From the IMG/VR virus record IMGVR_UViG_3300033997_000092, positions 186,001-250,000 of that record: a DNA stretch of 64,000 bases; one strand, given 5' to 3'. Below are positions 1-64,000 of the stretch, one piece after another. A program made the position numbers and the translations under genes. Positions within the stretch are counted from its first letter, which is position 1; each line of letters begins with the position of its first letter. The notes under the pieces were generated by a model. It searched no databases and was not told where the DNA came from. It worked only from the letters and a program-made list of their open reading frames with translations.

Positions 1-867
1 GAGCCTACTGGTGCAGTTAAAGGTTTCGTTAATATGGTCAACAGCCTTATTAAAAAGCGCATTGAAAAATATGGTGTGTGTTACTTGGTTGTTGCTTTTG
101 ACAGCAACAAAGGAAAGAACTGGCGCCACCAATACACCGCTGACTTCCTTTCAAAGAACAAGAAGCACATAGGTGTAATGCCTACAGATACCGACAAAGG
201 ATATAAAGGCACACGGTTAAAAGATGAAACAAAATCATCTGAACTTAATCCACAAATTGAATTGGCTAAACAGGTACTTGCTGCCCGTGGAATCGTTTGC
301 TTAGAATCTCCAAGATACGAAGCAGATGACATCATAGGTACTCTTGCCTTACACGCCAGTCCTAAAACGTACAACCTTATGATATGGAGCCGTGATAAAG
401 ATTTCGCGCAGCTACTTTCTAGGAATGTACGCATAACACAGCAAGCTCAAGGTAATACCAAAGAGATTGTTGTGACACGCATGAACTGCAAAGAAGTCTA
501 CGGTGTACTTCCAAAACACGTTATACCTTATCTGGCCATGTGCGGAGATAAGTCTGACAATGTTCCTGGTATACCTGGAATAGGACCAGCTAAAGCAGTA
601 GAGCTGATTGCCTTACATGAGAACAGTGAAGATCTCATGTCTTCGATTTTCGCAGGATCTTATACAAAAGGACTTCAAAAGAAACTTACCGATCCAGTCA
701 ACCAAAAGTTGTATTATATGTCGGAGACTTTAGTTTCTATTTGCACAGATGTACCAAACGTACCTACAAAATTAAGTGAGTATCGTCTTGGTAAACTTTC
801 AAACCACATGAAACAACTAAACAAACTTGCCAAGCGTTGGGAGTTTACACAGTTGTTTACCGTTTAG
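1..867 (+). CDS. 5'-3' exonuclease / flap endonuclease (PolA N-terminal domain, T5 D15, T4 RNase H family); 5' end lies outside the window
   Basis: Motifs YEADDIIGTLA, SRDKDFAQL and GDKSDNVPGIPGIGPAKA (H3TH). The frame is open from base 1 and reads EPTGAVKGFVNM, matching the family N-terminal motif, so ATG 34 is internal. Confidence 0.93.
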   Translation, partial: EPTGAVKGFVNMVNSLIKKRIEKYGVCYLVVAFDSNKGKNWRHQYTADFLSKNKKHIGVMPTDTDKGYKGTRLKDETKSSELNPQIELAKQVLAARGIVCLESPRYEADDIIGTLALHASPKTYNLMIWSRDKDFAQLLSRNVRITQQAQGNTKEIVVTRMNCKEVYGVLPKHVIPYLAMCGDKSDNVPGIPGIGPAKAVELIALHENSEDLMSSIFAGSYTKGLQKKLTDPVNQKLYYMSETLVSICTDVPNVPTKLSEYRLGKLSNHMKQLNKLAKRWEFTQLFTV

Positions 868-879
868 CAGGAATAATAT

Positions 880-2073
880 ATGAGCGAAGCACATCAAGTA
901 CAAGGTGAAATCCAATGTGAAGATCAGGTCCAGGGTCACGTTCCTGGAACCCAGGTTAAGCCTGTAGAAATACAGACAGCTTTCATACCTGCACCTGAAC
1001 CAGACCATGCACCTGACGAAACTTACGCTATTTCAAATGATCCGGTTGAGCATTACCGCAAAACTGATCTTACCCCGCACATGGTGTCTGTGTCTCTGAT
1101 CGGTGGTACGTCTGTTGATCCTGAAATTGTTGAAGCAGAAGCCGAAGGCCAGTTAGCTGTTTTAGGCGAAACACAGGTAGAAGTATTGGAAGACGTGGAT
1201 AGTGAAGAGGTCCATGAACCTGTTGACGACCAAGCAGCCGTTGGTCTTGCTGTGCAGACTGAACAGCGTCCTGCTAAACGTAAGAACAAAAACAAATTGA
1301 CCACTCGTAATACTCCTATTGCACAAAACAGTTACAAGCCTGCAGGCAATGAATTGAAAGCAGCGTCTCCTGGTAGTTTGCAGCAATTGGCGGAACGGTT
1401 CAACAACAACGTAGACATTCCATCTCCAATCGATTACGTTGTTTATAGCAGCGTCGGTTACCTGAGCGCTGTCATGACACGTCCTCACCCGGACATGGTA
1501 AAGGCTTCTGCTGAATACAATGCCGGTGACGCGACTGCAAAACGCCGTATGCTTATCCAAACAGAGCAACATGCAGTTGATGTTATGGTTCTTACATCGA
1601 CAGTGTTCGGCAGTTTCAGTAATTGTGGTCGTCCTATCGCAAACAACTACAAAGACTTCGTTAATATGGTGCGTAGTGACCGCGAACCTAAAGCTAAGCG
1701 TTTAGGTCGTATTTCGTTCATGCGTTATGACGCGCAGAACACACGTAAGTTCCTGGCAGCCGCCTTCGTTCAATACAATGACGGCAGCCGCAATCCAGAA
1801 GATGCTACAACTGTCAACTTGAATGCGTTGCGTAAATCTCTGGTCAAAATCTTTGAAACATTCCGCAATGTACGCATCGGTATTATGTTCTTTGGTGACG
1901 ATCAGCACAAGCCTACTCACTGGTCTGAGATTGAATCGGTGATTGAAGCTGTGTGCCGTGAAAACAAACGGCAAGTAACTGTCTTTGTTCACAGCCGTGT
2001 GTTGGTAGACAACTCAAATCTTATGAGCCACAACCTGAAACAAAGTGCTGCTAAACGCGGCTTTGCTGTATAG
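880..2073 (+). CDS. Protein with acidic low-complexity N-terminus and divergent macrodomain-like C-terminal domain
   Basis: SD GGAAT before ATG. Residues ~229-372 follow the phage macrodomain pattern (AVDVMV..., LGRI, FVQYNDG, NALRKSL, RIGI, WSEIESVI, VTVF). By-eye similarity only. Confidence 0.45.
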   Translation: MSEAHQVQGEIQCEDQVQGHVPGTQVKPVEIQTAFIPAPEPDHAPDETYAISNDPVEHYRKTDLTPHMVSVSLIGGTSVDPEIVEAEAEGQLAVLGETQVEVLEDVDSEEVHEPVDDQAAVGLAVQTEQRPAKRKNKNKLTTRNTPIAQNSYKPAGNELKAASPGSLQQLAERFNNNVDIPSPIDYVVYSSVGYLSAVMTRPHPDMVKASAEYNAGDATAKRRMLIQTEQHAVDVMVLTSTVFGSFSNCGRPIANNYKDFVNMVRSDREPKAKRLGRISFMRYDAQNTRKFLAAAFVQYNDGSRNPEDATTVNLNALRKSLVKIFETFRNVRIGIMFFGDDQHKPTHWSEIESVIEAVCRENKRQVTVFVHSRVLVDNSNLMSHNLKQSAAKRGFAV

Positions 2074-2090
2074 TTAAATGTTAAGGTAAC

Positions 2091-2822
2091 ATGATGTCAG
2101 TTTACTTAATACCTTCCCATGTAATTGATTTAGACAGTGCTGCATATCTGAACCAATCTATGGATTTGGTAAAAGCTCATGTTGCCTTAGCTAGACACTT
2201 ACACAAGCAATACGGTTTCGATACACTATCTGTCAAATTGTCACCGACAGGAATTCCAGCAGCGTATGGTTTCCGTGTAGGTGACACTGTTAGCCCACTT
2301 TATAGTGTTAACGGCTCTCTGACACTGCTCTCTGATGTTGAAGAAGACCTTGACCTTGTGTCTTTGAAAACATTGTATGCAGGATATTGTATACCTGAAT
2401 TTTTGAAATCCATTCCTCCGACAGAATATTATTTGACAATAGTTCCTGTTGATGGTCTAGGATATTGCTTTAAATACATTGTATGTCTTCCACGTGATGA
2501 CCGTGGTGCCTTGCATCAACCAGTATTGGCAGCTAAAAGCATCTGTACTGAGGCATCTTATTTTGCTGACAAGGCACTTATAACAGGACAGCGTTTGGAC
2601 TTGAACCAATTGCCTGCCTTGGGACAAGCGGATGAACAGATGTACAACCTCATGCTTGACACATACCTGTTTGTACGTGACAAGTCAATAATCGATAGAA
2701 CAGCAAATGTTATGTATCGCTGGAATCTTCGTGGTTTTTTATTTGACCTAGTTGATTCCTTGCGTACAAGAGGCATTGATGTGCCTAAAGACATTTTAAA
2801 CTTTGTTACGGTGTCAGAATGA
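2091..2822 (+). CDS. Hypothetical protein
   Basis: 243-aa ORF, SD AAGGT, stop overlaps the next start (ATGA). Confidence 0.75.
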   Translation: MMSVYLIPSHVIDLDSAAYLNQSMDLVKAHVALARHLHKQYGFDTLSVKLSPTGIPAAYGFRVGDTVSPLYSVNGSLTLLSDVEEDLDLVSLKTLYAGYCIPEFLKSIPPTEYYLTIVPVDGLGYCFKYIVCLPRDDRGALHQPVLAAKSICTEASYFADKALITGQRLDLNQLPALGQADEQMYNLMLDTYLFVRDKSIIDRTANVMYRWNLRGFLFDLVDSLRTRGIDVPKDILNFVTVSE

Positions 2823-3508
2823 AAGATCTGATTAAAGAATATTGCACAGCTTACAGGACCAAGATAATAAACTATCCTGCTCCTATCACAACAACTTCAG
2901 TAATATCAGAATTGCCTCAACGTGTGGCAAAAGCAGTGATGGCACTAGCCACTCTTGAGCATAAACTCGCTGATGCTGTAGGTAAAGTAGATTCTGTTAT
3001 CCACATGCGTTACGGCAGTACATCGTTGCCTATACACATGATGGCCAAAGCTTTGGATGTGAACGAACATTTTGTTTATGCCTACTATCTTGAATACGGC
3101 GGCGATGTCGGCGATTTGATTTCAATGTTAGGTCGGCAACCAATCTATTACTTCAACCTTGTTGTAGATAAAATAGAGTTGGGTAACGCTTATGACATCC
3201 CATGGGAGCTTGTTGATGCTTACAAAAATGAGTACGACATTTATCGCGCATTCGTATCTAAGTACACTGTTGGTGCCAAGAACGAATCTATTTATGTCAG
3301 AAAATCTATTGTCTCAGGTCAGTACCGTGAATTAAAAATAACTGCCAAAGTGCAGGAACGCTTCGACTCATTTGAGAAAAGCATTTTACAACAGTTGCGT
3401 CCAGCTCAGGCCGAACAGCGCTACGGCCGTAGAGTTCCAATCAAACTTCGTGGCGTATCTTCTTCTGAACATGCCCGACAACTGAAGGAAAGTGGATATG
3501 AAGATTAA
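2819..3508 (+). CDS. Hypothetical protein
   Basis: 229-aa ORF overlapping both neighbours in a tight operon. Confidence 0.75.
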   Translation: MKDLIKEYCTAYRTKIINYPAPITTTSVISELPQRVAKAVMALATLEHKLADAVGKVDSVIHMRYGSTSLPIHMMAKALDVNEHFVYAYYLEYGGDVGDLISMLGRQPIYYFNLVVDKIELGNAYDIPWELVDAYKNEYDIYRAFVSKYTVGAKNESIYVRKSIVSGQYRELKITAKVQERFDSFEKSILQQLRPAQAEQRYGRRVPIKLRGVSSSEHARQLKESGYED

Positions 3509-4301
3509 TATTCTGGACCCGTACTCATTATCTGGTTCGTTGAGTAAAGAACAGAAAACTACCTTGTTTGCTCCTAAAGTAGTTACTGTAACCACATTGG
3601 AGAATGCTGCTGAAGAAGGCATCACTAAATATCGTGATGATAATAAGGACGGTTATGTTGACCTTCCTACAAACCACAAACTCAGTGAATTTTTCAATTA
3701 CGGTGAGTTGATTCACAGCGACAATGCTGTGAAATTCAAACTTGAGAATCGTGTACCTATCTCCCGCACAGATATTCTGGATTCAGCAATCTATACAGGT
3801 ACCAATTTGCTTGATAAGTTGCGTGTCCAGTTCGGCTCATTTGTTCCTAACAGTTGGTATCGCGGTCCTGAAGTTGAATACGCCGCAACATATCGTGATG
3901 GGTTTGTTAAGTACATCAACAAATCATACAGTCGTACACAGACAGGTGAGCCTACAGCGGCTGAGTTAGTGTCTACTGTCACGAACACGATGTTTTTGCG
4001 TGATTTGGTTTCCAGAGCAAATGCAGGTTCCCGTACCTGCGGCCTTATTCTTAACCTGTGGAACAACTACTACAAAGGCAAGCAGCACCCTAACGGTGAA
4101 GCTGTTGACTTTGAAATACCAGGTTCAAAAGGCAACAAAGCTTTGTGGGACTGGATCAAATCAAGCGGTCTCAAATACGACCAGCTCATTCTGGAGTTTC
4201 ATAATCCACAAACCGGTCCATTCTCTGGTTGGGTACACGGCAGTGTTATTGATGAACAGGTCAAAGGTCGTAAGAACCGCATGTCCGCATTTACAATTTA
4301 A
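3492..4301 (+). CDS. Peptidase M15A-family Zn peptidoglycan hydrolase (endolysin or virion lysin)
   Basis: LSEFFNYGELIHS, SWYR, QHPNGEAVDFEIPG, DQLILEF and SGWVH supply the His/Asp/His Zn ligands and the catalytic Arg of M15A. Confidence 0.9.
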   Translation: MDMKINILDPYSLSGSLSKEQKTTLFAPKVVTVTTLENAAEEGITKYRDDNKDGYVDLPTNHKLSEFFNYGELIHSDNAVKFKLENRVPISRTDILDSAIYTGTNLLDKLRVQFGSFVPNSWYRGPEVEYAATYRDGFVKYINKSYSRTQTGEPTAAELVSTVTNTMFLRDLVSRANAGSRTCGLILNLWNNYYKGKQHPNGEAVDFEIPGSKGNKALWDWIKSSGLKYDQLILEFHNPQTGPFSGWVHGSVIDEQVKGRKNRMSAFTI

Positions 4302-4313
4302 CAATGGGGCCTA

Positions 4314-4931
4314 GTGCCCCATTTTCGTTTAGGAGACGTTATGGACCAACTTGACATAAAACGAGACAGTGTATCTCTTGCAACGTCGCTGTTGTTGAAT
4401 CTAAACAGGCCAGAGATTCAGAAATGTATCGACTCAGGACTGTACGAAAATTTTGACTGTATTGTAATAGGGTCAAATGTAGATACGGCCTTAAAGTCCT
4501 CACGTATTAAGACTATTGCTGGTGCCATTGTGCATTCAACTTACTTTGTAGTCAGTGAACCTATATTAAATCCTGTACACTACTACTCTGGCTGCTCTTA
4601 TAATCTATACGATGTTGCCAATTATTTCATGGTCCCATATTGGATAGCTTGTCCTGTGCAATCTCCTTATGATCCTACTTTGTTTATTACTTCAACATCT
4701 GAAACTACGGAAGCCTTGCTTAGAACAGGTATGATTCCTAATTACAAAATTGATGACAGGATGAAGGACATAACACGGGATTTGTTTGTGGGTTATGTTA
4801 ACCAGGATGGGTTCAACTTTGAGTATGCCGGTTTCATTCAACATCGTACTTCAGGTTACTATCATTTAGTATTCGCATTCAGCAAAAACAAGCCTAAGAC
4901 TTGTTGCCACGGATGTCGAGCATCGAACTAG
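4314..4931 (+). CDS. Hypothetical protein
   Basis: 205-aa ORF with GTG start, in frame with operon spacing. Confidence 0.7.
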   Translation: MPHFRLGDVMDQLDIKRDSVSLATSLLLNLNRPEIQKCIDSGLYENFDCIVIGSNVDTALKSSRIKTIAGAIVHSTYFVVSEPILNPVHYYSGCSYNLYDVANYFMVPYWIACPVQSPYDPTLFITSTSETTEALLRTGMIPNYKIDDRMKDITRDLFVGYVNQDGFNFEYAGFIQHRTSGYYHLVFAFSKNKPKTCCHGCRASN

Positions 4932-4939
4932 GAAATATT

Positions 4940-5842
4940 ATGCGCCCAGGTAAGTTACAACAAAGAATTATAAGTTGGTTAGGAAGGACATACGGCCAGA
5001 AAACTTTGGAGAAAGAAGAACGCTGTTTGCGATATGCAGAAGAATCTATGGAACTGTTGCAGGCAGCAGGTGTTGATCGTGAGACATTGTTGAAAATAGT
5101 CGATCACGTATACAGTCGTCCTAAAGGCGATGTCGATCAAGAAGTGACGGGTAGTTATATCACGCTTGTAGGTATGTGTCATGCCCACGGAATTGATTTA
5201 CACCGTAGTGTTGACCGTGAACTTGATCGTGTTGAGCAAATTAAAGATGCCTGCCGTACCAAACACGATAGCAAACCTGATTTCATGCGTACACATTCGG
5301 CGGATATCCCTGTTGGTAAAATCCAACCTGCCGTAGATACAGTACGTTTCGGCAATGAATTGGAGTCCTTCATAGAAGCGATTGATTATCCTGACGATTA
5401 CATACATCGTATATCTGAACTGTACAAGTACCTTATTGAATTAAGTAAACAGAGTGGTCTGTTCTACACACCTGTCGAGGCTTCAATTGACTTTGCATCG
5501 TATGTAACAGAAGCCGAATCTCTCGATGGTGTGTTGCGTCAGCCTATACGGTTGAACTTTATAAATACTCTCTGTACAGATTTCCATATGCCTGATGCTC
5601 CTTACCGGGCCCATAAAGACACGCTTCATGTGGAATTATACGCTTATGAATCTATACGTGGTATCCACAGATTTGAATCTAATGAATCTATAGAGTTCGG
5701 TACCCCTTTAGGTCCTGTCGTATTACCTGTAAGCAAACTTCTTGAGCTGCGGTGCTTATCTATACGTATCGACCTAGATGAAGTTGTGGTTGATGACTCT
5801 ATGTACAGAGGTGCTAGTAGAATCAGCTTCTGTGTTTCCTAA
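4940..5842 (+). CDS. MazG-like nucleotide pyrophosphohydrolase domain fused to an unknown C-terminal domain
   Basis: ERCLRYAEESMEL ... DQEVTG ... DRELDRV has the acidic EExxE/QE pattern of phage MazG-like proteins. Start moved to ATG 4940 (SD AGGAA); the track used 4901. Confidence 0.6.
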   Translation: MRPGKLQQRIISWLGRTYGQKTLEKEERCLRYAEESMELLQAAGVDRETLLKIVDHVYSRPKGDVDQEVTGSYITLVGMCHAHGIDLHRSVDRELDRVEQIKDACRTKHDSKPDFMRTHSADIPVGKIQPAVDTVRFGNELESFIEAIDYPDDYIHRISELYKYLIELSKQSGLFYTPVEASIDFASYVTEAESLDGVLRQPIRLNFINTLCTDFHMPDAPYRAHKDTLHVELYAYESIRGIHRFESNESIEFGTPLGPVVLPVSKLLELRCLSIRIDLDEVVVDDSMYRGASRISFCVS

Positions 5843-5848
5843 GACCGT

Positions 5849-5875
5849 AAAAGGCAGCTCATTTGGCTGCCTTTT
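5849..5875 (+). terminator. Intrinsic terminator, likely bidirectional
   Basis: AAAAGGCAGC-tcatttg-GCTGCCTTTT, 10-bp stem just after the stop at 5842. Confidence 0.85.
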
Positions 5876-6025
5876 GCTTATCTACGGATTGTGCCTCAAT
5901 ATGCAGTGTCAAAAACCACCTACCCATTATGGCCGTCTGCGGTACCCAAATCCTGCCTATAACTACCAAAACTAAGTACCAAAATATGCTAGTTTTCGAC
6001 TAATATACTTAGCTTCCTTAGACCT

Positions 6026-6049
6026 AAAAAAGGGAGCAAATAGCTCCCT
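6026..6049 (-). terminator. Intrinsic terminator ending the late operon
   Basis: Minus strand AGGGAGC-tattt-GCTCCCT followed by a U tract, 5 nt after the stop at 6055. Confidence 0.85.
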
Positions 6050-6054
6050 AATAG

Positions 6055-6519
6055 TTATATCGCTACTGCCAGAGCAAGTGCTGCCAGTATTTTTAAACTA
6101 ATGCTTTCAATCTGATTCCGCAACTGTTCTTCCCTTCGTGCATCTATTTCCATATCCAATAACACGTAAGCTTTGTTGGCCCTCATTTCTTCCAGTATAG
6201 CCAATTCACGAATCAAGTTTGCTCTTTGTACAGTAAGTGCCAATATGCTGTTAGCTTGTTCAACCAACGCTGCGTTGGACTCTGCACTTATATAAGCCTG
6301 CTCGATTTTATAAAGCTCTGCAGGATCAACAAGCGCCCAAACTTTACCGTTCGTATCAACATATTCCTTTACGTCTGAATCAAATGCTTCCGGTAATGCT
6401 ACAGGAGTAATGTCCTTATGGACAAATTCCTCTATTTTCGTAGTCTGCATCACAACAGGTTCTTTTTGTTGTGACGCACAACCTACTAATAAAAACAACG
6501 CTAACAGCAACACACGCAT
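6055..6519 (-). CDS. Outer-membrane lipoprotein, spanin candidate (o-spanin or u-spanin-like)
   Basis: Start at MRVLLLALFLLVG-C (lipobox; SD GGAG), coiled-coil body, hydrophobic C-terminus ILAALALAVAI. The track's N-terminal extension lies inside the upstream gene. Confidence 0.7.
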   Translation of the reverse strand: MRVLLLALFLLVGCASQQKEPVVMQTTKIEEFVHKDITPVALPEAFDSDVKEYVDTNGKVWALVDPAELYKIEQAYISAESNAALVEQANSILALTVQRANLIRELAILEEMRANKAYVLLDMEIDARREEQLRNQIESISLKILAALALAVAI

Positions 6520-6520
6520 A

Positions 6521-6874
6521 CTATTCTCCAGTTCGGCGCTTCTTCTGGCCTTTATTGAAGTTTGCAATCTGCTGGCTACTATCCGAATTTTCACTTTCTT
6601 TAGCTACTTGGTCGAATGCGGCCTGGCCCTGTTGAGCTACTTCCTCAGCTACTTGCTGTTCCTGCTCTATGTTAACTTGCAGTTTTTGGTCAGCTATGAT
6701 TTTATCACCAATGTGGTTTTTATCAATCGTGTCTAATTCATCTGCAACATCTTTTGTAGTTGGTTGGCGTTTAGCCATAACTACAGTGGCACCCAATGTT
6801 AGAATGGCAAGCACTGCCATCAAAATGTACTTGCCCCATTTCTTATACCAAACTTCTGTTAATTCTGGTTCCAT
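6521..6874 (-). CDS. Inner-membrane spanin (i-spanin) candidate
   Basis: Basic N-terminus, one TM (YILMAVLAILTLGATVVMA), Q/E-rich coiled coil, directly upstream of the lipoprotein. Confidence 0.6.
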   Translation of the reverse strand: MEPELTEVWYKKWGKYILMAVLAILTLGATVVMAKRQPTTKDVADELDTIDKNHIGDKIIADQKLQVNIEQEQQVAEEVAQQGQAAFDQVAKESENSDSSQQIANFNKGQKKRRTGE

Positions 6875-6922
6875 TTTATATTACCTTATGTTTCGGTCAC
6901 ATACTCACATACAGAGACACAT

Positions 6923-7261
6923 TTAATTTTCCACAATATACGTTGCACATATAGAATACCAATTATATCTGTTTGCTGTAAATTCTTGGAATTGACCTCG
7001 AGTTATTCTAGCAACAAAGGCATCTATTTGCGCGGTATCTGTGATAGCAACGCCGTTTTTGGAGAACGATACGTTGTTATTTACCAGATTTTTAATATAG
7101 ACGTATCTTGTACCTCCAGGTTCATACAAATACAAATACAAATACCCTGCGGCATCCTCAACCCAGGTATTTTCTTTATTAACTGTGAGCCTGTCATAAG
7201 CACATACTGTGACAAATTCAGGCTCAGCTTCTCTCTTATAGATATGTTGGTGCAATGGCAT
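6923..7261 (-). CDS. Small paralog family D protein (D3)
   Basis: QHIYKRE..VTVC / WVEDAAGYLY / ARITRGQF..YNWYSIC aligns with the 9711-10040 protein. Confidence 0.7.
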   Translation of the reverse strand: MPLHQHIYKREAEPEFVTVCAYDRLTVNKENTWVEDAAGYLYLYLYEPGGTRYVYIKNLVNNNVSFSKNGVAITDTAQIDAFVARITRGQFQEFTANRYNWYSICATYIVEN

Positions 7262-7285
7262 AAAGTATCCAGAGTTGGATCCTAC

Positions 7286-7621
7286 TCAGTAGGTAGGCTC
7301 GTTGTTGTTTTGTTCAATTCCAGTACGTACACCACCGTCTTTATTCAACATACTGTCAATCATATAGCTGATGCTGATAAACGTGAGCATACTCGGGTTA
7401 GGATCGGTTAACAGGATACCTAAATAACTTGTCAACACACCGAAGATAACAAGAACACTGTTGCCTTTATTTGTAGTCCAGTACTTGACCCAATCCAAAT
7501 TTCCCTGCACACATTTTTTAACATAGTGAGCAGCTACTCCCAAGAAAGTAATCAACAAGGACAGTACGTAATAGTCCCATGTATAGTTTGCTAAGGGTCC
7601 TAATAAAATGGATGAATCCAT
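7286..7621 (-). CDS. Holin candidate
   Basis: 111 aa, two to three hydrophobic segments, charged C-terminal tail, SD AGGAG, near the spanin genes. Confidence 0.55.
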   Translation of the reverse strand: MDSSILLGPLANYTWDYYVLSLLITFLGVAAHYVKKCVQGNLDWVKYWTTNKGNSVLVIFGVLTSYLGILLTDPNPSMLTFISISYMIDSMLNKDGGVRTGIEQNNNEPTY

Positions 7622-7637
7622 AAAACACTCCTAATAA

Positions 7638-7967
7638 TTAAACTGTTTCGCAGATCCAGTGGACTTGAATTCCTCCATTCCACGGTTCTTCGATTTTACC
7701 TACTGTATACCTGCTCCTTATAGTAGCAGCTTCGTACTCAGGCACAACTGTCCCTAGAACTACGTTATCCATTTGACCTAAAGGCTCACCTGTACTTATT
7801 TTTGTATACCAGCGGTAGTTATCCCATACCCACTCGTACACATCAGAAGAAAGCCAAGCACCTATCATACGACTGTCGCCAGAGCCACCCCGGTTAAAAT
7901 AACATACCGATTGGGGCAACTCAGGCTCAACGTCTTCTATAGGCCTATAGGAATGTATTGTTAACAC
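7638..7967 (-). CDS. Small protein, probable divergent family D member (D2)
   Basis: GTG start with SD AGGAAG. N-terminal HSYR..E.E....VC resembles D1/D3. Confidence 0.6.
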   Translation of the reverse strand: MLTIHSYRPIEDVEPELPQSVCYFNRGGSGDSRMIGAWLSSDVYEWVWDNYRWYTKISTGEPLGQMDNVVLGTVVPEYEAATIRSRYTVGKIEEPWNGGIQVHWICETV

Positions 7968-7988
7968 TTTAACTTCCTGTTGTTGTGT

Positions 7989-8528
7989 TTAAATAACGAA
8001 ATTGATTGTCATGTCCGGCATTTTAATCTGTTGGCCTACAACAACATTCAATTGAGACAGTTCAAGATCGGCTCCAGAATCAGCCAAGCCACAAGTACCG
8101 TGAATAATAAAATTCGTTTGGGCCGCAGCGGCTGTACTGTTTGTATAGTCTGAGTTACTAAAACATAGTGTAAAGCAACCAATCGTTCCAACTTGTGTCG
8201 CTTTGAACACATCAGCACGTTTAGAGAATGCCAAGATACGTTGCAGAGGATTATCGCCCAAGTAACGATCATCAAAGTTCAGGAATACCATACGTGCTAA
8301 CTCGGTCTTCCCGTAGCTAGGCATACCTGTAGTAGCATTGAACGGCCATGTACTGTTGATAACCGTACCAGAGCGATGTGATTCATACATAGCTGCGAGT
8401 TGTACATCAGACAATTCGCCTCCTGTCCACAGACTCACTATACAATGGTTATTATTGCCTAAATGAGTTTGGATAGGAGAAGTGAACTGGCCTAACATAA
8501 GGCTCTTGGCCGTAATTGCAAATTCCAT
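7989..8528 (-). CDS. Short-type array paralog S6 (putative virion structural protein)
   Basis: Shared S motifs: SLWTGG near the N-terminus, GTIGCFTLC, GTCGLADSGADLEL. Confidence 0.7.
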   Translation of the reverse strand: MEFAITAKSLMLGQFTSPIQTHLGNNNHCIVSLWTGGELSDVQLAAMYESHRSGTVINSTWPFNATTGMPSYGKTELARMVFLNFDDRYLGDNPLQRILAFSKRADVFKATQVGTIGCFTLCFSNSDYTNSTAAAAQTNFIIHGTCGLADSGADLELSQLNVVVGQQIKMPDMTINFVI

Positions 8529-8540
8529 ACTGGACTCCTA

Positions 8541-9701
8541 CTACGATACTTTGATTGGGAACGGATTCAGGAGTTTGGGAACGATGTTCTCTGTACTCAA
8601 GAATGTGGTACGGTTTAACTCAATTTTTCCAGGACCTGTGCCAACTTCCGCAAGAATCATAGGATAGTAACTTACATTGGGGCTGAACTTACTGTTCTTA
8701 TCCGTCGCATACGTCGGGAAGCTCGGTGAGTAAGGGGTAATTAATGCCCATGTCGGAGTAAACGAATTGTTTTGCGGTGAAGCTGCTTTACCTAAACCAA
8801 AATCACTTAGATATAACGCCATAGAGCTGCCTTCACTCAAGCTTCCAGTTGACCACGCACGTATCAAGAACTTCGATGCCGTTACAGGGGCGTTTAAAGG
8901 TACTACTATATACGAAGTGTGGTTACCGGTAGAATATGACATAATTCCTACACTGGTCCAAGCAGTATCTGCCTCATTCCTGTAGTAGAACTGAATGTTC
9001 ATCGTTCTTGCACCGCTGCTATGGCCGTTGTTCTGTCCACTAGGTGGATGAATTCTGATTATTATTCTATCTACAGTGATAGGACTCCTATACTCCATAG
9101 CACTGTATCTGTCATTAGCGCGTATATATGAATGACCACCCACATAAGCATAGAGTTCAGGAGAACCATCTAGTCCTGGTCTTGGATCTAACCTTCTAGC
9201 TACTGTATACGTAGCTATGGATATGTCTGAATCTAATATAGGACCCGAGCTTGTATTTCCGTATAGCCAATAGTCCATTGGAAATACTGCGATTGACGAA
9301 TCCATTGTTCCTGAGGACAGAGCGCCTCCGAATGTAGAAGCATTGAAGCTCGTTAATCCTGTAGGAAGGTTTCTCGGGTGGAATATAGTATTTAGTGAGA
9401 GTGCGTCTGTACCAGAATTTACTAAGTTAATCGTATCATTTGCTTCTACGGTAGTTGCCAATTCTGTACTATACGCAATAATACCTTTTGCATTGTATTG
9501 GAGTGCTTTAAGGCGTGTGCCTGTCTCTCCGGTTTGCTGGGAGTCATCCAAGAAAGGCACATTATCAATACTTGAAGGAACGGCACCATCGAACAGAAAA
9601 ATGTTACCGCCGTACGTAACAGAGCTAGTCGCCACATTTTGGCTTACCGCTCTCAGCAATCCGCCTTTAAGACCTATATGCTTCATAAGAAAATTCTCCA
9701 C
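8541..9701 (-). CDS. Long-type array paralog L5 with inserted discoidin/F5-8-like domain
   Basis: IFLFDGAVP ... PTWALI ... EVGTG scaffold; insert with MEYRSPITVDRIII, WTSVG, VTASKFLIR. Confidence 0.7.
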   Translation of the reverse strand: MENFLMKHIGLKGGLLRAVSQNVATSSVTYGGNIFLFDGAVPSSIDNVPFLDDSQQTGETGTRLKALQYNAKGIIAYSTELATTVEANDTINLVNSGTDALSLNTIFHPRNLPTGLTSFNASTFGGALSSGTMDSSIAVFPMDYWLYGNTSSGPILDSDISIATYTVARRLDPRPGLDGSPELYAYVGGHSYIRANDRYSAMEYRSPITVDRIIIRIHPPSGQNNGHSSGARTMNIQFYYRNEADTAWTSVGIMSYSTGNHTSYIVVPLNAPVTASKFLIRAWSTGSLSEGSSMALYLSDFGLGKAASPQNNSFTPTWALITPYSPSFPTYATDKNSKFSPNVSYYPMILAEVGTGPGKIELNRTTFLSTENIVPKLLNPFPIKVS

Positions 9702-9710
9702 ATAATCCTG

Positions 9711-10040
9711 TTAAGGATCGATTTCATTTAATACACATAATTGGTAATACGTATAGGTTATGTCTTCCGATCTATACGCTCCCCGAGAACAACGACCCAC
9801 TACTTCCATGATAGGTTCAGCTAATATGCTGTTTATCGTGAATGTTCCTACTACATAAAACTCGAATGTTGGTGTTGTACCATTTGTTTGCCAGTGGTAT
9901 TGATTACCTTCTTCATCAGCGAAGTACCAGTAATGCCTATTAGATGCAGATAGCCTTTTCTTATAGATTACTTGGCCTTGACTTATACCACATACTTGTA
10001 CAGTTTCTTTTTCTTTCCTATATACATGCTGTGTTATCAT
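9711..10040 (-). CDS. Small paralog family D protein (D1)
   Basis: Start MITQHVY overlaps the upstream stop (ATGA); homologous to 6923-7261. Confidence 0.7.
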   Translation of the reverse strand: MITQHVYRKEKETVQVCGISQGQVIYKKRLSASNRHYWYFADEEGNQYHWQTNGTTPTFEFYVVGTFTINSILAEPIMEVVGRCSRGAYRSEDITYTYYQLCVLNEIDP

Positions 10041-10537
10041 TGTCTGTTTTCTTCCCATGCACGGCATCCCATAAGACGTAAAGCAGAATACATTGCCATT
10101 GTTTTACGTTTAGATACTCCATCTGCAATCAAGCCTAGCCTGAAAATCTGATCAGCTTGTTTCTGGTTAAAGAAATCTCCAGATGGATTTGGAACATCAT
10201 GTCTGTATAGCAGATCATGAATTACAGATGCACGTAATCCAGAGCCGAAAGGTGGAAACAGAGACCAAAGGCTACGTGGGCTACTAATCAAATCTGTTCC
10301 GAATCCTTCCAAAGCAACCAAATCTACTGTGCGGAAGTTACACACGTACGGAGATTCAATTACACATTTCTTGTCCATATCCCAGCAAAACTGAAAACCA
10401 AAGTCTTCAACAAGCTCGAATTTATATCCACCTGGGAATGAATACAACTTTAAATCGCCGACAAACACAGGTGCATGCGGTACACCTTGTTTTGTCTCTG
10501 TGACAGTTATTTCATACATAGAAATTGGAGTGGACAT
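10037..10537 (-). CDS. DUF1353-family protein
   Basis: GFGTDLISSPRSLWSLFPP...ASVIHDLLY...ADQIF...MYSALR is the DUF1353 pattern. Start MSTP has SD GGGAG. Confidence 0.8.
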   Translation of the reverse strand: MSTPISMYEITVTETKQGVPHAPVFVGDLKLYSFPGGYKFELVEDFGFQFCWDMDKKCVIESPYVCNFRTVDLVALEGFGTDLISSPRSLWSLFPPFGSGLRASVIHDLLYRHDVPNPSGDFFNQKQADQIFRLGLIADGVSKRKTMAMYSALRLMGCRAWEENRQ

Positions 10538-10556
10538 TGCTGCCCACTCCCTCATA

Positions 10557-11048
10557 TTATGGAACGCGAATTTCCAAATCTGTTATCTTGTAGACTTTGC
10601 CCGATTCAGATAAAGCAGACAGTACCTCAAGATCAGACCCTGAGCCTATATCACCGACACTTCCAACAAACGCTTGGTACACGTTCGCATTAGTTGTATA
10701 CGTCGGGTTGTTAATCGCGCTATCCACATACATAAACACGAACCAATTCAACGCACCTGAGGAGTGCAGTGTGTAATCCTGAGCTAACGCTTCGAGGCTC
10801 CACTTTTTGAAGTTCTTGTTAATGATCTGGACCGTAGCTGTGTTTGGATATGCAGCACTAAGACGTAACGTACCTAGTGCTTTCAAGCTGTTGCTTTGAA
10901 TTACACCAGATGTTTGAATCAGTGCTTCAATCTGAGCTTTGGTCGGCATAGTACCACCGAACAACCAGATTACTTTCTTTGATGCAGATACTACCTGCTC
11001 ATGTCTGGCTGTAGAAAGATGCTTCATACCTAAAGAGAACTTAGCCAT
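10557..11048 (-). CDS. Short-type array paralog S5
   Basis: IWLFGGTMPTKAQ, LNWFVF, GSVGDIGSGSDLE. Confidence 0.7.
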   Translation of the reverse strand: MAKFSLGMKHLSTARHEQVVSASKKVIWLFGGTMPTKAQIEALIQTSGVIQSNSLKALGTLRLSAAYPNTATVQIINKNFKKWSLEALAQDYTLHSSGALNWFVFMYVDSAINNPTYTTNANVYQAFVGSVGDIGSGSDLEVLSALSESGKVYKITDLEIRVP

Positions 11049-11049
11049 A

Positions 11050-11916
11050 TTAAATCTCCGTTACTTCAGGTTTCAAACGGGCATACATCAAAGCAGCCTG
11101 TTGTTGTGGAAGTATCTGTGCTTTGCTTAAACGCACTTCTGCTGTTGTAGCAGGTCCGCCTGCAGTACAGATCAGGAACGGTGTAGATGCTCCTGCTGGC
11201 ACATAGGCGCTGTTGTATGTAACAGGCTTAATGATTGCCCACGTTGGAACAACAGCACTGTTATTTGGATTCACTGAGGTATAAGGAACGAACTTAGTGA
11301 TACCGCAACTTCCTACAGCAAACCGCACTATCAAACGTGTTGCACCTGGAGCAGATACTGGACGTAATACAGTGCTGCCTATTTGGGTAAACAACTCAGT
11401 TTCAGTTGTGCCGTTGTAGGCAAACACGGTGTACTGAGTGTTGCTATCTGCGGTTACAGTAATGTGTGACACATCTGCTGTATTCCATAGATCGAAGTTT
11501 AATTGGTTTGCGCCAGCCGCCGCAGTGAACGCATATTGAAGTCTCGCAGACAGTACATCCAATTTACGTTCCAGGTTTAAGCTTGGTGTTGTTCCAGTTA
11601 AATCACGCATACCTATAGCATACACAGGTACACCGTTTACCTCAGTTTCTGCTTCGTCGCGGCCTGCAGCAGGATAACCATAAAGGCGCTGTGTCTGAGC
11701 AAATTCCATCATGTGTGATGGAGATACAAGTAACGAAGAAGAAACACGTAAAGCCTCTACTGCATTTTGCAGCAAGCCGCTATCTGTGTTTGGGTCAAAT
11801 GATATTGCTTCTTCGGATTCTGGAACTGTACCTGCAAAAACAAACACGTTCCATCCAGAAGTACCTGCATAGTCCTGCATACTCTGCAAGATATTAGAGT
11901 GACAGAATAAAAACAT
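11050..11916 (-). CDS. Long-type array paralog L4
   Basis: VFVFAGTVPES ... VPTWAII ... CTAGG scaffold around a beta-rich insert. Confidence 0.7.
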   Translation of the reverse strand: MFLFCHSNILQSMQDYAGTSGWNVFVFAGTVPESEEAISFDPNTDSGLLQNAVEALRVSSSLLVSPSHMMEFAQTQRLYGYPAAGRDEAETEVNGVPVYAIGMRDLTGTTPSLNLERKLDVLSARLQYAFTAAAGANQLNFDLWNTADVSHITVTADSNTQYTVFAYNGTTETELFTQIGSTVLRPVSAPGATRLIVRFAVGSCGITKFVPYTSVNPNNSAVVPTWAIIKPVTYNSAYVPAGASTPFLICTAGGPATTAEVRLSKAQILPQQQAALMYARLKPEVTEI

Positions 11917-11917
11917 A

Positions 11918-12463
11918 TTAGCCGCCCCATGTGTAGTTGAATGTCAAGTCGTTGCCTTTCAGCACCTTTGACATATCGATTGCACTTCCAGCAAGGACCA
12001 TATCAGCATTGCTGCCAACATCGCCTATAGTACCGATACCAACAAAGTAAGCAGGCTGGCTCGAGGTCATATCAACAGCAGCCGTAGCACAAGTTGCGAA
12101 CAAGAACCAACTAACTGTACCGCCAGAAATTTTAGTAAATTCTTCAGCACGTTCACTCAGAGGGAAACGGAACTTGGTCGGACCTATGTTGTGACCTTGT
12201 AGTGTGTTCTCATAACGGCACCACGCCTTCAACGTACTGCCTAATGCTACTGCCCACTGATTTAACAGAGTCAGGCTGTACTGGCCACGCACTGTACTGA
12301 ACTGAATACCTGAACCGGCAACAGTGCTAAACATAGCCGCTTCAAATTGTGCTTTGGTAGGCATCGGGCCATTATAAATAGCCATCATCTTGCGGTACGC
12401 ACCTGAAGTAACGTAATCAGCGTTTGCTAAAGGTACTAAACCGTCCGTTGCTAAAATTGTCAT
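11918..12463 (-). CDS. Short-type array paralog S4
   Basis: AIYNGPMPTKAQ, GTVSWFLF, GTIGDVGSNADM. Confidence 0.7.
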   Translation of the reverse strand: MTILATDGLVPLANADYVTSGAYRKMMAIYNGPMPTKAQFEAAMFSTVAGSGIQFSTVRGQYSLTLLNQWAVALGSTLKAWCRYENTLQGHNIGPTKFRFPLSERAEEFTKISGGTVSWFLFATCATAAVDMTSSQPAYFVGIGTIGDVGSNADMVLAGSAIDMSKVLKGNDLTFNYTWGG

Positions 12464-12474
12464 GCGAAGGCTCC

Positions 12475-13416
12475 TTACTCTACTTCGTTAACTACGTTGC
12501 CGAACACTTTCAGGTGAACCAGCGAGAAACTATCACTGATGCCTGCACGACGACGATTTAATACAGCTACTTTACCGTCAAGTGGACCACCTGCACTCAG
12601 CACCATAGCAGGCACCTGTGTAGCATCGGCAGACTTGTAAGTTGCTGTTGTTGGGTTAGCTGGAACCAATACACACCACGTTACGTCTGTAGTAGTTTTG
12701 TCGAACGTGTTTGATGGCAGCTCACTCGCAAAGAAACGAATGAAGCGATACTGCAATGTGTTAGCGGCCACTGTACCTGTATCATTCAGGAAACGAACAC
12801 GCCACAGACGCGCACTAATTGGAGCGAATGTAATTTCAATGCCCGCAGCGTTGTATGTTTTCACTGCTACGTTTGATGCCGCTGGAACCCATACAGATCC
12901 ATCGTAGTATTCGACGTTGATGTTGCTGGCATTACGAGTGGTTGCACTCATGTTAGCAAACAGTACCTTGTTGATACTGCACACATCGCCAAAATCAAAT
13001 TGAATGAAACGACCTGTGACTAAGTGTGTCGATGCTGTTGCTGTAACGGCGCTATCCTCTAAGCCATTAACATAGCCAACAGGTTCATCCATACCAGGAA
13101 TGTCAGTAGATATTGCCTGAGGCAAACACTGTATACCTGCAGTACCGTTATTGAGGCGTTCTCCGTGCATTTTCAAAGTAAACAAGGTCGACGCATGTTC
13201 AAAAGCTAACAGTTCTTGGCCGTAACCAGCGCTGTTAACCGCAGTAACACGAATACCAGCAATAGCATTGGCGAAGATACTGTCCATGTTAGCTAACTGG
13301 AATGGAAACGTACCCATAGACTCAGGTACTGTTCCTGACATTAAAAACATATTCCAGGCAGTGCCTCCTTTAAGAAGCATAGACTGAGCTTGAGCAAATT
13401 GTGCGGCTACGTACAT
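12475..13416 (-). CDS. Long-type array paralog L3 with discoidin/F5-8-like insert
   Basis: MFLMSGTVPES scaffold; FIQFDFG..VEYYDGSVW..ISARLWRVRF insert; VTWCVL..LSAGG. Confidence 0.72.
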   Translation of the reverse strand: MYVAAQFAQAQSMLLKGGTAWNMFLMSGTVPESMGTFPFQLANMDSIFANAIAGIRVTAVNSAGYGQELLAFEHASTLFTLKMHGERLNNGTAGIQCLPQAISTDIPGMDEPVGYVNGLEDSAVTATASTHLVTGRFIQFDFGDVCSINKVLFANMSATTRNASNINVEYYDGSVWVPAASNVAVKTYNAAGIEITFAPISARLWRVRFLNDTGTVAANTLQYRFIRFFASELPSNTFDKTTTDVTWCVLVPANPTTATYKSADATQVPAMVLSAGGPLDGKVAVLNRRRAGISDSFSLVHLKVFGNVVNEVE

Positions 13417-13426
13417 AACTCTTACC

Positions 13427-13969
13427 TTATGTCAGTGAGAAATTAAATTCTGAAGTGGATGCTTCCATCAGAACTACAGTGATTGGCGATACAGTTATTT
13501 CCATGGAGGATACATCGCTATAGAATATTTCACGCACTGCAGGTGATGTAGAGAATTGTGATTCACCTTCACCTACCAATGTAATACGTGAATCCAACAA
13601 GCGTCCATCGAGATACTGTTCAGGCGTTACGTTGACTGTGATGTTATTCGCATCATAAGTAGCAATGTTTGACTTATACCCAAGCATTTCATTCAGGTTA
13701 AAGTCTTCAGGTGCACCAAAGAAGTACAGACCTATATAACCGTAGAACAGACTTGTATCTTGATTGAGTGTAGCTTCCGCTTCTTGGAAAACACTCAACG
13801 ATACTTGGATACCATTGATGTCAATGTTCTGGTCGATTTCACTTGTTATAAGTGGGCGGAAGTTAGTGTCTCCTTCCAGTACACCCAACATAGTTGTTGA
13901 GATTGTGTCTGGAAAAAGTACACCAGGCTCGAACCGTTGAGCATAGTAATTATGAACTTGGATAAACAT
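13427..13969 (-). CDS. Array family C protein (C2)
   Basis: N-terminal RFEPGVLF and C-terminal IFYSDV..VSPI are shared with 16090-16431. Confidence 0.6.
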   Translation of the reverse strand: MFIQVHNYYAQRFEPGVLFPDTISTTMLGVLEGDTNFRPLITSEIDQNIDINGIQVSLSVFQEAEATLNQDTSLFYGYIGLYFFGAPEDFNLNEMLGYKSNIATYDANNITVNVTPEQYLDGRLLDSRITLVGEGESQFSTSPAVREIFYSDVSSMEITVSPITVVLMEASTSEFNFSLT

Positions 13970-13972
13970 AAA

Positions 13973-14509
13973 TTACCCCAGCAGGTTACTGATGTTCACA
14001 CGGAAGTCAGCTATACTGTATTTCTTACCTACAGTTACAGCCAGTGAGCCTACTTTAATGTCTTCTGTTGATGCTGGTAATCCTACAGTACAACAGAATA
14101 ATGTTCTGGCACTTGTAGTTGCTGATCCGTGTAAAGCTATTACCATAAGGCCCACATCACCAGCAGCAAGACCTTGCATGAAGTCAGTACGTTGGCTGAA
14201 CAAGAACGCTGCTCCTGAAGGACCTTCATGGCGCTTTTGTGTGAATGACGTCATCGCAGTAATAGCACCCGCAGTTGTTACCACAGAACCCAAGCGAGTT
14301 CGCGTAGACACCAGATTGGTATTCACTAAATCTAAGTTGATAATACCAGTCGTAGCGTTTTTAGCAGTGCCATTTATATAGTTCATTTCAGCAGGAGTAA
14401 TTGCAGGACCTGTGTAAAAGAAAATCGATACACGATCTGTATTCGCTAAATCGTTCCTGTGGAATGGGTACTTCAAGAAACTCAACATCGTCTTATTTGC
14501 TAAAAGCAT
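13973..14509 (-). CDS. Short-type array paralog S3
   Basis: MLLANK, FFYTGP, CTVGLPAS; closest to S2. Confidence 0.7.
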   Translation of the reverse strand: MLLANKTMLSFLKYPFHRNDLANTDRVSIFFYTGPAITPAEMNYINGTAKNATTGIINLDLVNTNLVSTRTRLGSVVTTAGAITAMTSFTQKRHEGPSGAAFLFSQRTDFMQGLAAGDVGLMVIALHGSATTSARTLFCCTVGLPASTEDIKVGSLAVTVGKKYSIADFRVNISNLLG

Positions 14510-15057
14510 TACGACTCTCCTAATAAGTCTGTCAGCCTGACATACATATCATTCACACGGATTACATCGTTGGCTGCAATTGTTGTATTTTCTATCTCAA
14601 TCTCTTTGCCAGATCCAGGTAGACCTACTGTCATAAGTACCGCTGCGTGAATAGGACCGTTGTAGTTGTCGTACAGCATACACAACATTAGTCCAGTCGT
14701 ACCTGCTTGAAAACCTTTCAGTACCGAGGTCACTACTGGCCGCAAACGTAAACAGAACTCGTCTACTGTATTGCCATACGCTTTGTTCACTAACAACTGA
14801 CCGCTAACCGTAGTTCCACTGATAGAAGTGTAGGCTAAGTAACGGCGAATGCTGTTTAAATATGTTGTGAACGCACTGCCTCCTGCCATTGCCCCCGTTC
14901 CAGTTGTAACAGCAGTTTTAAGTGCGGCTAATTCTCCTGCAGTCAGTTCTGGACCTTCGTACAGGTAAGTCACTGCGTAACTTGCAAATGCTCCGCCTGC
15001 TGCCGCCCGGAAAGGATTCATCAAATAGGCAGTCATGCCTTTGTTTGCTAAGAACAT
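14509..15057 (-). CDS. Short-type array paralog S2
   Basis: MFLANK, YLYEGP, MTVGLPGSG. Confidence 0.7.
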   Translation of the reverse strand: MFLANKGMTAYLMNPFRAAAGGAFASYAVTYLYEGPELTAGELAALKTAVTTGTGAMAGGSAFTTYLNSIRRYLAYTSISGTTVSGQLLVNKAYGNTVDEFCLRLRPVVTSVLKGFQAGTTGLMLCMLYDNYNGPIHAAVLMTVGLPGSGKEIEIENTTIAANDVIRVNDMYVRLTDLLGES

Positions 15058-15074
15058 TAGGACTCTCCTATTTA

Positions 15075-16082
15075 TTAGAACAACTGCCCGTAAGCTAAGT
15101 ACAGATCAAACTTACTATCGTTGTTGGCTTGCACAGGAGCGTTGAAGCGCAGACGTCCATTTCCACCAATACCAGAAGCACTTACCAAGAAACAGAAATC
15201 ATCTGTGTCAAACGGGCTATTGCCGTAAGAGTCAATCAGTTTTGCCTTTAAATTTGTCAACACTGTTGCTGATGTGAAATCAGGAACGATAACTGCCCAA
15301 GTAGGAACAGCTAAGTTGTATTGTACATCACCAGCTTCATAATCAAACTTACCGAAGTAGGCAAATGCCATAAGCACGGTACCTGCTGTACCTGACGCCA
15401 GTTTACGAATACGGAAGCGTGTTGCAGTTACTTCTGGGAAGCGAATGATTTGGTAACCTGTTACGTTCAGTACAGAAGTAACCAGCTCTACCCAAGCACT
15501 ACCGTTATAGTATTCGATGACCATCTGACGCATAAACGTGTTTGCAGCAGTACCTTGTTTGATACCGAAGCAGTTAACGTCTATAGGACGATTATATTCA
15601 AATTCAAAAACTTCGTTGGTGTTTGTGCTTACAGTCACATAACTTGTTGTCAGACCTGCGAAGTTTGCTTCGGAACTCTGCTTGTACATAAACAGTTCAA
15701 ACAGTTTGTGGTCACGGTAATCACCATACGCTTTAAAATTCGATGGGCCATAAACCAAGTGATTGGCGAAATTGGTACTTACAACACTTCCGCCTTGATA
15801 CACGTTCACAGTCTCACCAGCATATTTGGCAACTATGTCTGCGCCTTTCAACAAAGAACTACGCTGAGTCAATTGCACTTCAGATACAGATGGATACGAC
15901 AGTGTTGCCAGGAAAGCGTTTTTGCAGTTTTGGATAAGGTTAGCTGCGTTTGGAGCAAAACCAATACCATCGAAATCTGTAGGAGGTGTGCCTTCGAAAG
16001 CATACACCAGCATGTTTGTGTTTGCTGGAAAGTTTACTTGCATACCAGCAATCATTGTTTCAGTTGCGCCAAATACGTGCAT
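15075..16082 (-). CDS. Long-type array paralog L2 with discoidin/F5-8-like insert
   Basis: VYAFEGTPP scaffold; FEFEYNRPIDV..IEYYNGSAWV..VTATRFRIR; VPTWAVI. Confidence 0.72.
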   Translation of the reverse strand: MHVFGATETMIAGMQVNFPANTNMLVYAFEGTPPTDFDGIGFAPNAANLIQNCKNAFLATLSYPSVSEVQLTQRSSLLKGADIVAKYAGETVNVYQGGSVVSTNFANHLVYGPSNFKAYGDYRDHKLFELFMYKQSSEANFAGLTTSYVTVSTNTNEVFEFEYNRPIDVNCFGIKQGTAANTFMRQMVIEYYNGSAWVELVTSVLNVTGYQIIRFPEVTATRFRIRKLASGTAGTVLMAFAYFGKFDYEAGDVQYNLAVPTWAVIVPDFTSATVLTNLKAKLIDSYGNSPFDTDDFCFLVSASGIGGNGRLRFNAPVQANNDSKFDLYLAYGQLF

Positions 16083-16089
16083 GTTTACC

Positions 16090-16431
16090 TCACGATAAGT
16101 TTAACACTATTGTAAAATTACTCGATTGTCCGACCGAAGCAACGATTGGTGTGACACCAGCTTCAAAATCTAAGACATCGCCATAGAAGAATCCATCTAA
16201 CACAACTGGACTCACATTAACAGTGAAGTTAGCAACACTGTCTTGGTAAAACAGATTGTTTTCATTTTGACTTGCATTCGGGAATAAAGGAGCACTCACT
16301 CCTTCGAGAGGCCTCAAAATTCTAAATGTCTTTGGGTCCAGCGCTACAGATACCTCTACTGTCTCACCAAACAAAGCACCAGAATCAAAACCAGGACCAT
16401 AACGTCCACTTGCTTTTACTAAGTTGCTCAT
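16090..16431 (-). CDS. Array family C protein (C1)
   Basis: GFDSGALF and FFYGDV..VTPI are shared with C2. Confidence 0.6.
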   Translation of the reverse strand: MSNLVKASGRYGPGFDSGALFGETVEVSVALDPKTFRILRPLEGVSAPLFPNASQNENNLFYQDSVANFTVNVSPVVLDGFFYGDVLDFEAGVTPIVASVGQSSNFTIVLNLS

Positions 16432-16931
16432 ATCACGTGCCTCACTTTAAAGTTCAATGCACGGTATGTTTGACCTAATGTCATAGATGGATTGTTGATT
16501 TTCAAATCACCATCATCATTTAAGTCCGTTATAGTTCCTTTCATTGAGAACAGTGAATTACCGTTTACGTTGTAGGCTACGTTTGATGCACGGTCATACA
16601 GCAAGAACCAGTCAGGTACTCCAGAGGTCAGTACAGTTACAGGAACTCTGCCTAACTGAAAGTTTATATTCAAGTCAGGTGCACTTCCTATATTTGGATA
16701 GGTTGCTTTATCAATATCGATGTAACCAACTATCTTACCTCCACGTGCAACAATAGCAGAGTACAGTCCTGCAAAGCTGCCGAGAAAAGGATTAGATGTG
16801 TTAGTTATGTAAGCACCAACTTCCTGTGCAGTCATATAACCTTTTTCAATCAACACGAACTGATAACGAAAGCCTGAATTTTTCAAAGGATATTGGTAGA
16901 TTAATGCAGCCGCATCTTTATTCATTCTCAT
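16428..16931 (-). CDS. Short-type array paralog S1
   Basis: Start MRMNK overlaps the L1 stop (ATGA); VPDWFLL, GTITDLNDDGDLKI. Confidence 0.68.
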   Translation of the reverse strand: MRMNKDAAALIYQYPLKNSGFRYQFVLIEKGYMTAQEVGAYITNTSNPFLGSFAGLYSAIVARGGKIVGYIDIDKATYPNIGSAPDLNINFQLGRVPVTVLTSGVPDWFLLYDRASNVAYNVNGNSLFSMKGTITDLNDDGDLKINNPSMTLGQTYRALNFKVRHVI

Positions 16932-17845
16932 GTTGCAGTTGCCTCCAGCTTTATGTCTTCTGTTATGAAAACAATAGGAGTATAAACAGACGGCTCTTCC
17001 CTGTTTGTTTCGCATTCTGATTTATCGAATGCAAATACTGGACACCGAGTTGTTGACCAATCTAACGCAGTAGGATATCCTAAGATATTGTACATGATTG
17101 GACAAAGAAGGATTGTTTGTATTGGACGAGATACGCAGCGTCTCTGGTCTGTTGTAGCGTAGAATGTGTCAATTGACCATCCTACTTGGCCAGCACTAGC
17201 AACAGCAACAGTCAGTTTTATGCCTGAGCATACGCGCTCAACCAATCCACTTACTATATTTGTCCCAGAGCCTACAATCAAACCCAAGTCTTGCCAACTT
17301 CCATTCACAAGACACTCAAGGCGTACTGATGTTGGGCGTTGGTTTGTAGCACTGGCTATACCTGGAGCGTATTTAACATCTTTCACAAAGCACGGTTCAA
17401 ATGTCTGCACTATTTCAGCAGATATGAAATCCGTTCCCCATACAATTGGAATGTTCCTTTGTGGAGCAGCCAAGCTGTAGTGTGGCGTGTAGAATGCGAA
17501 TATGTCTCTTGGGACAGTTGTGCCAAAGTACATTGATTCAGGACAAACACGTATTTCTTGCTGACCGTCGTCACTATAGGCTCCTAAGTGTTTAACCAAA
17601 GGCGCTCCATATGTTGTAGTCAACTTGTTGTAAGATATTGTCCCTAATCTGCCTGCCGCAGACAATGTATGTGAGGCAATGCAATGTTCGGTGAAATACT
17701 TCAGAGCTTCTGGTGAAGCTGGAGATTCCATCAGAATATCCAACTCACTTGTATCCATGAACAATGCAAGCCACGTATAAGCTGACCCAGATTGTCCTGC
17801 TAGTCCATTAGCAATACTTGCGTTCCAGTGAATTAATTCCATCAA
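16928..17845 (-). CDS. Long-type array paralog L1 (most divergent)
   Basis: 305 aa; insert with RLECLVNGSWQDLG...SGIKLTV; first gene of the array. Confidence 0.55.
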   Translation of the reverse strand: MMELIHWNASIANGLAGQSGSAYTWLALFMDTSELDILMESPASPEALKYFTEHCIASHTLSAAGRLGTISYNKLTTTYGAPLVKHLGAYSDDGQQEIRVCPESMYFGTTVPRDIFAFYTPHYSLAAPQRNIPIVWGTDFISAEIVQTFEPCFVKDVKYAPGIASATNQRPTSVRLECLVNGSWQDLGLIVGSGTNIVSGLVERVCSGIKLTVAVASAGQVGWSIDTFYATTDQRRCVSRPIQTILLCPIMYNILGYPTALDWSTTRCPVFAFDKSECETNREEPSVYTPIVFITEDIKLEATAT

Positions 17846-17866
17846 GAATCTCCAACGTAGGACTGC

Positions 17867-18433
17867 TTAACGTGGAACTACCAGGTTACCGCAGATGGTG
17901 ATGTCGATATTTGCTAATGTTGCGTCACGAATCTCAGGAGACTTCATACGGAATATTTGACCACGTTCAAATACTATTGAAGTACCGCCTGTAGATGCAA
18001 ACACGCCTGAAGTGGCACCAGCAGCAAACGTCAGTGTGCCTACTTGGGTCGCTACTCCACCTACCACACGCTCAACAATGAATTGAGAAGTTGCAGTTGC
18101 CGCAGTTGTTGCTACAGCCAGAGAGTTTGCAAAGTTTGCACCAATTTGGAAAGTACGTGCGGCTATGTGTTTACACACAATGTCCAAAGACTTCGGACGG
18201 TCGAATATAGTTAGACCTATATCATATACGTCGAATTCAGTGTTTTCCGCCAGCACCCACTTGTTCAATTGGGCATTGAAAATGTATACGCCATTCGTGA
18301 TAACCACACTGCCTATTACTTCAAACAGTTGTTTATCGACAGCACCGACAACAGAAGGCAATACTGAGCCACTGTTTTCTGCTGTACGGGACAGGCGACT
18401 TGATTCTAACAAGCTTAAACCATCAGATAACAT
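17867..18433 (-). CDS. Putative virion fibre-associated protein
   Basis: C-terminal VGTLTFAAG...FERGQIFRMKSP..DATLANIDIT resembles phage fibre accessory domains; SD AAGGAG. Confidence 0.5.
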   Translation of the reverse strand: MLSDGLSLLESSRLSRTAENSGSVLPSVVGAVDKQLFEVIGSVVITNGVYIFNAQLNKWVLAENTEFDVYDIGLTIFDRPKSLDIVCKHIAARTFQIGANFANSLAVATTAATATSQFIVERVVGGVATQVGTLTFAAGATSGVFASTGGTSIVFERGQIFRMKSPEIRDATLANIDITICGNLVVPR

Positions 18434-18443
18434 TGTTCGCTCC

Positions 18444-18671
18444 TTAATTGACGCGAGCTTCGCCTGTTAATGGGACAGAGAATTCAACACGCAAAGTGTT
18501 TGAATCTACCGATGAAACTGACTTAGGCAGTATCTTTTGGAGCTTGCCTTGCCAGTTAACAAACACGTCCACAAGAACATTAGTTCTTCCAAGATTGTGT
18601 GGGATGCTCCACACAGTGTTTGCATGATCTTGTTTGTGCGAATAGCCTGCACCACGAACTTTAAGTGTCAT
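18444..18671 (-). CDS. Single copy of a ~65-aa 'H-N-L-G' fibre module
   Basis: WSIPHNLG..VLVDV..ILPKSV..DSNTLRVEF..TG; the same module occurs in three neighbours. Confidence 0.65.
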   Translation of the reverse strand: MTLKVRGAGYSHKQDHANTVWSIPHNLGRTNVLVDVFVNWQGKLQKILPKSVSSVDSNTLRVEFSVPLTGEARVN

Positions 18672-18683
18672 AGTTAGGCCTCG

Positions 18684-19304
18684 TTACATACAAAGAACAG
18701 TACCAGTCACTGCATTAGTGAATGTCAATACTGTTTGGTTAGTTGTTGTGTGTTGGACTGAGCTAGGTAATAACTCAAATCCATCCGATGTAATGAAACG
18801 GATGATAGGAGCATATCCCAGCATGTGGTTCACAGTTACTTCTGTTGTAGCCACGTCCACTTCCATTTCATATGCAACATCAGGCTTAGTCATGCCGTCC
18901 AGGTTACCTATCATTATGATAGCGTGACCAGTAGTTGCTTGCGCGAAAGTAATCTCAACTGTATCAGCATCAATGCCTTCAACGCTGTCAGGAACAACAA
19001 GCTGGTTATCGCTGTTGTATACTTGGACAATTACTTTAGCACTGTTCATACCGTGTGGGACAGTCCACACAGCACTTGCAGAGTCTTGCTGGTGTATGTA
19101 AGTATTACGCTCTTGCAGCAGAGGTACCCACAGTACACTTTGACCATACGCTATAGCAAACAGCAAACGACCATCTACTACAGCTACACGGTTTGGAACA
19201 GCATATTGTACGCCAGCAGAGTCATCACCTAAAACAACATGACTCAAAGCATTACCTTGCATGTCCAGACCGCCGAACATCGTTAATCCGCCTAAGACCT
19301 TCAT
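18684..19304 (-). CDS. Fibre-associated protein with two 'H-N-L-G' modules
   Basis: True start MKVLGG (SD AGGTG), downstream of the terminator; modules WTVPHGMN... and VTVNHMLG.... Confidence 0.65.
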   Translation of the reverse strand: MKVLGGLTMFGGLDMQGNALSHVVLGDDSAGVQYAVPNRVAVVDGRLLFAIAYGQSVLWVPLLQERNTYIHQQDSASAVWTVPHGMNSAKVIVQVYNSDNQLVVPDSVEGIDADTVEITFAQATTGHAIIMIGNLDGMTKPDVAYEMEVDVATTEVTVNHMLGYAPIIRFITSDGFELLPSSVQHTTTNQTVLTFTNAVTGTVLCM

Positions 19305-19329
19305 GGATTCACCTTTGGTTCGTTGGGAC

Positions 19330-19360
19330 AAAGAAAAATGGGGAGACAAAGCTCCCCATT
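19330..19360 (-). terminator. Intrinsic terminator after the 566-aa fibre gene
   Basis: Minus strand AATGGGGAG-ctttgt-CTCCCCATT followed by TTTCTTT. Confidence 0.8.
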
Positions 19361-19379
19361 CATCAATCACTGAGGCCTA

Positions 19380-21080
19380 TTAGGCAGCAGGAGCAACAGT
19401 TGTTACGATCACTTTGCACTTAACGGCGATAGCGAAAGTAACTGTCAGGCTGTTACCATCTACGTAGGTGATGGTGTCTGGCAGAACAACTTCGTCTGAT
19501 TCGTCAACAACAGTTACCTGGCAGTATTTCGTGCCAATGTTGTGTGTAACAGTGTGTGAAGCAGAAGCAGTGTCAGTACCTGTTGCAGTGCTGTCGTAGA
19601 TGAACTGGCCAGCGCTGATACGAGTGTTGACGTTGCTGATTGAAGTGTTGATACCAGATACTGCGGTATCTAAGTCCAGCTTACGTGCTGGGTTAGCATC
19701 GGCAGTAGGAGCAATCACAGTAATCGCGCCTGTGAAATCAGCACCATCTAAACGGCCGTACAATGTGTCCAGATGTGCTTCATTCACTTTAACGCCAGTA
19801 GCATCAACAGTGATAGAAGAATCTGAAGCCAGAACAGCCAGGTCAACACCTGAACCGCCAGTTAAACCGTTACCAGCAACGTCACCTAACATAGTAGATG
19901 CAACGCCCTGAGAAGCGATTTGTAAACCACCAGAACCGTCGAAGCTCAAGCTGTTGTTCGCGCCGACTTTGATAGCCAGTTGGCCATTGCTGTCAGTAGT
20001 TTCGTCAGTACCGTTGATAGTCAGCATCAAACCGCGGTTCAGGTACAGATCTAAACCAACTTCGTCTGAAGGCAGTTCAGCGATACCAGCACCTAAGTTA
20101 ACGCTGATTGTGTTACCAGATTTGCTCAGACCGATACCAGCATTCACGCCAGCCAGACCACCGAACTCACCCCATGCGCCGCCCTGCAGAGCTAACCAGG
20201 TACCAGCAGTTGTATTCCATGCCAGCGCACCGTTAGGGCCTGATACAGAAATGTCATAGCTGATAGACTGGATTGCACCAGTAGCATCAACAACTACGAT
20301 GTCACCAGCAGCAGGAGTCAGAGTGTTTGGATCTGTGAAGTCTGAACCATCTACATAGATGTAACGGCCAGCAGCATCAACGAAATCGCTTTCGTAACCA
20401 ACTACGTCAGCTTGGAAGTCCAGGCCAGCGATAGCATTTTGCACGTCGATTAAACGGGCAGCATCTGTAGCGTTTTCTGGAGTAGCCAGACCGATGATTT
20501 TGTTGTTGTTCATCGCTAACTGACCGAACATGCTGTCGCCAGCTTGGTTTACTGGAGTGTAGCCCAGATTGTCTTGCTTGCTGTCAATTTGGGTCTGTAC
20601 GTTATCAGTCACACCTGACAGGTAACCCAGCTCAGTAGTAGTTACAGCAGATGCAGCAACTTTACCAGAACCATCAGACACTAAAGCCTTGCTTGTATCC
20701 AGGTCAGAAGAAACGATGGTTGTAGCAGCACCAGTGACAGTATCCTGTTTGGTACCTAAACGAGTTTCAACGTGACCCTTAGATACAGCAGCCAGGTTAT
20801 CTGAACCAGACTGATCAGTGCTTGATAACAGCAAGTCGGCTTCCATAGCCACTGTGCCGTCTTTCTTCACGTAATCGTTCAGGTTGCCACCTTTAGCAAC
20901 TGTCTGTACGCTGGTACCATCGTAATACTTCAGCGCTTTTTCAGTTGAGTTGTACCACAGGCGAGACTCATAGCCAGCTAACTCGCCAACCGTTGGGTCA
21001 GTTGCCAGGTTTTCTGGTTTCATGTTGCGGATGGTACCGCCGCCGACTAATGTGATATTACCAATTACTTGCATCGTCAT
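19380..21080 (-). CDS. Abundant fibre/whisker-like virion protein
   Basis: 566 aa, G/A/T/D-rich, KQD..TGAATTI and TELGYLSGVT fibre segments, C-terminal H-N-I-G module. Codon choice (GGT/GCT/CTG/AAC) and a terminator immediately downstream suggest high expression. Confidence 0.6.
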   Translation of the reverse strand: MTMQVIGNITLVGGGTIRNMKPENLATDPTVGELAGYESRLWYNSTEKALKYYDGTSVQTVAKGGNLNDYVKKDGTVAMEADLLLSSTDQSGSDNLAAVSKGHVETRLGTKQDTVTGAATTIVSSDLDTSKALVSDGSGKVAASAVTTTELGYLSGVTDNVQTQIDSKQDNLGYTPVNQAGDSMFGQLAMNNNKIIGLATPENATDAARLIDVQNAIAGLDFQADVVGYESDFVDAAGRYIYVDGSDFTDPNTLTPAAGDIVVVDATGAIQSISYDISVSGPNGALAWNTTAGTWLALQGGAWGEFGGLAGVNAGIGLSKSGNTISVNLGAGIAELPSDEVGLDLYLNRGLMLTINGTDETTDSNGQLAIKVGANNSLSFDGSGGLQIASQGVASTMLGDVAGNGLTGGSGVDLAVLASDSSITVDATGVKVNEAHLDTLYGRLDGADFTGAITVIAPTADANPARKLDLDTAVSGINTSISNVNTRISAGQFIYDSTATGTDTASASHTVTHNIGTKYCQVTVVDESDEVVLPDTITYVDGNSLTVTFAIAVKCKVIVTTVAPAA

Positions 21081-21108
21081 TCACCTTTTGGTTGTTGAAT
21101 TTTGCATA

Positions 21109-21861
21109 TCACAGTATGCAAACTATTTCCATACCTTCCTGCTTCAAAGAATCTAACAGCGATTCGTAGTCGGCATGAAGTTTAGGATCCGATTCCAGAC
21201 TAACACTATCTATGTAGGACTTGATGCACAGTTTGTGCCCCTGGATGTAACGGCTTTCTCTGTAAACAGACAGGCGCATTACAGGCATTGAAATTGATCT
21301 GTCTCTGTGGATAGCTAAGTCCAACAAATCAATCGTAAGAAACGGGTCGCACGATTTCTTGGAGCCAAATATAAGGCAGTCCATTTCGTGCATTACAATA
21401 CGCAAGTGGTTCATGTATTGTATTAGAAAATTATTGAGATCTGTTACGGCAGCAGTAGTGTTATTATCAAGTAGTTTGTTAATCCGAAACACAAGGTGGT
21501 CTTTGTATTTATCGGATACTACCATGAGAATCAACGCCAACTTGACATCTATGTCAGGATACTTCATCCTAGTTACGTGAACAGATTTACTCATACCATC
21601 CAAGAATTTCTCGGATAGAGTTTTTATGATGTATGTGTCTACTGTGGCTACTTTGCTGTTACGCAGTGCCATATAGACTTCATTGGACCAATCAAGTATT
21701 TGCTCAAGCACCGTGCATATTATTGCTTTGGTGCTATCGTCGAACTTGTAGGTAGATGTGTTGGTCAAGCTATCCAAGATAGTAAACCTAGCATTGTGAA
21801 AAGCAATACCATTAAGACTTATCATAGCTTGGAAATCGAGGTCATCAGTCAGGAATTTCAT
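21109..21861 (-). CDS. Hypothetical soluble protein (last gene of the four-gene envelope module)
   Basis: 250 aa, no TM segment or signal; ATGA overlap with the upstream gene. Confidence 0.7.
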   Translation of the reverse strand: MKFLTDDLDFQAMISLNGIAFHNARFTILDSLTNTSTYKFDDSTKAIICTVLEQILDWSNEVYMALRNSKVATVDTYIIKTLSEKFLDGMSKSVHVTRMKYPDIDVKLALILMVVSDKYKDHLVFRINKLLDNNTTAAVTDLNNFLIQYMNHLRIVMHEMDCLIFGSKKSCDPFLTIDLLDLAIHRDRSISMPVMRLSVYRESRYIQGHKLCIKSYIDSVSLESDPKLHADYESLLDSLKQEGMEIVCIL

Positions 21862-22421
21862 TTGAGATCCTTCACCTCTCCAACGCCCATAAGTTCACCG
21901 GCGGCTCTAGCATTAGGACCAGAGCCTATCAGTAAACCTGTGATGCTAGATAACTTACTAACGATACCATTTACTTGTTGTCCTAAGACACGCAGTTCGG
22001 CATCAATTGTCATCAACTTAGCCTGAGCAGGATCGGACATACTCGACCTTTGTAGATCTTTGAGCATATCTGTAACGCTGTCGATTTCATCGATCAGTTT
22101 TCGTGCATCCAAGTCAGCGGTCCGTATATACTCTACCAAGATATTGTACGTCATCTGGCAGGTTTTTAGGACCTCAGCTATTTGATATTCTGTTTTGCTA
22201 TTTTCAACGTGGAGTTGAATCGTTTTACTAGCCTTATCCAAAGCTTCTCTGTATTCAGAGAGCTTAGTGCTCCATTCTTGTTTTTCTGCTTCCAGTTCTT
22301 CCAGCTGGCGCAATTTTGGTATAACGTACATTATGAAAAAGAACGCTCCAGATATAAGAGCAAGCAGTAATGTAGTAGTACCTACCGGCACCGTAGCCAG
22401 AAATTCAAATACTATATCCAT
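21858..22421 (-). CDS. Bitopic membrane protein with long coiled coil
   Basis: TM TLLLALISGAFFFIMYVI followed by KLRQ (suggests C-in) and heptad-rich helix. Confidence 0.7.
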   Translation of the reverse strand: MDIVFEFLATVPVGTTTLLLALISGAFFFIMYVIPKLRQLEELEAEKQEWSTKLSEYREALDKASKTIQLHVENSKTEYQIAEVLKTCQMTYNILVEYIRTADLDARKLIDEIDSVTDMLKDLQRSSMSDPAQAKLMTIDAELRVLGQQVNGIVSKLSSITGLLIGSGPNARAAGELMGVGEVKDLK

Positions 22422-22438
22422 AGCAGTAGTCCACCGCC

Positions 22439-22741
22439 TTATTTAAACGTAGAGGTTCCGCATTGCTTGTCGCTAGTTTCAATAACTATCCTTTTAGCTC
22501 CTACGACATTATTGTCCTCAGTGACTATGACAGTAGCTATCGAACTGCTTAGCTCCAAGCACTGGTGTCCTGGAGCCCTGTCAACACAGATTGCACTTAG
22601 ACATCCTACGTATTCGGATTTGATTGCATGATCTCTATCGTTCTTCGACTGCTGCTGATATTGCACGCCAGCGATAACTATACCAATCAACACAACAATC
22701 AACACCAAAAACGAAGACATCCTGTATTTATCGATTTTCAT
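22439..22741 (-). CDS. Bitopic membrane protein with four-cysteine periplasmic domain
   Basis: Basic MKIDKYR, TM FLVLIVVLIGIVIAGV, then a ~70-aa domain with 4 Cys. Confidence 0.7.
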   Translation of the reverse strand: MKIDKYRMSSFLVLIVVLIGIVIAGVQYQQQSKNDRDHAIKSEYVGCLSAICVDRAPGHQCLELSSSIATVIVTEDNNVVGAKRIVIETSDKQCGTSTFK

Positions 22742-23649
22742 TTTACTATCTCGTCAATATGTTCGACAGCTTGCACTGGACGGAATCCTAATGTCTCCAT
22801 CCTGTGTATATTAGCATACAGCCTTGTTTTAAGCTGAGCTGTCTTCGCTGTTCCGTCTAAGAATGCACCAATACCCGCATAGTCCAGTTGAAGTATTATT
22901 GCCTCATTGGAATCACCAAACCTATAGCCTCCGACATCTAAGTGGGTGCGGTTATATCGCACCAATGTCTTCTTAATGTCGACCACAAGCTTATGGTTTG
23001 TATGTTCATCATCTGCAAGTTCATACATACAATTGATGATTACGCCTTTATTATGTCTGTTTAGTACGCGAAGTTTAGACTCCAATTCCTGCACAGAACG
23101 GACAGATATTGTTTGAATTTGCTTTTCAGGTATACCAGCTTTTAAAATCGCATCCTTGTAGATTTCAGACGCACGTTTACCTTTTAATGACCCATCATCC
23201 ATGATAAAGAACTTACTTGGGTCGAAATTTAATGCTTTAGTGAAGGAAATTAAACGACTAACGGGATTGTCTTCGTGAAAGTCACTTCCTGTTACTGAGA
23301 ACGAAAACTCCATGACTTTTTTCTTAGGAAAGGCCGCACGGACCTCTTTTGATAGACCAGAACCATGTACTACAATAATCTCAGGGTCGATCCTTTTGAT
23401 GTCATCAATAACGCTGTCTATTAGGAATCGTTTATGTCCAACAGACTTTCCAAAATCCATTTTCAAATAAAAAGAGTATACCCTGTATTTCGTACTACGG
23501 TGAGATATATAACTCGCCGCTGCATTTCCATAATAAGCAGATATTGGATTCTGGTTTAGAAAATATATAACAGGTTTGCTTTTGTCTTGGTATTCCATAC
23601 CGAACACAGGAAATACCAAGACAAGTAGCAATAGAAAGCGCTTTATCAT
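22738..23649 (-). CDS. Secreted periplasmic-binding-protein (ABC substrate-binding / sensor type I)-like protein
   Basis: Sec signal MIKRFLLLLVLVFPVFG. YSFYLKMD, IKRIDPEIIVV, FIMDDGS and SVQELESKL follow the pattern of ABC_sub_bind-type sensor domains (by eye). Confidence 0.5.
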   Translation of the reverse strand: MIKRFLLLLVLVFPVFGMEYQDKSKPVIYFLNQNPISAYYGNAAASYISHRSTKYRVYSFYLKMDFGKSVGHKRFLIDSVIDDIKRIDPEIIVVHGSGLSKEVRAAFPKKKVMEFSFSVTGSDFHEDNPVSRLISFTKALNFDPSKFFIMDDGSLKGKRASEIYKDAILKAGIPEKQIQTISVRSVQELESKLRVLNRHNKGVIINCMYELADDEHTNHKLVVDIKKTLVRYNRTHLDVGGYRFGDSNEAIILQLDYAGIGAFLDGTAKTAQLKTRLYANIHRMETLGFRPVQAVEHIDEIVK

Positions 23650-24563
23650 GCTACCGCAGGTGTTGTTGTTATTACAACACGTCCTACAATAGGAATTTGC
23701 GTCCTGACAATAATGAAATTTTTATCAGGAAGTTCGATTGATTCAGGTATGATTTGTGCATAAACTTCAGGAGCATCAGGAAATTCAGGGTCTTCCCCTT
23801 CACTTGATGCCAATAACCATACTTGAGCAATTATGTTGTATGAGTCCAGCTCGTGGTGAATAATAACCTCAGAACTAGGTTCATTGATTACATGGACATA
23901 GAATCTAGCACCCGCAACGCCTCCACCGACATCACCGCCTGTACCTGTCTCTATATTCTGCAATCTACGTTTCAATTCAATGATGTCTTCTTCAGCCTGT
24001 GTGAGTCTGACATTCATTTCCATCATTATGTTGAAGTAGTTGTTCGACTGTTGGCTTAGTATTGTCCTGAATACACCGTATGGAAATACTTCAGCATTTG
24101 CATATTGTTGTCCTGGCCCCACCGTTCTAGGATATAGAGGTCCTGTCAGCGTCTGACCGCCACTCAATCGTACCAAGTTAGGATGTGCATCAGTATCCCG
24201 TGTGTGCTTCTCTAAACTTGTCGGATCAGCCAATCGTAAACGATCTGCCTCATCATAATACTGGTTTTCTGTTGCGGTCGCATAGTCAAACAACTCGGTC
24301 CATGTGTGTTGTCTGTTGCCACTTACGTTCTTGGAGACACGCTTCAGCAACTTAAAATAATCAGCATCATTTTCACCTGACACTAACCAACACACATTTA
24401 ATGGTAAAGAGTTGTTTATGGGTTCGTCACTTCCGACATAGATATAAATGATTTGACCTACATCGTTACCAAACTCTAACAGAATAGACTGCTCTTGCGT
24501 TAATCCATAACCTACTGCACGTACATAACAGTCATTGATTAACGTCTGTAGTTGCTGGTCCAT
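23646..24563 (-). CDS. Tail-fibre-like protein with C-terminal 'H-E-L-D' module
   Basis: HTRDTDAH and LSGGQTLTGPL fibre motifs, a coiled coil and the C-terminal module. Confidence 0.55.
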   Translation of the reverse strand: MDQQLQTLINDCYVRAVGYGLTQEQSILLEFGNDVGQIIYIYVGSDEPINNSLPLNVCWLVSGENDADYFKLLKRVSKNVSGNRQHTWTELFDYATATENQYYDEADRLRLADPTSLEKHTRDTDAHPNLVRLSGGQTLTGPLYPRTVGPGQQYANAEVFPYGVFRTILSQQSNNYFNIMMEMNVRLTQAEEDIIELKRRLQNIETGTGGDVGGGVAGARFYVHVINEPSSEVIIHHELDSYNIIAQVWLLASSEGEDPEFPDAPEVYAQIIPESIELPDKNFIIVRTQIPIVGRVVITTTPAVA

Positions 24564-24571
24564 AAGCTCCC

Positions 24572-25057
24572 CTACGTGTAAAGATTGGTGCTGATTTGTT
24601 CGCGGCGTATCCTGAGTGCTTCAGTGATTTTTATAAGCTGCTTGTGATCATGCTCGGCGAACTGCCATTGTCCTTCTACAACACACCACATCTTTGGTTT
24701 AACTTCAGGATTATGCAATGTTTCATGCAATGCTAATCCTAAGTTTAATTGAAAAGAAAGATCTGGAGTGTATATCCTGTTATCTATCTCCAGAGGAGCA
24801 AGTATGTCGTTTCGTGCGCTGCTCTGTCCTTGAGCTTTTGCTGCCAAAGCTATATCAGCTTGGTCTGCTTTGATTCTGATAAAAGTACCGTTCTCAATAC
24901 GATAGTTATTCGGGTTATCACGCCATCTTTGCACTTCAATAGCTGTAGCAAGGATATAGTGTTCCGATTTGATTTGTTGCGGATTCGAGTAAGACCCTGT
25001 TATGTTACTGCCGGAAACCACTTCAGGGTTATATGTTAGAAAAAGTTGACCTGCCAT
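24572..25057 (-). CDS. Tail fibre assembly/chaperone protein (DUF4376-like)
   Basis: ARNDIL..LEIDNRIY..D..FQLNL...W...W pattern; follows a fibre gene. Confidence 0.55.
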   Translation of the reverse strand: MAGQLFLTYNPEVVSGSNITGSYSNPQQIKSEHYILATAIEVQRWRDNPNNYRIENGTFIRIKADQADIALAAKAQGQSSARNDILAPLEIDNRIYTPDLSFQLNLGLALHETLHNPEVKPKMWCVVEGQWQFAEHDHKQLIKITEALRIRREQISTNLYT

Positions 25058-25061
25058 AAAA

Positions 25062-25853
25062 TTAATCTCCCATCACTTGCCAGAAGAAATCCCATTTATC
25101 TGGAAGTGGGTTTGGGTGGGTTCCGGGTTTGAGTGTTATTGTTATACCGCCAATCTCAGTATCATCATAGATGAATTCACCAAAGAAGTATTTACTTGCT
25201 TGATAGCATTCTGGATCTAAGAATGTAAGCTGAATACTTGCGATACCGTTTACAAAGTTTAGTGGAAACAATAACGACACTGTATCACTGATAGGCAATG
25301 TCTCAGAAGTGAAACGTCCACTTTGAATCATACCTCCAGCTCTACGAAGCCGCATTGCTACACCGCGAGTACCTTTTACCCATTCAGGTTCATCGCCATC
25401 ATTACCCGGAGCGCCTGTTGCTCCTGTAGGGCCGGTAGGGCCAATGGGGCCCAATAAACCCTGAGGACCAATAGGACCTGTAGGCCCAGTGGGACCTATA
25501 GTCCCTCTGTCGCCTTTAATACCAGGACATCCTTGAATGCCAGGACGACCGTCACGACCGTTTCGTCCTGCTGCTCCAGTAAGACCTCTAGGTCCTCTGG
25601 CTCCTGTCTTTCCTTCTGGAGCTGTTCTTTCTGTTAACAGTCCTGAAGCCGTGTAGATATTGTTGTTCATATCTACAATAGTTATTGTTCCTGAGTTGCT
25701 ATCAATGCTGAAGCTCTTTATTAGAGGATCGCCCACTGATTCAGGAGCTACTACTGCCATCTGGCCTGGAGCCGCAACTTGCATCAAATCGCCTGTACCT
25801 GCTGTACCGGGATCGATCATAGCTGGGCTGATTTTAGTCAATTTGTTAGACAT
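25062..25853 (-). CDS. Collagen-like tail fibre protein with gp53-like C-terminal domain
   Basis: About 23 contiguous G-X-Y triplets; C-terminal MIQSGR...VSLLFPLNF...QLT...ITI...FFWQVMG. Confidence 0.8.
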   Translation of the reverse strand: MSNKLTKISPAMIDPGTAGTGDLMQVAAPGQMAVVAPESVGDPLIKSFSIDSNSGTITIVDMNNNIYTASGLLTERTAPEGKTGARGPRGLTGAAGRNGRDGRPGIQGCPGIKGDRGTIGPTGPTGPIGPQGLLGPIGPTGPTGATGAPGNDGDEPEWVKGTRGVAMRLRRAGGMIQSGRFTSETLPISDTVSLLFPLNFVNGIASIQLTFLDPECYQASKYFFGEFIYDDTEIGGITITLKPGTHPNPLPDKWDFFWQVMGD

Positions 25854-25867
25854 ATCGTTGCATCCAC

Positions 25868-26107
25868 TTAAGGAGATTCGCTTGGTTCAAATGGCTCAAG
25901 CCATAGAGGAAATTCTGGATCGTCTGGAGCATGTACTGCTTCATCATGCTCTGGATTCCGAATTCGTGTATTTTCTGGCACCATGCGGTACCACCCAGTG
26001 TTTTCGATATTACGAACGAGCCAACCAGCGTCCGCGAAATTATTTACACGGAACTGGTTGGCTTCTTTGCGAATATCTCTGGGTCTCAGGATTATTCGTT
26101 TTGCCAT
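25868..26107 (-). CDS. Small protein resembling the N-terminus of the 1123-aa fibre
   Basis: WLVRNIENTGWYRMVPENTRIRN versus LRIRSRDNRSWLLIDPKAIRMRD. Confidence 0.55.
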   Translation of the reverse strand: MAKRIILRPRDIRKEANQFRVNNFADAGWLVRNIENTGWYRMVPENTRIRNPEHDEAVHAPDDPEFPLWLEPFEPSESP

Positions 26108-26118
26108 AATAAATTAAA

Positions 26119-29100
26119 TTATAGAGAAGTTATGTTATTGTTGTTAATCAAGAACCTGGAAGTTGTTTCTGGATTCTCAATTATAACAGGCGAGCCTGCG
26201 TCTTGCGCGATAGTCAGACCTGAATTCTGCCATGCTGACACACTCTGGTTATACCGATATGTAATGTTTGCTTGAGCATCGTAAACTTTTGTTAAGTCCA
26301 CAGCTCCAGAAAACATTGTATCTAAGAATGTTGCACCTGCTTGGCTTCTGACCATATACCCGTAATTGCTTTGATTGCGGAACGGCGCATATTTTGAATC
26401 AGAATTCAAATCAAGCGTTATAGTCGAGTTCGGATCATATGATGGGACTGCTCCTGTGTACCAATCAGTACAACGCGCTGTTAACGTATTTCCTGAGCGG
26501 ACAACTTCAATTTTGCGTCGGGCATCAGACCATCCTCGTATACCACTTCCTACAAGTATACCAGGAATAGAAGCTACTACGACACCATTCTCAATAAAGA
26601 ATAGTCCCCAATTCATGTCAGGCGCAGGCGTCATACCGTTACCTATGCCACCACCTGTACAACAGAAAGATATTGTACGTACTATGTTGTCTGACCCTAA
26701 ATCGAAGCCCACTAATGCTCCTATTAAGTCGTCATCGGTATCAGCAGATGTTACAACCACTTCATACTTGTAGTCGCTATATTTATCAGGAGATACGAAG
26801 CCTGTGTAGGACGATAAGTTGTCTGGCATAACTATTCTGTCTGGGTTAGATTGTAGTTGCCAGTTTGCTGCGGATCCTTGTGCTGTGCTGGCATTTGCAT
26901 AGAAGTTGTTTGCGTCAGTTCTCCCCCAACTGTTGAAAATCTCTTGTTGGGTTGGAGGAGAGTACGCATTCATACGGGCCTGTGCTTCTACAGACGTTCC
27001 ATAAATATAACCAGAAATTTGTGGAATCGGTGTAGGGCAATTCATCGTGTACGTCCATGCCGTTCCATCTGGACCTGTCACACGTATCATACACGTTGTT
27101 GCGTGTGGAGGGCCAGGATAAAAGAAACTTAATGTTCCGTTACCTGAGACCAAACCACCTGTAGTAGCAACAAGTTGACCTTCATAGAAGATTTCCATCA
27201 TGTCAGGTACACTGTACATAGTGTAGTTTACGTCAAGACGTCCTGCATCAGGACCTAAATAATGTATCGTTTCTGTTGTTCCTGCACCACCTGCAGGTGT
27301 TTCAACACCGCAAGGAGTAGCATCGTCGTCGCGTATTGTGATAGTTCCTATAGGTTTAACAAGGATACCACGAGTGTTGTTGGATAAGATGATTTCAAAA
27401 GTTTCATCATTCTCTATATCGCTATCACCTACTATCGTAATAGGAATAGTCTTTTCACTTTCGCCTGATTGGAAGCAGATTTGCCCACTAGCACCGACAT
27501 AATCTGGTTCTTGATCAACTGCGTCGATATATGCTTCTGATTGACCTGAGTTGATTTGGCCAGTCATTCCTGTCCACAATGGATGAGGTCCGTTCTGGGC
27601 AATAGCGTTTTCCACAGTCAAATTCATTGTATCGCGATCTATTGAGCCTTTGAACTTAATCCCGTAGAAATCAAACAGAACTTCGTTGGCGCCCTTGTAG
27701 AAGCCTATGCCGCTAGGGTCACCATCTACGCCGTGGTCAGCGATTACACCGAATCCTTGACCTGCAAGATGTGAAGCCTTCATCGCTGCTATCAGCGCTG
27801 GAGAGTTTACTTGTCCTCCAGTGTATGCACTACTGATATACAAAACACAATCAAATCCGTCAAAGAACGCTTGTGTTTCTGGACACTCATTGCCGTACAT
27901 GACTGTTAACGTGCGTCCTGTACCTGCAGCAGCCGAAGTAAAGTAGTTTGTGAAGCCTGTGTACGTTACACTGTCTTTAACATCGTAAGCTTGTCCAGCT
28001 ACTCCTGCATCACCCATGAGTAATACTGCGCCACCTGTCTTGCTTCCACTTAACCAGTTCATTACGTTTTGTAAGAACAGCAGAGTGTTTCCGTACTTCT
28101 GGACTGTAGCGCGATCATTCCAATATCCGTTGTAGAATTTAGGAAATGCACCGTCTAAGTACATCTTACGGTCACCAGCTATGTTCTCAATAACCATAAC
28201 ATGGGGGAGCTGTTGGTCGTCTTTAGCTAATGAGCGAACACTCAAGTCGCTCTTTGCAGTTCCATCTTGTGTACGCCAATCGACACACAGTGGAGTTGAT
28301 CCCTGATAAGGCTCGCTAAGGAAAACACGTACATCTATTTCGCGGGAAACATCCAATTCAACGATGCTCATGTCTTCTATGCGAATCTCAGGATCGTTAC
28401 CCTCAAGAACGCACGGTAATTCAAATGTGATTGTTCCAGAATCAGTATCACTTACACCAAGAACAGCATATTGCTTATCCGCAACAGTGGCTGTTATTGT
28501 TATAGGATATTGTGCGCGGTTATCTTCAAGTGCCAGTTGTTTCGTGAAACGAATCTTTGCTATACGTCCTTCTTCTTGGACTTCTAGCAGTTCTACCATT
28601 CCGTTACCTATGTCTCCGTGCCATAGATATTCGTATTTTCTCTGTTGCCAGTCAGGAGGATTAACAAATCTGACTTCAACAAGTGCTTCTTGTGACCAGA
28701 CATCATCAACAAAATAACATCTGTCTTCACATGGAACAGGCGGAGGCGGTGTTGGATCGGGTGGAGGAGGAGCAACAGGCACTACTGGAGTACGCTCATA
28801 CACTTCGTACAAGTGAGGACTATGTTCACCCCAACTATGCACTTGACGATAGCCTCTACGTTCCCATGTCTCCGGACAAAATCCAAATGGAGCACTAGAG
28901 CCACTTTCAGTAGCTAAAATGTTCCAGCGCCACCGAGCTAATATCGACGGGTCTGTTACTATCAAAGGGTCAGTGTATATAGATGCACATGATATTTCGT
29001 CTGTGCCTCTCGGATCACTGTACACACTTGAGTATTCTTTATCGTTTTCCCAAGGAAATGCTGTGGCTTCATTTGACTTACCGCCAATCATCTTACCTTT

Positions 29101-29823
29101 AGGCAACTGTGTGAATATTCGCTTCCATCCGTTGTACTTGTCATCAGGCTGAGTTACTGTGCGTATTGGTCTACGTGCTAAATAACGTAAGTTTGCATTG
29201 GTGTCGATTATTTTCATGCGACGACCCGCCAAGCTGCTTGGATTACCGGGAGCTCTAAAGAAGCTGCACCAACCGCCAAACACCTGCGCGTGATATATTT
29301 CACCTGAACTGTTGATTAGTCCATTATCGATTCTGTTACACGATGCAGGACAGAACGCATAACCTTGCGCTACAAAACGTGGATTACCGCCGTACGGACC
29401 TACGTTGAATACTCCATGAGCATGTACAAGATACTCATAATCATCTTCCCATTGAATAGGAAAATCAGTCACGGCGCCTAACCAAAAATGTTCCCAGTTG
29501 TCGTTATCACCTGCAGGAGAAGCAGTACCGAAGTTGATAGGACGTTCCAGGATACGTATGATATTTACGTTACCTCCGCGCCTGTCAATACTGCGGATGC
29601 CTTTAGTTACTTGATCGAATATCATCCAACCGTCAATAGTTCTGATAGCAAATCCGCGATCTCCTGGATTTATAGCTGCTGCCAGTGTTATACAGCGGCT
29701 GTGATCCATTTCGATATTTCTGTGTCCCGCTATAGAGAACACAATGTATTCATGATCGAATTTCCAATCATACGGAACCCATGTAGCTCCGTTCAAATTG
29801 TCATAGACTACATTCCAAGTCAT
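26119..29823 (-). CDS. Giant multidomain tail fibre / adhesin with interrupted Calx-beta domain
   Basis: VDWRTQDGTAKS...PDY..SGQICFQSGESEKTIPITIVGD..ENDETF (Calx-beta), Pro-rich linker, one beta-sandwich module, lectin-like C-terminal region. Confidence 0.7.
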   Translation of the reverse strand: MTWNVVYDNLNGATWVPYDWKFDHEYIVFSIAGHRNIEMDHSRCITLAAAINPGDRGFAIRTIDGWMIFDQVTKGIRSIDRRGGNVNIIRILERPINFGTASPAGDNDNWEHFWLGAVTDFPIQWEDDYEYLVHAHGVFNVGPYGGNPRFVAQGYAFCPASCNRIDNGLINSSGEIYHAQVFGGWCSFFRAPGNPSSLAGRRMKIIDTNANLRYLARRPIRTVTQPDDKYNGWKRIFTQLPKGKMIGGKSNEATAFPWENDKEYSSVYSDPRGTDEISCASIYTDPLIVTDPSILARWRWNILATESGSSAPFGFCPETWERRGYRQVHSWGEHSPHLYEVYERTPVVPVAPPPPDPTPPPPVPCEDRCYFVDDVWSQEALVEVRFVNPPDWQQRKYEYLWHGDIGNGMVELLEVQEEGRIAKIRFTKQLALEDNRAQYPITITATVADKQYAVLGVSDTDSGTITFELPCVLEGNDPEIRIEDMSIVELDVSREIDVRVFLSEPYQGSTPLCVDWRTQDGTAKSDLSVRSLAKDDQQLPHVMVIENIAGDRKMYLDGAFPKFYNGYWNDRATVQKYGNTLLFLQNVMNWLSGSKTGGAVLLMGDAGVAGQAYDVKDSVTYTGFTNYFTSAAAGTGRTLTVMYGNECPETQAFFDGFDCVLYISSAYTGGQVNSPALIAAMKASHLAGQGFGVIADHGVDGDPSGIGFYKGANEVLFDFYGIKFKGSIDRDTMNLTVENAIAQNGPHPLWTGMTGQINSGQSEAYIDAVDQEPDYVGASGQICFQSGESEKTIPITIVGDSDIENDETFEIILSNNTRGILVKPIGTITIRDDDATPCGVETPAGGAGTTETIHYLGPDAGRLDVNYTMYSVPDMMEIFYEGQLVATTGGLVSGNGTLSFFYPGPPHATTCMIRVTGPDGTAWTYTMNCPTPIPQISGYIYGTSVEAQARMNAYSPPTQQEIFNSWGRTDANNFYANASTAQGSAANWQLQSNPDRIVMPDNLSSYTGFVSPDKYSDYKYEVVVTSADTDDDLIGALVGFDLGSDNIVRTISFCCTGGGIGNGMTPAPDMNWGLFFIENGVVVASIPGILVGSGIRGWSDARRKIEVVRSGNTLTARCTDWYTGAVPSYDPNSTITLDLNSDSKYAPFRNQSNYGYMVRSQAGATFLDTMFSGAVDLTKVYDAQANITYRYNQSVSAWQNSGLTIAQDAGSPVIIENPETTSRFLINNNNITSL

Positions 29824-29835
29824 ACATATTCCTTT

Positions 29836-29854
29836 TGGGAGACCAAGTCTCCCA
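29836..29854. promoter_or_regulatory. Intergenic hairpin without U tract directly upstream of the 1234-aa gene RBS
   Basis: TGGGAGAC-caa-GTCTCCCA, 8-bp perfect stem. On the coding strand it is followed by AAAGGAA (SD). Confidence 0.5.
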
Positions 29855-29859
29855 TAAGA

Positions 29860-32800
29860 TTATAATTGAAGATTTCCCGCAACGTCTGACAATACTAAAG
29901 TAAGTTCGTTACTCTTTAATATATTGCCTGCGCTGTCTTTTATTAAACAGTATACCCTCCACTCACTGCGTTTTTCAGGAGGTGTGTTTGATGATAAGTG
30001 TCCATCTATAACTTCCACTCTAAATAAGTCATTATCTGGAGAGAAGTCATTAGGCACGGCTACATCAATTTTAGCAACATAATTGCTATTAGGGTTGTTT
30101 ATGTTGTTGAAAGTTTCGACAGCTTCCCATTTGTAAGAATATGTCTTTGCAGGATCGTATGGATACGAAGCAGCAATTCCATGTCTGTTACGTGCGGCAG
30201 GATTACTGACAAACCCACCGTTAGCTTCCATATATGCTATTTTTCCTGGCTGCGCTATTTCTGTATGGTTTTGATCAGCTAATTGAGAGAATCCTATACC
30301 AAATATAACTGCACATCCAAAAGCTTGGTATTGTGTTGTTGAGTATGATTCTGCGGCATAGTTAGTACGTGTGAAGTTTAAGTCACTCACTGTGCCTCCA
30401 CCGACATTCGGCTTCAGTATAGTAACAGTACCTTCGTTATCCAGAATTGTTGCATTCACAGGATTACTTATACGCAAGTAGAACTGTCTGCCATTATTGT
30501 CGTGCGCTGGAGTTAATGTTTCCACAGGAACATTAACACTTGCTTGTCCCGCTAACAATGTAGCTGTCCCACTGCGACTATTGTAATCCGGATTTTGCAC
30601 TGTGCTTTCTGGAGTAACCATTAACTGCGCTTGGTTGTAGCTTGCATCTATTACACCATCTGTAGGAACGCCTTGAACAAGCGGACTTCCAGGAAGGTGA
30701 GCTAAATGGTCAACTACATAATATTGAGGAGTAGCGCGCCATTGACGCTGTGTAGCATCGAATGAAATACGCTCATCCGACAAGTTGTTGAATGTTGCCT
30801 GTAGTGCTGCATTGGCCCAGTAGTTACGGTGCATGTCCGTCGGGAACACACGCATTGGGAAGTGCAGTACAGCTCCATTACGCAGCAGTGTTCCAAGTGC
30901 TTGGCCTATACGCGCAGTATTACCTGACATATAGACAGCAGCAACTGAGAATCCTGACATCTGGAACCACAATTTAGAATCGGCTACAGTAATAATGTCA
31001 GCATCCGTTGTAGACAGTGTGTTTTCCCACGTGTTGCTATTGTTTGGGATAGTACGCATTGGAACCTGCACAACAGTCATGTTGTAGATGTTACGCATTG
31101 CCTGAATAAAGTTAGAGCATTTAAGTGCCCACTCTGTTTCAGGTTCACCTTCACCTAGTATCAGCCATTTCTTGTTAGTCAAATCTGGAATTTTCATCTT
31201 CCATGCGTTAACTGTCATCTTGGCTTCTGGTGTAAGCGTAGCAAACGATGATACTGCCTGAATAGTGTTTATTTGCGAACATTCGGTCGCACGATATTCA
31301 CTGTTCATCAGGCGTTCCCACGAAGCATCTACTACAAGAGAGCCTGCTGTTCCGGGGAAGTTTTGTACGCCGAAAGTAGCTAAGTTCGGCACTGCGTCAC
31401 CGTATGGACGGTTCTCATTGCCTGTACTGAACACTGCCAGAGTACCACTTAATCCACTACTACCGCCAACACTTTTAGCTGTCCCATCTACAGTAACAAA
31501 ATCAAACGTCACATCAGTTGGAGCAGGAATATTGCTGCTGACAGTTACTTGGGCAACGGCACCTTTAGTCACATTGGCATCACTGACCACCAACTGCACT
31601 TCGTCATCACATACAGGTATAACTTTATCATCTACTTCAATGTCCAATACAGGAACAGGACAACCAACAAAGTATTCCCAGCTTGAGCCTAATGGTGCAT
31701 CGATTCTCACTGTGATACGTTTACGTCTGCCATTATCTAAAGCACTGTTTGTAAGGAATTGCACGAACGTAGTGCGCTTGCCTGTTTTGGCTTCGATAAG
31801 ATTCATGTCCATGTCGAATACAGACACGACATATTGGAACTCGCCTTTACCAACTACTTTGATACTGACTACGCCAGGATCGACACCATTATCCATATCA
31901 TAGTTGTCTTCTGTGCTGCTGTGGCCCATAGACTGCAATCCAGCTACAGGTTCCTCACACGGCCACGGATTATCACGGTAGCCTGGAGTGTTTGTACAGA
32001 ACAGAGTATAATACCAGCTTTTCATATCGTCATCGAGCAGACGCTCTGCCGATGTTACACGTACCATGATGTCATGTACTTCTGTAGGGAACTCGTAAGG
32101 TTTCCACCACCACTTCAACGAACCTAATTCTTGAGCTGGGTCCATTGTACTTGCTACACGATTCTGGTTGTGATACACTTCAAACTTATCTGCATTTAAC
32201 CAGCTAGTGTAATCAAGAACTAACTGCCAGTTCACGTTAGGGTCTGATACTGGGCCGATGTAATGATGGAATTCATAGTACCACTTACCGTCTTCCAAAC
32301 GTGCTTCAAGAGGAAACACAGTTGCGTGACACGGAGCAGGGTAAATAGGAGTACCGACATATTCTTCTGTGAATACACCCAAGAATTGATTCAAGTCAGT
32401 GTTATCCAAATTCACAACAGCTAAGTTGGGTTTTGGTCCCACAAATTGATACGCCCAGCGAGTACCGTCGCTACCACGCACACGAATCATAACACGTTGT
32501 TCACCTTCACCTACAGCTTGGTCAAGATAGAATTCGATTTTGCTACGATCTTTAACACGGCCACAAGTTGTTGCTATGCGAGTTCCCATGTAATAAACGT
32601 CAACACTGATACCTTCACTGTCGTAGCTGGCAAACAACACTTCAAAGTAACCTGGACGATCACCTGTGTTGAATATAGTTTCAGTTATCTGACTTCCGCC
32701 ACTGAACACACTGCTTCCCAAGTAGTTCGGGTTAGCATAAGTACCACGACCGTATGACGGCGTAACACCTGAATCATCGTAGCTTTCAATAGCATAGTTT

Positions 32801-33231
32801 AATGCTGGACGTTTAAGCACGTAGCCTTTAGGTGCACCAGCATCCGGCAACTTTTCAAATCCCGGTTCACCTGCATCAGGCAAATCATATCCTGGAGGAT
32901 AGCCTGTTATCAGATTGAACAAGTTACCATCAGAGCCTATTCCATTTCCAGAACCAGCTTCGTCTGCTGTTAGTCCTGGAGGACAATTCACTGAACCTAC
33001 TACGCGGAATTCACACTCAACATCAAAGCGAGGATCGAATGTGCAGTCGTTATGTATAAACTCACTATTGGCACCATCACGCATACGGATAGCTTTTGGG
33101 TCAATAAGCAGCCAGCTCCTGTTGTCGCGTGACCTGATACGCAACGTAGCTTTGCATGGATCTAGCCATTTATTGTTGTAGGAGTTTCTTATTAAGAGGC
33201 GTCCCAGCGCTGGGATTTCGTTATCAGCCAT
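29860..33231 (-). CDS. Giant multidomain tail fibre / adhesin with three beta-sandwich repeats and interrupted Calx-beta domain
   Basis: FDFVTVDGTAKS...PDYNSRSGTATLLAGQASVNVPV; three repeats ending W.Y...[CG]P or CT. Confidence 0.7.
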   Translation of the reverse strand: MADNEIPALGRLLIRNSYNNKWLDPCKATLRIRSRDNRSWLLIDPKAIRMRDGANSEFIHNDCTFDPRFDVECEFRVVGSVNCPPGLTADEAGSGNGIGSDGNLFNLITGYPPGYDLPDAGEPGFEKLPDAGAPKGYVLKRPALNYAIESYDDSGVTPSYGRGTYANPNYLGSSVFSGGSQITETIFNTGDRPGYFEVLFASYDSEGISVDVYYMGTRIATTCGRVKDRSKIEFYLDQAVGEGEQRVMIRVRGSDGTRWAYQFVGPKPNLAVVNLDNTDLNQFLGVFTEEYVGTPIYPAPCHATVFPLEARLEDGKWYYEFHHYIGPVSDPNVNWQLVLDYTSWLNADKFEVYHNQNRVASTMDPAQELGSLKWWWKPYEFPTEVHDIMVRVTSAERLLDDDMKSWYYTLFCTNTPGYRDNPWPCEEPVAGLQSMGHSSTEDNYDMDNGVDPGVVSIKVVGKGEFQYVVSVFDMDMNLIEAKTGKRTTFVQFLTNSALDNGRRKRITVRIDAPLGSSWEYFVGCPVPVLDIEVDDKVIPVCDDEVQLVVSDANVTKGAVAQVTVSSNIPAPTDVTFDFVTVDGTAKSVGGSSGLSGTLAVFSTGNENRPYGDAVPNLATFGVQNFPGTAGSLVVDASWERLMNSEYRATECSQINTIQAVSSFATLTPEAKMTVNAWKMKIPDLTNKKWLILGEGEPETEWALKCSNFIQAMRNIYNMTVVQVPMRTIPNNSNTWENTLSTTDADIITVADSKLWFQMSGFSVAAVYMSGNTARIGQALGTLLRNGAVLHFPMRVFPTDMHRNYWANAALQATFNNLSDERISFDATQRQWRATPQYYVVDHLAHLPGSPLVQGVPTDGVIDASYNQAQLMVTPESTVQNPDYNSRSGTATLLAGQASVNVPVETLTPAHDNNGRQFYLRISNPVNATILDNEGTVTILKPNVGGGTVSDLNFTRTNYAAESYSTTQYQAFGCAVIFGIGFSQLADQNHTEIAQPGKIAYMEANGGFVSNPAARNRHGIAASYPYDPAKTYSYKWEAVETFNNINNPNSNYVAKIDVAVPNDFSPDNDLFRVEVIDGHLSSNTPPEKRSEWRVYCLIKDSAGNILKSNELTLVLSDVAGNLQL

Positions 33232-33287
33232 TTTACTTCTCCGAGCCAGAAACGACTTGAGCCAGAATAAACTGGCCCAAATCAGTA

Positions 33288-33782
33288 TTATTTAGTTGCT
33301 ATCCATAAAGCGCCTGCACCTACTGCACCAGGATCTTCAGCTTGAATGTAGATCTGCACACGTCCATCTTGTCCTCTGATGCCTTGAGGACCTGTAGATC
33401 CTGTAGGACCAATAGGACCTTCAATGCCTCTAGGTCCACGTACTCCAGGCTTACCTTGAGGGCCTTGGGGTCCACGACATCCACGAGGACCTTGAATACC
33501 TTCAGCTCCAAGTAAACCATCTACACCAGGAGAACCATCGAATCCAGGAAGACCTTGACGACCTGTTCCCATACTTGATAGCGTTGGATATCCGCGAATG
33601 TGCAGAGGCTCAAATCCTGGAATAGTTATTGTAGTTATTCCCATTACAGGATCGAATACACCAGTTACACTTTGCCCTGCTGTAGGATCAGGTAATACAG
33701 AAAGTGATTTGCCTTCAGCTACAACTTGACCTGCTACTGCGGTAGCTGGCTTAATCATATCCATAGATACTTTGGTAACCAT
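33288..33782 (-). CDS. Collagen-like protein
   Basis: 23 G-X-Y triplets, C-terminal EDPGAVGAGALW. Confidence 0.85.
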   Translation of the reverse strand: MVTKVSMDMIKPATAVAGQVVAEGKSLSVLPDPTAGQSVTGVFDPVMGITTITIPGFEPLHIRGYPTLSSMGTGRQGLPGFDGSPGVDGLLGAEGIQGPRGCRGPQGPQGKPGVRGPRGIEGPIGPTGSTGPQGIRGQDGRVQIYIQAEDPGAVGAGALWIATK

Positions 33783-33792
33783 GAATCACTCC

Positions 33793-34440
33793 TTAATCGA
33801 AAAACTGTTCAATGTCATCATCAATCTGACCCACAGTAGGATTAACCCAAATACCGCCAGGACCTATCGATGGTCCGGGATCGATTTCACTGATAACGAG
33901 ATTGATACGTCCGACTGGGCCTTGAGGACCAATGGGGCCTGCTGGACCAGGAGCGCCTGTTGGGCCTGTTGGGCCTTGAGCTCCAGTCGGACCTGTAGGA
34001 CCTGTAGGTCCCATTTGACCCATAGGACCCGGACACCCAGGAGCTCCCTGAGGACCTATGTCTCCAGGCAAACCGTCGCGTCCATCTAAGCCCTGAGGAC
34101 CTGTTGGGCCCTGAGGACCAGGACATCCTGCTTCACCTTCTAAACCGTCGCGTCCATCTTTACCTGGAGCTCCGTCAGGACCCGGATCACCCTGAGGACC
34201 TTGAGGACCCTCAGGTATCTGACTTACTATGGGAAAGTTACCCAGCACTTGTGTACTGCCGTCATAGAACGAGAATATAACTTTGCCTGTAGTTTCGTCG
34301 TATCTAAGTCCTGTCACAGGGGACACTGTTGAAGCAGTTCCTTCTGTGGGAGCAAGTACGCCTCCAACAACGCTTAAAGATTTACCTTCAGCCGATGTAG
34401 GCGCACGAACCATGCTTGTGTCAATTCTTGTTAGTTTCAT
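33793..34440 (-). CDS. Collagen-like protein
   Basis: 34 G-X-Y triplets, C-terminal [13 protein letters not shown]. Confidence 0.85.
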
Positions 34441-34443
34441 TAC

Positions 34444-35949
34444 CTATACCTTATGAATAGGACCCGCGTTATCTAAGTTGTGAATTAAATAACCACTCAC
34501 AAAGAATACGTCGGTCGTTTCCACATTGAGGCTGACTACAGGCTTCTGGTCTTCAATAACTTCCACTTTAATTACATCGTGGAACTGACCAGATTCGTGA
34601 TAAATTTTGTCACCAACAACTACACGATACATACGTTCAAAATAACAAACGCCATTACGTTGAATTAATATGTTTTCGTCTGATGTTAATGTGACAGTGC
34701 CATTCAGTCTGATAAACCTTCCGAATGAGCTATGCGTGGCTGTCATTACAACAGCGGCTTCATACTCTGCTTTAAAATTAGTTGTTGTCCACGATAAGAA
34801 CTGATCGTTATCTGAACTATCAGGAAGTCCTGCAATACGCACTGAGTCAACCGCGTCTGCTTCGTAAAGCGATTCGACTAATACTTTGCGCCTGCCCGCA
34901 GAAATCATTTGACCGTACGGTATACAGCCGCCACCGCCACCTCCAGGAGGGTTAGTTGGAGGGGTAGCTGCATTAGTTGCAGAAAACTTAAACGTACCTG
35001 TCAATGTCAGTGTTTTGTTGTTGTCACCTGTGTCTTTGATTGTCAGTATTACCTGACCTTCGCGGACTTCAGTTGTTCCTGGAGCAACATACACACGACA
35101 ACGCAAGTTCATGTTTGTGGAACTATCGCCTGTTTGATATATGTAGACATTTGGCGCCATCGTAAGAAAATCACCTGTCCACTTATACTCAAAAGGACCT
35201 TTACCGCCACTAAAATTGTCGAGTGTGTACGCAGCAATGCCTTCGTAGAAATCACCACCGACATGGGACAGCGTTAATGCGCGACTAGGAATGCTGCCAC
35301 GCATTTGCTCTATAATCTCTGGATTAGTAGGAAGACCTGTATCAACAGTAACAAGTTGCCCCCAGATATAGACAAGTGGATCAGTAGGTTCAGAATCGCT
35401 GAATACTACAGATGTTATAGGCGTAGGACCTGTAGGACCTGTAGGACCAATCAAGCAGCTATTACCTATCGCTCCTCGTGCACCGTCAGGTCCTGTCGGT
35501 CCTATTATACCCATCGGGCCTGTAGGACCTTCATCGCCTCCACAGCCTAGCGGGCCTACTGGTCCACGGGGGCCATCTTCAGCATCTAATCCTGGCTCAC
35601 CCTGAATACCCATCACACCAGGAATACCAGCACAGCCTACTTTGCCCTTACGGCCATCAAAGCCTTTGTAGCCATCACGGCCTTTACGTCCAGGAAGACC
35701 TTTCTTGCCAACTTTACCTGTACCCAGATTGGACTGTGTTAAGAATCCTGTAGCTTCAAAAGTACCGTCGGGCGTAATGAATGTTAGAGCACCACGTACA
35801 CTGTCCCAAGCAAACTCATAAGAACTTGACTTCGCTACAGGAGGTGCTTCGTAATCTATTAGCGCAGAAGAACCTGGTACGATAGCCTTTTGACCATCGT
35901 ACCCTTGTTCAGCAGCTACGTTTTGTAAGTTAACGTAAGTGTCTGACAT
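34444..35949 (-). CDS. Collagen-like protein with C-terminal Hint domain
   Basis: About 33 triplets with two non-Gly interruptions, a beta-rich domain, a PPGGGGG linker and a Hint domain. Confidence 0.8.
   Translation of the reverse strand: MSDTYVNLQNVAAEQGYDGQKAIVPGSSALIDYEAPPVAKSSSYEFAWDSVRGALTFITPDGTFEATGFLTQSNLGTGKVGKKGLPGRKGRDGYKGFDGRKGKVGCAGIPGVMGIQGEPGLDAEDGPRGPVGPLGCGGDEGPTGPMGIIGPTGPDGARGAIGNSCLIGPTGPTGPTPITSVVFSDSEPTDPLVYIWGQLVTVDTGLPTNPEIIEQMRGSIPSRALTLSHVGGDFYEGIAAYTLDNFSGGKGPFEYKWTGDFLTMAPNVYIYQTGDSSTNMNLRCRVYVAPGTTEVREGQVILTIKDTGDNNKTLTLTGTFKFSATNAATPPTNPPGGGGGGCIPYGQMISAGRRKVLVESLYEADAVDSVRIAGLPDSSDNDQFLSWTTTNFKAEYEAAVVMTATHSSFGRFIRLNGTVTLTSDENILIQRNGVCYFERMYRVVVGDKIYHESGQFHDVIKVEVIEDQKPVVSLNVETTDVFFVSGYLIHNLDNAGPIHKV
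34477..34926 (-). other. Hint (intein/Hedgehog/BIL-like) autoprocessing domain
   Basis: Begins at Cys in GGGGG-CIPYG; V..L..GD.V-like, LT block B, VVVGDKI, VVSLNV..TDVFFVSGYLIHN end motif; 150 aa, no endonuclease. Confidence 0.8.
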
Positions 35950-35964
35950 ATATTTGCCTTTAGT

Positions 35965-38334
35965 TTACGGCAAAGGAACTACAATGCCTGTCAACTCTGC
36001 TACAAGTGCTATTGTGAACTGGCCAGCAACAACATTCGTTACTTTAGCTTTAGCTACAATATCAACTACGCCATCTGGGTAGTTTTCTTTAAGCAGAATA
36101 AGACTTGACCCTTTAGAACCGTTACCATATCCGTAAGAGTTTTCACCGCCACGCTGAGTAGCAATACCTGTCTCGCCTGTACCTGGAATACTACGACCGT
36201 AGTCAACTGTCGCTTCACTAGGACGCTTAACAGCCAGAATGAATTGCAATTCTTCATTGCCTGATGTCACAGTGTAACCTGGACCTAAACGGGCACTAAA
36301 GTCTGCATGGACGTTAATCATTATGTCTGTTTTGAATTCCACACGCTGCGTAATGACAACTTCGTTTGTGTCTTCGGCGCGTTGGCGTGAACTGATGCGT
36401 TGGTAGTTACCTTTATCAAGTCTGACCTTATCAGTCGAACTGATTTTGAAGTTAGGGAACGTACCTTCTATTAGCATGCCTGGACCTGGAACCAAGTCAA
36501 TCGGCACAGCAGGCAGGAATATTGGGTCAGCATTCTGACGTATTACCTTGTACCCTGTTGGTGTAGGAATAATATCAGTTACCATTCCACGCAATCCAGT
36601 GTCGCTGCTTCCTTCTGCTCTTACGTTATGGAAAATCATTACTTCAAGTGGTCGTCCCGTAGCAAAATCTGTTCTTGCTACAAGCTTGTTGCCTACAATA
36701 GAATACTCTGACTTCATAACGTGTGCACCTGACTCACTCAAAAACACTAGGTCTTTTGACTGTGGTGCGATTGGCAGTGAAAGCACGTTACGCTTGGTAG
36801 TCGGATTGAACGTAGCCGTGATTACCTGTGTACTATAGCCTGGAATTGGACGCTGTATGAAAGCGTTGATTTCAATCTTCAAGCCTACACCAGGAGCTTC
36901 GCTGAATATTACTTTCCTGCGTACAACATCTACGGTATATGACGAATGCACTGTCATTATCCTGTCGATGAAGCACCAAGAATAGAATACGTTTTCAATA
37001 TCAGCAGGCAAGTCGAATTCACGACGGGAACCATCACCAATATCTTCAAAGCTAACGCATTCCGTGTACATGCCCGAGTGAGGCTCTAACTGGAATAAAC
37101 GCGCATCGATTTCTAACCCAGAAGGAACATTCTCTGCAAATTCCAGCATGTTGTCTTCGATGTTAGCGGACTGGCGGAACTGACGCACACCAGAAATACT
37201 GATATACCAGTAATGGCTATTCTTGCGATAGCTGTACAGGCGCATCTGAGTTTCATCTACACCTGCTGTCAGTGGATCTTCGCTGTACAGAAGGAATTTG
37301 TTTGTTTCTTCCATAACAACTTGCGTTATCGCACTGAACTTCAACTTACCTGGAGGATGATACAGGTTTCCTCTTGTGCGGGAAGCTGCTGCTCCACTCG
37401 GTACCCAACGTGGAACACCATCAAGCGGACCAGCTACAAGTACCCAGTCTTCATCTGTTCCTGCACGGCTAGGCAATCCTGAACCTGAGCCTTGCACTGT
37501 GTTTTGTTTCCAGATACTTACAGTGCTTGTTACATCAAGTTCCAAGAACGCCAAATCACGGGTCATTACTTCTTCGGCTGCTGTTATAACACAACGTCGT
37601 GTAGTACCTTCTCCAGGACCTGAAACAATTTGAACTACAACAATGTCATCTTCTACAAGACCATAATCAGTTATCAATGAATCGACTTTGAATATCGACG
37701 GGTCTGTTACTTCTGTTGGGTTACCCATAAACAACTTGGTAAATCCCAGGAAGCTCCAATGCTTACCTGCCAATCCACCGCGCACAGCAAGTCCTGCTGT
37801 TTCACTGTTTTGTTCATCTGGATTGACGACAATATCAAGCACAGCCACAGCATTGGTGATTGCTTCTGCTGGATTAGGTAAGGCATCGACGTTGCCTACA
37901 CTCGGTACTGAACCGAATTCTGACAGTGTGACATCGATAACGTGTGCATTGCCTTGTGCTAAGTGCAACAAGAATTCTATTTGCGCCGCACGATTCTTCC
38001 GTTTAGTAACAGATTCACTGAAACGTACACGGCCTAACACAGTGCCGTCGTTCAGTCCAATAGTTGCTTCCGACAGTTCTATTGATGAATTGCCTCCTAC
38101 TTCACGAGGTACAACTACAGTGAACCGAACTGTATTGCGGTTTAAAACTTCAATGTAGTGAATGCGTCCGCTGTGGTGTTCTGTACCTAGTAACGCATCT
38201 GGTGTCTGAGCCGGTTCTGAGCCTTGGTAATCACCAACAGCAAAGAAACGGGGGCGAATAACTGCGCCCCCTGCTTCGGCACTCAGCAACGCCTGTTCAC
38301 CTTGTGGGGTAAGAATCAAACGATCTGGTGTCAT
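35965..38334 (-). CDS. Baseplate-attached tail-collar fibre protein (DUF3751 / P2 gpH-like N-terminus)
   Basis: ILTPQGEQAL....FAVGD ... VGG ... EATIGLNDGTVLG N-terminal domain; internal GDGSRREFDLP-type repeats. Confidence 0.65.
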   Translation of the reverse strand: MTPDRLILTPQGEQALLSAEAGGAVIRPRFFAVGDYQGSEPAQTPDALLGTEHHSGRIHYIEVLNRNTVRFTVVVPREVGGNSSIELSEATIGLNDGTVLGRVRFSESVTKRKNRAAQIEFLLHLAQGNAHVIDVTLSEFGSVPSVGNVDALPNPAEAITNAVAVLDIVVNPDEQNSETAGLAVRGGLAGKHWSFLGFTKLFMGNPTEVTDPSIFKVDSLITDYGLVEDDIVVVQIVSGPGEGTTRRCVITAAEEVMTRDLAFLELDVTSTVSIWKQNTVQGSGSGLPSRAGTDEDWVLVAGPLDGVPRWVPSGAAASRTRGNLYHPPGKLKFSAITQVVMEETNKFLLYSEDPLTAGVDETQMRLYSYRKNSHYWYISISGVRQFRQSANIEDNMLEFAENVPSGLEIDARLFQLEPHSGMYTECVSFEDIGDGSRREFDLPADIENVFYSWCFIDRIMTVHSSYTVDVVRRKVIFSEAPGVGLKIEINAFIQRPIPGYSTQVITATFNPTTKRNVLSLPIAPQSKDLVFLSESGAHVMKSEYSIVGNKLVARTDFATGRPLEVMIFHNVRAEGSSDTGLRGMVTDIIPTPTGYKVIRQNADPIFLPAVPIDLVPGPGMLIEGTFPNFKISSTDKVRLDKGNYQRISSRQRAEDTNEVVITQRVEFKTDIMINVHADFSARLGPGYTVTSGNEELQFILAVKRPSEATVDYGRSIPGTGETGIATQRGGENSYGYGNGSKGSSLILLKENYPDGVVDIVAKAKVTNVVAGQFTIALVAELTGIVVPLP

Positions 38335-38369
38335 TGTATTAACTTCCTATTTCTAATCGTGTCTACAAA

Positions 38370-41300
38370 TTAGCGTTTGAACGCCACAGAGAATTCAGCC
38401 TGGCCGAATCCGCGCTTCACACTTTTGAAAATGATCCAAGTCTCTGTCATTCCGTCCAAGTAAGTACGGACAACATCTACTCCTGGTTCCAAGTTACCCC
38501 AATCAACATCTGGGTTAATACTAGGAACCGCAGCCATTCTCAACGGCACTAACACTTTCGGGCAAGCAAAGTACAGATAGTCTGTGCTGTTTGGTAACAC
38601 AGTAAATTTACCTGTGTCAACGCTTGTTAAACGCTTGAACTTATTCTCTGACCAAATCAGGTTAAAGTAAGTTGTGTTGATTACATTAAATCCTGCTGTC
38701 CAATATATTGAGAAGCTGGATTGCAACAAGATACGGAACTTCTTCTCTTGCCTGAACCCACCTAATACATAAACACAACGAATATCAATGTAAGTGTCCT
38801 GCTCTACATAAGGCGTTGTTAAACGTCCTGTATTTCTTTCGATTGACAATCCTGTCATCTTAGTATCGAGCATCCAGATACATGCGGAGGTCACATCTAT
38901 AGGAGTCGGATTGTTACGCAACTTCAACATAGCAACCAAGTTTATAACTGAGTTGTCTTTGTAGCCAGGACTGTTAGCATCGACCAGCAGATCCTCTGGA
39001 ACAAATCCTGCCAGCAAGTTGAACACAAAGTCCCGCGTTATTTCACGTTGTCCTTCACGACCAATTGCTTTCAGTGTCATAGTTGTGTCTGTGTCAAGTC
39101 TAGGTATTTTGAATGAAAACCTGTCATTGACTTCAAGGCCTTTAGGACCATTTACTATTTCCCATGACAATACATCCGCAGCAATGGCTGTAGATCCGTC
39201 ACGGCGAAGTACACGGACATTCGGATAGAAAACAGTATCATCCTGTGCAAAGTTAGGACCGATCAGTTCAATAATGTCCAGTGCCTTGGAGGCTGTTACT
39301 GTGATTACATAACGGGCTTCCACTGTTTCAGTGAACACTTCGGCTGATTCTTCTGTCTCACGGAATTCCTCAGTGTATGAAGCGACTAAGGTAACCTGCG
39401 AGTCATCTGATTGTGGTGCTATGTACAAACGACCCGTTGCTTCATCAAGAGACACACCATTACCAGTCGGCTCGGCACGCCACAGCACAAGTCCAGGCGG
39501 AGGACCTGCAACAGGGTTATCTGTACGTTCCAAATCAACAGACAATTGGTAGTACAAGGTGCCATCCAAGCTATCAAATGCCCACTGATTGGGTTCATCA
39601 AGTATCAAGCTCTTGAAGTCATAGCTGATTAAACCGCTAGGACCTGTTATCTTCATGTTCAGACCGCGCAGAATACTGTTGATCTTTTTCATGTAGATAT
39701 TCAAGGTTTCTGTAAGTGTTGAAATACCGTCGTCATAGTTGGTGATTAATATCAGCCTAGCATCCACATTCATTTTGGGATATAGGTAACCATCACCATC
39801 AATATCTACTACGCTGGCAATAGGAAGAATCTCTTCCATGTCGATTTTGGAAAGCATATCAACAGATACGCGAGTTCCACTCCCATCACTAGACATAGGC
39901 AATATGTCTTCCTTGCCGTCAACTTCAACCAAGTAACGTATAAGTTCACGTTGCTGGTCAAAATCAACATCACGATAGAAATCAATTTCCCAGTCGCTTG
40001 ACACAGGATATTCTTCACCTTCGTCATCGTAGTCCATGACCAACGCATAACTGTACATCATGCTTTCGTTAGCTTCTATTTCAACTGGACCTGATATGTA
40101 GTACGAATCAATGCGGTCGTGAGGTTGTAATGGTGCATTCACGACAGTCAGAGGCTGCGTTACTTCTTGGGCATAGAATTTGCCTACCAACTGGATAGTT
40201 TCGTCTTCGTCAATGTAACGAGTCTGAATCAGTGTTCTGTTGAGTAATACACCGTCATACTGCGCCATGAGTATGCCTAACTTGCTTGGCCAAGTTTGTC
40301 CTGTTACAGGACGGTTGCTTGGGTTAGCAAATATCGGTTCACCTTGTATCAGCTTTCTTACTTGGTCAACAGACAAGTTTTCATTGTCGATTGCCATCTG
40401 TTCGATTGTAGTGCGGTCAATACCAATCAATGCTTCCACAATACGATCAAGTGGGAACTGGCCGTTGTTGATATTGATAGGGAGATTATCAGTTTCACCC
40501 ATCTGGTCGTAACCCATCCAAGTAGCATTTACTTCTTGGGTTTCGCCGTTGTCGTAGTACCCTATCGTTGGGAAGAAGTAACGGTTGCCTTCTGCAAGCT
40601 GTAGTGGTATAGTAGATTCGATACGTTCCACTTTTGGTATGCGTGGTATTGCAACAACAGGAACAACATACTGCTGCACGTTTCCATTCGTATACACTGC
40701 TTTGATATGTATTGCACCCTGCACCTTGTCTGGGCCTTCCGTGTACTTCAGCATAACCATCGGATGAGTCAGACCAGTCTCCGCATCGATGAATTGGAAA
40801 TCAGGATTGTTCTCGATTTCTATCTGGCTAAAGGACTGGAATTGCAGCGCATTACCTACATTCGTAGCTGTTGCCAATATTTGAGTAAGAGCGTCATCAC
40901 CGTACACTATTACCTGTGTAGGCAGCACTTCAGTTCTGCTGTCAGTTGACCAACGCGCAGTAAAGCGCATTTGAACACTCTGGCCTTCGTTGATTGTGTT
41001 TGCTACGTCTGTGAGAATACCAATCAAATCTCTGGAATTCTTTTGGATAGTGACAAACTTTTGTGCTGTTATTGTCTGGTAATCGGTGTACCGTTGTGTG
41101 CTTACACGGACAAGACCGACACTGTTGTCTGTAACAAGAGGCATCTGCGCCACACCAGTAGAATCGATATTCACGTTCAGCACATCTTGGTTATCGACAT
41201 TTCCTCCTGTACTGTACCAATCGGCCTGATTGATAATACTACGCTGACCGTTGCTCCAGTTAGCGATAGCTATGAATCGGGCAACACGACCTTCTACAAC

Positions 41301-43010
41301 AGCATCAGGTCCTTCGATGTTAATGCTCAACAAATCTATCTGTGGAAATTCCACATTCAAATAGTCTGTTTTCTTTATCGTTTCTTCCTTGTCCACATAT
41401 ATAAAATCGAGGACCAACTTATAGTCTTCACCGGCGGCTGTAGCAAGGAAAATGTTCTGATCGTTTACTTCGACCATGCCTACACGCGAAGATACCAAGA
41501 AGCCTTCGCTAACAACGCTGCCATCAGAAAACAATATGTCGGCGTACACTTTGTAGTAGTTGCCTTGATTGAAGTCTGTTACAGTAGTCTCTGTTGCAAT
41601 ATTACCGTACTGGTCAAATGTAACCAAAGTGTAGGCAGGCTGTATTTCTACAGGAATAGGACTTACCAAATTCTCGACTATCAGAATTTGCTTGTTAGCA
41701 CTCAACTCAGCACCATCAAAAGCACGATACAGGACCTGCATCAATACATTCTGGTCTTGGATAACACGTTTAGCCCGGATAGTAGATGTGTCCAACTCCG
41801 CATACTGGTCGCTGTCCAGTGACCACACGATGTTTTCAGTGTCTTGAATAGTGAAAGTGTTGTTGCCTATCTTACCTAACAACTCATACTTCTCAGATGC
41901 ACCTGGTTTAAGAACACTGGCACCTTTTATAACAAGTGAATCAGGCTTAATCGGAATACCGTACGCCAGCACAACTATGTTCTTGGATATTTCGGTACCC
42001 ATAAACGTAGCTATTACTGTTGTTGATTGGCTGATGCCTGTTTGTGGGTCACGAAACATTGTAGTAGGCTTCGTCTGCGTCATTAATCCCGCCGTGTCCG
42101 ACAGGGTGTTAGGAATCACAGTTGTTACTGTAGTGTCATCCCAAAACACCTTAACATAGACATTGTATTCCGTAGAAGCTGATACTACGTTTGGTACCAT
42201 AAGCTCAACACGCTCTATCCCAGGAGTCTCCAGCCGAGCAAAGTCTTTTGGATAGAACATGGCTGACATACTGACATACAGGTATGTTTTGGAATACAGG
42301 CCAATGTAAATATCTTTGATTACTTCTTCTATTGGAGCAAACTTGTAGAACAGTTCCGATATTCTGTAATCAACAAGAGCCTCGACTATTTCTGGATCAT
42401 CTGTGTCAGGATTTAATTCGCGTGACATCAATGCCATCAATTGGTTGCCAATAGCTACTTTCTGTGCTTCGTCCAGCTTGTCGTAATCCAGACGGCGACG
42501 CACGTACTCCAAATCACCCGCACCCAAGTTGATGCTCAGATCTTCTGCTAGGTTAGCTCCATCAACAACAAGGTTAACGTGCGATGTGCTGAACCAACTA
42601 CCGCCGTCGATATTCAGTTTGCCTGGAACAGGACTGAAGTTCACATAGTCTTGAGAAAACAAGTTCTGCACTTGGAATCCGCGGTTCAACAGAAAGCTGA
42701 TGAATTTTGGATATACAGGAGTGTTGTTAATCTCGCTGTACTTGGACAGTTGGTAGAAGCCTTTGCGAATATTACTTCCGTTTATCTCAAGGATATCACG
42801 GTGAATATCAAAGCCTATGTGCCGAATCATTTCATCTATAATTTCAGGATTAGTATTCCTGTCGATTGCCCGTAAGTTTTCCAACATACGGATGAACTGT
42901 TTGACGTTTTCTTCTGTGTAATCGTGGATGATGTCATAGAGTCTGACCCATGCAGGTTCTTCCTCACGCATCAACTCTACCAACATATCAGATAGGCGTT
43001 TAGATGTCAT
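38370..43010 (-). CDS. Baseplate wedge protein (gpI/gp7-like N-terminus) with tandem Ig-like domains
   Basis: Follows the gp6-like gene. N-terminal LR.ID...IGFD..ISFLLN pattern; repeated L.I.GP..V.EG...[YF]....W domains. Confidence 0.6.
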   Translation of the reverse strand: MTSKRLSDMLVELMREEEPAWVRLYDIIHDYTEENVKQFIRMLENLRAIDRNTNPEIIDEMIRHIGFDIHRDILEINGSNIRKGFYQLSKYSEINNTPVYPKFISFLLNRGFQVQNLFSQDYVNFSPVPGKLNIDGGSWFSTSHVNLVVDGANLAEDLSINLGAGDLEYVRRRLDYDKLDEAQKVAIGNQLMALMSRELNPDTDDPEIVEALVDYRISELFYKFAPIEEVIKDIYIGLYSKTYLYVSMSAMFYPKDFARLETPGIERVELMVPNVVSASTEYNVYVKVFWDDTTVTTVIPNTLSDTAGLMTQTKPTTMFRDPQTGISQSTTVIATFMGTEISKNIVVLAYGIPIKPDSLVIKGASVLKPGASEKYELLGKIGNNTFTIQDTENIVWSLDSDQYAELDTSTIRAKRVIQDQNVLMQVLYRAFDGAELSANKQILIVENLVSPIPVEIQPAYTLVTFDQYGNIATETTVTDFNQGNYYKVYADILFSDGSVVSEGFLVSSRVGMVEVNDQNIFLATAAGEDYKLVLDFIYVDKEETIKKTDYLNVEFPQIDLLSINIEGPDAVVEGRVARFIAIANWSNGQRSIINQADWYSTGGNVDNQDVLNVNIDSTGVAQMPLVTDNSVGLVRVSTQRYTDYQTITAQKFVTIQKNSRDLIGILTDVANTINEGQSVQMRFTARWSTDSRTEVLPTQVIVYGDDALTQILATATNVGNALQFQSFSQIEIENNPDFQFIDAETGLTHPMVMLKYTEGPDKVQGAIHIKAVYTNGNVQQYVVPVVAIPRIPKVERIESTIPLQLAEGNRYFFPTIGYYDNGETQEVNATWMGYDQMGETDNLPININNGQFPLDRIVEALIGIDRTTIEQMAIDNENLSVDQVRKLIQGEPIFANPSNRPVTGQTWPSKLGILMAQYDGVLLNRTLIQTRYIDEDETIQLVGKFYAQEVTQPLTVVNAPLQPHDRIDSYYISGPVEIEANESMMYSYALVMDYDDEGEEYPVSSDWEIDFYRDVDFDQQRELIRYLVEVDGKEDILPMSSDGSGTRVSVDMLSKIDMEEILPIASVVDIDGDGYLYPKMNVDARLILITNYDDGISTLTETLNIYMKKINSILRGLNMKITGPSGLISYDFKSLILDEPNQWAFDSLDGTLYYQLSVDLERTDNPVAGPPPGLVLWRAEPTGNGVSLDEATGRLYIAPQSDDSQVTLVASYTEEFRETEESAEVFTETVEARYVITVTASKALDIIELIGPNFAQDDTVFYPNVRVLRRDGSTAIAADVLSWEIVNGPKGLEVNDRFSFKIPRLDTDTTMTLKAIGREGQREITRDFVFNLLAGFVPEDLLVDANSPGYKDNSVINLVAMLKLRNNPTPIDVTSACIWMLDTKMTGLSIERNTGRLTTPYVEQDTYIDIRCVYVLGGFRQEKKFRILLQSSFSIYWTAGFNVINTTYFNLIWSENKFKRLTSVDTGKFTVLPNSTDYLYFACPKVLVPLRMAAVPSINPDVDWGNLEPGVDVVRTYLDGMTETWIIFKSVKRGFGQAEFSVAFKR

Positions 43011-44463
43011 TCAATGCACCTTTTCTTTCTGTGTACTTGACTAACACTGTGACTTGGTTAGGCGCAATGTATTCAAGTTTTGACCTGGGTTCAATGGGTT
43101 GGATAGGCTCTAATACACGAACATAGTCCAAACCTTCGTAGCGTTTCTTATCAGCACCGAATGTAGCAAGGTCTTTCAAGTCGCTGATTTCTAACTTGCG
43201 TCCAAGCACACCACGGCGGCGCCTGAAGTAATCGGCTATTGCTTGCTCGGTACGGGCTTTCCATGTTTCCCGTGATTGGTCTTCGTTGATGTATACTTCC
43301 ATGACAATGTTAGTCAGTATGCGCTCTGGGTTACATGGCAGTATCATTACATGCTTGTTTTTAATCTTTTCTGCCCATGCCAAGAACTTCGTCCATTGTC
43401 CTGATTGAGGGTTAGGATTAGTGCCTCCCCAACTGCTTGTGCTTTTCGGCAGCACACATACACGCACTACGTTCATGTAGGTCAAATCATCAGGGGCTAT
43501 GTCACGCTGGCCTTGAATAACAACGTCAGCCACATCCGGGTACATGCCTATATTACCCAACCATGAATCATGTCGATCAAGATTGCGTTTTGATTGGAAC
43601 ACATAAGGTGCGTACATTTTAAGTACGTCTGTATCCATCGGCTCACTTCCACCAACAGAAGCTTCGTCAGTGATACCACCTATAGTAGTATCGTTCTCAT
43701 AGCGTACCCGCACACCGCTGGTTCCGATATTGCCAGATTCACCAGAAGTAAGAACATATCGTACTACAATACGATCACTGCTATTTAAACGCACACCAAA
43801 TTGGCCGTTACCGAACATCAAGCTCACATCACCTTCAGCGGTTGTGTTTGGAATGTACATGGGTTCATCGGCATCAACATCGAATATGCTGTCGTAAGGA
43901 ACAAAAGCTTGTCGAGTACCACTTACAGGATTCTCGCTGTATACAAACATATCGTCCATTGATACAACGTGTCCCGGTACACCAAGTACAATCTCAGGGA
44001 AGTCCAAATCCACATTGCCCAAGTTGAATGTTTTGAGTTGTATGGTACCTTGTCCCATGATTACTTTACGTGATTCACTTGGACGCAACATAACGCTTTC
44101 ACGGTTGTAGAAAGGCAAACCGTTTATAGTAAATGCACTGAACTCGGGAATAGATTTGTTCACAGTGCTGTTGTTGCGTAATGTGACTGTTACCGTGCTG
44201 CCTGTCTTACGATTCAGTGTTTGTCCTAAATCACGGGCGTTTGCAAGTACGCTGCTTGCACGGCGCGCTCTACGCATAAATGCTTCACGGAAAGCAAAGT
44301 TGATATATGCTTGGTTGACTTCAGTGCTACCTGCTAAGGCATCTGCAATAAAGATAGCCAGGCGGCTTTTGCTTTTATCAGACCATACATAATCGGAGGC
44401 AAAGCGTGTAAGGATAGCCTGAACGTGTTCCTCAAATGACGCTGCGTTTATAATTGGGTTCAT
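43000..44463 (-). CDS. Baseplate wedge subunit (T4 gp6 / P2 gpJ-like)
   Basis: EAFMRRARRASSV..A..LG, MFGNGQFG, VRYVLTSGESGNIG, GGSEP..D.LK..AP; follows the gp25-like gene. Confidence 0.85.
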   Translation of the reverse strand: MNPIINAASFEEHVQAILTRFASDYVWSDKSKSRLAIFIADALAGSTEVNQAYINFAFREAFMRRARRASSVLANARDLGQTLNRKTGSTVTVTLRNNSTVNKSIPEFSAFTINGLPFYNRESVMLRPSESRKVIMGQGTIQLKTFNLGNVDLDFPEIVLGVPGHVVSMDDMFVYSENPVSGTRQAFVPYDSIFDVDADEPMYIPNTTAEGDVSLMFGNGQFGVRLNSSDRIVVRYVLTSGESGNIGTSGVRVRYENDTTIGGITDEASVGGSEPMDTDVLKMYAPYVFQSKRNLDRHDSWLGNIGMYPDVADVVIQGQRDIAPDDLTYMNVVRVCVLPKSTSSWGGTNPNPQSGQWTKFLAWAEKIKNKHVMILPCNPERILTNIVMEVYINEDQSRETWKARTEQAIADYFRRRRGVLGRKLEISDLKDLATFGADKKRYEGLDYVRVLEPIQPIEPRSKLEYIAPNQVTVLVKYTERKGALNDI

Positions 44464-44467
44464 GTTG

Positions 44468-44926
44468 TTATCCTAATTTCTGTAATCCGAATGAAACTTT
44501 CTTGCCTGTTACTTCCAAACGTGGAATATCTACTTTGAGTTCACACACGTAGGTGCTAGTGCCGTAGTCCATTCCAATATCAATAGTGTCGATGTACACA
44601 CCAAGGTCACCACTTGCTGTACGGTCGGCTGCCGTTTGTATAACAGTTAAGATTTCGTCCCGTGTTATTGTGTCGAATGGCTCAAACAACAAGTCCATTA
44701 ACCTACGCACTCCCCACTCAGGTCTCCACCAGCGGCTGCCTCTTGGAGTAGATAGTAGCAACAAGAATTGTTGTACTTCTGCTTCGCCGTCATAAACAAA
44801 CTCGTCACCTTTCTTGCCAATATCAATATTGACATCACGGAATACATACGTTCCTTTATTCGTAGTTTCTTCCATTGACTCACGGGCAGCGACCTGTTGT
44901 TCATGCGTTTTAATAGTTCTGAACAT
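44468..44926 (-). CDS. Baseplate gp25/gpW-like protein
   Basis: LLLSTPRGSRWWRPEWGV...LFEP is the GPW_gp25 signature. Confidence 0.85.
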   Translation of the reverse strand: MFRTIKTHEQQVAARESMEETTNKGTYVFRDVNIDIGKKGDEFVYDGEAEVQQFLLLLSTPRGSRWWRPEWGVRRLMDLLFEPFDTITRDEILTVIQTAADRTASGDLGVYIDTIDIGMDYGTSTYVCELKVDIPRLEVTGKKVSFGLQKLG

Positions 44927-45216
44927 TACCCTGCTCCTACGTTGCTTGAACCACCCATCGAAGTATCTCCACAGGTAGTTTTATCTCCCATACGTGTGAC
45001 GCCACGTTTATTAACAAAAACTTTGGAAGAACCTGTTGCTGTAGGAACGTGACAGCTTCCATTACAGCAGTGTAGCTTGTATTTATCTCCAGTACGCACA
45101 GCAGGAAGACCGTTAACAAACACATTGTTACTGCCTTGAATTGCTGGTACAGGAGGAAAGCAAGGACTGTGTCCCATCGTCATGTCAGGTCCTTTACGGA
45201 TGACTGGTTTACCCAT
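44926..45216 (-). CDS. PAAR-type spike tip protein (T4 gp5.4-like)
   Basis: GH.C.P....GS.NVFVNG.PAVR.GD...H...C H...GSS.VFVN...R.GD..CG. Confidence 0.92.
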   Translation of the reverse strand: MGKPVIRKGPDMTMGHSPCFPPVPAIQGSNNVFVNGLPAVRTGDKYKLHCCNGSCHVPTATGSSKVFVNKRGVTRMGDKTTCGDTSMGGSSNVGAG

Positions 45217-45276
45217 GATCTTAGCCTCGGTTTTCTGTAAATATAAACTAAATTAGCAACTAGGAGGTATTTACAG

Positions 45277-45354
45277 ATGGCTAAGGTGCTGGCTAAGATA
45301 ATCAAGGTAACTAAAATCCCCTGCTTCCCAATGTCCTGGAGTCGAATATGGTAG
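45277..45354 (+). CDS. 25-aa upstream ORF overlapping the RNase HI start (not in ORF track)
   Basis: Perfect SD AGGAGGT 8 nt before ATG. Translates MAKVLAKIIKVTKIPCFPMSWSRIW; TAG overlaps ATG 45348. Confidence 0.45.
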   Translation: MAKVLAKIIKVTKIPCFPMSWSRIW

Positions 45355-45884
45355 AAGTTCATGCGTACACCGACGGTTCATGTATCAACAATCCGGGACC
45401 AGGCGGCATAGGCATCCACATGAGGAAGCCCGCTACAAAAAAGAAGAAGAAAATCAGCCTACCGTTCGGTTATACGACAAACAATGAAATGGAATTGATG
45501 GCTATATTGATCGCACTTATATCATTAAAGCCTGGAAAGTTTGTTACAGTGTTCTCCGACAGTGAATATTCTATAAATTGTCTGTGTTTGTGGCACCACG
45601 GTTGGGCAGCAAACGGTTGGCGTAAACCAGAACACAACAAAAAGCTGATACAAACCATAGTCAAGTGCTTTTACTTTCATCGTGTAGAGTTTGTTAAAGT
45701 CAAAGCTCACTCAGGAATCAAGTACAACGAGAGTGCAGATGCTTTGGCTAGACAGGGCAGCGCTATCGCCCAAAAGAAGCGAAACAGTCCTGATTGTTTT
45801 ACGTTAGAGCAGTGCCTACAGCAAGCTGAATTGTACTTTAAGAAATATGCAGGCTTCAAAGCACCAAACATAATAACAGCATAA
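45348..45884 (+). CDS. rnhA: Ribonuclease HI
   Basis: YTDGSC..NPGPGG, TNNEMEL.A, SDSEY, KVKAHSG..NE.AD: all DEDD residues present. Confidence 0.95.
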   Translation: MVEVHAYTDGSCINNPGPGGIGIHMRKPATKKKKKISLPFGYTTNNEMELMAILIALISLKPGKFVTVFSDSEYSINCLCLWHHGWAANGWRKPEHNKKLIQTIVKCFYFHRVEFVKVKAHSGIKYNESADALARQGSAIAQKKRNSPDCFTLEQCLQQAELYFKKYAGFKAPNIITA

Positions 45885-45932
45885 CACTAATTTAATCTAG
45901 TACAATTAACCAGTACGACCAGGAGAATTATT

Positions 45933-47033
45933 ATGTCTGGAATTAACTTCCAACCAACTTTCATCGTACAATTGGGTGCGAATTCAAGCCAACACCGTGT
46001 TGTAGTAAGCGCACCAAGCAAAGGCGCTCCATTTACTATAGCTGCAGGTGACGGTACTACTAACGGCCGTGTATTTGCTCCACAAGTAGGCGAAGATCAG
46101 TGGGACGCAGAACGTGTCGCATTGTTAGAAGCTCACCTTAATGCAGCGCTGCCTGGAATCCTGAACAATGTGGATTTATCTAAAGCTGGTGCGGCCGACC
46201 ACGTAAACCTTATGCTGCGTGGTGTAGCTCAGTCTTACATGGAAACAACCTTGTTTGACGACAGTGTTGATGATTTGCAGCAAATTGGCGATACTGCTAT
46301 GACTGAAATCGCTAAGCTGTCCAAGCAAAACAATCCTCCTAAGCGTGGACCAGGTTATCCAATTGACCCAGTGGATCCAGAAGAGCCTATCTTTGAAGAA
46401 GGTGAGTTGGCTGTCACTATTATGTCTGCACTGTCTGCCCAGTTCTTGCAGGCTAACGGTACGTTGTTTGTGGGCTCTGGTATCCCAGGCAGCAAGTATA
46501 ATATTGTCAGCAACGACTTGTTAGAAATCGGCATGACTGCACACCGTCGTGGACAGTGGGACACAGGCCGTACATGGGACGAAGATGAAATCAACCTGGA
46601 TTTAGCTACTACTGTTCCTGCTGATCGCTGGAACGTAAGCTGGTCAATCGGTTTGAAAAATCCTGAAGTTGAACTTATTACTGACCTGTTCGACATCGAA
46701 TTTATCATGGGCCTGCGTAACGACGGTACTCTGGCTGAAGGCGAATCAATTGTTTATCAACTGGAATACAATCCAGAAAACACTGCGCCGAATAGCCCAT
46801 ACGTGTTTACTGAAACAACAGGTATTATCAACAGTATCGTAGATAGCCGTGGTGATGCGGAACTGCGCTGTGTGCAGAACAGTAGCTCCCTGCACTGGGT
46901 TAAATCTTCGTTGATTCCTCCTCTGGCTGCCGACGCTCCTGTTGAAGGTATCTATGCTGCTCAAATCCGCGCTACCAACAAGCAGACTGGTACCGTGCTG
47001 ATCAACACCTTGACTGTATCTGCTATGGTGTAA
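45933..47033 (+). CDS. Two-domain protein, probably virion structural
   Basis: 366 aa, SD AGGAG, high-expression codon choice, Pro/acidic linker PIDPVDPEEP. Confidence 0.5.
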   Translation: MSGINFQPTFIVQLGANSSQHRVVVSAPSKGAPFTIAAGDGTTNGRVFAPQVGEDQWDAERVALLEAHLNAALPGILNNVDLSKAGAADHVNLMLRGVAQSYMETTLFDDSVDDLQQIGDTAMTEIAKLSKQNNPPKRGPGYPIDPVDPEEPIFEEGELAVTIMSALSAQFLQANGTLFVGSGIPGSKYNIVSNDLLEIGMTAHRRGQWDTGRTWDEDEINLDLATTVPADRWNVSWSIGLKNPEVELITDLFDIEFIMGLRNDGTLAEGESIVYQLEYNPENTAPNSPYVFTETTGIINSIVDSRGDAELRCVQNSSSLHWVKSSLIPPLAADAPVEGIYAAQIRATNKQTGTVLINTLTVSAMV

Positions 47034-47048
47034 CACAGGAGTCCTGGC

Positions 47049-47336
47049 ATGAGAATTTTTGTTAGCTTGAGTGCTGAACAGTTTTCTGTTACATTGCGTG
47101 AAGACGCAGGTATGTCAACAGCACAAATCCGTGAAAAGATTGATGCTATAAACAAGGAAACTAAATCGAATGCCAGGATAACTTCTATGGCAAAGTCAAT
47201 TGCCAGTGTTCCCAAGCAGTTTACTATAACAGGCACTAAACGCGATGTAGTGTTTGTTGCCGCTGGCTGGTACGATACCGATCCAGATGAACATCAGTTG
47301 AGCCAAGACTGGAATCTGGATTTCCTTAAAAGTTAA
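47049..47336 (+). CDS. Small hypothetical protein starting MRIFVSLS
   Basis: SD AGGAG; shares its first 8 aa with the next gene. Confidence 0.7.
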   Translation: MRIFVSLSAEQFSVTLREDAGMSTAQIREKIDAINKETKSNARITSMAKSIASVPKQFTITGTKRDVVFVAAGWYDTDPDEHQLSQDWNLDFLKS

Positions 47337-47346
47337 GGAGCGCACT

Positions 47347-47766
47347 ATGCGTATTTTTGTTAGTTTGAGTAAGGCGGACGTGGCGCTCAAACCTGTTACG
47401 GGTCCAGGTCTTCCTTATGCAGATTTCGAGGATAGATTACTATACGGAGATCCTAAGGATAGCGCTAAATACTTATCTAAATACTTTTCTCTGCCTGTTC
47501 AAGGCGCGGATCAGTTTGATGACGGTAACTCTTTTGCTGGTTGCTGGCTTGAAATTTTAAGTGAAGGTAAGATAAGAACTTTTGCTTTGGTTGTCAAAGA
47601 CGCAAGCATATCAGAAACAGTTAAGTTTTCAGGAGCCAAGAACGTAATCTTATTTGAAGTTGAAGATAAGAAACAGTTGTACTTAGGTAAACCTGTTGTC
47701 ATAGGTAAAGCTTATACTGCCAATCGTGTAGATCCACTGATGTATACACTTAAAAATTTTGTGTGA
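47347..47766 (+). CDS. Small hypothetical protein starting MRIFVSLS
   Basis: SD AAGGAG. Confidence 0.7.
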   Translation: MRIFVSLSKADVALKPVTGPGLPYADFEDRLLYGDPKDSAKYLSKYFSLPVQGADQFDDGNSFAGCWLEILSEGKIRTFALVVKDASISETVKFSGAKNVILFEVEDKKQLYLGKPVVIGKAYTANRVDPLMYTLKNFV

Positions 47767-47779
47767 ACCACTTTACTGC

Positions 47780-47815
47780 AAAAACCCACCTCAGCAATGT
47801 CGTGGGTTTTTTTTT
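47780..47815 (+). terminator. Intrinsic terminator
   Basis: AAAAACCCAC...GTGGG followed by 9 T; GCAA tetraloop inside. Confidence 0.85.
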
Positions 47816-47871
47816 GGTCTCCAAACAGCTTAAAACACATGATACTGTAAATCAAGTGTAGGAGGAACATT

Positions 47872-48312
47872 ATGATTCAACATGCAAATTTACGTGATAT
47901 TTTACAACTGCCCTCAGGTCCACTAAAAGAACTGTTTATCAGTCCACATGATAAATTCCGCACAATGAATTGCCGTACTGTGGAATGCAGTTTTGAGTAT
48001 CTGCCACTAACACCGTACACTCAGGCATTTGCTGAATCCATCTGCGCTTACCTAAACAAGAAATTTGTTGATGGACGTATTCATAAATTCGATGCCGATG
48101 ATTTCTGTGCTGTCCACGAAGATACAGCCTATCCTTACTCCCACACGATCATAGTGTGCTTGGACAAAGACGAAGATGACAGGCTTGTGATCAACGACAC
48201 TATTGTCCGGGAATACGAAGGCTCAGTTTACGTGATGCCTCCGTTGACTAGCCACGGTATAGCTAAAGGCAAAAGTTCGCGCATTTCATTCATTATCTGG
48301 GCTAACCAGTAA
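47872..48312 (+). CDS. 2OG-Fe(II) oxygenase (P4Hc / 2OG-FeII_Oxy_3-like)
   Basis: KF..DDF..HED (HxD), TIIVCL, GSVYVMP, distal H in SHGI, and R-x-S in RISFIIW. Confidence 0.8.
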   Translation: MIQHANLRDILQLPSGPLKELFISPHDKFRTMNCRTVECSFEYLPLTPYTQAFAESICAYLNKKFVDGRIHKFDADDFCAVHEDTAYPYSHTIIVCLDKDEDDRLVINDTIVREYEGSVYVMPPLTSHGIAKGKSSRISFIIWANQ

Positions 48313-48347
48313 CTGTAAATAATACTTGTTAACAACGGAGATTTATT

Positions 48348-48866
48348 ATGCAACCTAATACTACTGGCGTTCCACAAATAGGCAACGTACTGTTCGCACA
48401 CAACTTCTACCAACACATCCAAGTACGTACCTGTGTGCGTTTGGTAATGCTGGATTACGAAAATGACCGTGTTGAAATATCAGCACTGTATCATCGTGAA
48501 CCTGAGTATCCACCACAGGCATACATTGAGATCGCTGTTGGTGTGGACAGCTCTGGCCCTATGCTCGTACACAACGAATTCTTTTTGACTAAACTGGAAG
48601 AATCTGGTGCAGTTAAAATGCCCGCTGACTTCAATATCGACACTATGATTCCTTATATCAAGAGTCGCATTGAAAACTTTGACAACAATCCAGACCATTC
48701 AGATTTGCTAGAGCTGGATTATGACGATTTGGAACGTGACATCAACAATCACATTGCTAATGAAATTCCAGCGTTGCGTGAAGTAACTGAGCGTCTGGTA
48801 GACCTGTGTATTAAGTCATACCGTGCACAGATGGATTGTATGCAGGCCGATGGTCTGGTAGTGTAG
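48348..48866 (+). CDS. Hypothetical protein
   Basis: 172-aa ORF, SD GGAG. Confidence 0.75.
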   Translation: MQPNTTGVPQIGNVLFAHNFYQHIQVRTCVRLVMLDYENDRVEISALYHREPEYPPQAYIEIAVGVDSSGPMLVHNEFFLTKLEESGAVKMPADFNIDTMIPYIKSRIENFDNNPDHSDLLELDYDDLERDINNHIANEIPALREVTERLVDLCIKSYRAQMDCMQADGLVV

Positions 48867-48875
48867 GAGAATACA

Positions 48876-50072
48876 ATGAATTTTCAACAATCGAATCCTA
48901 TTATCATCGGCGGCGATACTGAATTCAATGAAGTAAACTGGCTCGATAACAGCTATATCATGGCAGCCGACCGTATTATGGTGGAAGGCGTTCGTAGTGG
49001 TAATCGCACAGGCGTAAACACTTACAAAGTATTCGGCCACTTTATCAATACTAACTTGATGGAAGGCTACCCTCTGCTTACAACAAAGCAAGTATTCACC
49101 CGTCCTATGTTCCATGAACTGATTTGGATGTTGAACGGTGAAACAAATATTCAATACTTGCTGGACAATGATGTACATATTTGGGACGGCTGGGCTAACA
49201 CTAACGGTGACTTAGGTCCTGTATACGGTGAACAGTGGCGTAATCGTGAAGACACTCAGATCCTGATGCGTAACGACCCGTACTACGAACAACGCCTGTC
49301 GTACTATGAAAGCAACGGCTACACAAACGTAGCTACCAACCCAACGCTGGATGTGTACAGCCGTCGCATTGACCAAATTCAGGTAGCATTGGATCGTTTA
49401 AAAACAAACCCAGACTGCCGCCGCATTATCGTAGATGCGTGGAATCCTGGTCTGCTGCCTACAGACGAGCATCCAACAAAACAAGCTGAACAGGGCCGTC
49501 AAGCATTACCTGCATGTCATGCGTTCTTCCAATTCGGCTCCAGTGAACATCATCGTAACGATATTACTATCGATGACTTAGGCATACTGAACATCTATCG
49601 TGTAGGCAACAAAGTCTATATGAGCGGTGTTGAAATTGATGTCCAGTTGTCTGATGTTGAGCAAATGGATGAAGTAGGTCTGTTGCAGCTTATCCGCCGC
49701 TACAAAGATAGCCGTGTTCCATTTAAGCGTATGTTAGATACTCACCTGCACTTGCGTAGTAGTGATGTGTTCTTGGGTCTGCCGTTTAATATCAGTTCCT
49801 ACGCTGCTTTGTCTGGTTTGTTCTGTGCTGTTCTTGGTATGATACCCCGCGGTCTGACACTCAGCTTTGGTGACATGCACATTTATAGCAACCACGTTGA
49901 GCCTTTGCAGAAGCAAGCGAATAACTTGGAAAACACTAAGTACCCACCAAAGCTTGTAACTATTGGTGTTGGTCCTGAGCAAAACGCCGATTTGAAGAAC
50001 CTCAGCATTGATTGTTTCCGTGTGTTGCAATACAGTCACTGTGGTAAAATCACAGCCGACGTGGCCGTGTAA
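48876..50072 (+). CDS. thyA: Thymidylate synthase (with two insertions)
   Basis: PLLTTK, ELIWML.G, LGPVYG.QWR, IDQI, RRIIVDAWNP, ALPACH, RSSDVFLGLPFN (dUMP-specifying Asn), GDMHIYSNH. Confidence 0.96.
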   Translation: MNFQQSNPIIIGGDTEFNEVNWLDNSYIMAADRIMVEGVRSGNRTGVNTYKVFGHFINTNLMEGYPLLTTKQVFTRPMFHELIWMLNGETNIQYLLDNDVHIWDGWANTNGDLGPVYGEQWRNREDTQILMRNDPYYEQRLSYYESNGYTNVATNPTLDVYSRRIDQIQVALDRLKTNPDCRRIIVDAWNPGLLPTDEHPTKQAEQGRQALPACHAFFQFGSSEHHRNDITIDDLGILNIYRVGNKVYMSGVEIDVQLSDVEQMDEVGLLQLIRRYKDSRVPFKRMLDTHLHLRSSDVFLGLPFNISSYAALSGLFCAVLGMIPRGLTLSFGDMHIYSNHVEPLQKQANNLENTKYPPKLVTIGVGPEQNADLKNLSIDCFRVLQYSHCGKITADVAV

Positions 50073-50081
50073 GGTACAACT

Positions 50082-50882
50082 ATGGAACAGTTAAAAACAT
50101 CATTTGATTTTGTTGAAGATGACCAAAGGCCTGTAACACAGGTTGTAGCTGATTGGACAGACTTAATTGCAAAGTCCGTTAAAGAAGACCTTGTTGTGCT
50201 GCATGAAGGTCAGTGGTTCGACCCAAATATCATGGCAACTGCCGATGAATACACTATGCACATCCTGGTACTTACAGGCAAGCTGTGGCCAACGCACGTA
50301 ATTGTCAACCATGTGTCTGTTAAAGCAGATTCAGACGAAGACAGTGCTTGGAAAGACACGGCACCTGCTCCTGTACTCCACAATGAGCTTAGCTGGTTAC
50401 GTGGTATTTTGCCTACGCTGCGTGGTAACGTCAAGTCCCGTGTCCGTTGTAGTTTACGTGCGTTAGAACTTGCGTTACCTCACATCAATAAAGGCAACTA
50501 CATTCTGCAACGTGAATTCTTTGCCGAGGTAGGTCGCCTTACTCGTTTGGTTATCAATTGGAAGAATAAACAGGGTAATTACAACGATGTACTGAAACAG
50601 CGTTTCCTATATCTCGATGCAGCTATGCAGAAGTTAACTGGTAAATCGGCTGACCGTATGCGTATGTCCTTGTACTATGCCCACGACCAGAAGCACAAAG
50701 CTGTTGTTGGTCGCGCAGTAAAAGCTTGGATTGAAGGTGGCCTCAATCAACCACTTTGGTTTCCTCCTGCAGGAACTGATAAAGGTAAGTTGAACAGTGA
50801 CGGAACCATCGACGTATCGTTCAGATTCAATCCTGATTATGGAAAAATAACAGATGTCGAAACAGATGCTGGTTCAAGCTAA
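50082..50882 (+). CDS. Hypothetical protein
   Basis: 266-aa ORF, SD AAGGT. Confidence 0.75.
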   Translation: MEQLKTSFDFVEDDQRPVTQVVADWTDLIAKSVKEDLVVLHEGQWFDPNIMATADEYTMHILVLTGKLWPTHVIVNHVSVKADSDEDSAWKDTAPAPVLHNELSWLRGILPTLRGNVKSRVRCSLRALELALPHINKGNYILQREFFAEVGRLTRLVINWKNKQGNYNDVLKQRFLYLDAAMQKLTGKSADRMRMSLYYAHDQKHKAVVGRAVKAWIEGGLNQPLWFPPAGTDKGKLNSDGTIDVSFRFNPDYGKITDVETDAGSS

Positions 50883-51282
50883 ATCTAAGGCCTTTCTCCA
50901 CAGAGTGGTCAAAAGCAAGTTTATTGAAGTTGCCGATAAAGCAGCAGAGGATATTCTTACACGGCGCGCTTATGCCTATATTATATCCTATTCACCGAAG
51001 CTTGAACCAACAAGTGGTTACATGACGTTAGTTCACATTCTATCTGTCATACGTCCAGGTAACATTCCAAAACCAGGAACTTTACCTACAGGTGAATACA
51101 GTTTCGTATTAGATTCAGTTGTAGTGTCCTTGAACGAGGCTGGCAAGGCTCGTATGGCCAAGTTTGGCATTGTTTCATTCAAGGACGAAGACTACGACCT
51201 AGAAGATTTTGTCGAAGCCGTATCTTTGACAGGCAACTTGGAAAACATTGATGATAAGTCTGACGAACAAAGCTCAGCTTAA
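50854..51282 (+). CDS. Hypothetical protein
   Basis: 142-aa ORF overlapping its neighbours. Confidence 0.65.
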   Translation: MSKQMLVQAKSKAFLHRVVKSKFIEVADKAAEDILTRRAYAYIISYSPKLEPTSGYMTLVHILSVIRPGNIPKPGTLPTGEYSFVLDSVVVSLNEAGKARMAKFGIVSFKDEDYDLEDFVEAVSLTGNLENIDDKSDEQSSA

Positions 51283-52123
51283 ATTGATGAAGAAGAGGTC
51301 GTATGCTTCGGTTGAAGAAATCTCTGACTTAACTGGACAGACACTGACAACCGAAGCCTACTGCGACGATGTCCCTGATTTGGATGCTACCGTTCTAGTG
51401 TGTCCAAAGGGGGATCGTCTGCGCCCACGTTACTTCGGAATCTTTTCAGCTAGAAAGAACATTAAAGGTGACTACGTTATTTCTGTTGAGCAGGCCCTTA
51501 GTCGGATGAATGCCGATAGCTTCAATTTGATATTTGCCAAGCCGGCAATACAATCAAGCGAACGCGACAGGCTCCTAACTCTATATGAGAAACAATTAAG
51601 GGCGCATGAAAAACATGCCAATGGGAAAGGACTTGGAGTACCTATACCAAAAGCCAGCCCAGAAGAAATAATGAAAGCAATGGAAGAACTTGAAGAACGT
51701 CCTGACGCTAACTATGGCAGATGTACAATCATTTCTCCTAACATGCTACAGCAGCCAGACAAACTGCGTCTGCTGTTTGAGACAATAAAATTGCCTTTTA
51801 ATTGGGGCCGTTCCTATTTTATGACGCCCTCAATTTACCGTGAGTTTTTGTGTAAGAACATCAAGTGGATATTAGAGACTATGGATATTTCCATACGTCA
51901 TTACGATGGCCGTCCTTGTGTACGCATAAAGAAAATGCACAGCAAGATATTCGCAGGTTATATTCATTCGATGTGCGAGAATAACCGAAAGCAAGTAGTC
52001 TTGTCTGGTAAAGAAATATGCCAAGTCATATCAAATACCTGGGGCATCGATTGCAGGCTTCCTGAAATTGAATCTCTTTGGTCAGTGTCTGTGATCAAAC
52101 GAACAAAGAAAAAGAAGGATTGA
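51248..52123 (+). CDS. Hypothetical basic protein, possibly DNA-binding
   Basis: 291 aa, K/R-rich, basic C-terminal tail. Confidence 0.6.
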   Translation: MMISLTNKAQLKLMKKRSYASVEEISDLTGQTLTTEAYCDDVPDLDATVLVCPKGDRLRPRYFGIFSARKNIKGDYVISVEQALSRMNADSFNLIFAKPAIQSSERDRLLTLYEKQLRAHEKHANGKGLGVPIPKASPEEIMKAMEELEERPDANYGRCTIISPNMLQQPDKLRLLFETIKLPFNWGRSYFMTPSIYREFLCKNIKWILETMDISIRHYDGRPCVRIKKMHSKIFAGYIHSMCENNRKQVVLSGKEICQVISNTWGIDCRLPEIESLWSVSVIKRTKKKKD

Positions 52124-52126
52124 ACT

Positions 52127-52759
52127 ATGATGTCTCCAAACATAGATGAAGAATATTACTCGTTGAACGATGATGTTAAACAGCGCGTTATCAAACGTCT
52201 GCAGGTCGTTGCAGGTAAAACATTGGACGTTGTTATTTCTGAAGACAATGTTGAAATTCTGGCTTCACTGATATTCCAGCAGACGCATCCTATCCGCATG
52301 TTAGGTGCTTTGTCCGCTTTAGGCTGTGGTGATTTACAATCACTGGCTGTGTCAGGTTTCTTTGATTTACGTGACGCTACTCTGGAAAAGTTACGCGCGA
52401 ATTTAGGTAAACGTGTTTCGTTCTCTCCTATCGAAGAAATACGTGGTGTGCCACGCTCATACATTACTTTCCATGACGTGGAACATACTGTAACGCTGAC
52501 GCGGTTCGCATTTGGTAACTGTCCGTGGTGGGATCCTGACACAATTGTCATGGCGCACGACGGTCTTTTGTTGTGGGTATCGTCAGAAGACTTAGCTGCC
52601 GATAAAGAAAACCACAAAGGCATCGACTATACAATCGTCGGTGACGTTCACCACATCCGTGGAACAAAAATGCTGTACGATCAGCAGAACAAACTAACTG
52701 TGAATCCAGTCACGCTGAATGCGTATGGTGTATTCAATGTTCGTGGAGATACCGAATGA
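52127..52759 (+). CDS. Hypothetical protein
   Basis: 210-aa ORF, ATGA overlap with the next gene. Confidence 0.75.
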   Translation: MMSPNIDEEYYSLNDDVKQRVIKRLQVVAGKTLDVVISEDNVEILASLIFQQTHPIRMLGALSALGCGDLQSLAVSGFFDLRDATLEKLRANLGKRVSFSPIEEIRGVPRSYITFHDVEHTVTLTRFAFGNCPWWDPDTIVMAHDGLLLWVSSEDLAADKENHKGIDYTIVGDVHHIRGTKMLYDQQNKLTVNPVTLNAYGVFNVRGDTE

Positions 52760-53220
52760 ATATTATGGAACATGCCCTGCTTGCAACAGTAGTCCTTTAC
52801 ATTGTGTTGGCTCTGGCACTGTTTGGTTTCGTTACACTGTACTTCCTTTTCTACTACAGAAAAGCACTGTATCACATTCTCGCCAGTTACCAGTATTTCA
52901 GTAGTCCTGAGCATTCGCGTGGTTACACAGGTAACACTGAATTCAAAATGTCTTACAGGACACTGTACGCTCTGTATAAAGCCTTTTCCCAGTTAGCTGA
53001 TGAAGGCTTGCCGTGGACAATGTGTCCTAAGTGCAGCACTAAAACGCATGAAATGAAAGAACCGTTTAACATGCGTGAACATCCGAGTAAGCAATCTAGC
53101 CTGTACATCAAAACATGCGGGTCATGTAAACACGAATCTACTTGGACATTTGGACCAGGTATTTGGATTCATGTACCAGATGTGTGGCATGACAAAGAGG
53201 AAAGCAAAAATGAAAACTAA
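52756..53220 (+). CDS. Membrane-anchored zinc-ribbon protein
   Basis: N-terminal TM; CPKC ... CGSC pair. Confidence 0.6.
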   Translation: MNIMEHALLATVVLYIVLALALFGFVTLYFLFYYRKALYHILASYQYFSSPEHSRGYTGNTEFKMSYRTLYALYKAFSQLADEGLPWTMCPKCSTKTHEMKEPFNMREHPSKQSSLYIKTCGSCKHESTWTFGPGIWIHVPDVWHDKEESKNEN

Positions 53221-53551
53221 AATCCTGATAGTCGATCCCTTCCGTGACTACGAATTCCCATTTGTTAACACGGACACACTATTGTTGATTCAAAACAAGC
53301 GCCCTGTTAAGCTAATGTCCAGCGGCTTCTTTGGAACTGTGATTATCAACGACATGGCTCTACGCGAACTATGTCCTCAGATGGTTCAGTTTTTAATTGA
53401 TTGTTGTACGCATACAATCAACAATTGTGCCTATGCTGGCGATGTTGACTTCCAGATTTTCTTAGCTGGTAAGCTGGAGTACCAATCTAAGTTCTCGCTG
53501 CTGGAAGAAAAGCTACGTGAGTTGATTAAACCAGAGAACCATCAGGAGTAG
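53210..53551 (+). CDS. Hypothetical protein
   Basis: Start MKTKIL (SD GAGG); the track's longer version overlaps the upstream gene. Confidence 0.65.
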   Translation: MKTKILIVDPFRDYEFPFVNTDTLLLIQNKRPVKLMSSGFFGTVIINDMALRELCPQMVQFLIDCCTHTINNCAYAGDVDFQIFLAGKLEYQSKFSLLEEKLRELIKPENHQE

Positions 53552-53553
53552 CT

Positions 53554-54339
53554 ATGCACACTATACAACCTACAACAACATTATTAGATATAGCTGTTCC
53601 AGTTTATTCATTACGTGGACTACAGCAAGTTGACTTTGGTATGGTAGGAGCCTATTTGGATTCTATCACTCGTGGTGATATAACGGCAGCACTGGTAATC
53701 TTTGCCTCAAAATACCCAACTGATACAAATCCAGAAGAACCAATCTACGTTCCTTTAGTATCAGTTTATGATGTGGCAACAGACACGTTGAACTATACAC
53801 GTTTGCCTGAGTCCGTTGACTCTATGCCAATACCTGCGGCAACTCCTGACTCAAGTAACACGCACATAAAGGTTCCTGGGATTCCTGGCGTGTTTCGTAA
53901 AGATGTTCTTACTACCAAACGCTTTAACCATCGCCACAATATGTTCAGGCGTTCTACAAAAGGTATTTTGAACTTCCAAAACAAACACTTTACCTCTATG
54001 TACAGTCGGACCGATTTAGAAAATCTCCGCAGTATGGACGCATTGCCTAGCTGGGCTACGCATGTTTATACACCTGGCTCACAGGATGCACGTATTGGGT
54101 CTCCTTATGACCGCATCTATCGCTTGGCGACATACAGGTTTGTCGGTGAAACTCAGGAAACTGGTGAGAATAAGCTGGTGTATTTCCAACAAGAGCCAGT
54201 ACCATCGTTCTATACGGCCAATGCACAAGCCGCTGAAATACTGAAAACACGGTCTGCTAAAGTAATGACTATTGTTCCGCAGGACAGCAAGATAATCTGG
54301 ACGTTGGACTCTTTCTTTAATCCATTGAGTTGCCTATGA
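53554..54339 (+). CDS. Hypothetical protein
   Basis: 261-aa ORF, SD AGGAG. Confidence 0.75.
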   Translation: MHTIQPTTTLLDIAVPVYSLRGLQQVDFGMVGAYLDSITRGDITAALVIFASKYPTDTNPEEPIYVPLVSVYDVATDTLNYTRLPESVDSMPIPAATPDSSNTHIKVPGIPGVFRKDVLTTKRFNHRHNMFRRSTKGILNFQNKHFTSMYSRTDLENLRSMDALPSWATHVYTPGSQDARIGSPYDRIYRLATYRFVGETQETGENKLVYFQQEPVPSFYTANAQAAEILKTRSAKVMTIVPQDSKIIWTLDSFFNPLSCL

Positions 54340-54761
54340 AACGACTGGTAAAGATGCTACTACACTGTCCTGATGTTCTCCCTATGACATTGCTTGGTCC
54401 TACTTCATGTCTGTCAGAAATACATGCGCTGTGCGGAAAGACACATAACGAACACGGACTACATCAGGTACCTGATATTTTCAGCGCAGCGAACTTCAAT
54501 GTTGAACTTTACCGCAACTCGTTTGGTATAAAGTGGGACGCAGAAGGTAAACCTTTCAACGAAGTTAAGTGTGTTATCGAAATAGGCGATGCCAACGTAG
54601 CCGATCCTAGTGATTACAGCTACGTGCATATTAATGAAAGGACCACTGTAGAAAACAAGCACCTACTCAGGTATGTCAATCATGGATCAAACACATCCAG
54701 AATTCCTGGAATTGGTTTCTTCAGCCCTTACTATTGTTATTTAGGTACTTCAATAGGATGA
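54336..54761 (+). CDS. Hypothetical protein
   Basis: ATGA overlaps at both ends. Confidence 0.65.
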   Translation: MKRLVKMLLHCPDVLPMTLLGPTSCLSEIHALCGKTHNEHGLHQVPDIFSAANFNVELYRNSFGIKWDAEGKPFNEVKCVIEIGDANVADPSDYSYVHINERTTVENKHLLRYVNHGSNTSRIPGIGFFSPYYCYLGTSIG

Positions 54762-55021
54762 ATTTGTCAAAACTAACCAAAGCAATCCGCTTTGAAACCC
54801 AGGCGGATAAGTTACTGAAAACTTGGGACAGACGTTATGAAGAAGGCTGCACTTACGCATATCAGCGGGTATGTGAGGCTGGACCTGACATGACCCAAGT
54901 AAATCAAGTCATACAAGAGTTGGAGCTGAATATTGCTCTGTCTGACTTAGGTGGCCAGAAGACAAGTGCTTTCGATGAAGGCGTGTTGGCTTATATTCGT
55001 AGTTATCGTTTAGCGAGGTAA
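54758..55021 (+). CDS. Hypothetical protein
   Basis: 87-aa ORF from an ATGA-coupled start. Confidence 0.65.
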   Translation: MNLSKLTKAIRFETQADKLLKTWDRRYEEGCTYAYQRVCEAGPDMTQVNQVIQELELNIALSDLGGQKTSAFDEGVLAYIRSYRLAR

Positions 55022-55023
55022 GT

Positions 55024-55146
55024 ATGTCAGGTAAAGATGATTTAGATTTAGATAGCTTCGACGAACTGGAAGTTCCAGACGTTGATATTGAAAACAATCA
55101 GCCTGCGGAAGACGAAGGTTGTGAAGGCGGCGCTTGTAAAATCTAA
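55024..55146 (+). CDS. 40-aa acidic peptide matching the C-terminal redox tail of class Ia ribonucleotide reductase alpha (not in ORF track)
   Basis: SD GAGGT; MSGKDDLDLDSFDELEVPDVDIENNQPAEDEGCEGGACKI*. It fills the gap between two genes exactly, and its stop overlaps the next SD (TAAGGAG). Confidence 0.8.
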   Translation: MSGKDDLDLDSFDELEVPDVDIENNQPAEDEGCEGGACKI

Positions 55147-55155
55147 GGAGATTTC

Positions 55156-55599
55156 ATGGCAAATTTCAACAAACAGGCAGCAACTGTTGTCAGTGGCTTC
55201 CCTGGAATCGGCAAATCACACTTCTTTAATCGCCAACAAGAATTAGGTCTGAAGGTGATGGACAGCGACAGTTCAAAATTCCCAAAAGACAACTTTCCAC
55301 AGAACTACATGCAACACATTGGTGAGGCTATGTATCAGTGCGACTACTTGTTGGTAAGTTCACATGATGCGGTACGCCGTGCTTTGGTAGATGCGGGTAT
55401 AGTTTATACATTGGTCTATCCGCATATTTCACTGAAAGATGAATATATGCGTCGGTATAAGGAGCGCGGTTCTCCTCAGCCGTTCTTAGATCTAATGGAA
55501 AAGAACTGGGACAGTTTTGTTACTGGTTGTATTAACCAAACAGGCTGCAAGCATGTTGTGCTTCAAGCTGGCCAATATATGTCTGACGTAATAGGGTAG
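55156..55599 (+). CDS. P-loop NTPase / nucleotide kinase-like protein
   Basis: Walker A SGFPGIGKS, D.DSS, LLVSSH, LVYP. Confidence 0.8.
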   Translation: MANFNKQAATVVSGFPGIGKSHFFNRQQELGLKVMDSDSSKFPKDNFPQNYMQHIGEAMYQCDYLLVSSHDAVRRALVDAGIVYTLVYPHISLKDEYMRRYKERGSPQPFLDLMEKNWDSFVTGCINQTGCKHVVLQAGQYMSDVIG

Positions 55600-55603
55600 G
55601 CTT

Positions 55604-56320
55604 ATGCTCAGTGAACTGTTAAAATACCTACAGCAAAACACATCGTTGGCCATGCTGCCTGCGTGGTCTGAAGATCTTATGTATATGTCTAGTGAAGATT
55701 CTGATCACTTGCAGCGTACAGCAACCAGTGCTATGATGGAAACGTATAAGCTTTTGACTAATGCACTTCCACGTGTGTTCAGCAAAAGTATTGCATTATC
55801 TCAGGCACCAAACGAAAACACCCGTGTCACGTTTGACGTACTGAACGGTTGTGTTGAAGACTACACGGACATGATAAAGACTACATTTATCGCTCGTGGT
55901 CAACCGATAGTTGATTACATGGTTGCATCTATCCGCAATCAGGTTACAGATTTTGAAATGACTGTCAACTGTTTTATTTTAACTTATACAACTGTTGGTC
56001 CATTACTTAATCTAATCCGTACAGGACAATCTATTGAACTTGCCTTGTCTGTTTTAGAGTGTTTACCTTCGCACGATAATGAAAATGGACCAATATACTG
56101 TCCTGTACTGCCTCCAGGGCCAATAGAACTCTATGACTTAGTTGCTACAAGGCGTGGTTTTACTGTAGGCCAACGGGTTACAGAAATTGTTTCAAGGTAC
56201 GATTGCTTGGTAGCGCAATCAGGCAACAAAGAAATGTCACTTTACTGGGAAGCTTTGAAAAACTTACCAGGCAACAAAAAAGTTCTGGGGTCATTAGGCT
56301 ATGAAAACAACTGCAGGTGA
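55604..56320 (+). CDS. Hypothetical protein
   Basis: 238-aa ORF. Confidence 0.72.
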   Translation: MLSELLKYLQQNTSLAMLPAWSEDLMYMSSEDSDHLQRTATSAMMETYKLLTNALPRVFSKSIALSQAPNENTRVTFDVLNGCVEDYTDMIKTTFIARGQPIVDYMVASIRNQVTDFEMTVNCFILTYTTVGPLLNLIRTGQSIELALSVLECLPSHDNENGPIYCPVLPPGPIELYDLVATRRGFTVGQRVTEIVSRYDCLVAQSGNKEMSLYWEALKNLPGNKKVLGSLGYENNCR

Positions 56321-56999
56321 GTTGCGTAAACGCGGCTTCAATATTCCAGACAATATACCTGACTGCGCTACTACAGAACTCAACGGATACGGAGTTGGTA
56401 CTGTGTCAGCAGGCCATGACAATTCCCTTCAGGTAGACTTGCTTGCCAACTTGGGTCCTTTCGAGTGGGTATCGGCTACTGTTGTTGCTAAAGGTCCAGA
56501 CAAGATAACGCTTGACAAAACTCTATGGCCAGCTCCTCTGACTTTAGATCATGTCCAGCAGCGCACTCCAACAGAATGCCTGTCTGCCTGTATCGCTATG
56601 ATAACGCGCATACCTATTGACCGCGTAGTTGCGGACTTCCATGAGCGTTATAGGCGAGACTGGACTGTAAATGTATCTACATACTTCAACGAAATTGGTT
56701 TGAAGCATACGGTGCGTTCTGCTGTCGACCGTGTCATTGAAGAAGGCTTTGTGTATACAGCCCGTGTGTCTTCGCTGAATAATATCGGCGGCGGCCATGC
56801 TGTTGTAATACATAATTGCCCGGATGCTGGTTTCACTGTTTACGACCCAAACAAAGGTCGTCCTGATACCCGCTATTATGAGTTTGTTAAAACAGACGAT
56901 CCACTGTCTGAAACATTAACGTCCTACATTACTACAACCCAAATAGCTGAGCAGGATTTGCGTGTGTTCTGGGCAGCACAACAGGAGAAAATAGAATGA
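56301..56999 (+). CDS. C39-like papain-fold cysteine peptidase with N-terminal accessory domain
   Basis: QQRTPTEC..ACIAMI (Gln, Cys), GHAVV (His), VYDPN (Asp). Confidence 0.7.
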   Translation: MKTTAGELRKRGFNIPDNIPDCATTELNGYGVGTVSAGHDNSLQVDLLANLGPFEWVSATVVAKGPDKITLDKTLWPAPLTLDHVQQRTPTECLSACIAMITRIPIDRVVADFHERYRRDWTVNVSTYFNEIGLKHTVRSAVDRVIEEGFVYTARVSSLNNIGGGHAVVIHNCPDAGFTVYDPNKGRPDTRYYEFVKTDDPLSETLTSYITTTQIAEQDLRVFWAAQQEKIE

Positions 57000-58051
57000 G
57001 TCATTCTGGTCGTATCGAAAATGCGTTGACTAAGCTTAATGCGCTTGGTTGGACGTGTGAAGTCCACAACTTCAAAATTCCACAGTTCAGTATGCACGTT
57101 GACTATGATAACAAGCGTCTGGCAATCAACTGTCCGAAAGCATATCATACAGCGCAGATGCTGGACCACGTACACGATATTACTACTGTTGAAACTGAAT
57201 CTTTAAGTGGTCAGAAGTGTGTTGTTCGTGGCGCTTATGTTTATAGCTTTGTTGGTCTGGAAGTCTTTGAATACACTTCTCCAAACTCAGGCGACCATAA
57301 AGCATTTGCTAATCTGGTTCTTACTGGAATGCCACGCAGCATGTACACAGGTGAGTTTTTTCCTGAATCAGAAGACCGTGCTGTAATGCACATTGAAGTC
57401 GAAGGCGATGTCAATATCCAGACTCTGGACGCTGTCGTAGCTGCCGTACAGAACGCAACAGGTTATGTTCGTGAGAAGCCAACTATTCCAGGTCGCTACA
57501 ATGTTCGCCACATTGCTAAAGAAGGTCAACCTGAGTTTATCGGTGAAGAAGTTAACGTCTGGTTAGTTGAAGGCGTCCCTTACGTTGACTTAGACCCAGA
57601 CGGTAGCTGTCCAGTGTCCAGCGTACACGACGGTTTAGAATGGCAATTGATTGAAAAAGCAGACAGCCCTGTTGCTGAAGACGTTCAGGTATCTGTTTGT
57701 GTTCGCCGTTCAGACAGCACAATCGTTACAGCCGACGATGCTCCTGGTAATGGTGGTGCACACCACGAATACAGTATCTCGACAGTACACGATCCTGAAC
57801 TCAACTCCTCGTTTAAGATTGCAGTTTTGCGATTCCAGAATGGCGGAGTAGCAGAAGTCGGTGTTAACGGTATTCAGATTGAAGACCTGTTAGCTATGAG
57901 CGCACATCGTCTGGAGTGTTTCCAAGCAGGTCCGTTTGCCTGTATTCAAAATCAATCAGCGCTGGAAAGCATTAAACATGCACTTGCTACATTAGACGCA
58001 CGTACTGCTGACCGCAAGGCTCGTAATGTAGAAGGCAAACAAGTAGTCTAA
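56996..58051 (+). CDS. Tad1/Acb2-family immune-signal sponge domain fused to a ~235-aa unknown N-terminal region
   Basis: C-terminal GNGGAHHEY ... RFQNG...GVNG..IEDLL...RLECFQAGPF ... RTADRKARNVEG matches the Tad1/Acb2 consensus. Confidence 0.82.
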   Translation: MSHSGRIENALTKLNALGWTCEVHNFKIPQFSMHVDYDNKRLAINCPKAYHTAQMLDHVHDITTVETESLSGQKCVVRGAYVYSFVGLEVFEYTSPNSGDHKAFANLVLTGMPRSMYTGEFFPESEDRAVMHIEVEGDVNIQTLDAVVAAVQNATGYVREKPTIPGRYNVRHIAKEGQPEFIGEEVNVWLVEGVPYVDLDPDGSCPVSSVHDGLEWQLIEKADSPVAEDVQVSVCVRRSDSTIVTADDAPGNGGAHHEYSISTVHDPELNSSFKIAVLRFQNGGVAEVGVNGIQIEDLLAMSAHRLECFQAGPFACIQNQSALESIKHALATLDARTADRKARNVEGKQVV

Positions 58052-58055
58052 CCGT

Positions 58056-58082
58056 AAGAGGGAGCAATTTGCTCCCTCTTTT
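58056..58082 (+). terminator. Intrinsic terminator
   Basis: AAGAGGGAGC-aattt-GCTCCCTCTT then TT, after the stop at 58051. Confidence 0.85.
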
Positions 58083-58103
58083 CGTTTCTATGGTTCAGAG
58101 TCA

Positions 58104-58188
58104 TTATCTCTGTTATCCGTAGCAAAAACAGGACACTATAAAACCGACTGTTTTGAGCTATAGTTATCTCTGTTATCCGTTGCATAAA
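58104..58188 (+). repeat. Two 25-bp direct repeats (23/25 identical), 60-bp period
   Basis: TTATCTCTGTTATCCGT(A/T)GCA(A/T)AAA at 58104-58128 and 58164-58188. Confidence 0.85.
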
Positions 58189-58195
58189 TAGGCTA

Positions 58196-58225
58196 TTGAC
58201 ACCCACCCATATACTCTGCTATAAT
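58196..58225 (+). promoter_or_regulatory. Consensus sigma70 (early) promoter with extended -10
   Basis: TTGACA (58196-58201), 18-nt spacer, TG-c-TATAAT (58220-58225). Confidence 0.9.
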
Positions 58226-58257
58226 AAGCCCATACGTTGAACAGGAGAAAGCATATT

Positions 58258-58551
58258 ATGCTGCCTATACAGATAGCTACTGCAATCGTGATAAACAACA
58301 ACGTACACCGCGCAATATCAGGCGTTAACAGAACACGTTTGGGTATTGGAGCTGGTGGCTTTGTTGAACACCGAATCGTTCTTACTCCGCTCGGTCAGAA
58401 GTGCATGGACTTAGTGAAGCAGGACAGAGAGGCAATGCGTTCGGTTATTTACCAACAGCGTGTTGCTGAATTGAAAGCGCGTGGTATTACAAGACCGGGC
58501 GATATTATGAAATATACATACGATATGTTTGGAGGAAAAGTAAGATGGTAA
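58258..58551 (+). CDS. Hypothetical early protein
   Basis: ATG with SD AGGAG just downstream of the promoter. Confidence 0.75.
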   Translation: MLPIQIATAIVINNNVHRAISGVNRTRLGIGAGGFVEHRIVLTPLGQKCMDLVKQDREAMRSVIYQQRVAELKARGITRPGDIMKYTYDMFGGKVRW

Positions 58552-58991
58552 ACTCAAAAGATCTGAAAGCTGGTTCATTAATCGAAGCACAGTTCAACGA
58601 CGGTCCGAATCGTTCAGGTATCGTAACTGAACTCATACACCAGAAAGGAGCAAAAACTGAAGGTGAACTGTTCGGACTACGCGCCTTGTTTTATATGGAG
58701 GAGTTTAAAGCACACTGGAATATTTCTATTGAAACTTCTCAGGTAGTGTTTGTTGCTCCTACGCAGCCGGATTTACCTGCGTTACTTGACGAAGCCAAAC
58801 AAGCTGTAATGCGCTGGACATGCACTATCGACGGCGAAGAATCTGTGCCACTGAGCTTTGCTTCTATGACAATGCCAGAAGACGGCTTCAACCTAAGCAA
58901 AGAAGAAGCGGACAAACTAAAGTCGATGCAAGTCGGCGATAGTTTCGTTGCTGGTGATGAAGGTCAAGCACTGATTAAACGTGTAGCCTGA
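58545..58991 (+). CDS. Early protein, SH3/KOW-like N-terminus plus shared C-terminal module
   Basis: DLKAGSLIEAQF N-terminus; ends LSKEEADKLKSMQVGDSF...IKRVA. Confidence 0.65.
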   Translation: MVNSKDLKAGSLIEAQFNDGPNRSGIVTELIHQKGAKTEGELFGLRALFYMEEFKAHWNISIETSQVVFVAPTQPDLPALLDEAKQAVMRWTCTIDGEESVPLSFASMTMPEDGFNLSKEEADKLKSMQVGDSFVAGDEGQALIKRVA

Positions 58992-59003
58992 GTTTGATAT
59001 TAG

Positions 59004-59025
59004 TAGGCATTCCACAGAGTGCCTG
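59004..59025 (+). promoter_or_regulatory. Conserved intergenic RNA hairpin, copy 1
   Basis: TAGGCATT-ccacag-AGTGCCTG. Confidence 0.6.
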
Positions 59026-59057
59026 CACTATATGATTCTCAACACAAGGAAAACATT

Positions 59058-59492
59058 ATGTTCGATAACCAAAGCAAAGAAGTAAAATCAATCGCTACAC
59101 GTTTGGCAAAAATCACCAAGCCTCAAATGGCACTTGAACGTATGGCTCAGATTCTAAAAAGCAAAGGCATTAATGGTTATCCGCGTATAGGCCATTATGT
59201 ACCAGACATCGGATTTATGATTCCATCCACTGTTCCTGGTTCTGAGTACATAACTGTACCTCTTGTGCCGAAAGTACACGAACACATCAAAGGCCTTATG
59301 GAGAATCACAAAGGCTTCATTGTGTTGCGCCACAGACCCTTTTCTCTATTAGCTGGGGTTGCTTACCGTTCATCTGATGCGGTCATTGATGAACATGGTG
59401 TAGTACATACAGATAAACTTACATTCAACTGTGAGCGAGTAATGACACTCAGCTTAAACTTAGGCCCACGTTCTTCAAACGGAGATTTATAA
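59058..59492 (+). CDS. Hypothetical early protein
   Basis: ATG with SD AAGGAA; the track used upstream GTG 59019. Confidence 0.7.
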   Translation: MFDNQSKEVKSIATRLAKITKPQMALERMAQILKSKGINGYPRIGHYVPDIGFMIPSTVPGSEYITVPLVPKVHEHIKGLMENHKGFIVLRHRPFSLLAGVAYRSSDAVIDEHGVVHTDKLTFNCERVMTLSLNLGPRSSNGDL

Positions 59493-60061
59493 TGTCAGAT
59501 GCACCAGCAAAATTTTTACCTGTTAAAGGTCGCGTATACACAACTAGCCAGATCGACAATGCGTTGGATCTACGAGACAGTCCTCATTTAGGTTTCTACA
59601 ACATCGACAAGGTAAAGGATGTTGTTCAGGATAGTCATTTGGCTGTCAATCTCAGCACTCTGCCTGGCTGGAAGGACCTGCGCTGGATATTTATTCGTGA
59701 AACACACGAATGGATTCCAATCTTCCAGATCGTGGAAGAAGATGAACCGAAGCTGTTAAAGCTGCTTCGGGAAAGCGATACTGAAGGTGAAGACGAAGAA
59801 GCCGTGTACTACCCACACATACCAGAGGGATTTGATGAAAAGGGCAGACCAGTTAAACCTGTGCATGTTCCTAAGACGTACACGTTGTACGATAAAGAAC
59901 GGCATGTAGACACCGAAGAATCTCGTGGTCCGTTCAACTTACTGTCTCTGATTCACACCACTGATTGGTCTGACGAGGAGTTTGACAAAATCACCGATTT
60001 GACTGTTGGTCAAGTCGTTGAATTTGCCGAAGGTCGTCTGGTAGTAACTCGCGTGAGTTAA
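59492..60061 (+). CDS. Early protein with shared C-terminal module
   Basis: Ends WSDEEFDKITDLTVGQVV...VVTRVS. Confidence 0.7.
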   Translation: MSDAPAKFLPVKGRVYTTSQIDNALDLRDSPHLGFYNIDKVKDVVQDSHLAVNLSTLPGWKDLRWIFIRETHEWIPIFQIVEEDEPKLLKLLRESDTEGEDEEAVYYPHIPEGFDEKGRPVKPVHVPKTYTLYDKERHVDTEESRGPFNLLSLIHTTDWSDEEFDKITDLTVGQVVEFAEGRLVVTRVS

Positions 60062-60062
60062 G

Positions 60063-60097
60063 ATTACTAATGGGCATTGTGTTCAGTGTCCATTGTT
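60063..60097 (+). promoter_or_regulatory. Conserved intergenic RNA hairpin, copy 2
   Basis: ATTACTAATGGGCATT-gtgttc-AGTGTCCATTGTT. Confidence 0.65.
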
Positions 60098-60122
60098 AAT
60101 ACTCAAACAAAGGTAACAGGAT

Positions 60123-61271
60123 ATGCTACAACATTTTATAGTCTGCTTGATAGCAGGCTTCTTTATGTCGTTCTCGCGTTGGTTCAAACACAAAGATGCA
60201 CCAGTTGACCCAAATGTACCAAAACACAGGCGGCCCCGACTAGAGGTAGTCAACTTTGAGAAGATAACACTCAAGGAATTTGGTATAAGCGCAATAGGCA
60301 ATGTGTTTGTTGCTGCATTCAGTATGATATTCTTCTTCATCTACTTGACTACAGCCGCATCCGACTTTGAGATTTTGAATGGCCGTGTAACAGACAAACA
60401 GCGTGATGAAGTCAGTTGTAGCCATTCATACTCCTGCCCGCCTTGCCGTGACGTATGTACAAAACGCAGTGACGGAAGTAGGAGTTGTACACGGGAATGT
60501 TCAACGTGTTATAAACATCGTTATGATGTGGACTGGGATGTGTTTACTACAGTAGGTACATTCACTATATCGCGTGGTCCTAACAATGAACAGGGATTAG
60601 ATATGCCTCCGTACTGGGCGTCTTTACAAATAGGTGACCCAGCCTCGGCAGAACATACTTATGAAAACTTTTTGCTTATCGGCCAGAACAGCCTGAACTT
60701 CAAAGCCGAAAGTGTTGAAGAACGATTTGCAGGTTCGTTACACAAATACCCTGAAGTGTACAACTACTTTGATTATAACCGTGTACTCAACACAACCAAA
60801 GCAGGAACAAGCTGGCTCAATGATAAACTCAATCGTTGGTTATCTGTCAAAGGCAGTCAGAAGCAGCTCAACATCATATACGTGTTGACTGAACAGAACC
60901 CTGAATACTTCTATGCCTTAATGTCGAAGTGGTCTGGCGGTAAAAAGAACGACTTGATTATAGTGATTGGTATGGACAACACAGGAAAAGAGATTCTTTG
61001 GTTCAATGCAAACACGTACGGTAAAGGCATGAACAACCGCGAACTACTGACCGAACTGAAGTTTGCTTCTGTTGGTAAGCCGTTTGACGTAAGCTTGGTA
61101 GACAAGCATTTGGAATTAGTAGATGAAAAGTTTGTGCGTTTACCTGCAGAAACTTTCGCTCAGAAGAAATCTGAAGTTCAGATACCGCTGTGGTTCTCGC
61201 TTATCATGGCATCCTTAAATATGTTAGTTAGCTATTTCATTTCACGTAAAATGAGGGAAGTAAATTTATGA
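60123..61271 (+). CDS. Inner-membrane protein with large periplasmic region (Cys-rich finger, TPM-like domain)
   Basis: Two N-terminal hydrophobic segments, CSHSYSCPPCRDVC...C..ECSTC, QLNIIYV...WSGGKKND.IIVIG, C-terminal TM. Confidence 0.6.
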   Translation: MLQHFIVCLIAGFFMSFSRWFKHKDAPVDPNVPKHRRPRLEVVNFEKITLKEFGISAIGNVFVAAFSMIFFFIYLTTAASDFEILNGRVTDKQRDEVSCSHSYSCPPCRDVCTKRSDGSRSCTRECSTCYKHRYDVDWDVFTTVGTFTISRGPNNEQGLDMPPYWASLQIGDPASAEHTYENFLLIGQNSLNFKAESVEERFAGSLHKYPEVYNYFDYNRVLNTTKAGTSWLNDKLNRWLSVKGSQKQLNIIYVLTEQNPEYFYALMSKWSGGKKNDLIIVIGMDNTGKEILWFNANTYGKGMNNRELLTELKFASVGKPFDVSLVDKHLELVDEKFVRLPAETFAQKKSEVQIPLWFSLIMASLNMLVSYFISRKMREVNL

Positions 61272-61849
61272 AAACGCAAAAAGGTTCGGCTCTGGGTATT
61301 ATTCTGGGTGTGTTGGGTTTATTGTTTTTGGTTGTTGCTCTGATTGCAGCAATTTTCTTTCACTACAAAGACAGAGGCTCCGACTTCCAGGTCAAAATCG
61401 GTTCATCTTACCGTCTGGCTCAATCTTCATTGAGTAAGTACACACTCAAGATGCAGGATTTGAAGGGCCTGAAGAATATGGACACGCAGGCACTGAAGGA
61501 TCTGTTAACTTCATCCAACACTTCACGTTACGGTGCAGACGGTTCTCAGGCTGCGGTACAGTGGTTGAAAGAAAACAACATTCCTGTCAACAACGAACTG
61601 GTAACAAAAATGGCTGTGTTGATTGACTCAGGCCGTGACGAATACGGTGTACAGCAGGAAAACTTAAATGCCGACTGTACCACATTCAAATATGAACTGG
61701 GTCGTAGCTGGAGCGGTCTGTGGTATTCAATCGCTGGTCGTCCTGATGAAAGCAACAAAAAAGAATTCAGCCTGTCTATGTGTGACCTGGTTCTGGATGC
61801 TGCTACAGTAGAAGCATACGAAACCAAACAAGCGAAGTCCGTGTTCTAA
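61268..61849 (+). CDS. Membrane-anchored helical protein (LemA-like), partner of the preceding gene
   Basis: N-terminal TM, helical body, SGLWYSIAG; ATGA-coupled. Confidence 0.5.
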   Translation: MKTQKGSALGIILGVLGLLFLVVALIAAIFFHYKDRGSDFQVKIGSSYRLAQSSLSKYTLKMQDLKGLKNMDTQALKDLLTSSNTSRYGADGSQAAVQWLKENNIPVNNELVTKMAVLIDSGRDEYGVQQENLNADCTTFKYELGRSWSGLWYSIAGRPDESNKKEFSLSMCDLVLDAATVEAYETKQAKSVF

Positions 61850-61850
61850 C

Positions 61851-61885
61851 ATTACTAATAGGCATTCATAGTAGTGCCTATTGTT
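61851..61885 (+). promoter_or_regulatory. Conserved intergenic RNA hairpin, copy 3
   Basis: ATTACTAATAGGCATT-catagt-AGTGCCTATTGTT. Confidence 0.65.
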
Positions 61886-62285
61886 GATGAACGAAAAAGG
61901 AAAACTAATCATGTTAGTAGATGCAAAGAAACTCAAAGCAGTAAAATTCTTGTCGATGCTGGACCAACTATACATTGACATTCTTGGTGCAGAGCCGAAT
62001 ACTATGGAACCAAACTCTCTGGTAGTGTTCACGCAGTTTGCCGACTTAATAGATGACAATACGGAACAAAACATCCGTAACTTGTTTGAAGGCACGATTG
62101 ACCTTGCGTGGACAATACAAGAAAACAGAACATCGGTTCCGTTTTATTCGCAGGGCATTGCTGTATTCATTATCTATTTACTTAAACGTCACTGCAACCG
62201 TTTGAAAGCAGACTGGCCATTAGAGTGGCGTTTGCTTTCAGCCGTCGCTACAAACATCGGCGTATCATTGCGCGAAGGCGACTAA
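61881..62285 (+). CDS. Hypothetical protein (start uncertain, ATG ~61911 has SD AAGGAA)
   Basis: ORF fills the gap between hairpin copy 3 and the next gene. Confidence 0.65.
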   Translation: MLMNEKGKLIMLVDAKKLKAVKFLSMLDQLYIDILGAEPNTMEPNSLVVFTQFADLIDDNTEQNIRNLFEGTIDLAWTIQENRTSVPFYSQGIAVFIIYLLKRHCNRLKADWPLEWRLLSAVATNIGVSLREGD

Positions 62286-62313
62286 ATCAAATCTAAATTT
62301 TATCGAGGTATTT

Positions 62314-62946
62314 ATGAAAGTTTTAAGAATTGCTGTTGAAGGCAAACGTGTAGAAAAACCGCGCTGGACAAAAGAGACACCTGAAGAAAGACTGGCGAGT
62401 GAGCGTTTACCTACGTTCACCGTGTTCGGTACTTCTGACAGAACAGACCCACGTATGCACATGGATATTATGGCAACGGCATCCATAATCCGTGGTGCTG
62501 CTGGTGCCCTGGGCGTGTCTCCTGAAGTGTTTACGTCTGAGTTTAACTTTGAACGAAGTGACCACGAAGACAATATGCACACAATACACTTCTTACCAAA
62601 AGTAAAGCCTGGTGTACTGGCGCATCTGCAATTTCCTGGCGATGACGAACCCCATCTAGTAATGGTTATTGCTGAAGTTCTGGAACGTCAAGGTGTAGTT
62701 TGGGAAAAACACGAACCTAATCGAGAAATCCGTCTTCTCAACAAGATTGATTTGCCTGATACAAACGCCCGTATACAATTTCCACAAGTTGACGGTTGGG
62801 TAGTAGCCAGTGTTATCAAAGAAGTAAAAAACACCAACGCCAGATCCATCCACAGTGCGAAATGGGAACCAGGTTTGGTGATTGGCAGTGATTGGTTCTT
62901 TGTAACGCATGAATCTCTGACACCTATTGATTTTGCTCAATGGTGA
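62314..62946 (+). CDS. Hypothetical protein
   Basis: 210 aa, SD GAGGT. Confidence 0.75.
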   Translation: MKVLRIAVEGKRVEKPRWTKETPEERLASERLPTFTVFGTSDRTDPRMHMDIMATASIIRGAAGALGVSPEVFTSEFNFERSDHEDNMHTIHFLPKVKPGVLAHLQFPGDDEPHLVMVIAEVLERQGVVWEKHEPNREIRLLNKIDLPDTNARIQFPQVDGWVVASVIKEVKNTNARSIHSAKWEPGLVIGSDWFFVTHESLTPIDFAQW

Positions 62947-62949
62947 TTT

Positions 62950-63126
62950 ATGTCAAACAGTGAAAAATCATTTGTAGTATCTACGCCGTTTAGCGAAGTG
63001 GTTATGTCACACCGTGATGTGCTGCGTAAATTCAAGTTCACGCCTGCTCAGAGTAAAACATTCTCTGGATTAGGCATCAATTCAACGATGTCAGTAGGCA
63101 AAACTAACATCAAGCGTAAGGAATAA
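62950..63126 (+). CDS. 58-aa stand-alone copy of the shared C-terminal module (not in ORF track)
   Basis: SD GGTG; MSNSEKSFVVSTPFSEVVMSHRDVLRKFKFTPAQSKTFSGLGINSTMSVGKTNIKRKE*; fills the gap exactly. Confidence 0.65.
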   Translation: MSNSEKSFVVSTPFSEVVMSHRDVLRKFKFTPAQSKTFSGLGINSTMSVGKTNIKRKE

Positions 63127-63130
63127 CAAA

Positions 63131-63766
63131 ATGAAACCAGCTAACAATGCTCCTATGTACGCTGCACTGTATCCTGAATTGGCTGAGATATGCCGTAGCT
63201 TTGGTTATGCGCTTGCTGTTCACGGCACTATGTCACGCGATTTTGATATTGTGGCAATACCGTGGGCAGAAACAATGTCAGGCGGACCTGAAGACGTAGT
63301 TAAAGCGATCTGCAAACGCTTTGCAGTAAACAAAGTCTCGGGCGACCCAGTGATTATGAATCACGGACGAATCTGCTACAATTTGGCACTAATGGGTGAG
63401 TTCTTTTTCGACCTCAGTTTCATAGCAACTGATTCTCCTGCTGTTAAGCTACGCGCAGGCCTGAACCAAGCTATCGAACTACTGGCTACTGCACTGCATG
63501 AGCCTGAGCAGATCACCGAAGAAGAAATCCATGAGCTGCGTACTCTGGAACGTGAATCGGTCGGTGACTCTACTCCGATATGTGTACGACGTTTCACGTT
63601 GACTGTTGACGAAGATGCCGAAGATGTCTCTTATGCTGCTATCAGAAAAAGAGCCGATGCTTTGGACCTGAATGATGAAGATCTGACAAACATTGCTCGC
63701 CTTGATGTTCAGGAAGAGCTTCCGATTCACGAAAATCCAATAGTTATAATCACCCGTATTGCATAA
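63131..63766 (+). CDS. Minimal nucleotidyltransferase-like domain plus shared C-terminal module
   Basis: YALAVHGTMSRDFDIVAIPW (hG[ST]..DxD) and a third acidic motif FFDLSF. Confidence 0.55.
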   Translation: MKPANNAPMYAALYPELAEICRSFGYALAVHGTMSRDFDIVAIPWAETMSGGPEDVVKAICKRFAVNKVSGDPVIMNHGRICYNLALMGEFFFDLSFIATDSPAVKLRAGLNQAIELLATALHEPEQITEEEIHELRTLERESVGDSTPICVRRFTLTVDEDAEDVSYAAIRKRADALDLNDEDLTNIARLDVQEELPIHENPIVIITRIA

Positions 63767-63777
63767 GGAAACAGGCA

Positions 63778-64000
63778 ATGAAAGAATTCCACATTTTAAC
63801 ACACGAAAAAGAAATTCTCCGTGTAGTAGAACGCAACTTAGTTGCTATTGAAGGTGTATTATGTATGCGGGCATATGCACCTAACGGTACTGTTATCAAT
63901 GTAGCCGAATCTCGCATTGTCTACGGACACGAAGACACGCAAGTTTTAGAAACGATGCGTACTGGTAAAGTCAAAGTAAAAGACGTTGCCAGTTGGTGGC
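63778..64000 (+). CDS. Hypothetical protein, truncated by window end
   Basis: SD AAGGAA; MKEFHILTHEKEILRVV... stays open to base 64000. Confidence 0.65.
   Translation, partial: MKEFHILTHEKEILRVVERNLVAIEGVLCMRAYAPNGTVINVAESRIVYGHEDTQVLETMRTGKVKVKDVASWW

What the first reader, a model, noticed from the sequence alone, without database searches (positions are those of the whole stretch)
7989..17845. Ordered Long-Short gene cassette array: a modular display system for carbohydrate-binding domains
Seen: in transcription order L1-S1-C1-L2-S2-S3-C2-L3-S4-L4-S5-(DUF1353)-D1-L5-S6. L and S share one scaffold ([FY]xG..P near the N-terminus; [PV]xW[FA]hh; G[TS][VI]G..GS.AD near the C-terminus). L copies carry an extra 120-200-aa discoidin/F5-8-like insert. 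All five L genes are immediately followed by an S gene, and three of five are preceded by a C or D gene. The copies are highly diverged. Known: discoidin domains bind glycans, and some jumbo myoviruses carry hair-like appendages. Inference: each L+S(+C/D) unit builds one appendage type with its own glycan specificity, giving a combinatorial adhesin repertoire separate from the tail fibres.
Basis: partly seen in the sequence, partly recalled or inferred. Interest (0 to 1): 0.72.

Follow-up and report, generated by a model that had tools for sequence, protein, structure and literature searches.

The report
Paired garland-like tail proteins, half with lectin domains
An uncultivated giant phage carries a conserved row of eleven related genes, alternating long and short, that most likely make two-part building blocks for the outer tail or baseplate; at least two of the five long partners display a sugar-binding domain, and no one has described this arrangement.

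Summary
Window 7989-17845 (minus strand) encodes five long (L) and six short (S) paralogues, two C proteins, a DUF1353 protein and an orphan. Every L is immediately followed by an S (permutation p=0.002), and no copy lies elsewhere in the 261-kb genome.

- **L versus S:** L is the S scaffold split by an insert. The insert is a CBM32/discoidin fold in L3 (VIA-align Z 15) and L2. The evidence is weak for L1 and only transitive for L4 and L5.
- **New link:** the S model matches one solved protein, the 'garland' protein gp014 of Agrobacterium phage 7-7-1 (Z 9.6, next best 5.6). Intermediate sequences join the two families.
- **Known relatives:** garland, T4 gp8 and phi812 arm-segment proteins are dimers placed on tail fibres or baseplate arms.
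- **Pairing:** L3+S4 is predicted to form a heterodimer (ipSAE 0.87, best control 0.01) through the scaffold, leaving the CBM32 domain free.
- **Conservation:** the core order L1-S1-C-L2…C2-L3-S4-L4-S5 recurs in five related metagenomic phages. L-S arrays also occur in NCTB, Y3, AD1 and Yoloswag.

Best reading: position-specific L-S heterodimers of the tail-fibre network. Separate 'hairs' are unsupported: hairy phage Lu11 has no detectable S homologue. Virion presence is untested.

The parts
16928..17842 (-). L1, 304 aa, a divergent long paralogue
   Evidence: Its orthologue profile matches the L profile at probability 96.7%, E 4e-10. Similarity of its insert to the L3 CBM32 domain is weak (probability 54%). 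Orthologues occur in five related contigs.
16428..16931 (-). S1, 167 aa, short paralogue; its ATG overlaps the L1 stop (ATGA)
   Evidence: S HMM 3e-43. Weak hit to phrog_3758, E 0.0017. The junction was read.
16090..16431 (-). C1, 113 aa, unknown function; start overlaps the S1 stop
   Evidence: A gene of 88-130 aa sits at this position in all five close relatives. Its N-terminal motif is weakly shared with C2.
15075..16082 (-). L2, 335 aa, long paralogue with a CBM32-like insert
   Evidence: L HMM 1e-91. Insert against the L3 CBM32 profile: probability 96.5%, E 1e-9. Pfam PF22633 E 0.044.
14509..15057 (-). S2, 182 aa, short paralogue
   Evidence: S HMM 2e-35. S2-S3 blastp 3e-13.
13973..14509 (-). 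S3, 178 aa, short paralogue; tandem duplicate of S2
   Evidence: S HMM 5e-44.
13427..13969 (-). C2, 180 aa, unknown function; conserved immediately upstream of L3
   Evidence: C2-family HMM hits lie in the same position in L002-L006. No Pfam or PHROG hit. The protein-atlas search gave only weak Ig-like leads.
12475..13416 (-). L3, 313 aa: scaffold residues 1-87 and 236-313, CBM32/discoidin insert about 88-235
   Evidence: AlphaFold2 model, pLDDT 84. Foldseek hit to CBM32, E 1e-7. VIA-align Z 15.0 over residues 93-231. PF22633 E 1.3e-5. 25 orthologues found.
11918..12463 (-). S4, 181 aa, garland-like fold; predicted partner of L3
   Evidence: AlphaFold2 model, pLDDT 85. Match to 9rkv_A at Z 9.6, 127 of 139 residues aligned. 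phrog_17152 E 4e-8. Heterodimer prediction with L3: ipSAE 0.87 against 0.01 for the best control.
11050..11916 (-). L4, 288 aa, long paralogue with a shorter insert of unproven fold
   Evidence: L HMM 6e-68, and S HMM hits at the N-terminal, middle and C-terminal parts. No profile match to the L3 CBM32 domain.
10557..11048 (-). S5, 163 aa, short paralogue
   Evidence: phrog_17152 E 1.7e-12. S HMM 2e-51. Many orthologues at 45-62% identity.
10037..10555 (-). DUF1353 protein, 172 aa
   Evidence: PF07087, 59.4 bits, above the 22.5-bit cut-off. phrog_1158 'tail assembly chaperone' E 5e-24. It lies after the array in L002, L005 and L006.
9711..10040 (-). D1, 109 aa, orphan protein
   Evidence: No homologue in any fetched locus. 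No family hit.
8541..9701 (-). L5, 381-386 aa, long paralogue. In this genome it lies downstream of DUF1353.
   Evidence: L HMM 2e-62. It falls in a clade with L2 and the 368-377 aa L genes of relatives (SH-aLRT support 98). CBM32 identity is not shown directly.
7989..8528 (-). S6, 179 aa, short paralogue
   Evidence: S HMM 4e-43. Weak hit to phrog_3758, E 0.006.
17867..21080 (-). Conserved fibre-like genes just upstream of the array (566, 228, 75 and 188 aa)
   Evidence: phrog_16122 'virion structural protein' E 4e-124 and phrog_7049 'tail fiber protein'. The same four genes precede the array in PaBG, AD1, Yoloswag and Y3.

Best explanation
The array encodes the subunits of a set of pseudo-symmetric heterodimers. 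Each heterodimer has one L and one S protein.

- **Fold:** L and S share one fold, that of the 'garland' proteins of Agrobacterium phages 7-7-1 and Milano. Those papers say the garland fold resembles T4 gp8, A511 gp105 and the phi812 arm-segment protein.
- **Known behaviour of that fold:** these are small dimers of the periphery of contractile tails. They wrap the distal ends of fibres and spikes, or are threaded like beads on an extended scaffold chain.
- **What L adds:** L carries a CBM32/discoidin domain inserted in a loop of the scaffold. The dimer interface uses the N- and C-terminal scaffold segments of both partners, so the lectin-type domain points outward.
- **Role of the paralogues:** the five or six units are old and are kept separately in every relative. 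They are therefore most likely distinct, position-specific segments of the tail-fibre network or baseplate periphery, not interchangeable cassettes. Collectively they would present several glycan-binding domains to the host surface.

Shown here: the gene families, their order and its conservation, the folds by prediction, the remote homology to garland proteins, and the operon context.

Inferred: heterodimer formation (predicted only), presence in the virion, location, glycan binding, and any role of C1, C2, D1 and DUF1353.
For: - **Fold of S.** The S4 model matches 9rkv_A at Foldseek E 3e-4 and VIA-align Z 9.6, with 127 of 139 residues aligned and the next hit at Z 5.5-5.6.
- **Identity of that chain.** By length and by the paper's chain list, 9rkv_A is 7-7-1 gp014, the garland protein (PMC12796354).
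- **Sequence links to the garland family.**
  - gp014 and gp012 belong to phrog_3758 (E about 1e-36).
  - S1 and S6 hit phrog_3758 weakly.
  - The S profile against gp014/gp012 gives hhalign probability 84%.
  - A gp012+gp014 HMM scores up to 33 bits on proteins that the S profile retrieved at E below 1e-14.
- **Weaker structural cousins.** A511 gp105 gives Z 4.2 and the phi812 arm segment Z 4.3.
- **Published behaviour.**
  - The garland and arm-segment proteins are dimers.
  - Milano gp125 and gp127 are modelled as homo- or heterodimers.
  - phi812 arm segments are strung on the scaffold linkers (PMC10811340, PMC13433997).
- **L equals S plus an insert**.
- **CBM32 fold**.
- **Predicted L3-S4 complex.** ipSAE was 0.87, 0.84 and 0.88 against a best control of 0.01. 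That mark was reached by 58 of 80 solved complexes and 2 of 110 mismatched pairs. The interface lies outside residues 88-235 of L3.
- **Adjacency.** 27 of 33 L genes in the six closest genomes are immediately followed by a gene with an S domain.
- **Matching orthologue groups.** L groups u1-u4 have SH-aLRT support 96-100. S group u1 has 99, u4 has 95, and u3+u4 together have 95.
- **Operon context.** The array ends an operon that runs from baseplate wedge genes through tail-fibre genes.
- **Slot replaced in PaBG.** In PaBG the same slot holds unrelated adhesin-annotated proteins.
Against: - No proteomic or imaging data place any L or S protein in a virion. The Y3, AD1, Yoloswag and NCTB records call them hypothetical.
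- The PaBG proteome lists 14 proteins under another gene numbering, and PaBG has no detectable L or S homologue.
- The complex score is the model's own confidence. It may reflect likeness to known dimers, and non-cognate pairs were not run.
- The L scaffold could not be superposed on the S model directly. Per-orthogroup profile matches of L to S are only moderate (probabilities 12-49%).
- The match to gp8-type proteins is weak (Z about 4).
- The array lies about 20 kb downstream of the candidate wedge and scaffold genes. In T4, A511 and phi812 the equivalent gene lies next to them.
- The CBM32 fold says nothing about the ligand, and L3 falls just below Pfam's cut-off.
Confidence: 0.55

Rival explanations
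1. Each L+S(+C/D) unit polymerises into its own hair-like appendage on the tail sheath, independent of the tail fibres. Together the units would form the hairs of the 'hairy Myoviridae'.
For: - The window's clade includes Y3, AD1 and the JA phages, which are described as hairy (PMC6143709; PMC13282480).
- S homologues are present in Y3, AD1 and NCTB.
- Dimers of the gp8 type can form beads-on-a-string chains (PMC10811340, PMC13433997). Such a chain could look like a curly fibre.
- The molecular make-up of the hairs is not described in any paper I could read.
Against: - Lu11, reported as hairy, and PaBG have no detectable S homologue in their whole genomes.
- The only solved homologue sits on the fibre tips at the baseplate, not on the sheath (PMC12796354).
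- Nothing ties one unit to one appendage.
- The window's phage is uncultivated, so its morphology is unknown.
Confidence: 0.17
2. L and S are not parts of the virion. They would be assembly factors or chaperones for the many fibre proteins encoded upstream, working with the DUF1353 protein and discarded after assembly.
For: - The DUF1353 protein is annotated as a tail assembly chaperone in PHROGs, and it lies within the array.
- There are no virion data for L or S.
- There are many fibre paralogues upstream.
Against: - The 7-7-1 homologues gp014 and gp012 are annotated as virion structural proteins. gp014 is modelled in the cryo-EM map of the virion (PMC12796354).
- A surface-exposed lectin-type domain has no obvious use in a chaperone.
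Confidence: 0.12
3. The array is a switchable or recombining cassette system, of the shufflon, diversity-generating-retroelement or gene-conversion kind, that changes host range.
For: Only the repeated, cassette-like look of the locus.
Against: - There are no DNA repeats longer than 32 nt and no meaningful inverted repeats in 7500-18500.
- Paralogues share only about 20-30% protein identity, while orthologues share 32-62%.
- The insert is no more variable than the scaffold (0.56 against 0.54 and 0.52).
Confidence: 0.02

Closest known systems
Garland proteins of Agrobacterium phages 7-7-1 (gp014, gp012) and Milano (gp125, gp127); phrog_3758
   Same: - Same fold (Z 9.6, nearly full length).
- A shared C-terminal motif: a conserved Trp strand followed by a Gly-rich loop and an acidic residue.
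- Intermediate sequences link the two families.
- Both are small proteins present as paralogue pairs, encoded directly downstream of tail-fibre genes.
- Both are dimeric, with homo- or heterodimers proposed for Milano (PMC10811340; PMC12796354).
   Different: - S proteins are 20-40 residues longer and fall in another PHROG (17152).
- There are eleven copies here instead of two.
- Half of the copies carry a CBM32-type insert of about 150 residues.
- L and S alternate strictly.
- Location in the virion is unknown.
T4 gp8, Listeria phage A511 gp105 and Staphylococcus phage 812 gp118 (arm segment, also called baseplate-wedge-3 to tail-fibre-network connector)
   Same: - The Milano and phage 812 papers describe these proteins as sharing the garland fold.
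- The S4 model aligns with 6hhk_B and 9fko_A over 115-121 residues.
- They are dimers that reinforce an extended scaffold chain and carry receptor-binding proteins.
   Different: - The structural match here is weak (Z 4.2-4.3).
- Those phages use one gene, placed next to the scaffold gene, to make several identical dimers.
- Here there are many diverged paralogues, about 20 kb away from the candidate scaffold gene (1546 aa, window 38370-43010).
CBM32 / F5/8 type C (discoidin) carbohydrate-binding modules
   Same: L3 residues about 88-235 superpose on many CBM32 structures (Z 14-15, rmsd 2.2-2.6 Å). 26 of 39 L-family members hit PF22633 at E 0.01 or better.
   Different: - The domain is inserted inside another domain rather than appended to an enzyme.
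- The window's L3 scores 26.1 bits, under the 27.8-bit cut-off.
- The ligand is unknown.
- The fold is not shown for L4 and L5.
Hyperbranched or multi-receptor-binding-protein tail-fibre systems of jumbo phages (for example phiKp24)
   Same: Many paralogous host-recognition-type genes lie in one late operon of a jumbo myovirus (my own knowledge; phiKp24 is described in PMC13282480).
   Different: Those systems use large trimeric depolymerase fibres joined through adaptor domains. Here the repeated unit is a small dimer with a lectin-type domain. No homology was found.

Membership tests
Garland protein family (phrog_3758; 7-7-1 gp014/gp012, Milano gp125/gp127) | Fold of the solved member (9RKV chain A) | tested here: met
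   S4 model: Foldseek E 3e-4, VIA-align Z 9.6, 127 of 139 residues aligned, next hit Z 5.5-5.6.
Garland protein family (phrog_3758; 7-7-1 gp014/gp012, Milano gp125/gp127) | Significant match to the family's sequence profile | tested here: inconclusive
   - Only S1 (E 0.0017) and S6 (E 0.006) hit phrog_3758.
- S4 and S5 belong to phrog_17152.
- hhalign of the S profile against gp014/gp012 gives probability 84%.
- Intermediate sequences score up to 33 bits with a two-sequence garland HMM.
Garland protein family (phrog_3758; 7-7-1 gp014/gp012, Milano gp125/gp127) | Forms dimers (homo- or heterodimers of paralogues) | tested here: met
   By prediction only: L3+S4 ipSAE 0.87 against a best control of 0.01, with a pseudo-symmetric interface. 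No experiment.
Garland protein family (phrog_3758; 7-7-1 gp014/gp012, Milano gp125/gp127) | Sits around the distal ends of tail fibres and spikes in the virion | not testable with these tools
   Needs cryo-EM or proteomics of a cultured relative.
Garland protein family (phrog_3758; 7-7-1 gp014/gp012, Milano gp125/gp127) | Genes lie directly downstream of tail-fibre genes | tested here: met
   The array follows the genes of 566, 228, 75 and 188 aa that match fibre-type PHROGs. In 7-7-1, gp014-gp012 follow the fibre gene gp015.
gp8 / gp105 / arm-segment (baseplate-wedge-3 to tail-fibre-network connector) proteins | Fold similar to A511 gp105 or phi812 gp118 | tested here: inconclusive
   Z 4.2 (6hhk_B) and Z 4.3 (9fko_A), within the range of unrelated matches. 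T4 gp8 is not among the listed hits.
gp8 / gp105 / arm-segment (baseplate-wedge-3 to tail-fibre-network connector) proteins | Gene adjacent to the wedge-3 / arm-scaffold gene | tested here: not met
   The wedge genes and the 1546-aa tail protein lie at window 38370-44926. The array starts at 17845.
gp8 / gp105 / arm-segment (baseplate-wedge-3 to tail-fibre-network connector) proteins | Dimers threaded on linkers of a scaffold protein by beta-strand addition | not testable with these tools
   No further complex prediction was available. No structure of this clade exists.
CBM32 / F5/8 type C domain | Beta-sandwich fold of CBM32 | tested here: met
   - L3: Z up to 15.0 over residues 93-231.
- L2: by profile, probability 96.5%.
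- L1: weak.
- L4 and L5: not shown.
CBM32 / F5/8 type C domain | Pfam gathering threshold (PF22633 or PF00754) | tested here: not met
   L3 scores 26.1 bits against a 27.8-bit cut-off, and L2 14.8 bits. Several orthologues carry a precomputed PF22633 hit.
CBM32 / F5/8 type C domain | Binds a carbohydrate | not testable with these tools
   Needs glycan arrays or binding assays.
DUF1353 (PF07087) | Pfam gathering threshold | tested here: met
   59.4 bits against a 22.5-bit cut-off.
Hair appendages of 'hairy Myoviridae' | The component is present in every phage reported as hairy within the clade | tested here: not met
   The S profile finds 5 to 7 places in Y3, AD1 and NCTB, but none in Lu11 or PaBG. 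Lu11 is reported as hairy (PMC6143709).

The most novel reading that the evidence does not exclude
The L-S heterodimers are the beads of the curly 'hairs' that define the hairy jumbo myoviruses. In this reading the dimers are threaded by beta-strand addition onto an extended carrier chain. The carrier could be a C-type protein or a long fibre or scaffold protein. Each bead would expose a CBM32 domain. The result would be a new kind of polymeric, polyvalent glycan-binding filament built from gp8-like parts.
Probability: 0.15. Interest if true: 0.8.

Novelty: new variant of a known kind. Interest (0 to 1): 0.6.

Why it matters
- **Function for unannotated genes.** The result gives a testable structural role to about ten 'hypothetical' genes per genome in a whole clade of jumbo phages. 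The clade includes NCTB, Erwinia phages Y3 and Yoloswag, Dickeya phage AD1 and many metagenomic relatives.
- **Size of the family.** The S family has at least 826 clusters at 50% identity in public data.
- **Evolution of a small building block.** The garland / gp8-type dimer, known as one or two genes in small myoviruses, appears here expanded into a fixed series of heterodimers, with a lectin-type domain grafted into half of them.
- **Significance if confirmed.**
  - This would be a new way for phages to build a multivalent sugar-binding surface on the tail.
  - It would give a concrete candidate to test as the component of the unexplained tail decorations of these phages.
  - It could inform understanding of host range in phages studied for fire blight and soft rot control.

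Tried and rejected
- **DNA search.** Megablast of the region against 50,697 phage records gave no match.
- **tblastn.** S5 gave no match, and L3 matched only NCTB at 24% identity. This method is too insensitive for these families.
- **Sequence search of solved structures.** The S profile gave only chance hits. The link to 9RKV came from fold comparison.
- **AlphaFold DB clusters and ESM Atlas.** Searches with the S4 model or sequence gave nothing with a name. The atlas search with the L3 model found only the CBM32 part.
- **C proteins.**
  - C1 and C2 had no Pfam or PHROG hit.
  - The atlas search gave only weak Ig-like leads for C2.
  - Neither resembles 7-7-1 gp013, the gene between its two garland genes.
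  - C2 is not related to S or L.
- **PaBG syntenic genes.** They show no relation to L or S.
- **PaBG virion proteome.** It lists only 14 proteins under another gene numbering, so it is uninformative here.
- **Y3 paper.** It is not held in the library.
- **Recombination-cassette idea.** Rejected, because there are no repeats.
- **Extra paralogues.** None found elsewhere in the genome.
- **Sequencing runs.** They show only that the genome comes from subsurface and wastewater metagenomes. The 'RNA' runs may hold DNA, so I did not lay reads.
  - I could not superpose the L3 scaffold on the S4 model, because no coordinates are available.
  - I could not run non-cognate pairs, because only one complex job is allowed.

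Full report
**Source and setting**

The window is bases 186001-250000 of a single 261,032-bp contig. The contig is held in subsurface and wastewater metagenomes, so the host is unknown. A 566-aa protein just upstream of the finding places the genome among the jumbo myoviruses related to:
- Pseudomonas phage PaBG and phage NCTB;
- Erwinia phages Y3 and Yoloswag;
- Dickeya phage AD1.

The PaBG paper calls this the 'Lupandier group' (PMC7412058). Day et al. and a 2026 review describe several of its members as 'hairy Myoviridae' (PMC6143709, PMC13282480).

The finding sits at the far end of a minus-strand operon of about 39 kb. In transcription order the operon holds:
- baseplate wedge genes at 43000-44926;
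- a 1546-aa tail protein;
- many tail-fibre-type genes;
- the array;
- small membrane proteins and a lipoprotein;
- a terminator-like hairpin at 6049-6031.

**The observation**

Fifteen tightly packed genes fill 7989-17845, and most have GGAG-type ribosome-binding sites.
- **Corrected starts.** I moved three starts: L1 to 17842, S1 to 16931 (ATGA overlap with the L1 stop) and D1 to 10040.
- **S family.** The six S proteins form one family by blastp, with E-values down to 1e-15.
- **L family.** L2 to L5 form another family. L1 joins it only at profile level (probability 96.7%, E 4e-10).
- **Adjacency.** Every L is followed by an S, with permutation p = 0.002.
- **Confinement.** A six-frame HMM scan of the whole genome finds no L, S or C2 copy outside the array.
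- **No recombination cassettes.** There are no DNA repeats or inverted repeats of note, and the paralogues share only about 20-30% identity. They are old duplicates.

**L is S plus an insert**

- The pooled L and S profiles align over the C-terminal 65 columns (probability 93.8%, E 1.8e-7).
- Several L proteins hit the S HMM at both ends. One example matches at residues 10-48 and again at 313-355.
- Per-orthogroup matches are only moderate. I could not superpose the models directly.
- The order of secondary-structure elements agrees between the two models.

An AlphaFold2 model of L3 (pLDDT 84) shows that residues about 88-235 form a CBM32/discoidin beta-sandwich:
- Foldseek E is 1e-7 against CBM32 of AlyQ;
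- VIA-align Z is 15.0 against a galactose-binding CBM.

Other evidence on the inserts:
- Pfam PF22633 scores L3 at 26.1 bits, just under its 27.8-bit cut-off.
- 26 of 39 L-family members hit PF22633 at E 0.01 or better, which equals the number of L3 orthologues in that alignment.
- The L2 insert matches the L3 insert profile (probability 96.5%).
- L1 matches weakly (probability 54%).
- L4 and L5 do not match by profile. They rest on blastp alignments to L2 and L3 that span the region.

**What the scaffold is**

The S4 model (pLDDT 85) has one clear match among solved structures: chain A of 9RKV, 'Agrobacterium phage 7-7-1 tail fibers'.
- Foldseek E is 3e-4.
- VIA-align Z is 9.6, with 127 of 139 residues aligned. 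The next hit is at Z 5.5-5.6.

By length and by the paper's chain list, this chain is gp014, the 'garland' protein. [quoted passage not shown]

Sequence links between the S family and the garland family:
- 7-7-1 gp014 and its paralogue gp012 are members of phrog_3758.
- S1 and S6 hit that PHROG weakly.
- The S profile aligns with gp014/gp012 at probability 84%, over a shared Trp-strand and Gly-rich-loop motif.
- A two-sequence garland HMM scores up to 33 bits on proteins that the S profile had retrieved at E below 1e-14 from 1.84 billion representatives.

I conclude that S is a remote homologue of the garland proteins.

The Milano paper reports that:
- gp125 and gp127 form homo- or heterodimers;
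- their fold resembles T4 gp8 and A511 gp105 (PMC10811340).

The phage 812 paper shows six dimers of the equivalent 'arm segment' protein strung on linkers of an arm scaffold protein. The linkers complete the beta-sheets between dimers (PMC13433997). In my search those proteins appear only weakly (Z 4.2-4.3).

**Pairing**

The one complex prediction allowed, L3 with S4, gave ipSAE 0.87, 0.84 and 0.88. The best of three controls gave 0.01. That mark was reached by 58 of 80 solved complexes and 2 of 110 mismatched pairs.

The contacts involve:
- L3 residues 1-17, 31-41, 63-68, 252-274, 283 and 304-313;
- the equivalent parts of S4 (1-18, 37-45, 57-62, 92-96, 124, 139-145, 154, 175-181).

This is a pseudo-two-fold dimer that leaves the CBM32 insert free. 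It is a prediction, and it may partly reflect likeness to known dimers. Non-cognate pairs were not tested.

Independent support comes from comparative genomics:
- In the six closest genomes, 27 of 33 L genes are immediately followed by a gene with an S domain.
- L-S junctions are overlapping or a few bases apart.
- L orthologue groups u1-u4 are clades with SH-aLRT support 96-100.
- Among their S partners, u1 has support 99, u4 has 95, and u3 and u4 together have 95.

**Conservation and variation**

- **Core order.** L1-S1-C-L2 … C2-L3-S4-L4-S5 recurs in all five related contigs, L002 to L006.
- **Variable zones.** Content varies before L1, between L2 and C2, and after S5. Extra L5-type genes occur there, sometimes without an S partner.
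- **Fusions.** Some S domains in relatives are fused to C-terminal Laminin_G_3 or F5/8-C domains.
- **Wider relatives.** NCTB, Y3, AD1 and Yoloswag have alternating L-like and S-like genes in the same slot.
- **Exceptions.** PaBG and Lu11 have no detectable homologue. In PaBG the slot holds unrelated proteins of 587-990 aa, some annotated as adhesin-like.
- **No fast-evolving insert.** Among the 26 L3 orthologues the insert is no more variable than the scaffold (identity 0.56 against 0.54 and 0.52).

**Interpretation**

The best-supported reading is that the array encodes position-specific L-S heterodimers of the tail-fibre network or baseplate periphery. These are garland-like or arm-segment-like parts that display lectin-type domains.

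The idea that each unit is a separate hair-like appendage, apart from the tail fibres, is not supported:
- the solved homologue sits on fibre tips;
- Lu11, reported as hairy, has no detectable S homologue.

The hair idea is not excluded, because beads-on-a-string chains of such dimers could form a filament. The roles of C1, C2, D1 and DUF1353 remain open.

No paper I could find describes these families. All database records call them hypothetical.

**Verdict**

This is a real, conserved and previously undescribed variant of a known class of phage tail proteins. It is moderately to highly interesting, and virion localisation is the decisive missing piece.

Noticed in passing
window 6055-7621 (minus strand): Three or four small proteins, at least one with a clear membrane span, and a 179-aa lipoprotein (phrog_23384) close the operon. 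A terminator-like hairpin follows at 6049-6031. A lipoprotein ends the array in AD1, Yoloswag and Y3 too. This could be a spanin-like or lysis-related set.
   Followed up: partly
window 18444-21080 and 23646-24563: One domain of about 60 residues recurs in four neighbouring genes. It lies at residues 501-558 of the 566-aa protein, 89-157 of the 228-aa protein and 8-74 of the 75-aa protein. It also appears to recur in the 305-aa protein labelled 'HNH endonuclease' by PHROG. That label therefore probably reflects this shared fibre-type domain, not a nuclease.
   Followed up: no
window 25062-25853, 33288-33782, 33793-34440, 34444-35949: A second paralogue set lies in the same operon. Proteins of 263, 164, 215 and 501 aa all match the same stretch of the tail-fibre family phrog_8745.
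   Followed up: no
L004 3734-5599; L002 4783-6450 and 13138-14166: In related contigs an N-terminal S domain is fused to a C-terminal Laminin_G_3 domain (621 aa), an F5/8 type C domain (555 aa) or an unknown domain (342 aa). Each fusion gene follows an L gene. This is a second way of attaching a lectin-type domain to the same scaffold.
   Followed up: partly
L002 2252-2641 and 7014-7610: The two C-type proteins of this relative end in nearly the same alternating hydrophobic strand (…LSISISI). The window's C1 and C2 also end in alternating strands. This may be a strand that adds onto the L-S dimers.
   Followed up: no
window 7989-10067 compared with L005 and L006: Only in the window's genome does an L5-S6 unit, with the orphan D1, lie downstream of DUF1353. 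In L005 and L006 the L5-type genes lie upstream of DUF1353 and have no S partner.
   Followed up: partly
L007 (PaBG) 19069-33647: PaBG keeps the conserved genes of 560, 199, 70 and 186 aa but replaces the L-S array with unrelated proteins of 330-990 aa. These include products annotated as 'fibrinogen domain-like' and 'putative adhesin'. The 330-aa gene annotated 'tail sheath' at this position looks doubtful.
   Followed up: partly
window 26119-33231: The adjacent proteins of 1234 and 1123 aa share phrog_26008. The first also has a tail-fibre-like C-terminal part, so this may be another duplicated fibre pair.
   Followed up: no

What the first reader, a model, noticed from the sequence alone, without database searches (positions are those of the whole stretch)
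21109..23649. Four coupled genes that look like a complete periplasm-to-cytoplasm relay inside the virion operon
Seen, in order: (i) a Sec-exported 303-aa protein patterned like type I periplasmic-binding/sensor domains; (ii) an N-in/C-out bitopic protein with a 4-Cys periplasmic domain; (iii) a probably N-out/C-in bitopic protein with a long cytoplasmic coiled coil; (iv) a 250-aa soluble protein. Two of the three internal junctions are ATGA overlaps, and gene (i) is also ATGA-coupled to the upstream fibre gene. Exported and membrane proteins are out of place among fibre genes. Known: such binding domains feed histidine kinases and diguanylate cyclases, and T4 lysis inhibition (RI-T) senses periplasmic cues. 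Inference: an undescribed phage sensing system that could tune lysis timing or superinfection exclusion late in infection.
Basis: partly seen in the sequence, partly recalled or inferred. Interest (0 to 1): 0.76.

Follow-up and report, generated by a model that had tools for sequence, protein, structure and literature searches.

The report
Phage envelope-spanning binding-protein gene cassette
A giant phage and its relatives carry four linked late genes for a secreted nutrient-binding-type protein, two oppositely oriented membrane proteins and a cytoplasmic partner; together they look like an undescribed device reaching from periplasm to cytoplasm, but what it does is not shown.

Summary
Four minus-strand genes lie at 21109-23649, with three ATGA overlaps. 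Gene (i) has a conserved export signal, and its AlphaFold model (pLDDT 89) matches only type I periplasmic-binding folds; the nearest family is PF04392. Gene (ii) is N-in/C-out with four conserved periplasmic cysteines. Gene (iii) is N-out/C-in with a cytoplasmic coiled coil and a conserved C-terminal tail. Gene (iv) is a soluble five-helix bundle plus a small alpha/beta domain with no informative structural match.

All four genes occur in the same order in 22 of 22 related jumbo-phage loci and in PaBG, Y3, JA11 and Yoloswag. The triad (i)-(ii)-(iii) also occurs in two T4-like contigs in different tail-gene contexts, there with an unrelated fourth gene, so it moves as a unit.

A separate cluster with holin-like and spanin-like architecture lies about 15 kb away, so the cassette is probably not the core lysis machinery. 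The products are absent from PaBG's small virion proteome.

The function is inferred. My best guess is periplasmic-cue control of a late event such as lysis timing (confidence about 0.4). Receptor masking and a role in tail or fibre assembly remain open. I found no published description.

The parts
22738..23649 (-). Gene (i), 303 aa: exported protein with the type I periplasmic-binding fold (nearest family PF04392 ABC_sub_bind). Signal peptide about residues 1-17. Family-conserved residues include N34, P35, Y39, Y40, G41 (closest homologues), P89, D152, N206, D213, E215, N233, H236, N248, E249.
22439..22741 (-). Gene (ii), 100 aa: bitopic, N-in/C-out. TM 8-26. About 70-aa periplasmic domain with four conserved cysteines (C47, C52, C61, C94; motif C-x4-C...C...C).
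21858..22421 (-). Gene (iii), 187 aa: bitopic, N-out/C-in by the positive-inside rule. Short conserved amphipathic N-terminus, TM 16-34, a conserved Pro after the TM, about 150-aa cytoplasmic coiled coil, and a conserved extreme C-terminal motif (here GEVKDLK; in relatives D-L-R-x-L-R).
21109..21861 (-). Gene (iv), 250 aa: soluble cytoplasmic protein. Five-helix bundle (8-168) plus a small alpha/beta domain (174-249). No informative structural match. The 'ABC transporter' label of phrog_19088 and RefSeq is unsupported.
23646..23649 (-). ATGA overlap coupling the upstream 305-aa fibre-like gene to (i)
22738..22741 (-). ATGA overlap coupling (i) to (ii)
22422..22438 (-). 17-nt spacer between (ii) and (iii) containing GGCGGTGGA (Shine-Dalgarno-like)
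21858..21861 (-). ATGA overlap coupling (iii) to (iv), preceded by GGAGAGGTGAAGG

Best explanation
The four genes encode one envelope-spanning protein module that is made late together with the tail-fibre proteins.

Shown:
- (i) is exported and has a two-lobed type I binding-protein fold.
- (ii) puts a small domain with four conserved cysteines in the periplasm and almost nothing in the cytoplasm.
- (iii) puts about 15 conserved residues in the periplasm and a long coiled coil with a conserved C-terminal tail in the cytoplasm.
- (iv) is a soluble cytoplasmic helical-bundle protein.
- The genes are translationally coupled and inherited together, and (i)-(ii)-(iii) move between phage lineages as a unit.

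Inferred:
- (i) binds a small periplasmic ligand, or a partner, in its cleft and docks on the periplasmic parts of (ii) and/or (iii).
- (ii) and (iii) pair through their transmembrane helices.
- The state is passed along the coiled coil of (iii) to (iv), possibly through the C-terminal tail.
- The output is most likely control of a late, membrane-linked event. Lysis timing is the best candidate. This would work like the T4 RI (periplasm) / T (membrane) / RIII (cytoplasm) system and the phiKZ pair of gp142 holin and gp143 cytoplasmic regulator, but with a binding-protein-type receptor added.
For: Fold and export of (i).

Topologies, consistent across 26 homologues each. Conserved motifs in (ii) and (iii).

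Coupling: ATGA overlaps. No strong promoter or terminator lies inside the cassette on the coding strand.

Co-inheritance: 22/22 IMG/VR loci plus the named phages.

Mobility: the triad lies between tail tube and portal in L009, and between a gp2-like gene and gp15/tube/sheath in L010.

Purifying selection.

Precedents: a single-TMD holin with a large cytoplasmic domain, regulated by an adjacent cytoplasmic protein, inside a late structural region (PMC12894885). Binding-protein folds of this family serve as periplasmic sensor domains of histidine kinases (Atlas structure rows 2-3).
Against: No protein-protein contact, ligand or phenotype is shown.

No known output domain is present.

(iii) and (iv) show no homology to phiKZ gp142/gp143 or to any holin family.

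The fourth gene is replaced by an unrelated protein in L009 and L010, so (iv) is not an obligatory partner.

A separate cluster with holin-like and spanin-like architecture exists. This fits a regulatory role but also fits no link to lysis at all.

Late timing is inferred from gene position only.
Confidence: 0.4

Rival explanations
1. Receptor masking, superinfection exclusion or anti-readsorption. An exported protein set encoded beside the fibre genes blocks or alters an envelope component used for adsorption or DNA entry. This would protect the infected cell and the progeny, as T5 Llp, phi80 Cor and T4 Imm/Sp do.
For: In the jumbo group the cassette sits inside the fibre cluster, ATGA-coupled to a fibre-like gene. 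(i) is the fastest-evolving of the four: mean pairwise identity 22.5% against 26-33% for the others, as expected for a part that tracks a host surface or periplasmic target. (ii) has the size and layout of small periplasm-facing exclusion proteins. That blocker genes lie next to receptor-binding genes in T5 and phi80 is general knowledge.
Against: The known examples are single small proteins, mostly made early or in lysogens. They need no cytoplasmic coiled coil or soluble partner. In L009 and L010 the triad is not next to fibre genes but next to tube, portal and terminator genes. The cassette is conserved across phages of very different hosts.
Confidence: 0.2
2. A role in morphogenesis: a membrane-anchored platform or chaperone for tail or fibre assembly, or minor virion components.
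For: In all three genomic contexts the cassette lies inside tail or fibre modules. Its neighbours are virion proteins: phrog_16122 and PaBG gp257 by mass spectrometry.
Against: (i) carries a conserved export signal, and (ii) keeps four conserved cysteines on the periplasmic side. Most of both proteins is therefore outside the cytoplasm, where virions assemble. PaBG gp253-256 are not among the identified virion proteins, though only 14 abundant bands were analysed. No hit to any structural or chaperone family.
Confidence: 0.15
3. The cassette is the core holin/antiholin set itself: (iii) is the hole-forming holin, (iv) its cytoplasmic regulator, and (ii) with or without (i) the periplasmic antiholin.
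For: (iii) has one TMD and a highly charged soluble domain, mirroring the phiKZ class IIIB holin, and is coupled to a cytoplasmic protein as gp142 is to gp143. The weak nearest Atlas neighbours of (iii) that have a family include BhlA holin and Mu releasin clusters, at scores of 0.72-0.74 that the tool flags as often chance.
Against: A conserved cluster with a roughly 110-aa multi-TMD holin-like protein, a TM/charged protein and a u-spanin-type lipoprotein lies at window 6055-7621 and in JA11. There is no endolysin gene in or beside the cassette, and no homology to holin families.
Confidence: 0.1
4. A nutrient-uptake auxiliary gene: (i) is a solute-binding protein that feeds a host ABC transporter, and the other three genes are unrelated neighbours.
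For: The nearest family, PF04392, consists of ABC-transporter substrate-binding proteins.
Against: No permease or ATPase gene is nearby. (iv) is not an ABC protein by fold. (i) is always followed by (ii) and (iii), even when the surrounding genes differ. It sits in a late structural operon.
Confidence: 0.05

Closest known systems
PF04392 (ABC_sub_bind) substrate-binding proteins, e.g. PDB 3LKV (Vibrio cholerae) and CD0873 (Clostridioides difficile, 6HNI/6HNJ); more broadly type I binding folds (ribose-binding protein, LacI/CcpA cores, LuxP)
   Same: Two-lobed alpha/beta fold over the whole mature protein and an N-terminal export signal. Conserved polar and aromatic residues follow the beta-strands, where type I binding proteins place cleft residues; this placement is read from the secondary-structure string, not from coordinates. 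One homologue matches the Pfam model at 6.7e-6.
   Different: The window protein itself matches no Pfam model. Identity to solved structures is 8-14%. There are no transporter genes nearby. It is encoded by phages and always followed by two small bitopic proteins.
Binding-protein-dependent transmembrane signalling (LuxP-LuxQ, TorT-TorS, NspS-MbaA; general knowledge)
   Same: A free periplasmic type I binding protein next to membrane proteins that reach into the cytoplasm. LuxP is among the structural matches.
   Different: No kinase, cyclase or phosphodiesterase domain is present. The membrane part is split into two single-pass proteins of opposite orientation. The cytoplasmic part is a coiled coil plus a separate protein of unknown fold family.
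T4 lysis inhibition set RI / T / RIII (PMC8385771, PMC11413866 abstracts; gene order from general knowledge)
   Same: A three-compartment layout: a roughly 100-aa protein facing the periplasm, a single-pass membrane protein, and a cytoplasmic partner. These are late genes, and the holin gene lies beside fibre genes.
   Different: No sequence-family match for (ii), (iii) or (iv) in PHROGs or Pfam. The orientation of the large domain differs from T. T4 has no binding-protein-fold component.
phiKZ gp142 class IIIB holin with gp143 cytoplasmic lysis regulator (PMC12894885)
   Same: [quoted passage not shown]
   Different: No homology. The TMD orientation is reversed: gp142 is N-in, (iii) is N-out by charge. 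The phiKZ cassette also carries an endolysin and spanins, which this one lacks.
T5 Llp and phi80/T1 Cor receptor-blocking proteins (general knowledge)
   Same: Exported proteins encoded next to receptor-binding or fibre genes.
   Different: Those are single small outer-membrane lipoproteins. Here there are four proteins, one of them cytoplasmic. A lipobox-like LGAC occurs in the Erwinia-phage copies of (i) but is not conserved in the family.

Membership tests
Type I periplasmic-binding fold / PF04392 ABC_sub_bind | Two Rossmann-like alpha/beta lobes joined by a hinge | tested here: met
   AF2 pLDDT 89.2. Foldseek PDB gave 159 hits at E<=1e-3, and all 50 rows listed are this fold. Atlas TM 0.77 to a PF04392 cluster.
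Type I periplasmic-binding fold / PF04392 ABC_sub_bind | Sequence match to the Pfam model above its gathering score | tested here: not met
   The window protein has 0 Pfam families at E<=0.1. Only 1 of 23 homologues matches PF04392, at 6.7e-6 (marked weak). A profile of the family finds no solved relative by sequence.
Type I periplasmic-binding fold / PF04392 ABC_sub_bind | Export signal at the N-terminus | tested here: met
   Synonymous-dominated variation in codons 4-26.
Type I periplasmic-binding fold / PF04392 ABC_sub_bind | Partner ABC permease and ATPase genes | tested here: not met
   None in the cassette or its flanks. The (iv) model is a helical bundle with no ABC match.
Type I periplasmic-binding fold / PF04392 ABC_sub_bind | Binds a small ligand in the inter-lobe cleft | not testable with these tools
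Needs thermal shift or a crystal structure.
Holin (for gene iii) | At least one TMD, small size, charged soluble domain | tested here: met
   One TMD at 16-34, 187 aa, 20 K/R and 27 D/E.
Holin (for gene iii) | Homology to a described holin family | tested here: not met
   No holin family in Pfam or PHROGs. No similarity to phiKZ gp142.
Holin (for gene iii) | Timed lethality, premature triggering by uncouplers, release of endolysin | not testable with these tools
   Needs expression assays of the kind used in PMC12894885.
i-spanin (for gene iii) | N-in/C-out with a periplasmic coiled coil and a partner outer-membrane lipoprotein gene | tested here: not met
   The charge distribution gives N-out/C-in in 26/26 homologues. 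No lipoprotein gene is embedded or adjacent. Spanin-like genes lie elsewhere, at 6055-6874.
T4 RI-type antiholin (for gene ii) | N-terminal signal or anchor plus a roughly 70-aa periplasmic domain | tested here: met
   TM 8-26 and a 74-aa C-terminal part with four Cys.
T4 RI-type antiholin (for gene ii) | Sequence-family membership | tested here: not met
   No PHROG family at E<=0.1. No direct comparison with the RI sequence was made.
Two-component or second-messenger sensor | HisKA/HATPase, GGDEF/EAL or another catalytic output domain | tested here: not met
   No such domain in any of the four proteins.
Known anti-phage defence families | Match to a PADLOC model | tested here: not met
   Only sub-threshold hits driven by coiled coil or chance.

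The most novel reading that the evidence does not exclude
Phages of several myovirus lineages carry a portable receptor module of a new kind. A secreted binding-protein-fold receptor reads a small molecule in the host periplasm, such as a nutrient, a cell-wall fragment or a quorum signal. Through two single-pass proteins with no enzymatic domain, it sets the timing of lysis or another late decision in the cytoplasm. That would be phage sensing of the extracellular or periplasmic chemical environment during lytic growth, distinct both from T4 lysis inhibition and from the cytoplasmic quorum-sensing receptors of temperate phages.
Probability: 0.2. Interest if true: 0.85.

Novelty: new variant of a known kind. 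Interest (0 to 1): 0.62.

Why it matters
Phages are known to read their surroundings in only a few ways: T-even lysis inhibition, arbitrium peptides and hijacked quorum-sensing receptors. A binding-protein-type periplasmic receptor wired to the cytoplasm of the infected cell would be a new route for such sensing during lytic growth, and it would point to ligands that matter to jumbo phages.

Even if the function turns out different, this is a conserved, mobile, four-protein envelope module with two orphan protein families, the one containing (iv) and its replacement in L009/L010. It is mis-annotated in RefSeq as 'ABC transporter' or 'hypothetical', with truncated starts.

It is directly testable, because cultured phages with tractable hosts carry it: PaBG on Pseudomonas aeruginosa PAO1, JA11 on Dickeya solani, and Yoloswag and Y3 on Erwinia amylovora.

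Tried and rejected
DNA and word-based searches
- blastn of the region and tblastn of (i) against the phage collection found nothing.
- The word-indexed protein search of (i) found only its own cluster. The exhaustive HMMER search was needed.
- The search for related loci with (i), A1, A6 and A7 failed for lack of conserved stretches or close relatives.

Family and structure searches
- Pfam, NCBIfam and PADLOC gave nothing significant for any of the four.
- A sequence profile of the (i) family found no solved structure.
- The Atlas search was uninformative for (iii) and (iv).
- Foldseek of the (iv) model against the PDB gave only generic helical bundles, with nothing at E<=1e-3. AFDB clusters gave a single unnamed 233-aa look-alike (TM 0.76).
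- Profile comparison of the (iv) family with the fourth gene of L009/L010 was negative. So were comparisons with phiKZ gp143 and gp142.

Looking for the endolysin
- Whole-genome searches with PF00959, PF01464, PF00182, PF01510 and PF13539 found nothing. PF01471 gave only a weak hit in a 171-aa ORF with no catalytic domain. The endolysin remains unlocated.

Readings rejected
- The 'ABC transporter' label for (iv).
- (iii) as an i-spanin.
- Any histidine-kinase or cyclase output.
- The apparent lack of a signal peptide in JA11 and Yoloswag (i). This is an annotation artefact: in-frame upstream starts restore the signal.

Literature
- Searches found no description of a phage binding-protein-fold cassette.
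Full report
**What is there.** The window is part of a 261,032-bp virus record with direct terminal repeats. The finding covers four minus-strand ORFs:
- (i) 22738-23649, 303 aa
- (ii) 22439-22741, 100 aa
- (iii) 21858-22421, 187 aa
- (iv) 21109-21861, 250 aa

Read on the coding strand, the junctions fibre-like gene/(i), (i)/(ii) and (iii)/(iv) are ATGA overlaps. A 17-nt spacer separates (ii) from (iii). Upstream lie a 305-aa fibre-like protein, a 161-aa protein and a collagen-repeat fibre protein. Downstream lies a 566-aa protein of phrog_16122, 'virion structural protein'. The consensus scan finds no strong promoter-like or terminator-like site inside the cassette on the coding strand. Co-transcription with the fibre genes is therefore likely, but it is inferred.

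**Gene (i).**
- The sequence begins MIKR, then 12 hydrophobic residues, then VFG.
- The word-indexed search found only its own cluster. The exhaustive HMMER search found 23 cluster representatives. In their alignment most carry the same kind of N-terminal hydrophobic signal. The invariant or near-invariant residues are P89, D152, N206, D213, E215, N233, N248, E249 and L287. The seven closest homologues also keep N34, P35, Y39, Y40, G41 and H236.
- The AF2 model built on that alignment is confident (pLDDT 89.2, pTM 0.84) and alternates strands and helices.
- Foldseek against the PDB gave 159 matches at E<=1e-3, and all 50 rows listed are type I binding folds. They include LacI/CcpA ligand-binding cores, ribose- and glucose-binding proteins, LuxP, and the PF04392-type proteins 3LKV and CD0873. 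TM scores are near 0.5; hinge opening in two-lobed proteins may lower the global score (not tested).
- The ESM Atlas independently placed the protein next to PF04392 clusters (feature score 0.93, 199 shared features; TM 0.77 over residues 22-303). Its structural neighbours include histidine kinases that use this domain as a periplasmic sensor.
- At the sequence level the link is thin. The window protein matches no Pfam model, and one distant homologue matches PF04392 at 6.7e-6.
- I therefore file (i) as having the fold and resembling PF04392. I do not file it as a demonstrated family member, and not as a transporter component, because no permease or ATPase genes are nearby.

**An apparent counter-example resolved.** The annotated JA11 and Yoloswag homologues of (i) lack a signal peptide. 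Their reading frames are open upstream. An in-frame ATG with a good ribosome-binding site in Yoloswag, and a GTG in JA11, restore a basic n-region, a hydrophobic core and the first beta-strand. The same M-A-x...R-x-R...LGACLW...A-D/E N-terminus recurs in the Erwinia-phage and Dickeya-phage loci. tblastn with the extended Yoloswag protein covers 100% of the query in most of these relatives. In those phages the start of (i) overlaps the end of the upstream gene by about 115-135 nt. In the window phage there is no such overlap, and contigs from other samples show 7 synonymous changes out of 8 in codons 4-26. This indicates that the signal region is translated.

**Genes (ii) and (iii).** I built HMMs from seven cassettes and searched all fetched loci, then analysed 26 distinct homologues of each.
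- (ii) always has 1-4 K/R (with 0-2 acidic residues) before a strongly hydrophobic TM. In 24 of 26 homologues it has four cysteines after the TM, in a conserved pattern (E-x-V-x-C-[ILV]-[ST]-A-[IV]-C ... C-x-[ED]-[FL] ... G-A-x-R-[ILV]-[IV] ... C). Four conserved cysteines on the side opposite the basic flank fit an oxidised periplasmic domain, so (ii) is N-in/C-out.
- (iii) has 0-1 K/R and 1-2 acidic residues in its roughly 15-residue conserved amphipathic N-terminus, and 2-5 K/R just after the TM, in all 26. That gives N-out/C-in.
- The rest of (iii) gives only coiled-coil-type similarities to SMC, Rad50 and LmuB. A crude count of hydrophobic residues at heptad a/d positions is compatible with a coiled coil over most of it.
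- The extreme C-terminus of (iii) is a conserved short motif ([DE]-[LV]-[RK]-x-L-[RKQ]). This suggests a docking peptide (inference).

**Gene (iv).**
- It has no TM segment.
- The family has 37 members at 90% clustering, none with a Pfam domain.
- The AF2 model is confident (pLDDT 90.6, pTM 0.88). It has five long helices (8-168) and a small alpha/beta domain (174-249).
- Foldseek against the PDB gave nothing at E<=1e-3. AFDB clusters gave one unnamed 233-aa protein (TM 0.76/0.81, 16% identity) and otherwise generic bundles.
- The 'ABC transporter' name attached to phrog_19088 and to RefSeq copies has no support.

**Conservation and mobility.**
- The phage belongs to the group of Pseudomonas phages Lu11 and PaBG, phage NCTB, the Dickeya JA phages and the Erwinia phages Yoloswag, Y3 and Alexandra ('Lupandier group', PMC7412058).
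- In JA11, Yoloswag, Y3, PaBG and Sen-NF the gene order is the same as in the window: ILEI-domain giant protein, small ORF, collagen fibre, fibre, fibre-like protein, (i), (ii), (iii), (iv), virion protein.
- In 22 of 22 IMG/VR loci retrieved with the (iv) family, all four families are present in order. The same holds for metagenomic contigs L004-L007, including a 182-kb Tara Oceans scaffold.
- Two more distant homologues of (i) lie in T4-like contigs in other contexts. In L009 the order is terminase, sheath, tube, [318-95-232-305 aa], tube fragment, TnsA-like, gp2-like, portal. In L010 it is fibre-chaperone genes, gp2-like, [343-97-165-303 aa], gp15-like, tube, sheath.
- There the first three genes match the (i), (ii) and (iii) HMMs. 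The two fourth genes are homologous to each other (4e-24) but not detectably to (iv).
- So (i)-(ii)-(iii) is the portable core and the cytoplasmic fourth component is exchangeable.
- Across pairs of cassettes, (i) is the most divergent (mean identity 22.5%), followed by (iii) 26.1%, (iv) 30.6% and (ii) 33.0%.
- One oddity is the Alcaligenes phage Afa-NA1 record, which has (iv) without (i)-(iii). That 78-kb record looks like a partial or rearranged copy of a Sen-NF-like genome.

**Is it lysis machinery or virion material?**
- About 15 kb further along the same strand, at the end of the long leftward gene block, there is a separate cluster:
  - 7286-7621: 111 aa, about three hydrophobic segments and a charged tail, which is holin-like.
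  - 6923-7261: 112 aa.
  - 6521-6874: 117 aa, N-terminal TM plus a Q/E-rich helical part.
  - 6055-6594: the probable start is M26, giving MRVLLLALFLLVGC, with a C-terminal hydrophobic tail. It hits phrog_23384 'lipoprotein' at 6.8e-9 and Rz-like spanin families weakly.
- JA11 has the same arrangement (gp070, gp069, gp068). gp068 is a clear lipobox protein with a C-terminal TM, which is the architecture of a unimolecular spanin.
- These assignments rest on architecture only, since no family match supports the holin-like ORF. They still make it unlikely that the four-gene cassette is the core holin/spanin set.
- No endolysin was located with seven Pfam families.
- For virion content, the only accessible data are PaBG's 14 gel bands. 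They include gp257 (the downstream neighbour), gp261 and gp263, but not gp253-256. This is weak negative evidence. The Y3 proteome paper is not in the library.

**How it most likely works.**
- The compartments of the four parts are shown as far as sequence can show them.
- Contacts and output are inferred. A small bitopic protein with essentially no cytoplasmic part, (ii), cannot signal alone. A bitopic protein with essentially no periplasmic part, (iii), cannot sense alone. They are always adjacent and always follow an exported binding-fold protein. The simplest reading is a TM-paired heterodimer that links the periplasmic receptor to the cytoplasmic coiled coil and, through its conserved tail, to (iv).
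- The best precedents for small late-expressed phage proteins arranged across the inner membrane are lysis-timing systems. One is T4 RI/T/RIII (abstracts of PMC8385771 and PMC11413866). The other, described recently, is the phiKZ holin gp142, with one TMD, a large cytoplasmic domain and a tiny periplasmic one. The adjacent cytoplasmic protein gp143 shifts its triggering time. That cassette lies directly upstream of the sheath gene (PMC12894885).
- (iii) and (iv) resemble gp142 and gp143 in layout but not in sequence.
- I therefore rank regulation of lysis timing by a periplasmic cue first, at about 0.4 overall. Next come receptor masking or exclusion (0.2), a role in morphogenesis (0.15), being the holin proper (0.1) and nutrient uptake (0.05).

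**Population data.** The region is found near-identically in subsurface, wastewater and drinking-water metagenomes. Contigs from four runs laid on 21000-23700 show no insertions, deletions or joints. One wastewater contig spans the whole region with 18 substitutions. Of the 17 that are listed, 12 are synonymous and 5 are not. A more distant drinking-water strain shows 27 synonymous and 5 non-synonymous changes among the listed sites. All four genes are thus under purifying selection. The 'RNA' runs are metagenomic libraries and do not show transcription.

**Novelty and limits.**
- Searches of the paper library found no description of a phage-encoded binding-protein-fold cassette. Database names are 'hypothetical', 'membrane protein' or the unsupported 'ABC transporter'.
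- The fold of (i) and the idea of binding-protein-dependent transmembrane signalling are known. New here are the partners, the split single-pass transducer with no enzymatic domain, and the phage setting.
- I rate it a new variant of a known kind. There is a real but minority chance that it is a new kind of phage sensing device.

Noticed in passing
window 6055-7621, minus strand: A probable separate lysis-type cluster at the end of the leftward late gene block. It contains a 111-aa holin-like protein with about three hydrophobic segments (7286-7621), a 112-aa soluble ORF (6923-7261), a 117-aa protein with an N-terminal TM and a Q/E-rich helical part (6521-6874), and a lipoprotein with a C-terminal hydrophobic tail, which is u-spanin-like (6055-6594; real start probably M26). 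JA11 gp070-gp068 have the same layout.
   Followed up: partly
L001:4328-5191 (JA11) and L002:4142-5152 (Yoloswag); the same pattern in L013-L034: The deposited start codons of the (i) homologues are too far downstream. In-frame upstream starts restore a signal peptide and the first beta-strand. They make the gene overlap the 3' end of the upstream fibre-like gene by about 115-135 nt.
   Followed up: yes
window 21109-21861 and 23646-24563; RefSeq copies in L001 and L002: Two database labels look wrong. 'ABC transporter' (phrog_19088) is applied to (iv), a helical-bundle protein. 'HNH endonuclease' (phrog_24148) is applied to the upstream 305-aa protein, whose C-terminal part is shared with fibre-like and virion proteins.
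   Followed up: partly
window 18444-18671, 18684-19370, 19380-21080, 23646-24563: A C-terminal domain of about 60 aa (pattern ...H..G......V.V.........P......D.N...V.F...) recurs at the ends of several neighbouring fibre-like ORFs, including a 75-aa ORF that is little more than the domain.
   Followed up: no
L009:7945-8862 and L010:7837-8748: In the two T4-like contigs the fourth cassette position holds a 303-305-aa protein with several conserved cysteines. The two copies are homologous to each other (4e-24) but unrelated by profile comparison to (iv). It has no family match.
   Followed up: partly
L012 (Alcaligenes phage Afa-NA1, PV550095) and L011 (Salmonella phage Sen-NF, PV359490): These are two short records (78 and 108 kb) with jumbo-phage-type fibre clusters and neighbouring genes of identical length (177, 819, 432 and 756 nt), despite different stated hosts. 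Afa-NA1 lacks (i)-(iii) but keeps (iv). They may be partial or rearranged assemblies.
   Followed up: no
G000:C1:104391-104906 (L039:1096-1611, minus strand), outside the window: A 171-aa ORF has a weak PG_binding_1-like N-terminal motif and a low-complexity P/Q/E-rich tail, with no catalytic domain. No endolysin was found in the genome with seven common Pfam families.
   Followed up: partly
window 21000-23700: Near-identical copies of this phage region occur in subsurface, wastewater and drinking-water metagenomes from several studies.
   Followed up: partly
L020-L034, N-termini of the (i) homologues: The Erwinia-phage copies of (i) carry a long Arg-rich n-region (e.g. SRSRSRQR) and an LGAC sequence that fits a loose lipobox pattern. 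Whether they are Sec, Tat or lipoprotein substrates is open. The window protein has neither feature.
   Followed up: no

What the first reader, a model, noticed from the sequence alone, without database searches (positions are those of the whole stretch)
25062..35949. All four collagen domains carry Gly-Cys-X at exactly triplet 10 (and 20, 30)
Seen, counting from the first G-X-Y: 25062 gene GCP at 10; 33288 gene GCR at 10; 33793 gene GCP at 10 and 20; 34444 gene GCA at 10, GCG at 20 and Cys replacing Gly (CLI) at 30. The surrounding triplets differ, so the register itself is conserved. Three of the genes are adjacent, and three of the four share a KhT.h...Mh N-terminus. Inference: a cysteine ruler that staples chains or adjacent triple helices (disulfide or metal) every 30 residues, possibly setting a heterotrimer register, which is unusual for prokaryotic collagen-like proteins.
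Basis: seen in the sequence. Interest (0 to 1): 0.66.

Follow-up and report, generated by a model that had tools for sequence, protein, structure and literature searches.

The report
Conserved cysteine staples in phage collagen fibres
Four collagen-like tail-fibre proteins of an uncultured jumbo phage, and nearly all their relatives in a large phage group, carry an exposed cysteine exactly ten collagen triplets from the start, most likely a site that ties fibres to each other or to the baseplate.

Summary
The window is part of a 261-kb jumbo phage related to NCTB, PaBG, Lu11 and the Erwinia/Dickeya 'hairy' myoviruses. Its only four collagen genes are A 34444-35949, C 33793-34440, D 33288-33782 and B 25062-25853. 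All four have Cys in the X position of triplet 10. A and C also have it at triplet 20, and A has Cys in place of Gly at triplet 30.

In 106 distinct homologues from 46 related loci, 155 of 166 collagen-domain cysteines sit at 10X, 20X or 30G. Cys10 is the only non-Gly column conserved at 90% or more across the four paralogue families.

Cys20 is optional. In 42 loci it is present in A if and only if it is present in C. A and C are always 34 triplets long, D 23, and B 24/25 or longer.

An ideal-helix model puts same-level X-position thiols 8.5 Å apart and facing outward, so they cannot pair within one helix. Gly-position thiols lie 3.9 Å apart and can.

Best reading (not proven): exposed staples to neighbouring helices or baseplate proteins at about 87 and 173 Å, plus an internal knot in A. 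This resembles collagen VI. Disulfide versus metal, and mixed versus separate A/C trimers, remain open.

The parts
34444..35949 (-). Gene A, 501 aa. N-terminal beta domain (residues 1-77), 34-triplet collagen domain, middle domain and C-terminal Hint-like domain.
   Evidence: PHROG 38766 'virion structural protein' covers residues 28-494 at 2e-58.
35413..35718 (-). Collagen domain of A (residues 78-179). Cys106 at 10X (35632-35634), Cys136 at 20X (35542-35544), Cys165 replacing Gly at triplet 30 (35455-35457), and a Gly-to-Ala break at triplet 16.
   Evidence: In the family, 30G Cys is present in 30/30, 10X in 25/30 and 20X in 13/30.
34477..34926 (-). Hint-like autoprocessing domain of A (Cys342 after a Gly run, ending in His-Asn 490-491). 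It is a side feature, not part of the cysteine ruler.
   Evidence: In alignment A3 the Gly-Cys junction, one Thr and the terminal His-Asn are invariant. Four of 7 relatives hit PT-HINT/Hint_2/Intein_splicing. The window copy reaches only E = 0.016.
33793..34440 (-). Gene C, 215 aa. N-domain, an uninterrupted 34-triplet collagen domain (33904-34209), Cys106 at 10X (34123-34125), Cys136 at 20X (34033-34035), and a short C-terminal beta motif ending in WVNP.
   Evidence: In the family, 10X is present in 26/26 and 20X in 11/26, and there are no Gly breaks.
33288..33782 (-). Gene D, 164 aa. N-domain, a 23-triplet collagen domain (33357-33563), Cys102 at 10X (33477-33479), and a short C-terminal motif of the same type as in C.
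   Evidence: In the family, 10X is present in 27/27 among IMG/VR and GenBank loci. It is lost in two further lineages, L055 and L056.
25062..25853 (-). Gene B, 263 aa. N-domain, a 25-triplet collagen domain (25389-25613), Cys109 at 10X (25527-25529), and a globular C-terminal domain.
   Evidence: In the family, 10X is present in 23/23. There is a weak Gp53-like_C hit.
35965..38334 (-). 789-aa tail-collar-fibre-like protein directly upstream of A. It was used as the marker for synteny and phylogeny. It has no conserved Cys.
   Evidence: PF12571 at 1.4e-8. Homologues were found in 64 phage records. Alignment A1 has no invariant Cys.
29860..33231 (-). 1123-aa fibre or baseplate protein directly downstream of D. 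Its N-terminal half carries conserved cysteines that appear and disappear in pairs.
   Evidence: PHROG 26008 at 1e-108. Cys columns 26/63, 301/412 and 73/83/223 co-vary across 22 loci.
38370..44926 (-). Baseplate context: a 1546-aa tail protein, a 487-aa gp6-like wedge protein (Cys336 invariant in 21/21) and a 152-aa gp25-like protein.
   Evidence: Synteny with the annotated PaBG, Lu11, Erwinia and Dickeya records.

Best explanation
A, B, C and D are paralogous baseplate-attached fibres. Each has a small N-terminal beta domain, a collagen triple helix of fixed length and a distal domain. In all four, triplets 4-8 form a proline-free, highly charged GKD/GRD block. Triplet 10 places a cysteine in the outward-facing X position, and a proline-rich stalk follows. 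In a trimer this gives three exposed thiols about 87 Å from the N-domain. They are too far apart to bond with each other. I infer that they lock the docked stalk to a neighbouring triple helix or to a baseplate or fibre protein, by disulfide after lysis or by a shared metal ion. A and C have equal-length helices and add a second rung at triplet 20 (about 173 Å) that exists only when both proteins have it, so at that level A most likely contacts C. In A, Cys replaces Gly at triplet 30, at a conserved helix break. There the three thiols face the helix axis and can knot the A chains together before the distal domain. Shown here: the positions, their conservation, the coupling and the geometry of an ideal helix. 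Inferred: trimer formation, the bonding chemistry and the identity of the partners.
For: Positions are shown. Conservation: the four-gene set with 10X Cys appears in NCTB, Lu11, PaBG, Dickeya JA29, Erwinia SNUABM_5, Yersinia fHe-Yen9-02 and Pseudomonas HRDY3. In 106 distinct proteins from 46 loci, 155 of 166 collagen-domain Cys are at 10X, 20X or 30G. Cys10 is the only non-Gly column at 90% or more in an alignment of 98 sequences whose N-domains are only about 17-40% identical. Of 109 representative clusters, 93 have 10X Cys. Coupling: A20 and C20 agree in 42 of 42 loci, with 4-5 coincident state changes and none uncoupled. A and C have 34 triplets in every lineage. Geometry: same-level X-X Cβ distances are 8.5 and 11.6 Å, the X Cβ radius is 5.1 Å, and Gly-position Cβ atoms lie 3.9 Å apart. 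All four families share a charged block at triplets 4-8. The neighbouring 1123-aa protein has cysteines that co-vary in pairs, the signature of paired Cys chemistry in this virion module. Precedent: collagen VI has one Cys per chain inside the helix. [quoted passage not shown]
Against: There is no direct evidence that any bond forms. Phage assembly takes place in a reducing cytoplasm, and the genome encodes no recognisable sulfhydryl oxidase, thioredoxin or DsbA, so oxidation would have to happen after release. Level-10 losses are not coupled: A10 is lost in the Dickeya clade, L057 and L058, C10 in L058, and D10 in L055 and L056, while the other paralogues keep theirs. So a simple fixed heterotypic pairing at level 10 is excluded, and no partner Cys was found in neighbouring proteins. 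The A20/C20 coupling does not reach significance in the independent-pairs test (p 0.25-0.5 on well-supported branches). A and C are adjacent genes that could be exchanged as a block. A 10-triplet step returns to the same face only for a 10/3 helix. For the 7/2-like model it turns by about 172 degrees.
Confidence: 0.5

Rival explanations
1. Mixed A/C trimer with a cysteine code. A and C are chains of one heterotrimeric helix (A2C or AC2), and the cysteines mark or fix chain composition and register. D and B form their own trimers.
For: A and C are adjacent, both have 34 triplets in every lineage, and both carry the post-collagen beta motif in the same register. All Gly breaks are in A and none in C, D or B, which is easier to tolerate if A is not the only chain. 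Cys20 is coupled between A and C. Precedent: the presence or absence of one Cys decides chain composition in fibrillar procollagens (PMC11573663).
Against: X-position Cys of the same triplet are 8.5 Å or more apart in an ideal helix, so they cannot fix register by bonding within it. A10 is lost in several lineages while C10 is kept. The N-domains of A and C are only about 26% identical, and A has a 47-residue N-terminal extension in the PaBG clade. The six-chain A3+C3 fold gave no answer.
Confidence: 0.2
2. Metal bridge rather than disulfide. Cys10 thiolates from several different helices (up to one each from A, B, C and D) share a Zn, Fe or Cu ion. Such a site could form inside the cell.
For: A metal site is compatible with a reducing cytoplasm and with the absence of a phage oxidase. 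A multi-ligand site tolerates the loss of one ligand, which matches the uncoupled single losses at level 10.
Against: No His, Asp or second Cys is conserved next to Cys10. Level 20 has only two contributing proteins, which suits a pair better than a metal site. There is no composition or structural evidence for a metal.
Confidence: 0.15
3. The cysteine is a site of another chemistry, such as a post-translational attachment, a redox-sensitive latch released during infection, or an acceptor for the thioester made by the Hint domain of A.
For: The thiol is exposed. Hint domains occur in A and in neighbouring genes of NCTB. The Dickeya clade lacks both the Hint domain and A10.
Against: The PaBG and Lu11 clades lack the Hint domain but keep Cys10 in all four proteins. 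No modifying enzyme was recognised next to the genes. The Dickeya co-loss is a single event.
Confidence: 0.08
4. The pattern is inherited from the ancestral gene and has no present function.
For: The four genes are paralogues with no indels in the first ten triplets.
Against: Cys10 is the only non-Gly residue kept across four families whose other positions have diverged to about 20% identity. It persists in 93 of 109 clusters at 50% identity.
Confidence: 0.03

Closest known systems
Collagen VI (single cysteines inside the triple helix that stabilise dimers and tetramers)
   Same: There is one Cys per chain within the collagenous domain at a conserved distance from its end. The α3 Cys is 30 residues into the helix and links two parallel helices. 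Other helix cysteines bond to a non-collagen region of a neighbouring molecule (PMC12354898).
   Different: Collagen VI is an animal extracellular heterotrimer oxidised in the ER. Here the proteins are phage proteins made in a bacterial cytoplasm, most likely homotrimers, with four paralogues sharing the same position. No bond has been demonstrated.
C-terminal cystine knot of collagen III and FACIT collagens; Gly-to-Cys variants of collagen I (from general knowledge)
   Same: The triplet-30 Cys of A sits at the Gly position, at the end of or a break in the helix. There adjacent chains are within disulfide range (3.9 Å). The Lu11 clade adds Cys at 28Y and 32Y.
   Different: In the window there is one Cys per chain rather than the adjacent Cys-Cys pair of collagen III, so at most one bond per trimer plus one free thiol. 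In the window clade three more triplets follow it.
C1q and collectin 'bouquets'
   Same: Several collagen stalks start in register from homologous N-terminal segments. A charged Lys-containing collagen segment serves as a docking site, and inter-trimer disulfides hold the stalks together (general knowledge).
   Different: In C1q and collectins the cysteines lie in the non-collagen N-terminal segment, not inside the helix. C1q is an obligatory A/B/C heterotrimer of equal-length chains. Here D and B differ in length from A and C.
Phage and prophage collagen-like tail fibre proteins (for example E. coli O157 EPclA-type; PHROG 'collagen like minor tail')
   Same: A trimeric fibre is built from a G-X-Y domain flanked by capping domains and encoded in the tail module (PMC3368898).
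   Different: The EPcl collagen domains contain no Cys at all (PMC3368898). The position-specific cysteines and the four-paralogue set are particular to the PaBG/Lu11/Erwinia/Dickeya group.

Membership tests
Collagen triple-helix repeat proteins (PF01391), phage collagen-like fibre | Long run of uninterrupted Gly-X-Y triplets | tested here: met
   PF01391 scores 48-62 bits against a cut-off of 27.2. The proteins have 23, 25, 34 and 34 triplets; the last, A, has breaks at triplets 16 and 30.
Collagen triple-helix repeat proteins (PF01391), phage collagen-like fibre | Chains assemble into a trimer with a triple helix | not testable with these tools
   The six-chain fold gave no answer. Trimer formation is inferred from sequence only.
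Collagen triple-helix repeat proteins (PF01391), phage collagen-like fibre | Encoded in the tail or baseplate module of a tailed phage | tested here: met
   The genes lie between gp6-like and tail-collar genes and the giant fibre genes. The same order is found in eight annotated phages.
Supramolecular collagens stapled through intra-helix cysteines (collagen VI type) | Isolated Cys at a conserved position inside the collagenous domain | tested here: met
   10X Cys occurs in 101 of 106 homologues and 93 of 109 representative clusters.
Supramolecular collagens stapled through intra-helix cysteines (collagen VI type) | Side chain exposed and unable to pair within its own helix | tested here: met
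   In the ideal-helix model the X Cβ radius is 5.1 Å and the nearest X-X Cβ distance is 8.5 Å.
Supramolecular collagens stapled through intra-helix cysteines (collagen VI type) | Demonstrated disulfide to another helix or domain | not testable with these tools
   This needs non-reducing gels, cross-link mass spectrometry or cryo-EM. The A20/C20 co-occurrence is only indirect.
Supramolecular collagens stapled through intra-helix cysteines (collagen VI type) | Oxidising compartment or dedicated oxidase | tested here: inconclusive
   No Erv1/ALR, thioredoxin or DsbA family member was found in the 261-kb genome. The glutaredoxin search failed. Oxidation after lysis remains possible.
Heterotrimeric collagen of three adjacent genes (C1q-like A/B/C) | Three chains with collagen domains of equal length | tested here: not met
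   A and C have 34 triplets and D has 23, in all lineages. An A/C-only mixed trimer is not excluded.
Collagen III-type C-terminal cystine knot | Two adjacent Cys per chain at the end of the helix | tested here: not met
   In the window and in most clades there is a single Cys at the Gly position of triplet 30. Only the Lu11 clade has further Cys at 28Y and 32Y.
Hint / intein-like autoprocessing domain (C-terminus of A; side feature) | N-terminal Cys at the junction, block-B Thr-x-x-His, C-terminal His-Asn, and a nucleophile at +1 for splicing | tested here: inconclusive
   Cys342 after a Gly run, one Thr and His-Asn 490-491 are invariant in alignment A3. Four of 7 relatives hit Hint families at 1e-5 to 3e-7. 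The window copy lacks the block-B His, has Leu at +1 and scores only E = 0.016. It is therefore a divergent Hint domain, not a splicing intein.

The most novel reading that the evidence does not exclude
The baseplate fibres of this jumbo-phage group form a register-coded, covalently stapled bundle of different collagen triple helices. This would be a viral counterpart of collagen VI or C1q assembly. A charged docking block brings the stalks together. A universal thiol at 87 Å locks them. A second rung at 173 Å is specific to the A-C pair, and a Gly-position knot closes A. The cross-linked collagen lattice would then account for part of the unusual fibre apparatus of the 'hairy' myoviruses.
Probability: 0.35. 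Interest if true: 0.72.

Novelty: new variant of a known kind. Interest (0 to 1): 0.6.

Why it matters
Collagen-like fibres are common in phages, but position-specific cysteines inside the triple helix have so far been discussed for animal collagens. I found no mention of collagen or of these cysteines in the PaBG or Dickeya papers that were searched and read.

If the cysteines are staples, they reveal how a complex multi-fibre baseplate is held in register. They would also give a natural rule, a charged block followed by an X-position Cys every ten triplets, for cross-linking recombinant bacterial collagens, which lack hydroxyproline.

The idea is directly testable in cultivable relatives (PaBG, Lu11, and the Erwinia, Dickeya and Yersinia phages).

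Tried and rejected
- **Nucleotide search:** megablast of the region against phage records found nothing, so relatives were reached by protein search.
- **Solved structures:** sequence search found only animal collagens and BclA through the G-X-Y part, and nothing for the 789-aa protein or the N-domain.
- **N-domain fold:** the AlphaFold2 model has pLDDT 75 and five strands. It has no significant PDB fold match. It is probably intertwined in the trimer, so the monomer model is of little use.
- **Complex prediction:** three copies of A(50-195) with three of C(50-200) scored 0.07 against a mark of 0.34, a verdict of no answer. This is not evidence either way.
- **Partner cysteine:** no Cys column in the gp25-like, gp6-like, 1546-aa, 789-aa or 1123-aa proteins follows the loss of A10, C10 or D10.
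- **Phage-encoded oxidoreductases:** none found. One search failed.
- **Coupling statistics:** the independent-pairs sign test cannot reach 0.05 with the 2-5 contrasts available.
- **Recent internal duplication:** I considered whether the 10/20 spacing is a recent tandem duplication. Tandem Repeats Finder shows only 9-27-nt collagen periodicity and no 90-nt unit. Cys20 is gained or lost by substitution at constant length. Triplets 11-20 of A and C do echo triplets 1-10 (GPx GPx, then a charged block, then Cys), so an ancient duplication is possible.
- **Hint thioester link to Cys10:** rejected as a general explanation, because the PaBG and Lu11 clades lack the Hint domain but keep Cys10.
- **Literature:** searches for collagen or cysteine in papers on this phage group found nothing relevant.
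Full report
**What the window is.** The window is bases 186001-250000 of a 261,032-bp IMG/VR virus record with direct terminal repeats, that is, a complete jumbo phage genome. It has no nucleotide-level match among deposited phages. By protein, its 789-aa tail-collar-like protein (35965-38334) finds 64 jumbo phages at 30-36% identity. These are Phage NCTB, Pseudomonas phages PaBG, Lu11 and HRDY3, many Erwinia phages, Dickeya JA phages and a Yersinia phage. The literature places this group in the 'hairy Myoviridae' (PMC6143709). The region of the finding lies in the baseplate and fibre module, all on the minus strand. The gene order is as follows:
- gp25-like and gp6-like wedge proteins
- a 1546-aa tail protein
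- the 789-aa protein
- collagen genes A (34444-35949), C (33793-34440) and D (33288-33782)
- two giant proteins of 1123 and 1234 aa
- collagen gene B (25062-25853)
- a 161-aa protein

**Check of the observation.** Counting triplets from the first in-frame Gly gives the table below. I verified the Cys codons. These four are the only collagen genes in the genome.

| Gene | Triplets | Cysteines in the collagen domain |
|---|---|---|
| B | 25 | GCP at 10 |
| D | 23 | GCR at 10 |
| C | 34 | GCP at 10 and 20 |
| A | 34 (breaks at 16 and 30) | GCA at 10, GCG at 20, CLI at 30 (Cys replaces Gly) |

The shared N-terminal motif is real (consensus LTxxxxxMI). The four proteins are paralogues: each has an N-domain of about 75-80 residues and the collagen domain starts in the same alignment column. 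Agreement within one genome therefore shows conservation rather than four coincidences.

**Conservation elsewhere.** The same gene set is syntenic in NCTB, Lu11, PaBG, Dickeya JA29, Erwinia pEa_SNUABM_5, Yersinia fHe-Yen9-02 and Pseudomonas HRDY3. It carries Cys at 10X in 31 of those 32 proteins. A profile of the 789-aa protein fetched 39 further loci from IMG/VR. The set then holds 106 distinct collagen proteins and 3217 triplets. Of its 166 collagen-domain cysteines, 155 lie at 10X, 20X or 30G. The remaining 11 are all in family A, next to triplet 30.

| Position | A | C | D | B |
|---|---|---|---|---|
| 10X Cys | 25/30 | 26/26 | 27/27 | 23/23 |
| 20X Cys | 13/30 | 11/26 | none | none |
| 30G Cys | 30/30 | none | none | none |

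In an alignment of the N-domain plus 23 triplets (98 sequences), the only columns conserved at 90% or more are the glycines and this cysteine. A profile of the N-domain alone, searched against 1.84 billion representative proteins, found 424 relatives. Among the top 150, 109 have the N-domain followed by at least 12 triplets, and 93 of these have Cys at 10X. The next most frequent positions are 30G (33) and 20X (15), and every other position occurs four times or fewer. Collagen length is also fixed per family: A and C have 34 triplets, D has 23, and B has 24/25, or 44-53 in the Lu11 clade.

**Anatomy around the cysteine.** All four families share the same layout. Triplets 4-8 are a proline-free block with 1.2-1.9 charged residues per triplet (GKD/GRD type). 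Cys follows at triplet 10, and then a proline-rich, mostly neutral stalk. A and C have a second, weaker charged block at triplets 15-16, ahead of triplet 20. All Gly breaks are in A: always at 30, often at 31, and sporadically at 5, 6 or 16. C, D and B have none.

**Coupling between A and C.** Cys20 is optional. In all 36 loci from the first set that contain both genes, it is present in A exactly when it is present in C. Eight look-ups of divergent C-like proteins gave six more lineages with both genes: two with both cysteines and four with neither. On the tree of the 789-aa protein there are four changes of each trait on the same branches. On the tree of the C protein there are five.

The independent-pairs test yields only 2-3 contrasts on well-supported branches and 4-5 on the best tree. 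All go the same way, but the numbers are too few for significance. Because A and C are adjacent, exchange of the pair as a block could inflate the count. I therefore treat the coupling as suggestive evidence that A and C are in contact and in register at that level.

Level 10 behaves differently. A10 is lost in the Dickeya clade, L057 and L058. C10 is lost in L058. D10 is lost in L055 and L056. In each case the other paralogues keep theirs.

**Geometry.** I built an ideal triple helix from (Pro-Pro-Gly)10-type backbone angles. The model has a twist of 53 degrees and a rise of 8.66 Å per triplet, and an interchain Gly N to X carbonyl distance of 2.65 Å as an internal check.
- X-position Cβ atoms lie at a radius of 5.1 Å.
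- Those of the same triplet are 8.5 and 11.6 Å apart. This is far beyond disulfide range, and no other X-X pair is closer.
- Cβ atoms modelled at the Gly position of adjacent chains are 3.9 Å apart.
- Ten triplets span 86.6 Å.

So the cysteines at 10 and 20 must act outside their own helix, whereas the triplet-30 cysteines of A could bond within the trimer. Gly-to-Cys variants of collagen I do this (general knowledge). A ten-triplet step returns a chain to the same face only in a 10/3 helix. In the 7/2-like model it turns by about 172 degrees, so the picture of a straight ladder depends on the local helix symmetry, which is unknown.

**Supporting and limiting context.** The 1123-aa protein encoded next to D has cysteines that appear and disappear in pairs across lineages (26 with 63, 301 with 412, and 73 with 83 and 223). 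This is the pattern expected of paired cysteine chemistry in this virion module.

No column in that protein, or in the gp25-like, gp6-like, 1546-aa or 789-aa proteins, follows the losses of A10, C10 or D10. The partner at level 10 therefore remains unidentified. The genome encodes no recognisable sulfhydryl oxidase, thioredoxin or DsbA, so disulfides would have to form after lysis, or else the sites bind metal.

The N-domain folds as a small five-stranded unit (pLDDT 75) without a PDB match. Its core motif recurs up to 27 times in giant proteins found by the profile, which suggests a fibre-shaft repeat. A six-chain fold of A and C gave no answer.

**Interpretation.** The best-supported reading has three parts.
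- Triplets 10 and 20 carry exposed staples. After the charged block docks a stalk against a neighbouring helix or a baseplate or fibre protein, these thiols lock it, at about 87 Å and about 173 Å from the N-domain.
- The second rung is specific to the A-C pair.
- An internal knot closes A at triplet 30.

I give this about 0.5. The rivals are a mixed A/C trimer with a cysteine code (0.2), a metal bridge (0.15), another chemistry at the thiol (0.08), and a functionless relic (0.03).

**Comparison with known systems.** The closest functional analogue is collagen VI. Each of its chains has one cysteine inside the collagenous domain. The α3 cysteine, 30 residues into the helix, links parallel helices of the tetramer, and other helix cysteines bond to a neighbouring molecule's coiled coil (PMC12354898). 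The triplet-30 site resembles the C-terminal knot of collagen III but has only one Cys per chain. C1q and collectin bouquets share the idea of in-register stalks held by disulfides, but their cysteines lie outside the helix.

Among phage collagen-like fibres, the characterised E. coli prophage proteins have no cysteine at all in their collagen domains (PMC3368898). The PaBG and Dickeya papers that I searched and read do not mention collagen or these cysteines. I therefore rate this a new variant of a known kind. It is a real, strongly conserved and apparently undescribed hallmark, and its chemistry still has to be shown.

**Side observations.** The C-terminus of A is a divergent Hint domain. 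Its Gly-Cys junction, one Thr and the terminal His-Asn are invariant, and relatives hit PT-HINT, Hint_2 and Intein_splicing. The Dickeya A protein ends just before the point where the Hint domain begins in its Erwinia relatives, as if it encoded the already processed form. Other items are listed under Noticed in passing.

Noticed in passing
window 34477-34926 (-), C-terminus of gene A; also L006 13543-14004: A ends in a divergent Hint/intein-like domain: a Gly run, Cys342, and a terminal His-Asn followed by 10 residues. Relatives hit PT-HINT, Hint_2 and Intein_splicing. The window copy lacks the block-B His and has Leu at +1, so self-cleavage is more likely than splicing. NCTB has an extra stand-alone 'intein domain' ORF between A and C.
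   Followed up: partly
L009 20295-21269, L018, L020, L021, L047 (Dickeya JA-type phages): The A protein of the Dickeya clade (324 aa) stops just before the position where the Hint domain begins in its Erwinia relatives (477 aa). It is also the main clade that has lost Cys at triplet 10 of A.
   Followed up: partly
window 29860-33231 (-), N-terminal 540 residues of the 1123-aa protein: Conserved cysteines co-vary in pairs across 22 loci (26 with 63, 301 with 412, and 73 with 83 and 223). This suggests intramolecular disulfides or metal sites in a giant fibre or baseplate protein.
   Followed up: partly
window 43000-44463 (-), gp6-like wedge protein: Cys336 is invariant in 21 of 21 homologues, although the protein has only two cysteines.
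   Followed up: no
L017 15153-16220 and L038 (IMG/VR 3300028829 and 3300004097): This lineage has a fifth collagen paralogue (355 aa, 22 triplets) between C and D, with no cysteine in its collagen domain.
   Followed up: no
L057 4256-4990, L058 548-1243; proteins P0105, P0127, P0132: A divergent lineage of family A has neither the 10X nor the 30G cysteine. It has a single Cys at 29X instead. In L058, C has also lost Cys10.
   Followed up: no
L055 5761-6285 and L056 6481-6984: Two lineages have lost Cys10 in D only. In L056, A carries an extra Cys at 9X next to 10X.
   Followed up: no
proteins P0014, P0016, P0037, P0040 and others: The core of the N-domain (YD..tG.LTL...nG....I) matches 5-27 separate stretches in giant proteins of 1000-5450 aa. 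It therefore looks like a single unit of a widespread fibre-shaft repeat.
   Followed up: no
L013 (IMGVR_UViG_3300035670_007202, 10,945 bp): A short contig from another IMG/VR record encodes a 789-aa protein and A, C and D proteins identical to those of the window.
   Followed up: no
window 23646-24563 (-): A 305-aa ORF matching a PHROG annotated as HNH endonuclease (4.5e-25) lies inside the fibre module, two genes downstream of B. PaBG, JA29 and the Yersinia phage have an annotated HNH endonuclease at the same place.
   Followed up: no
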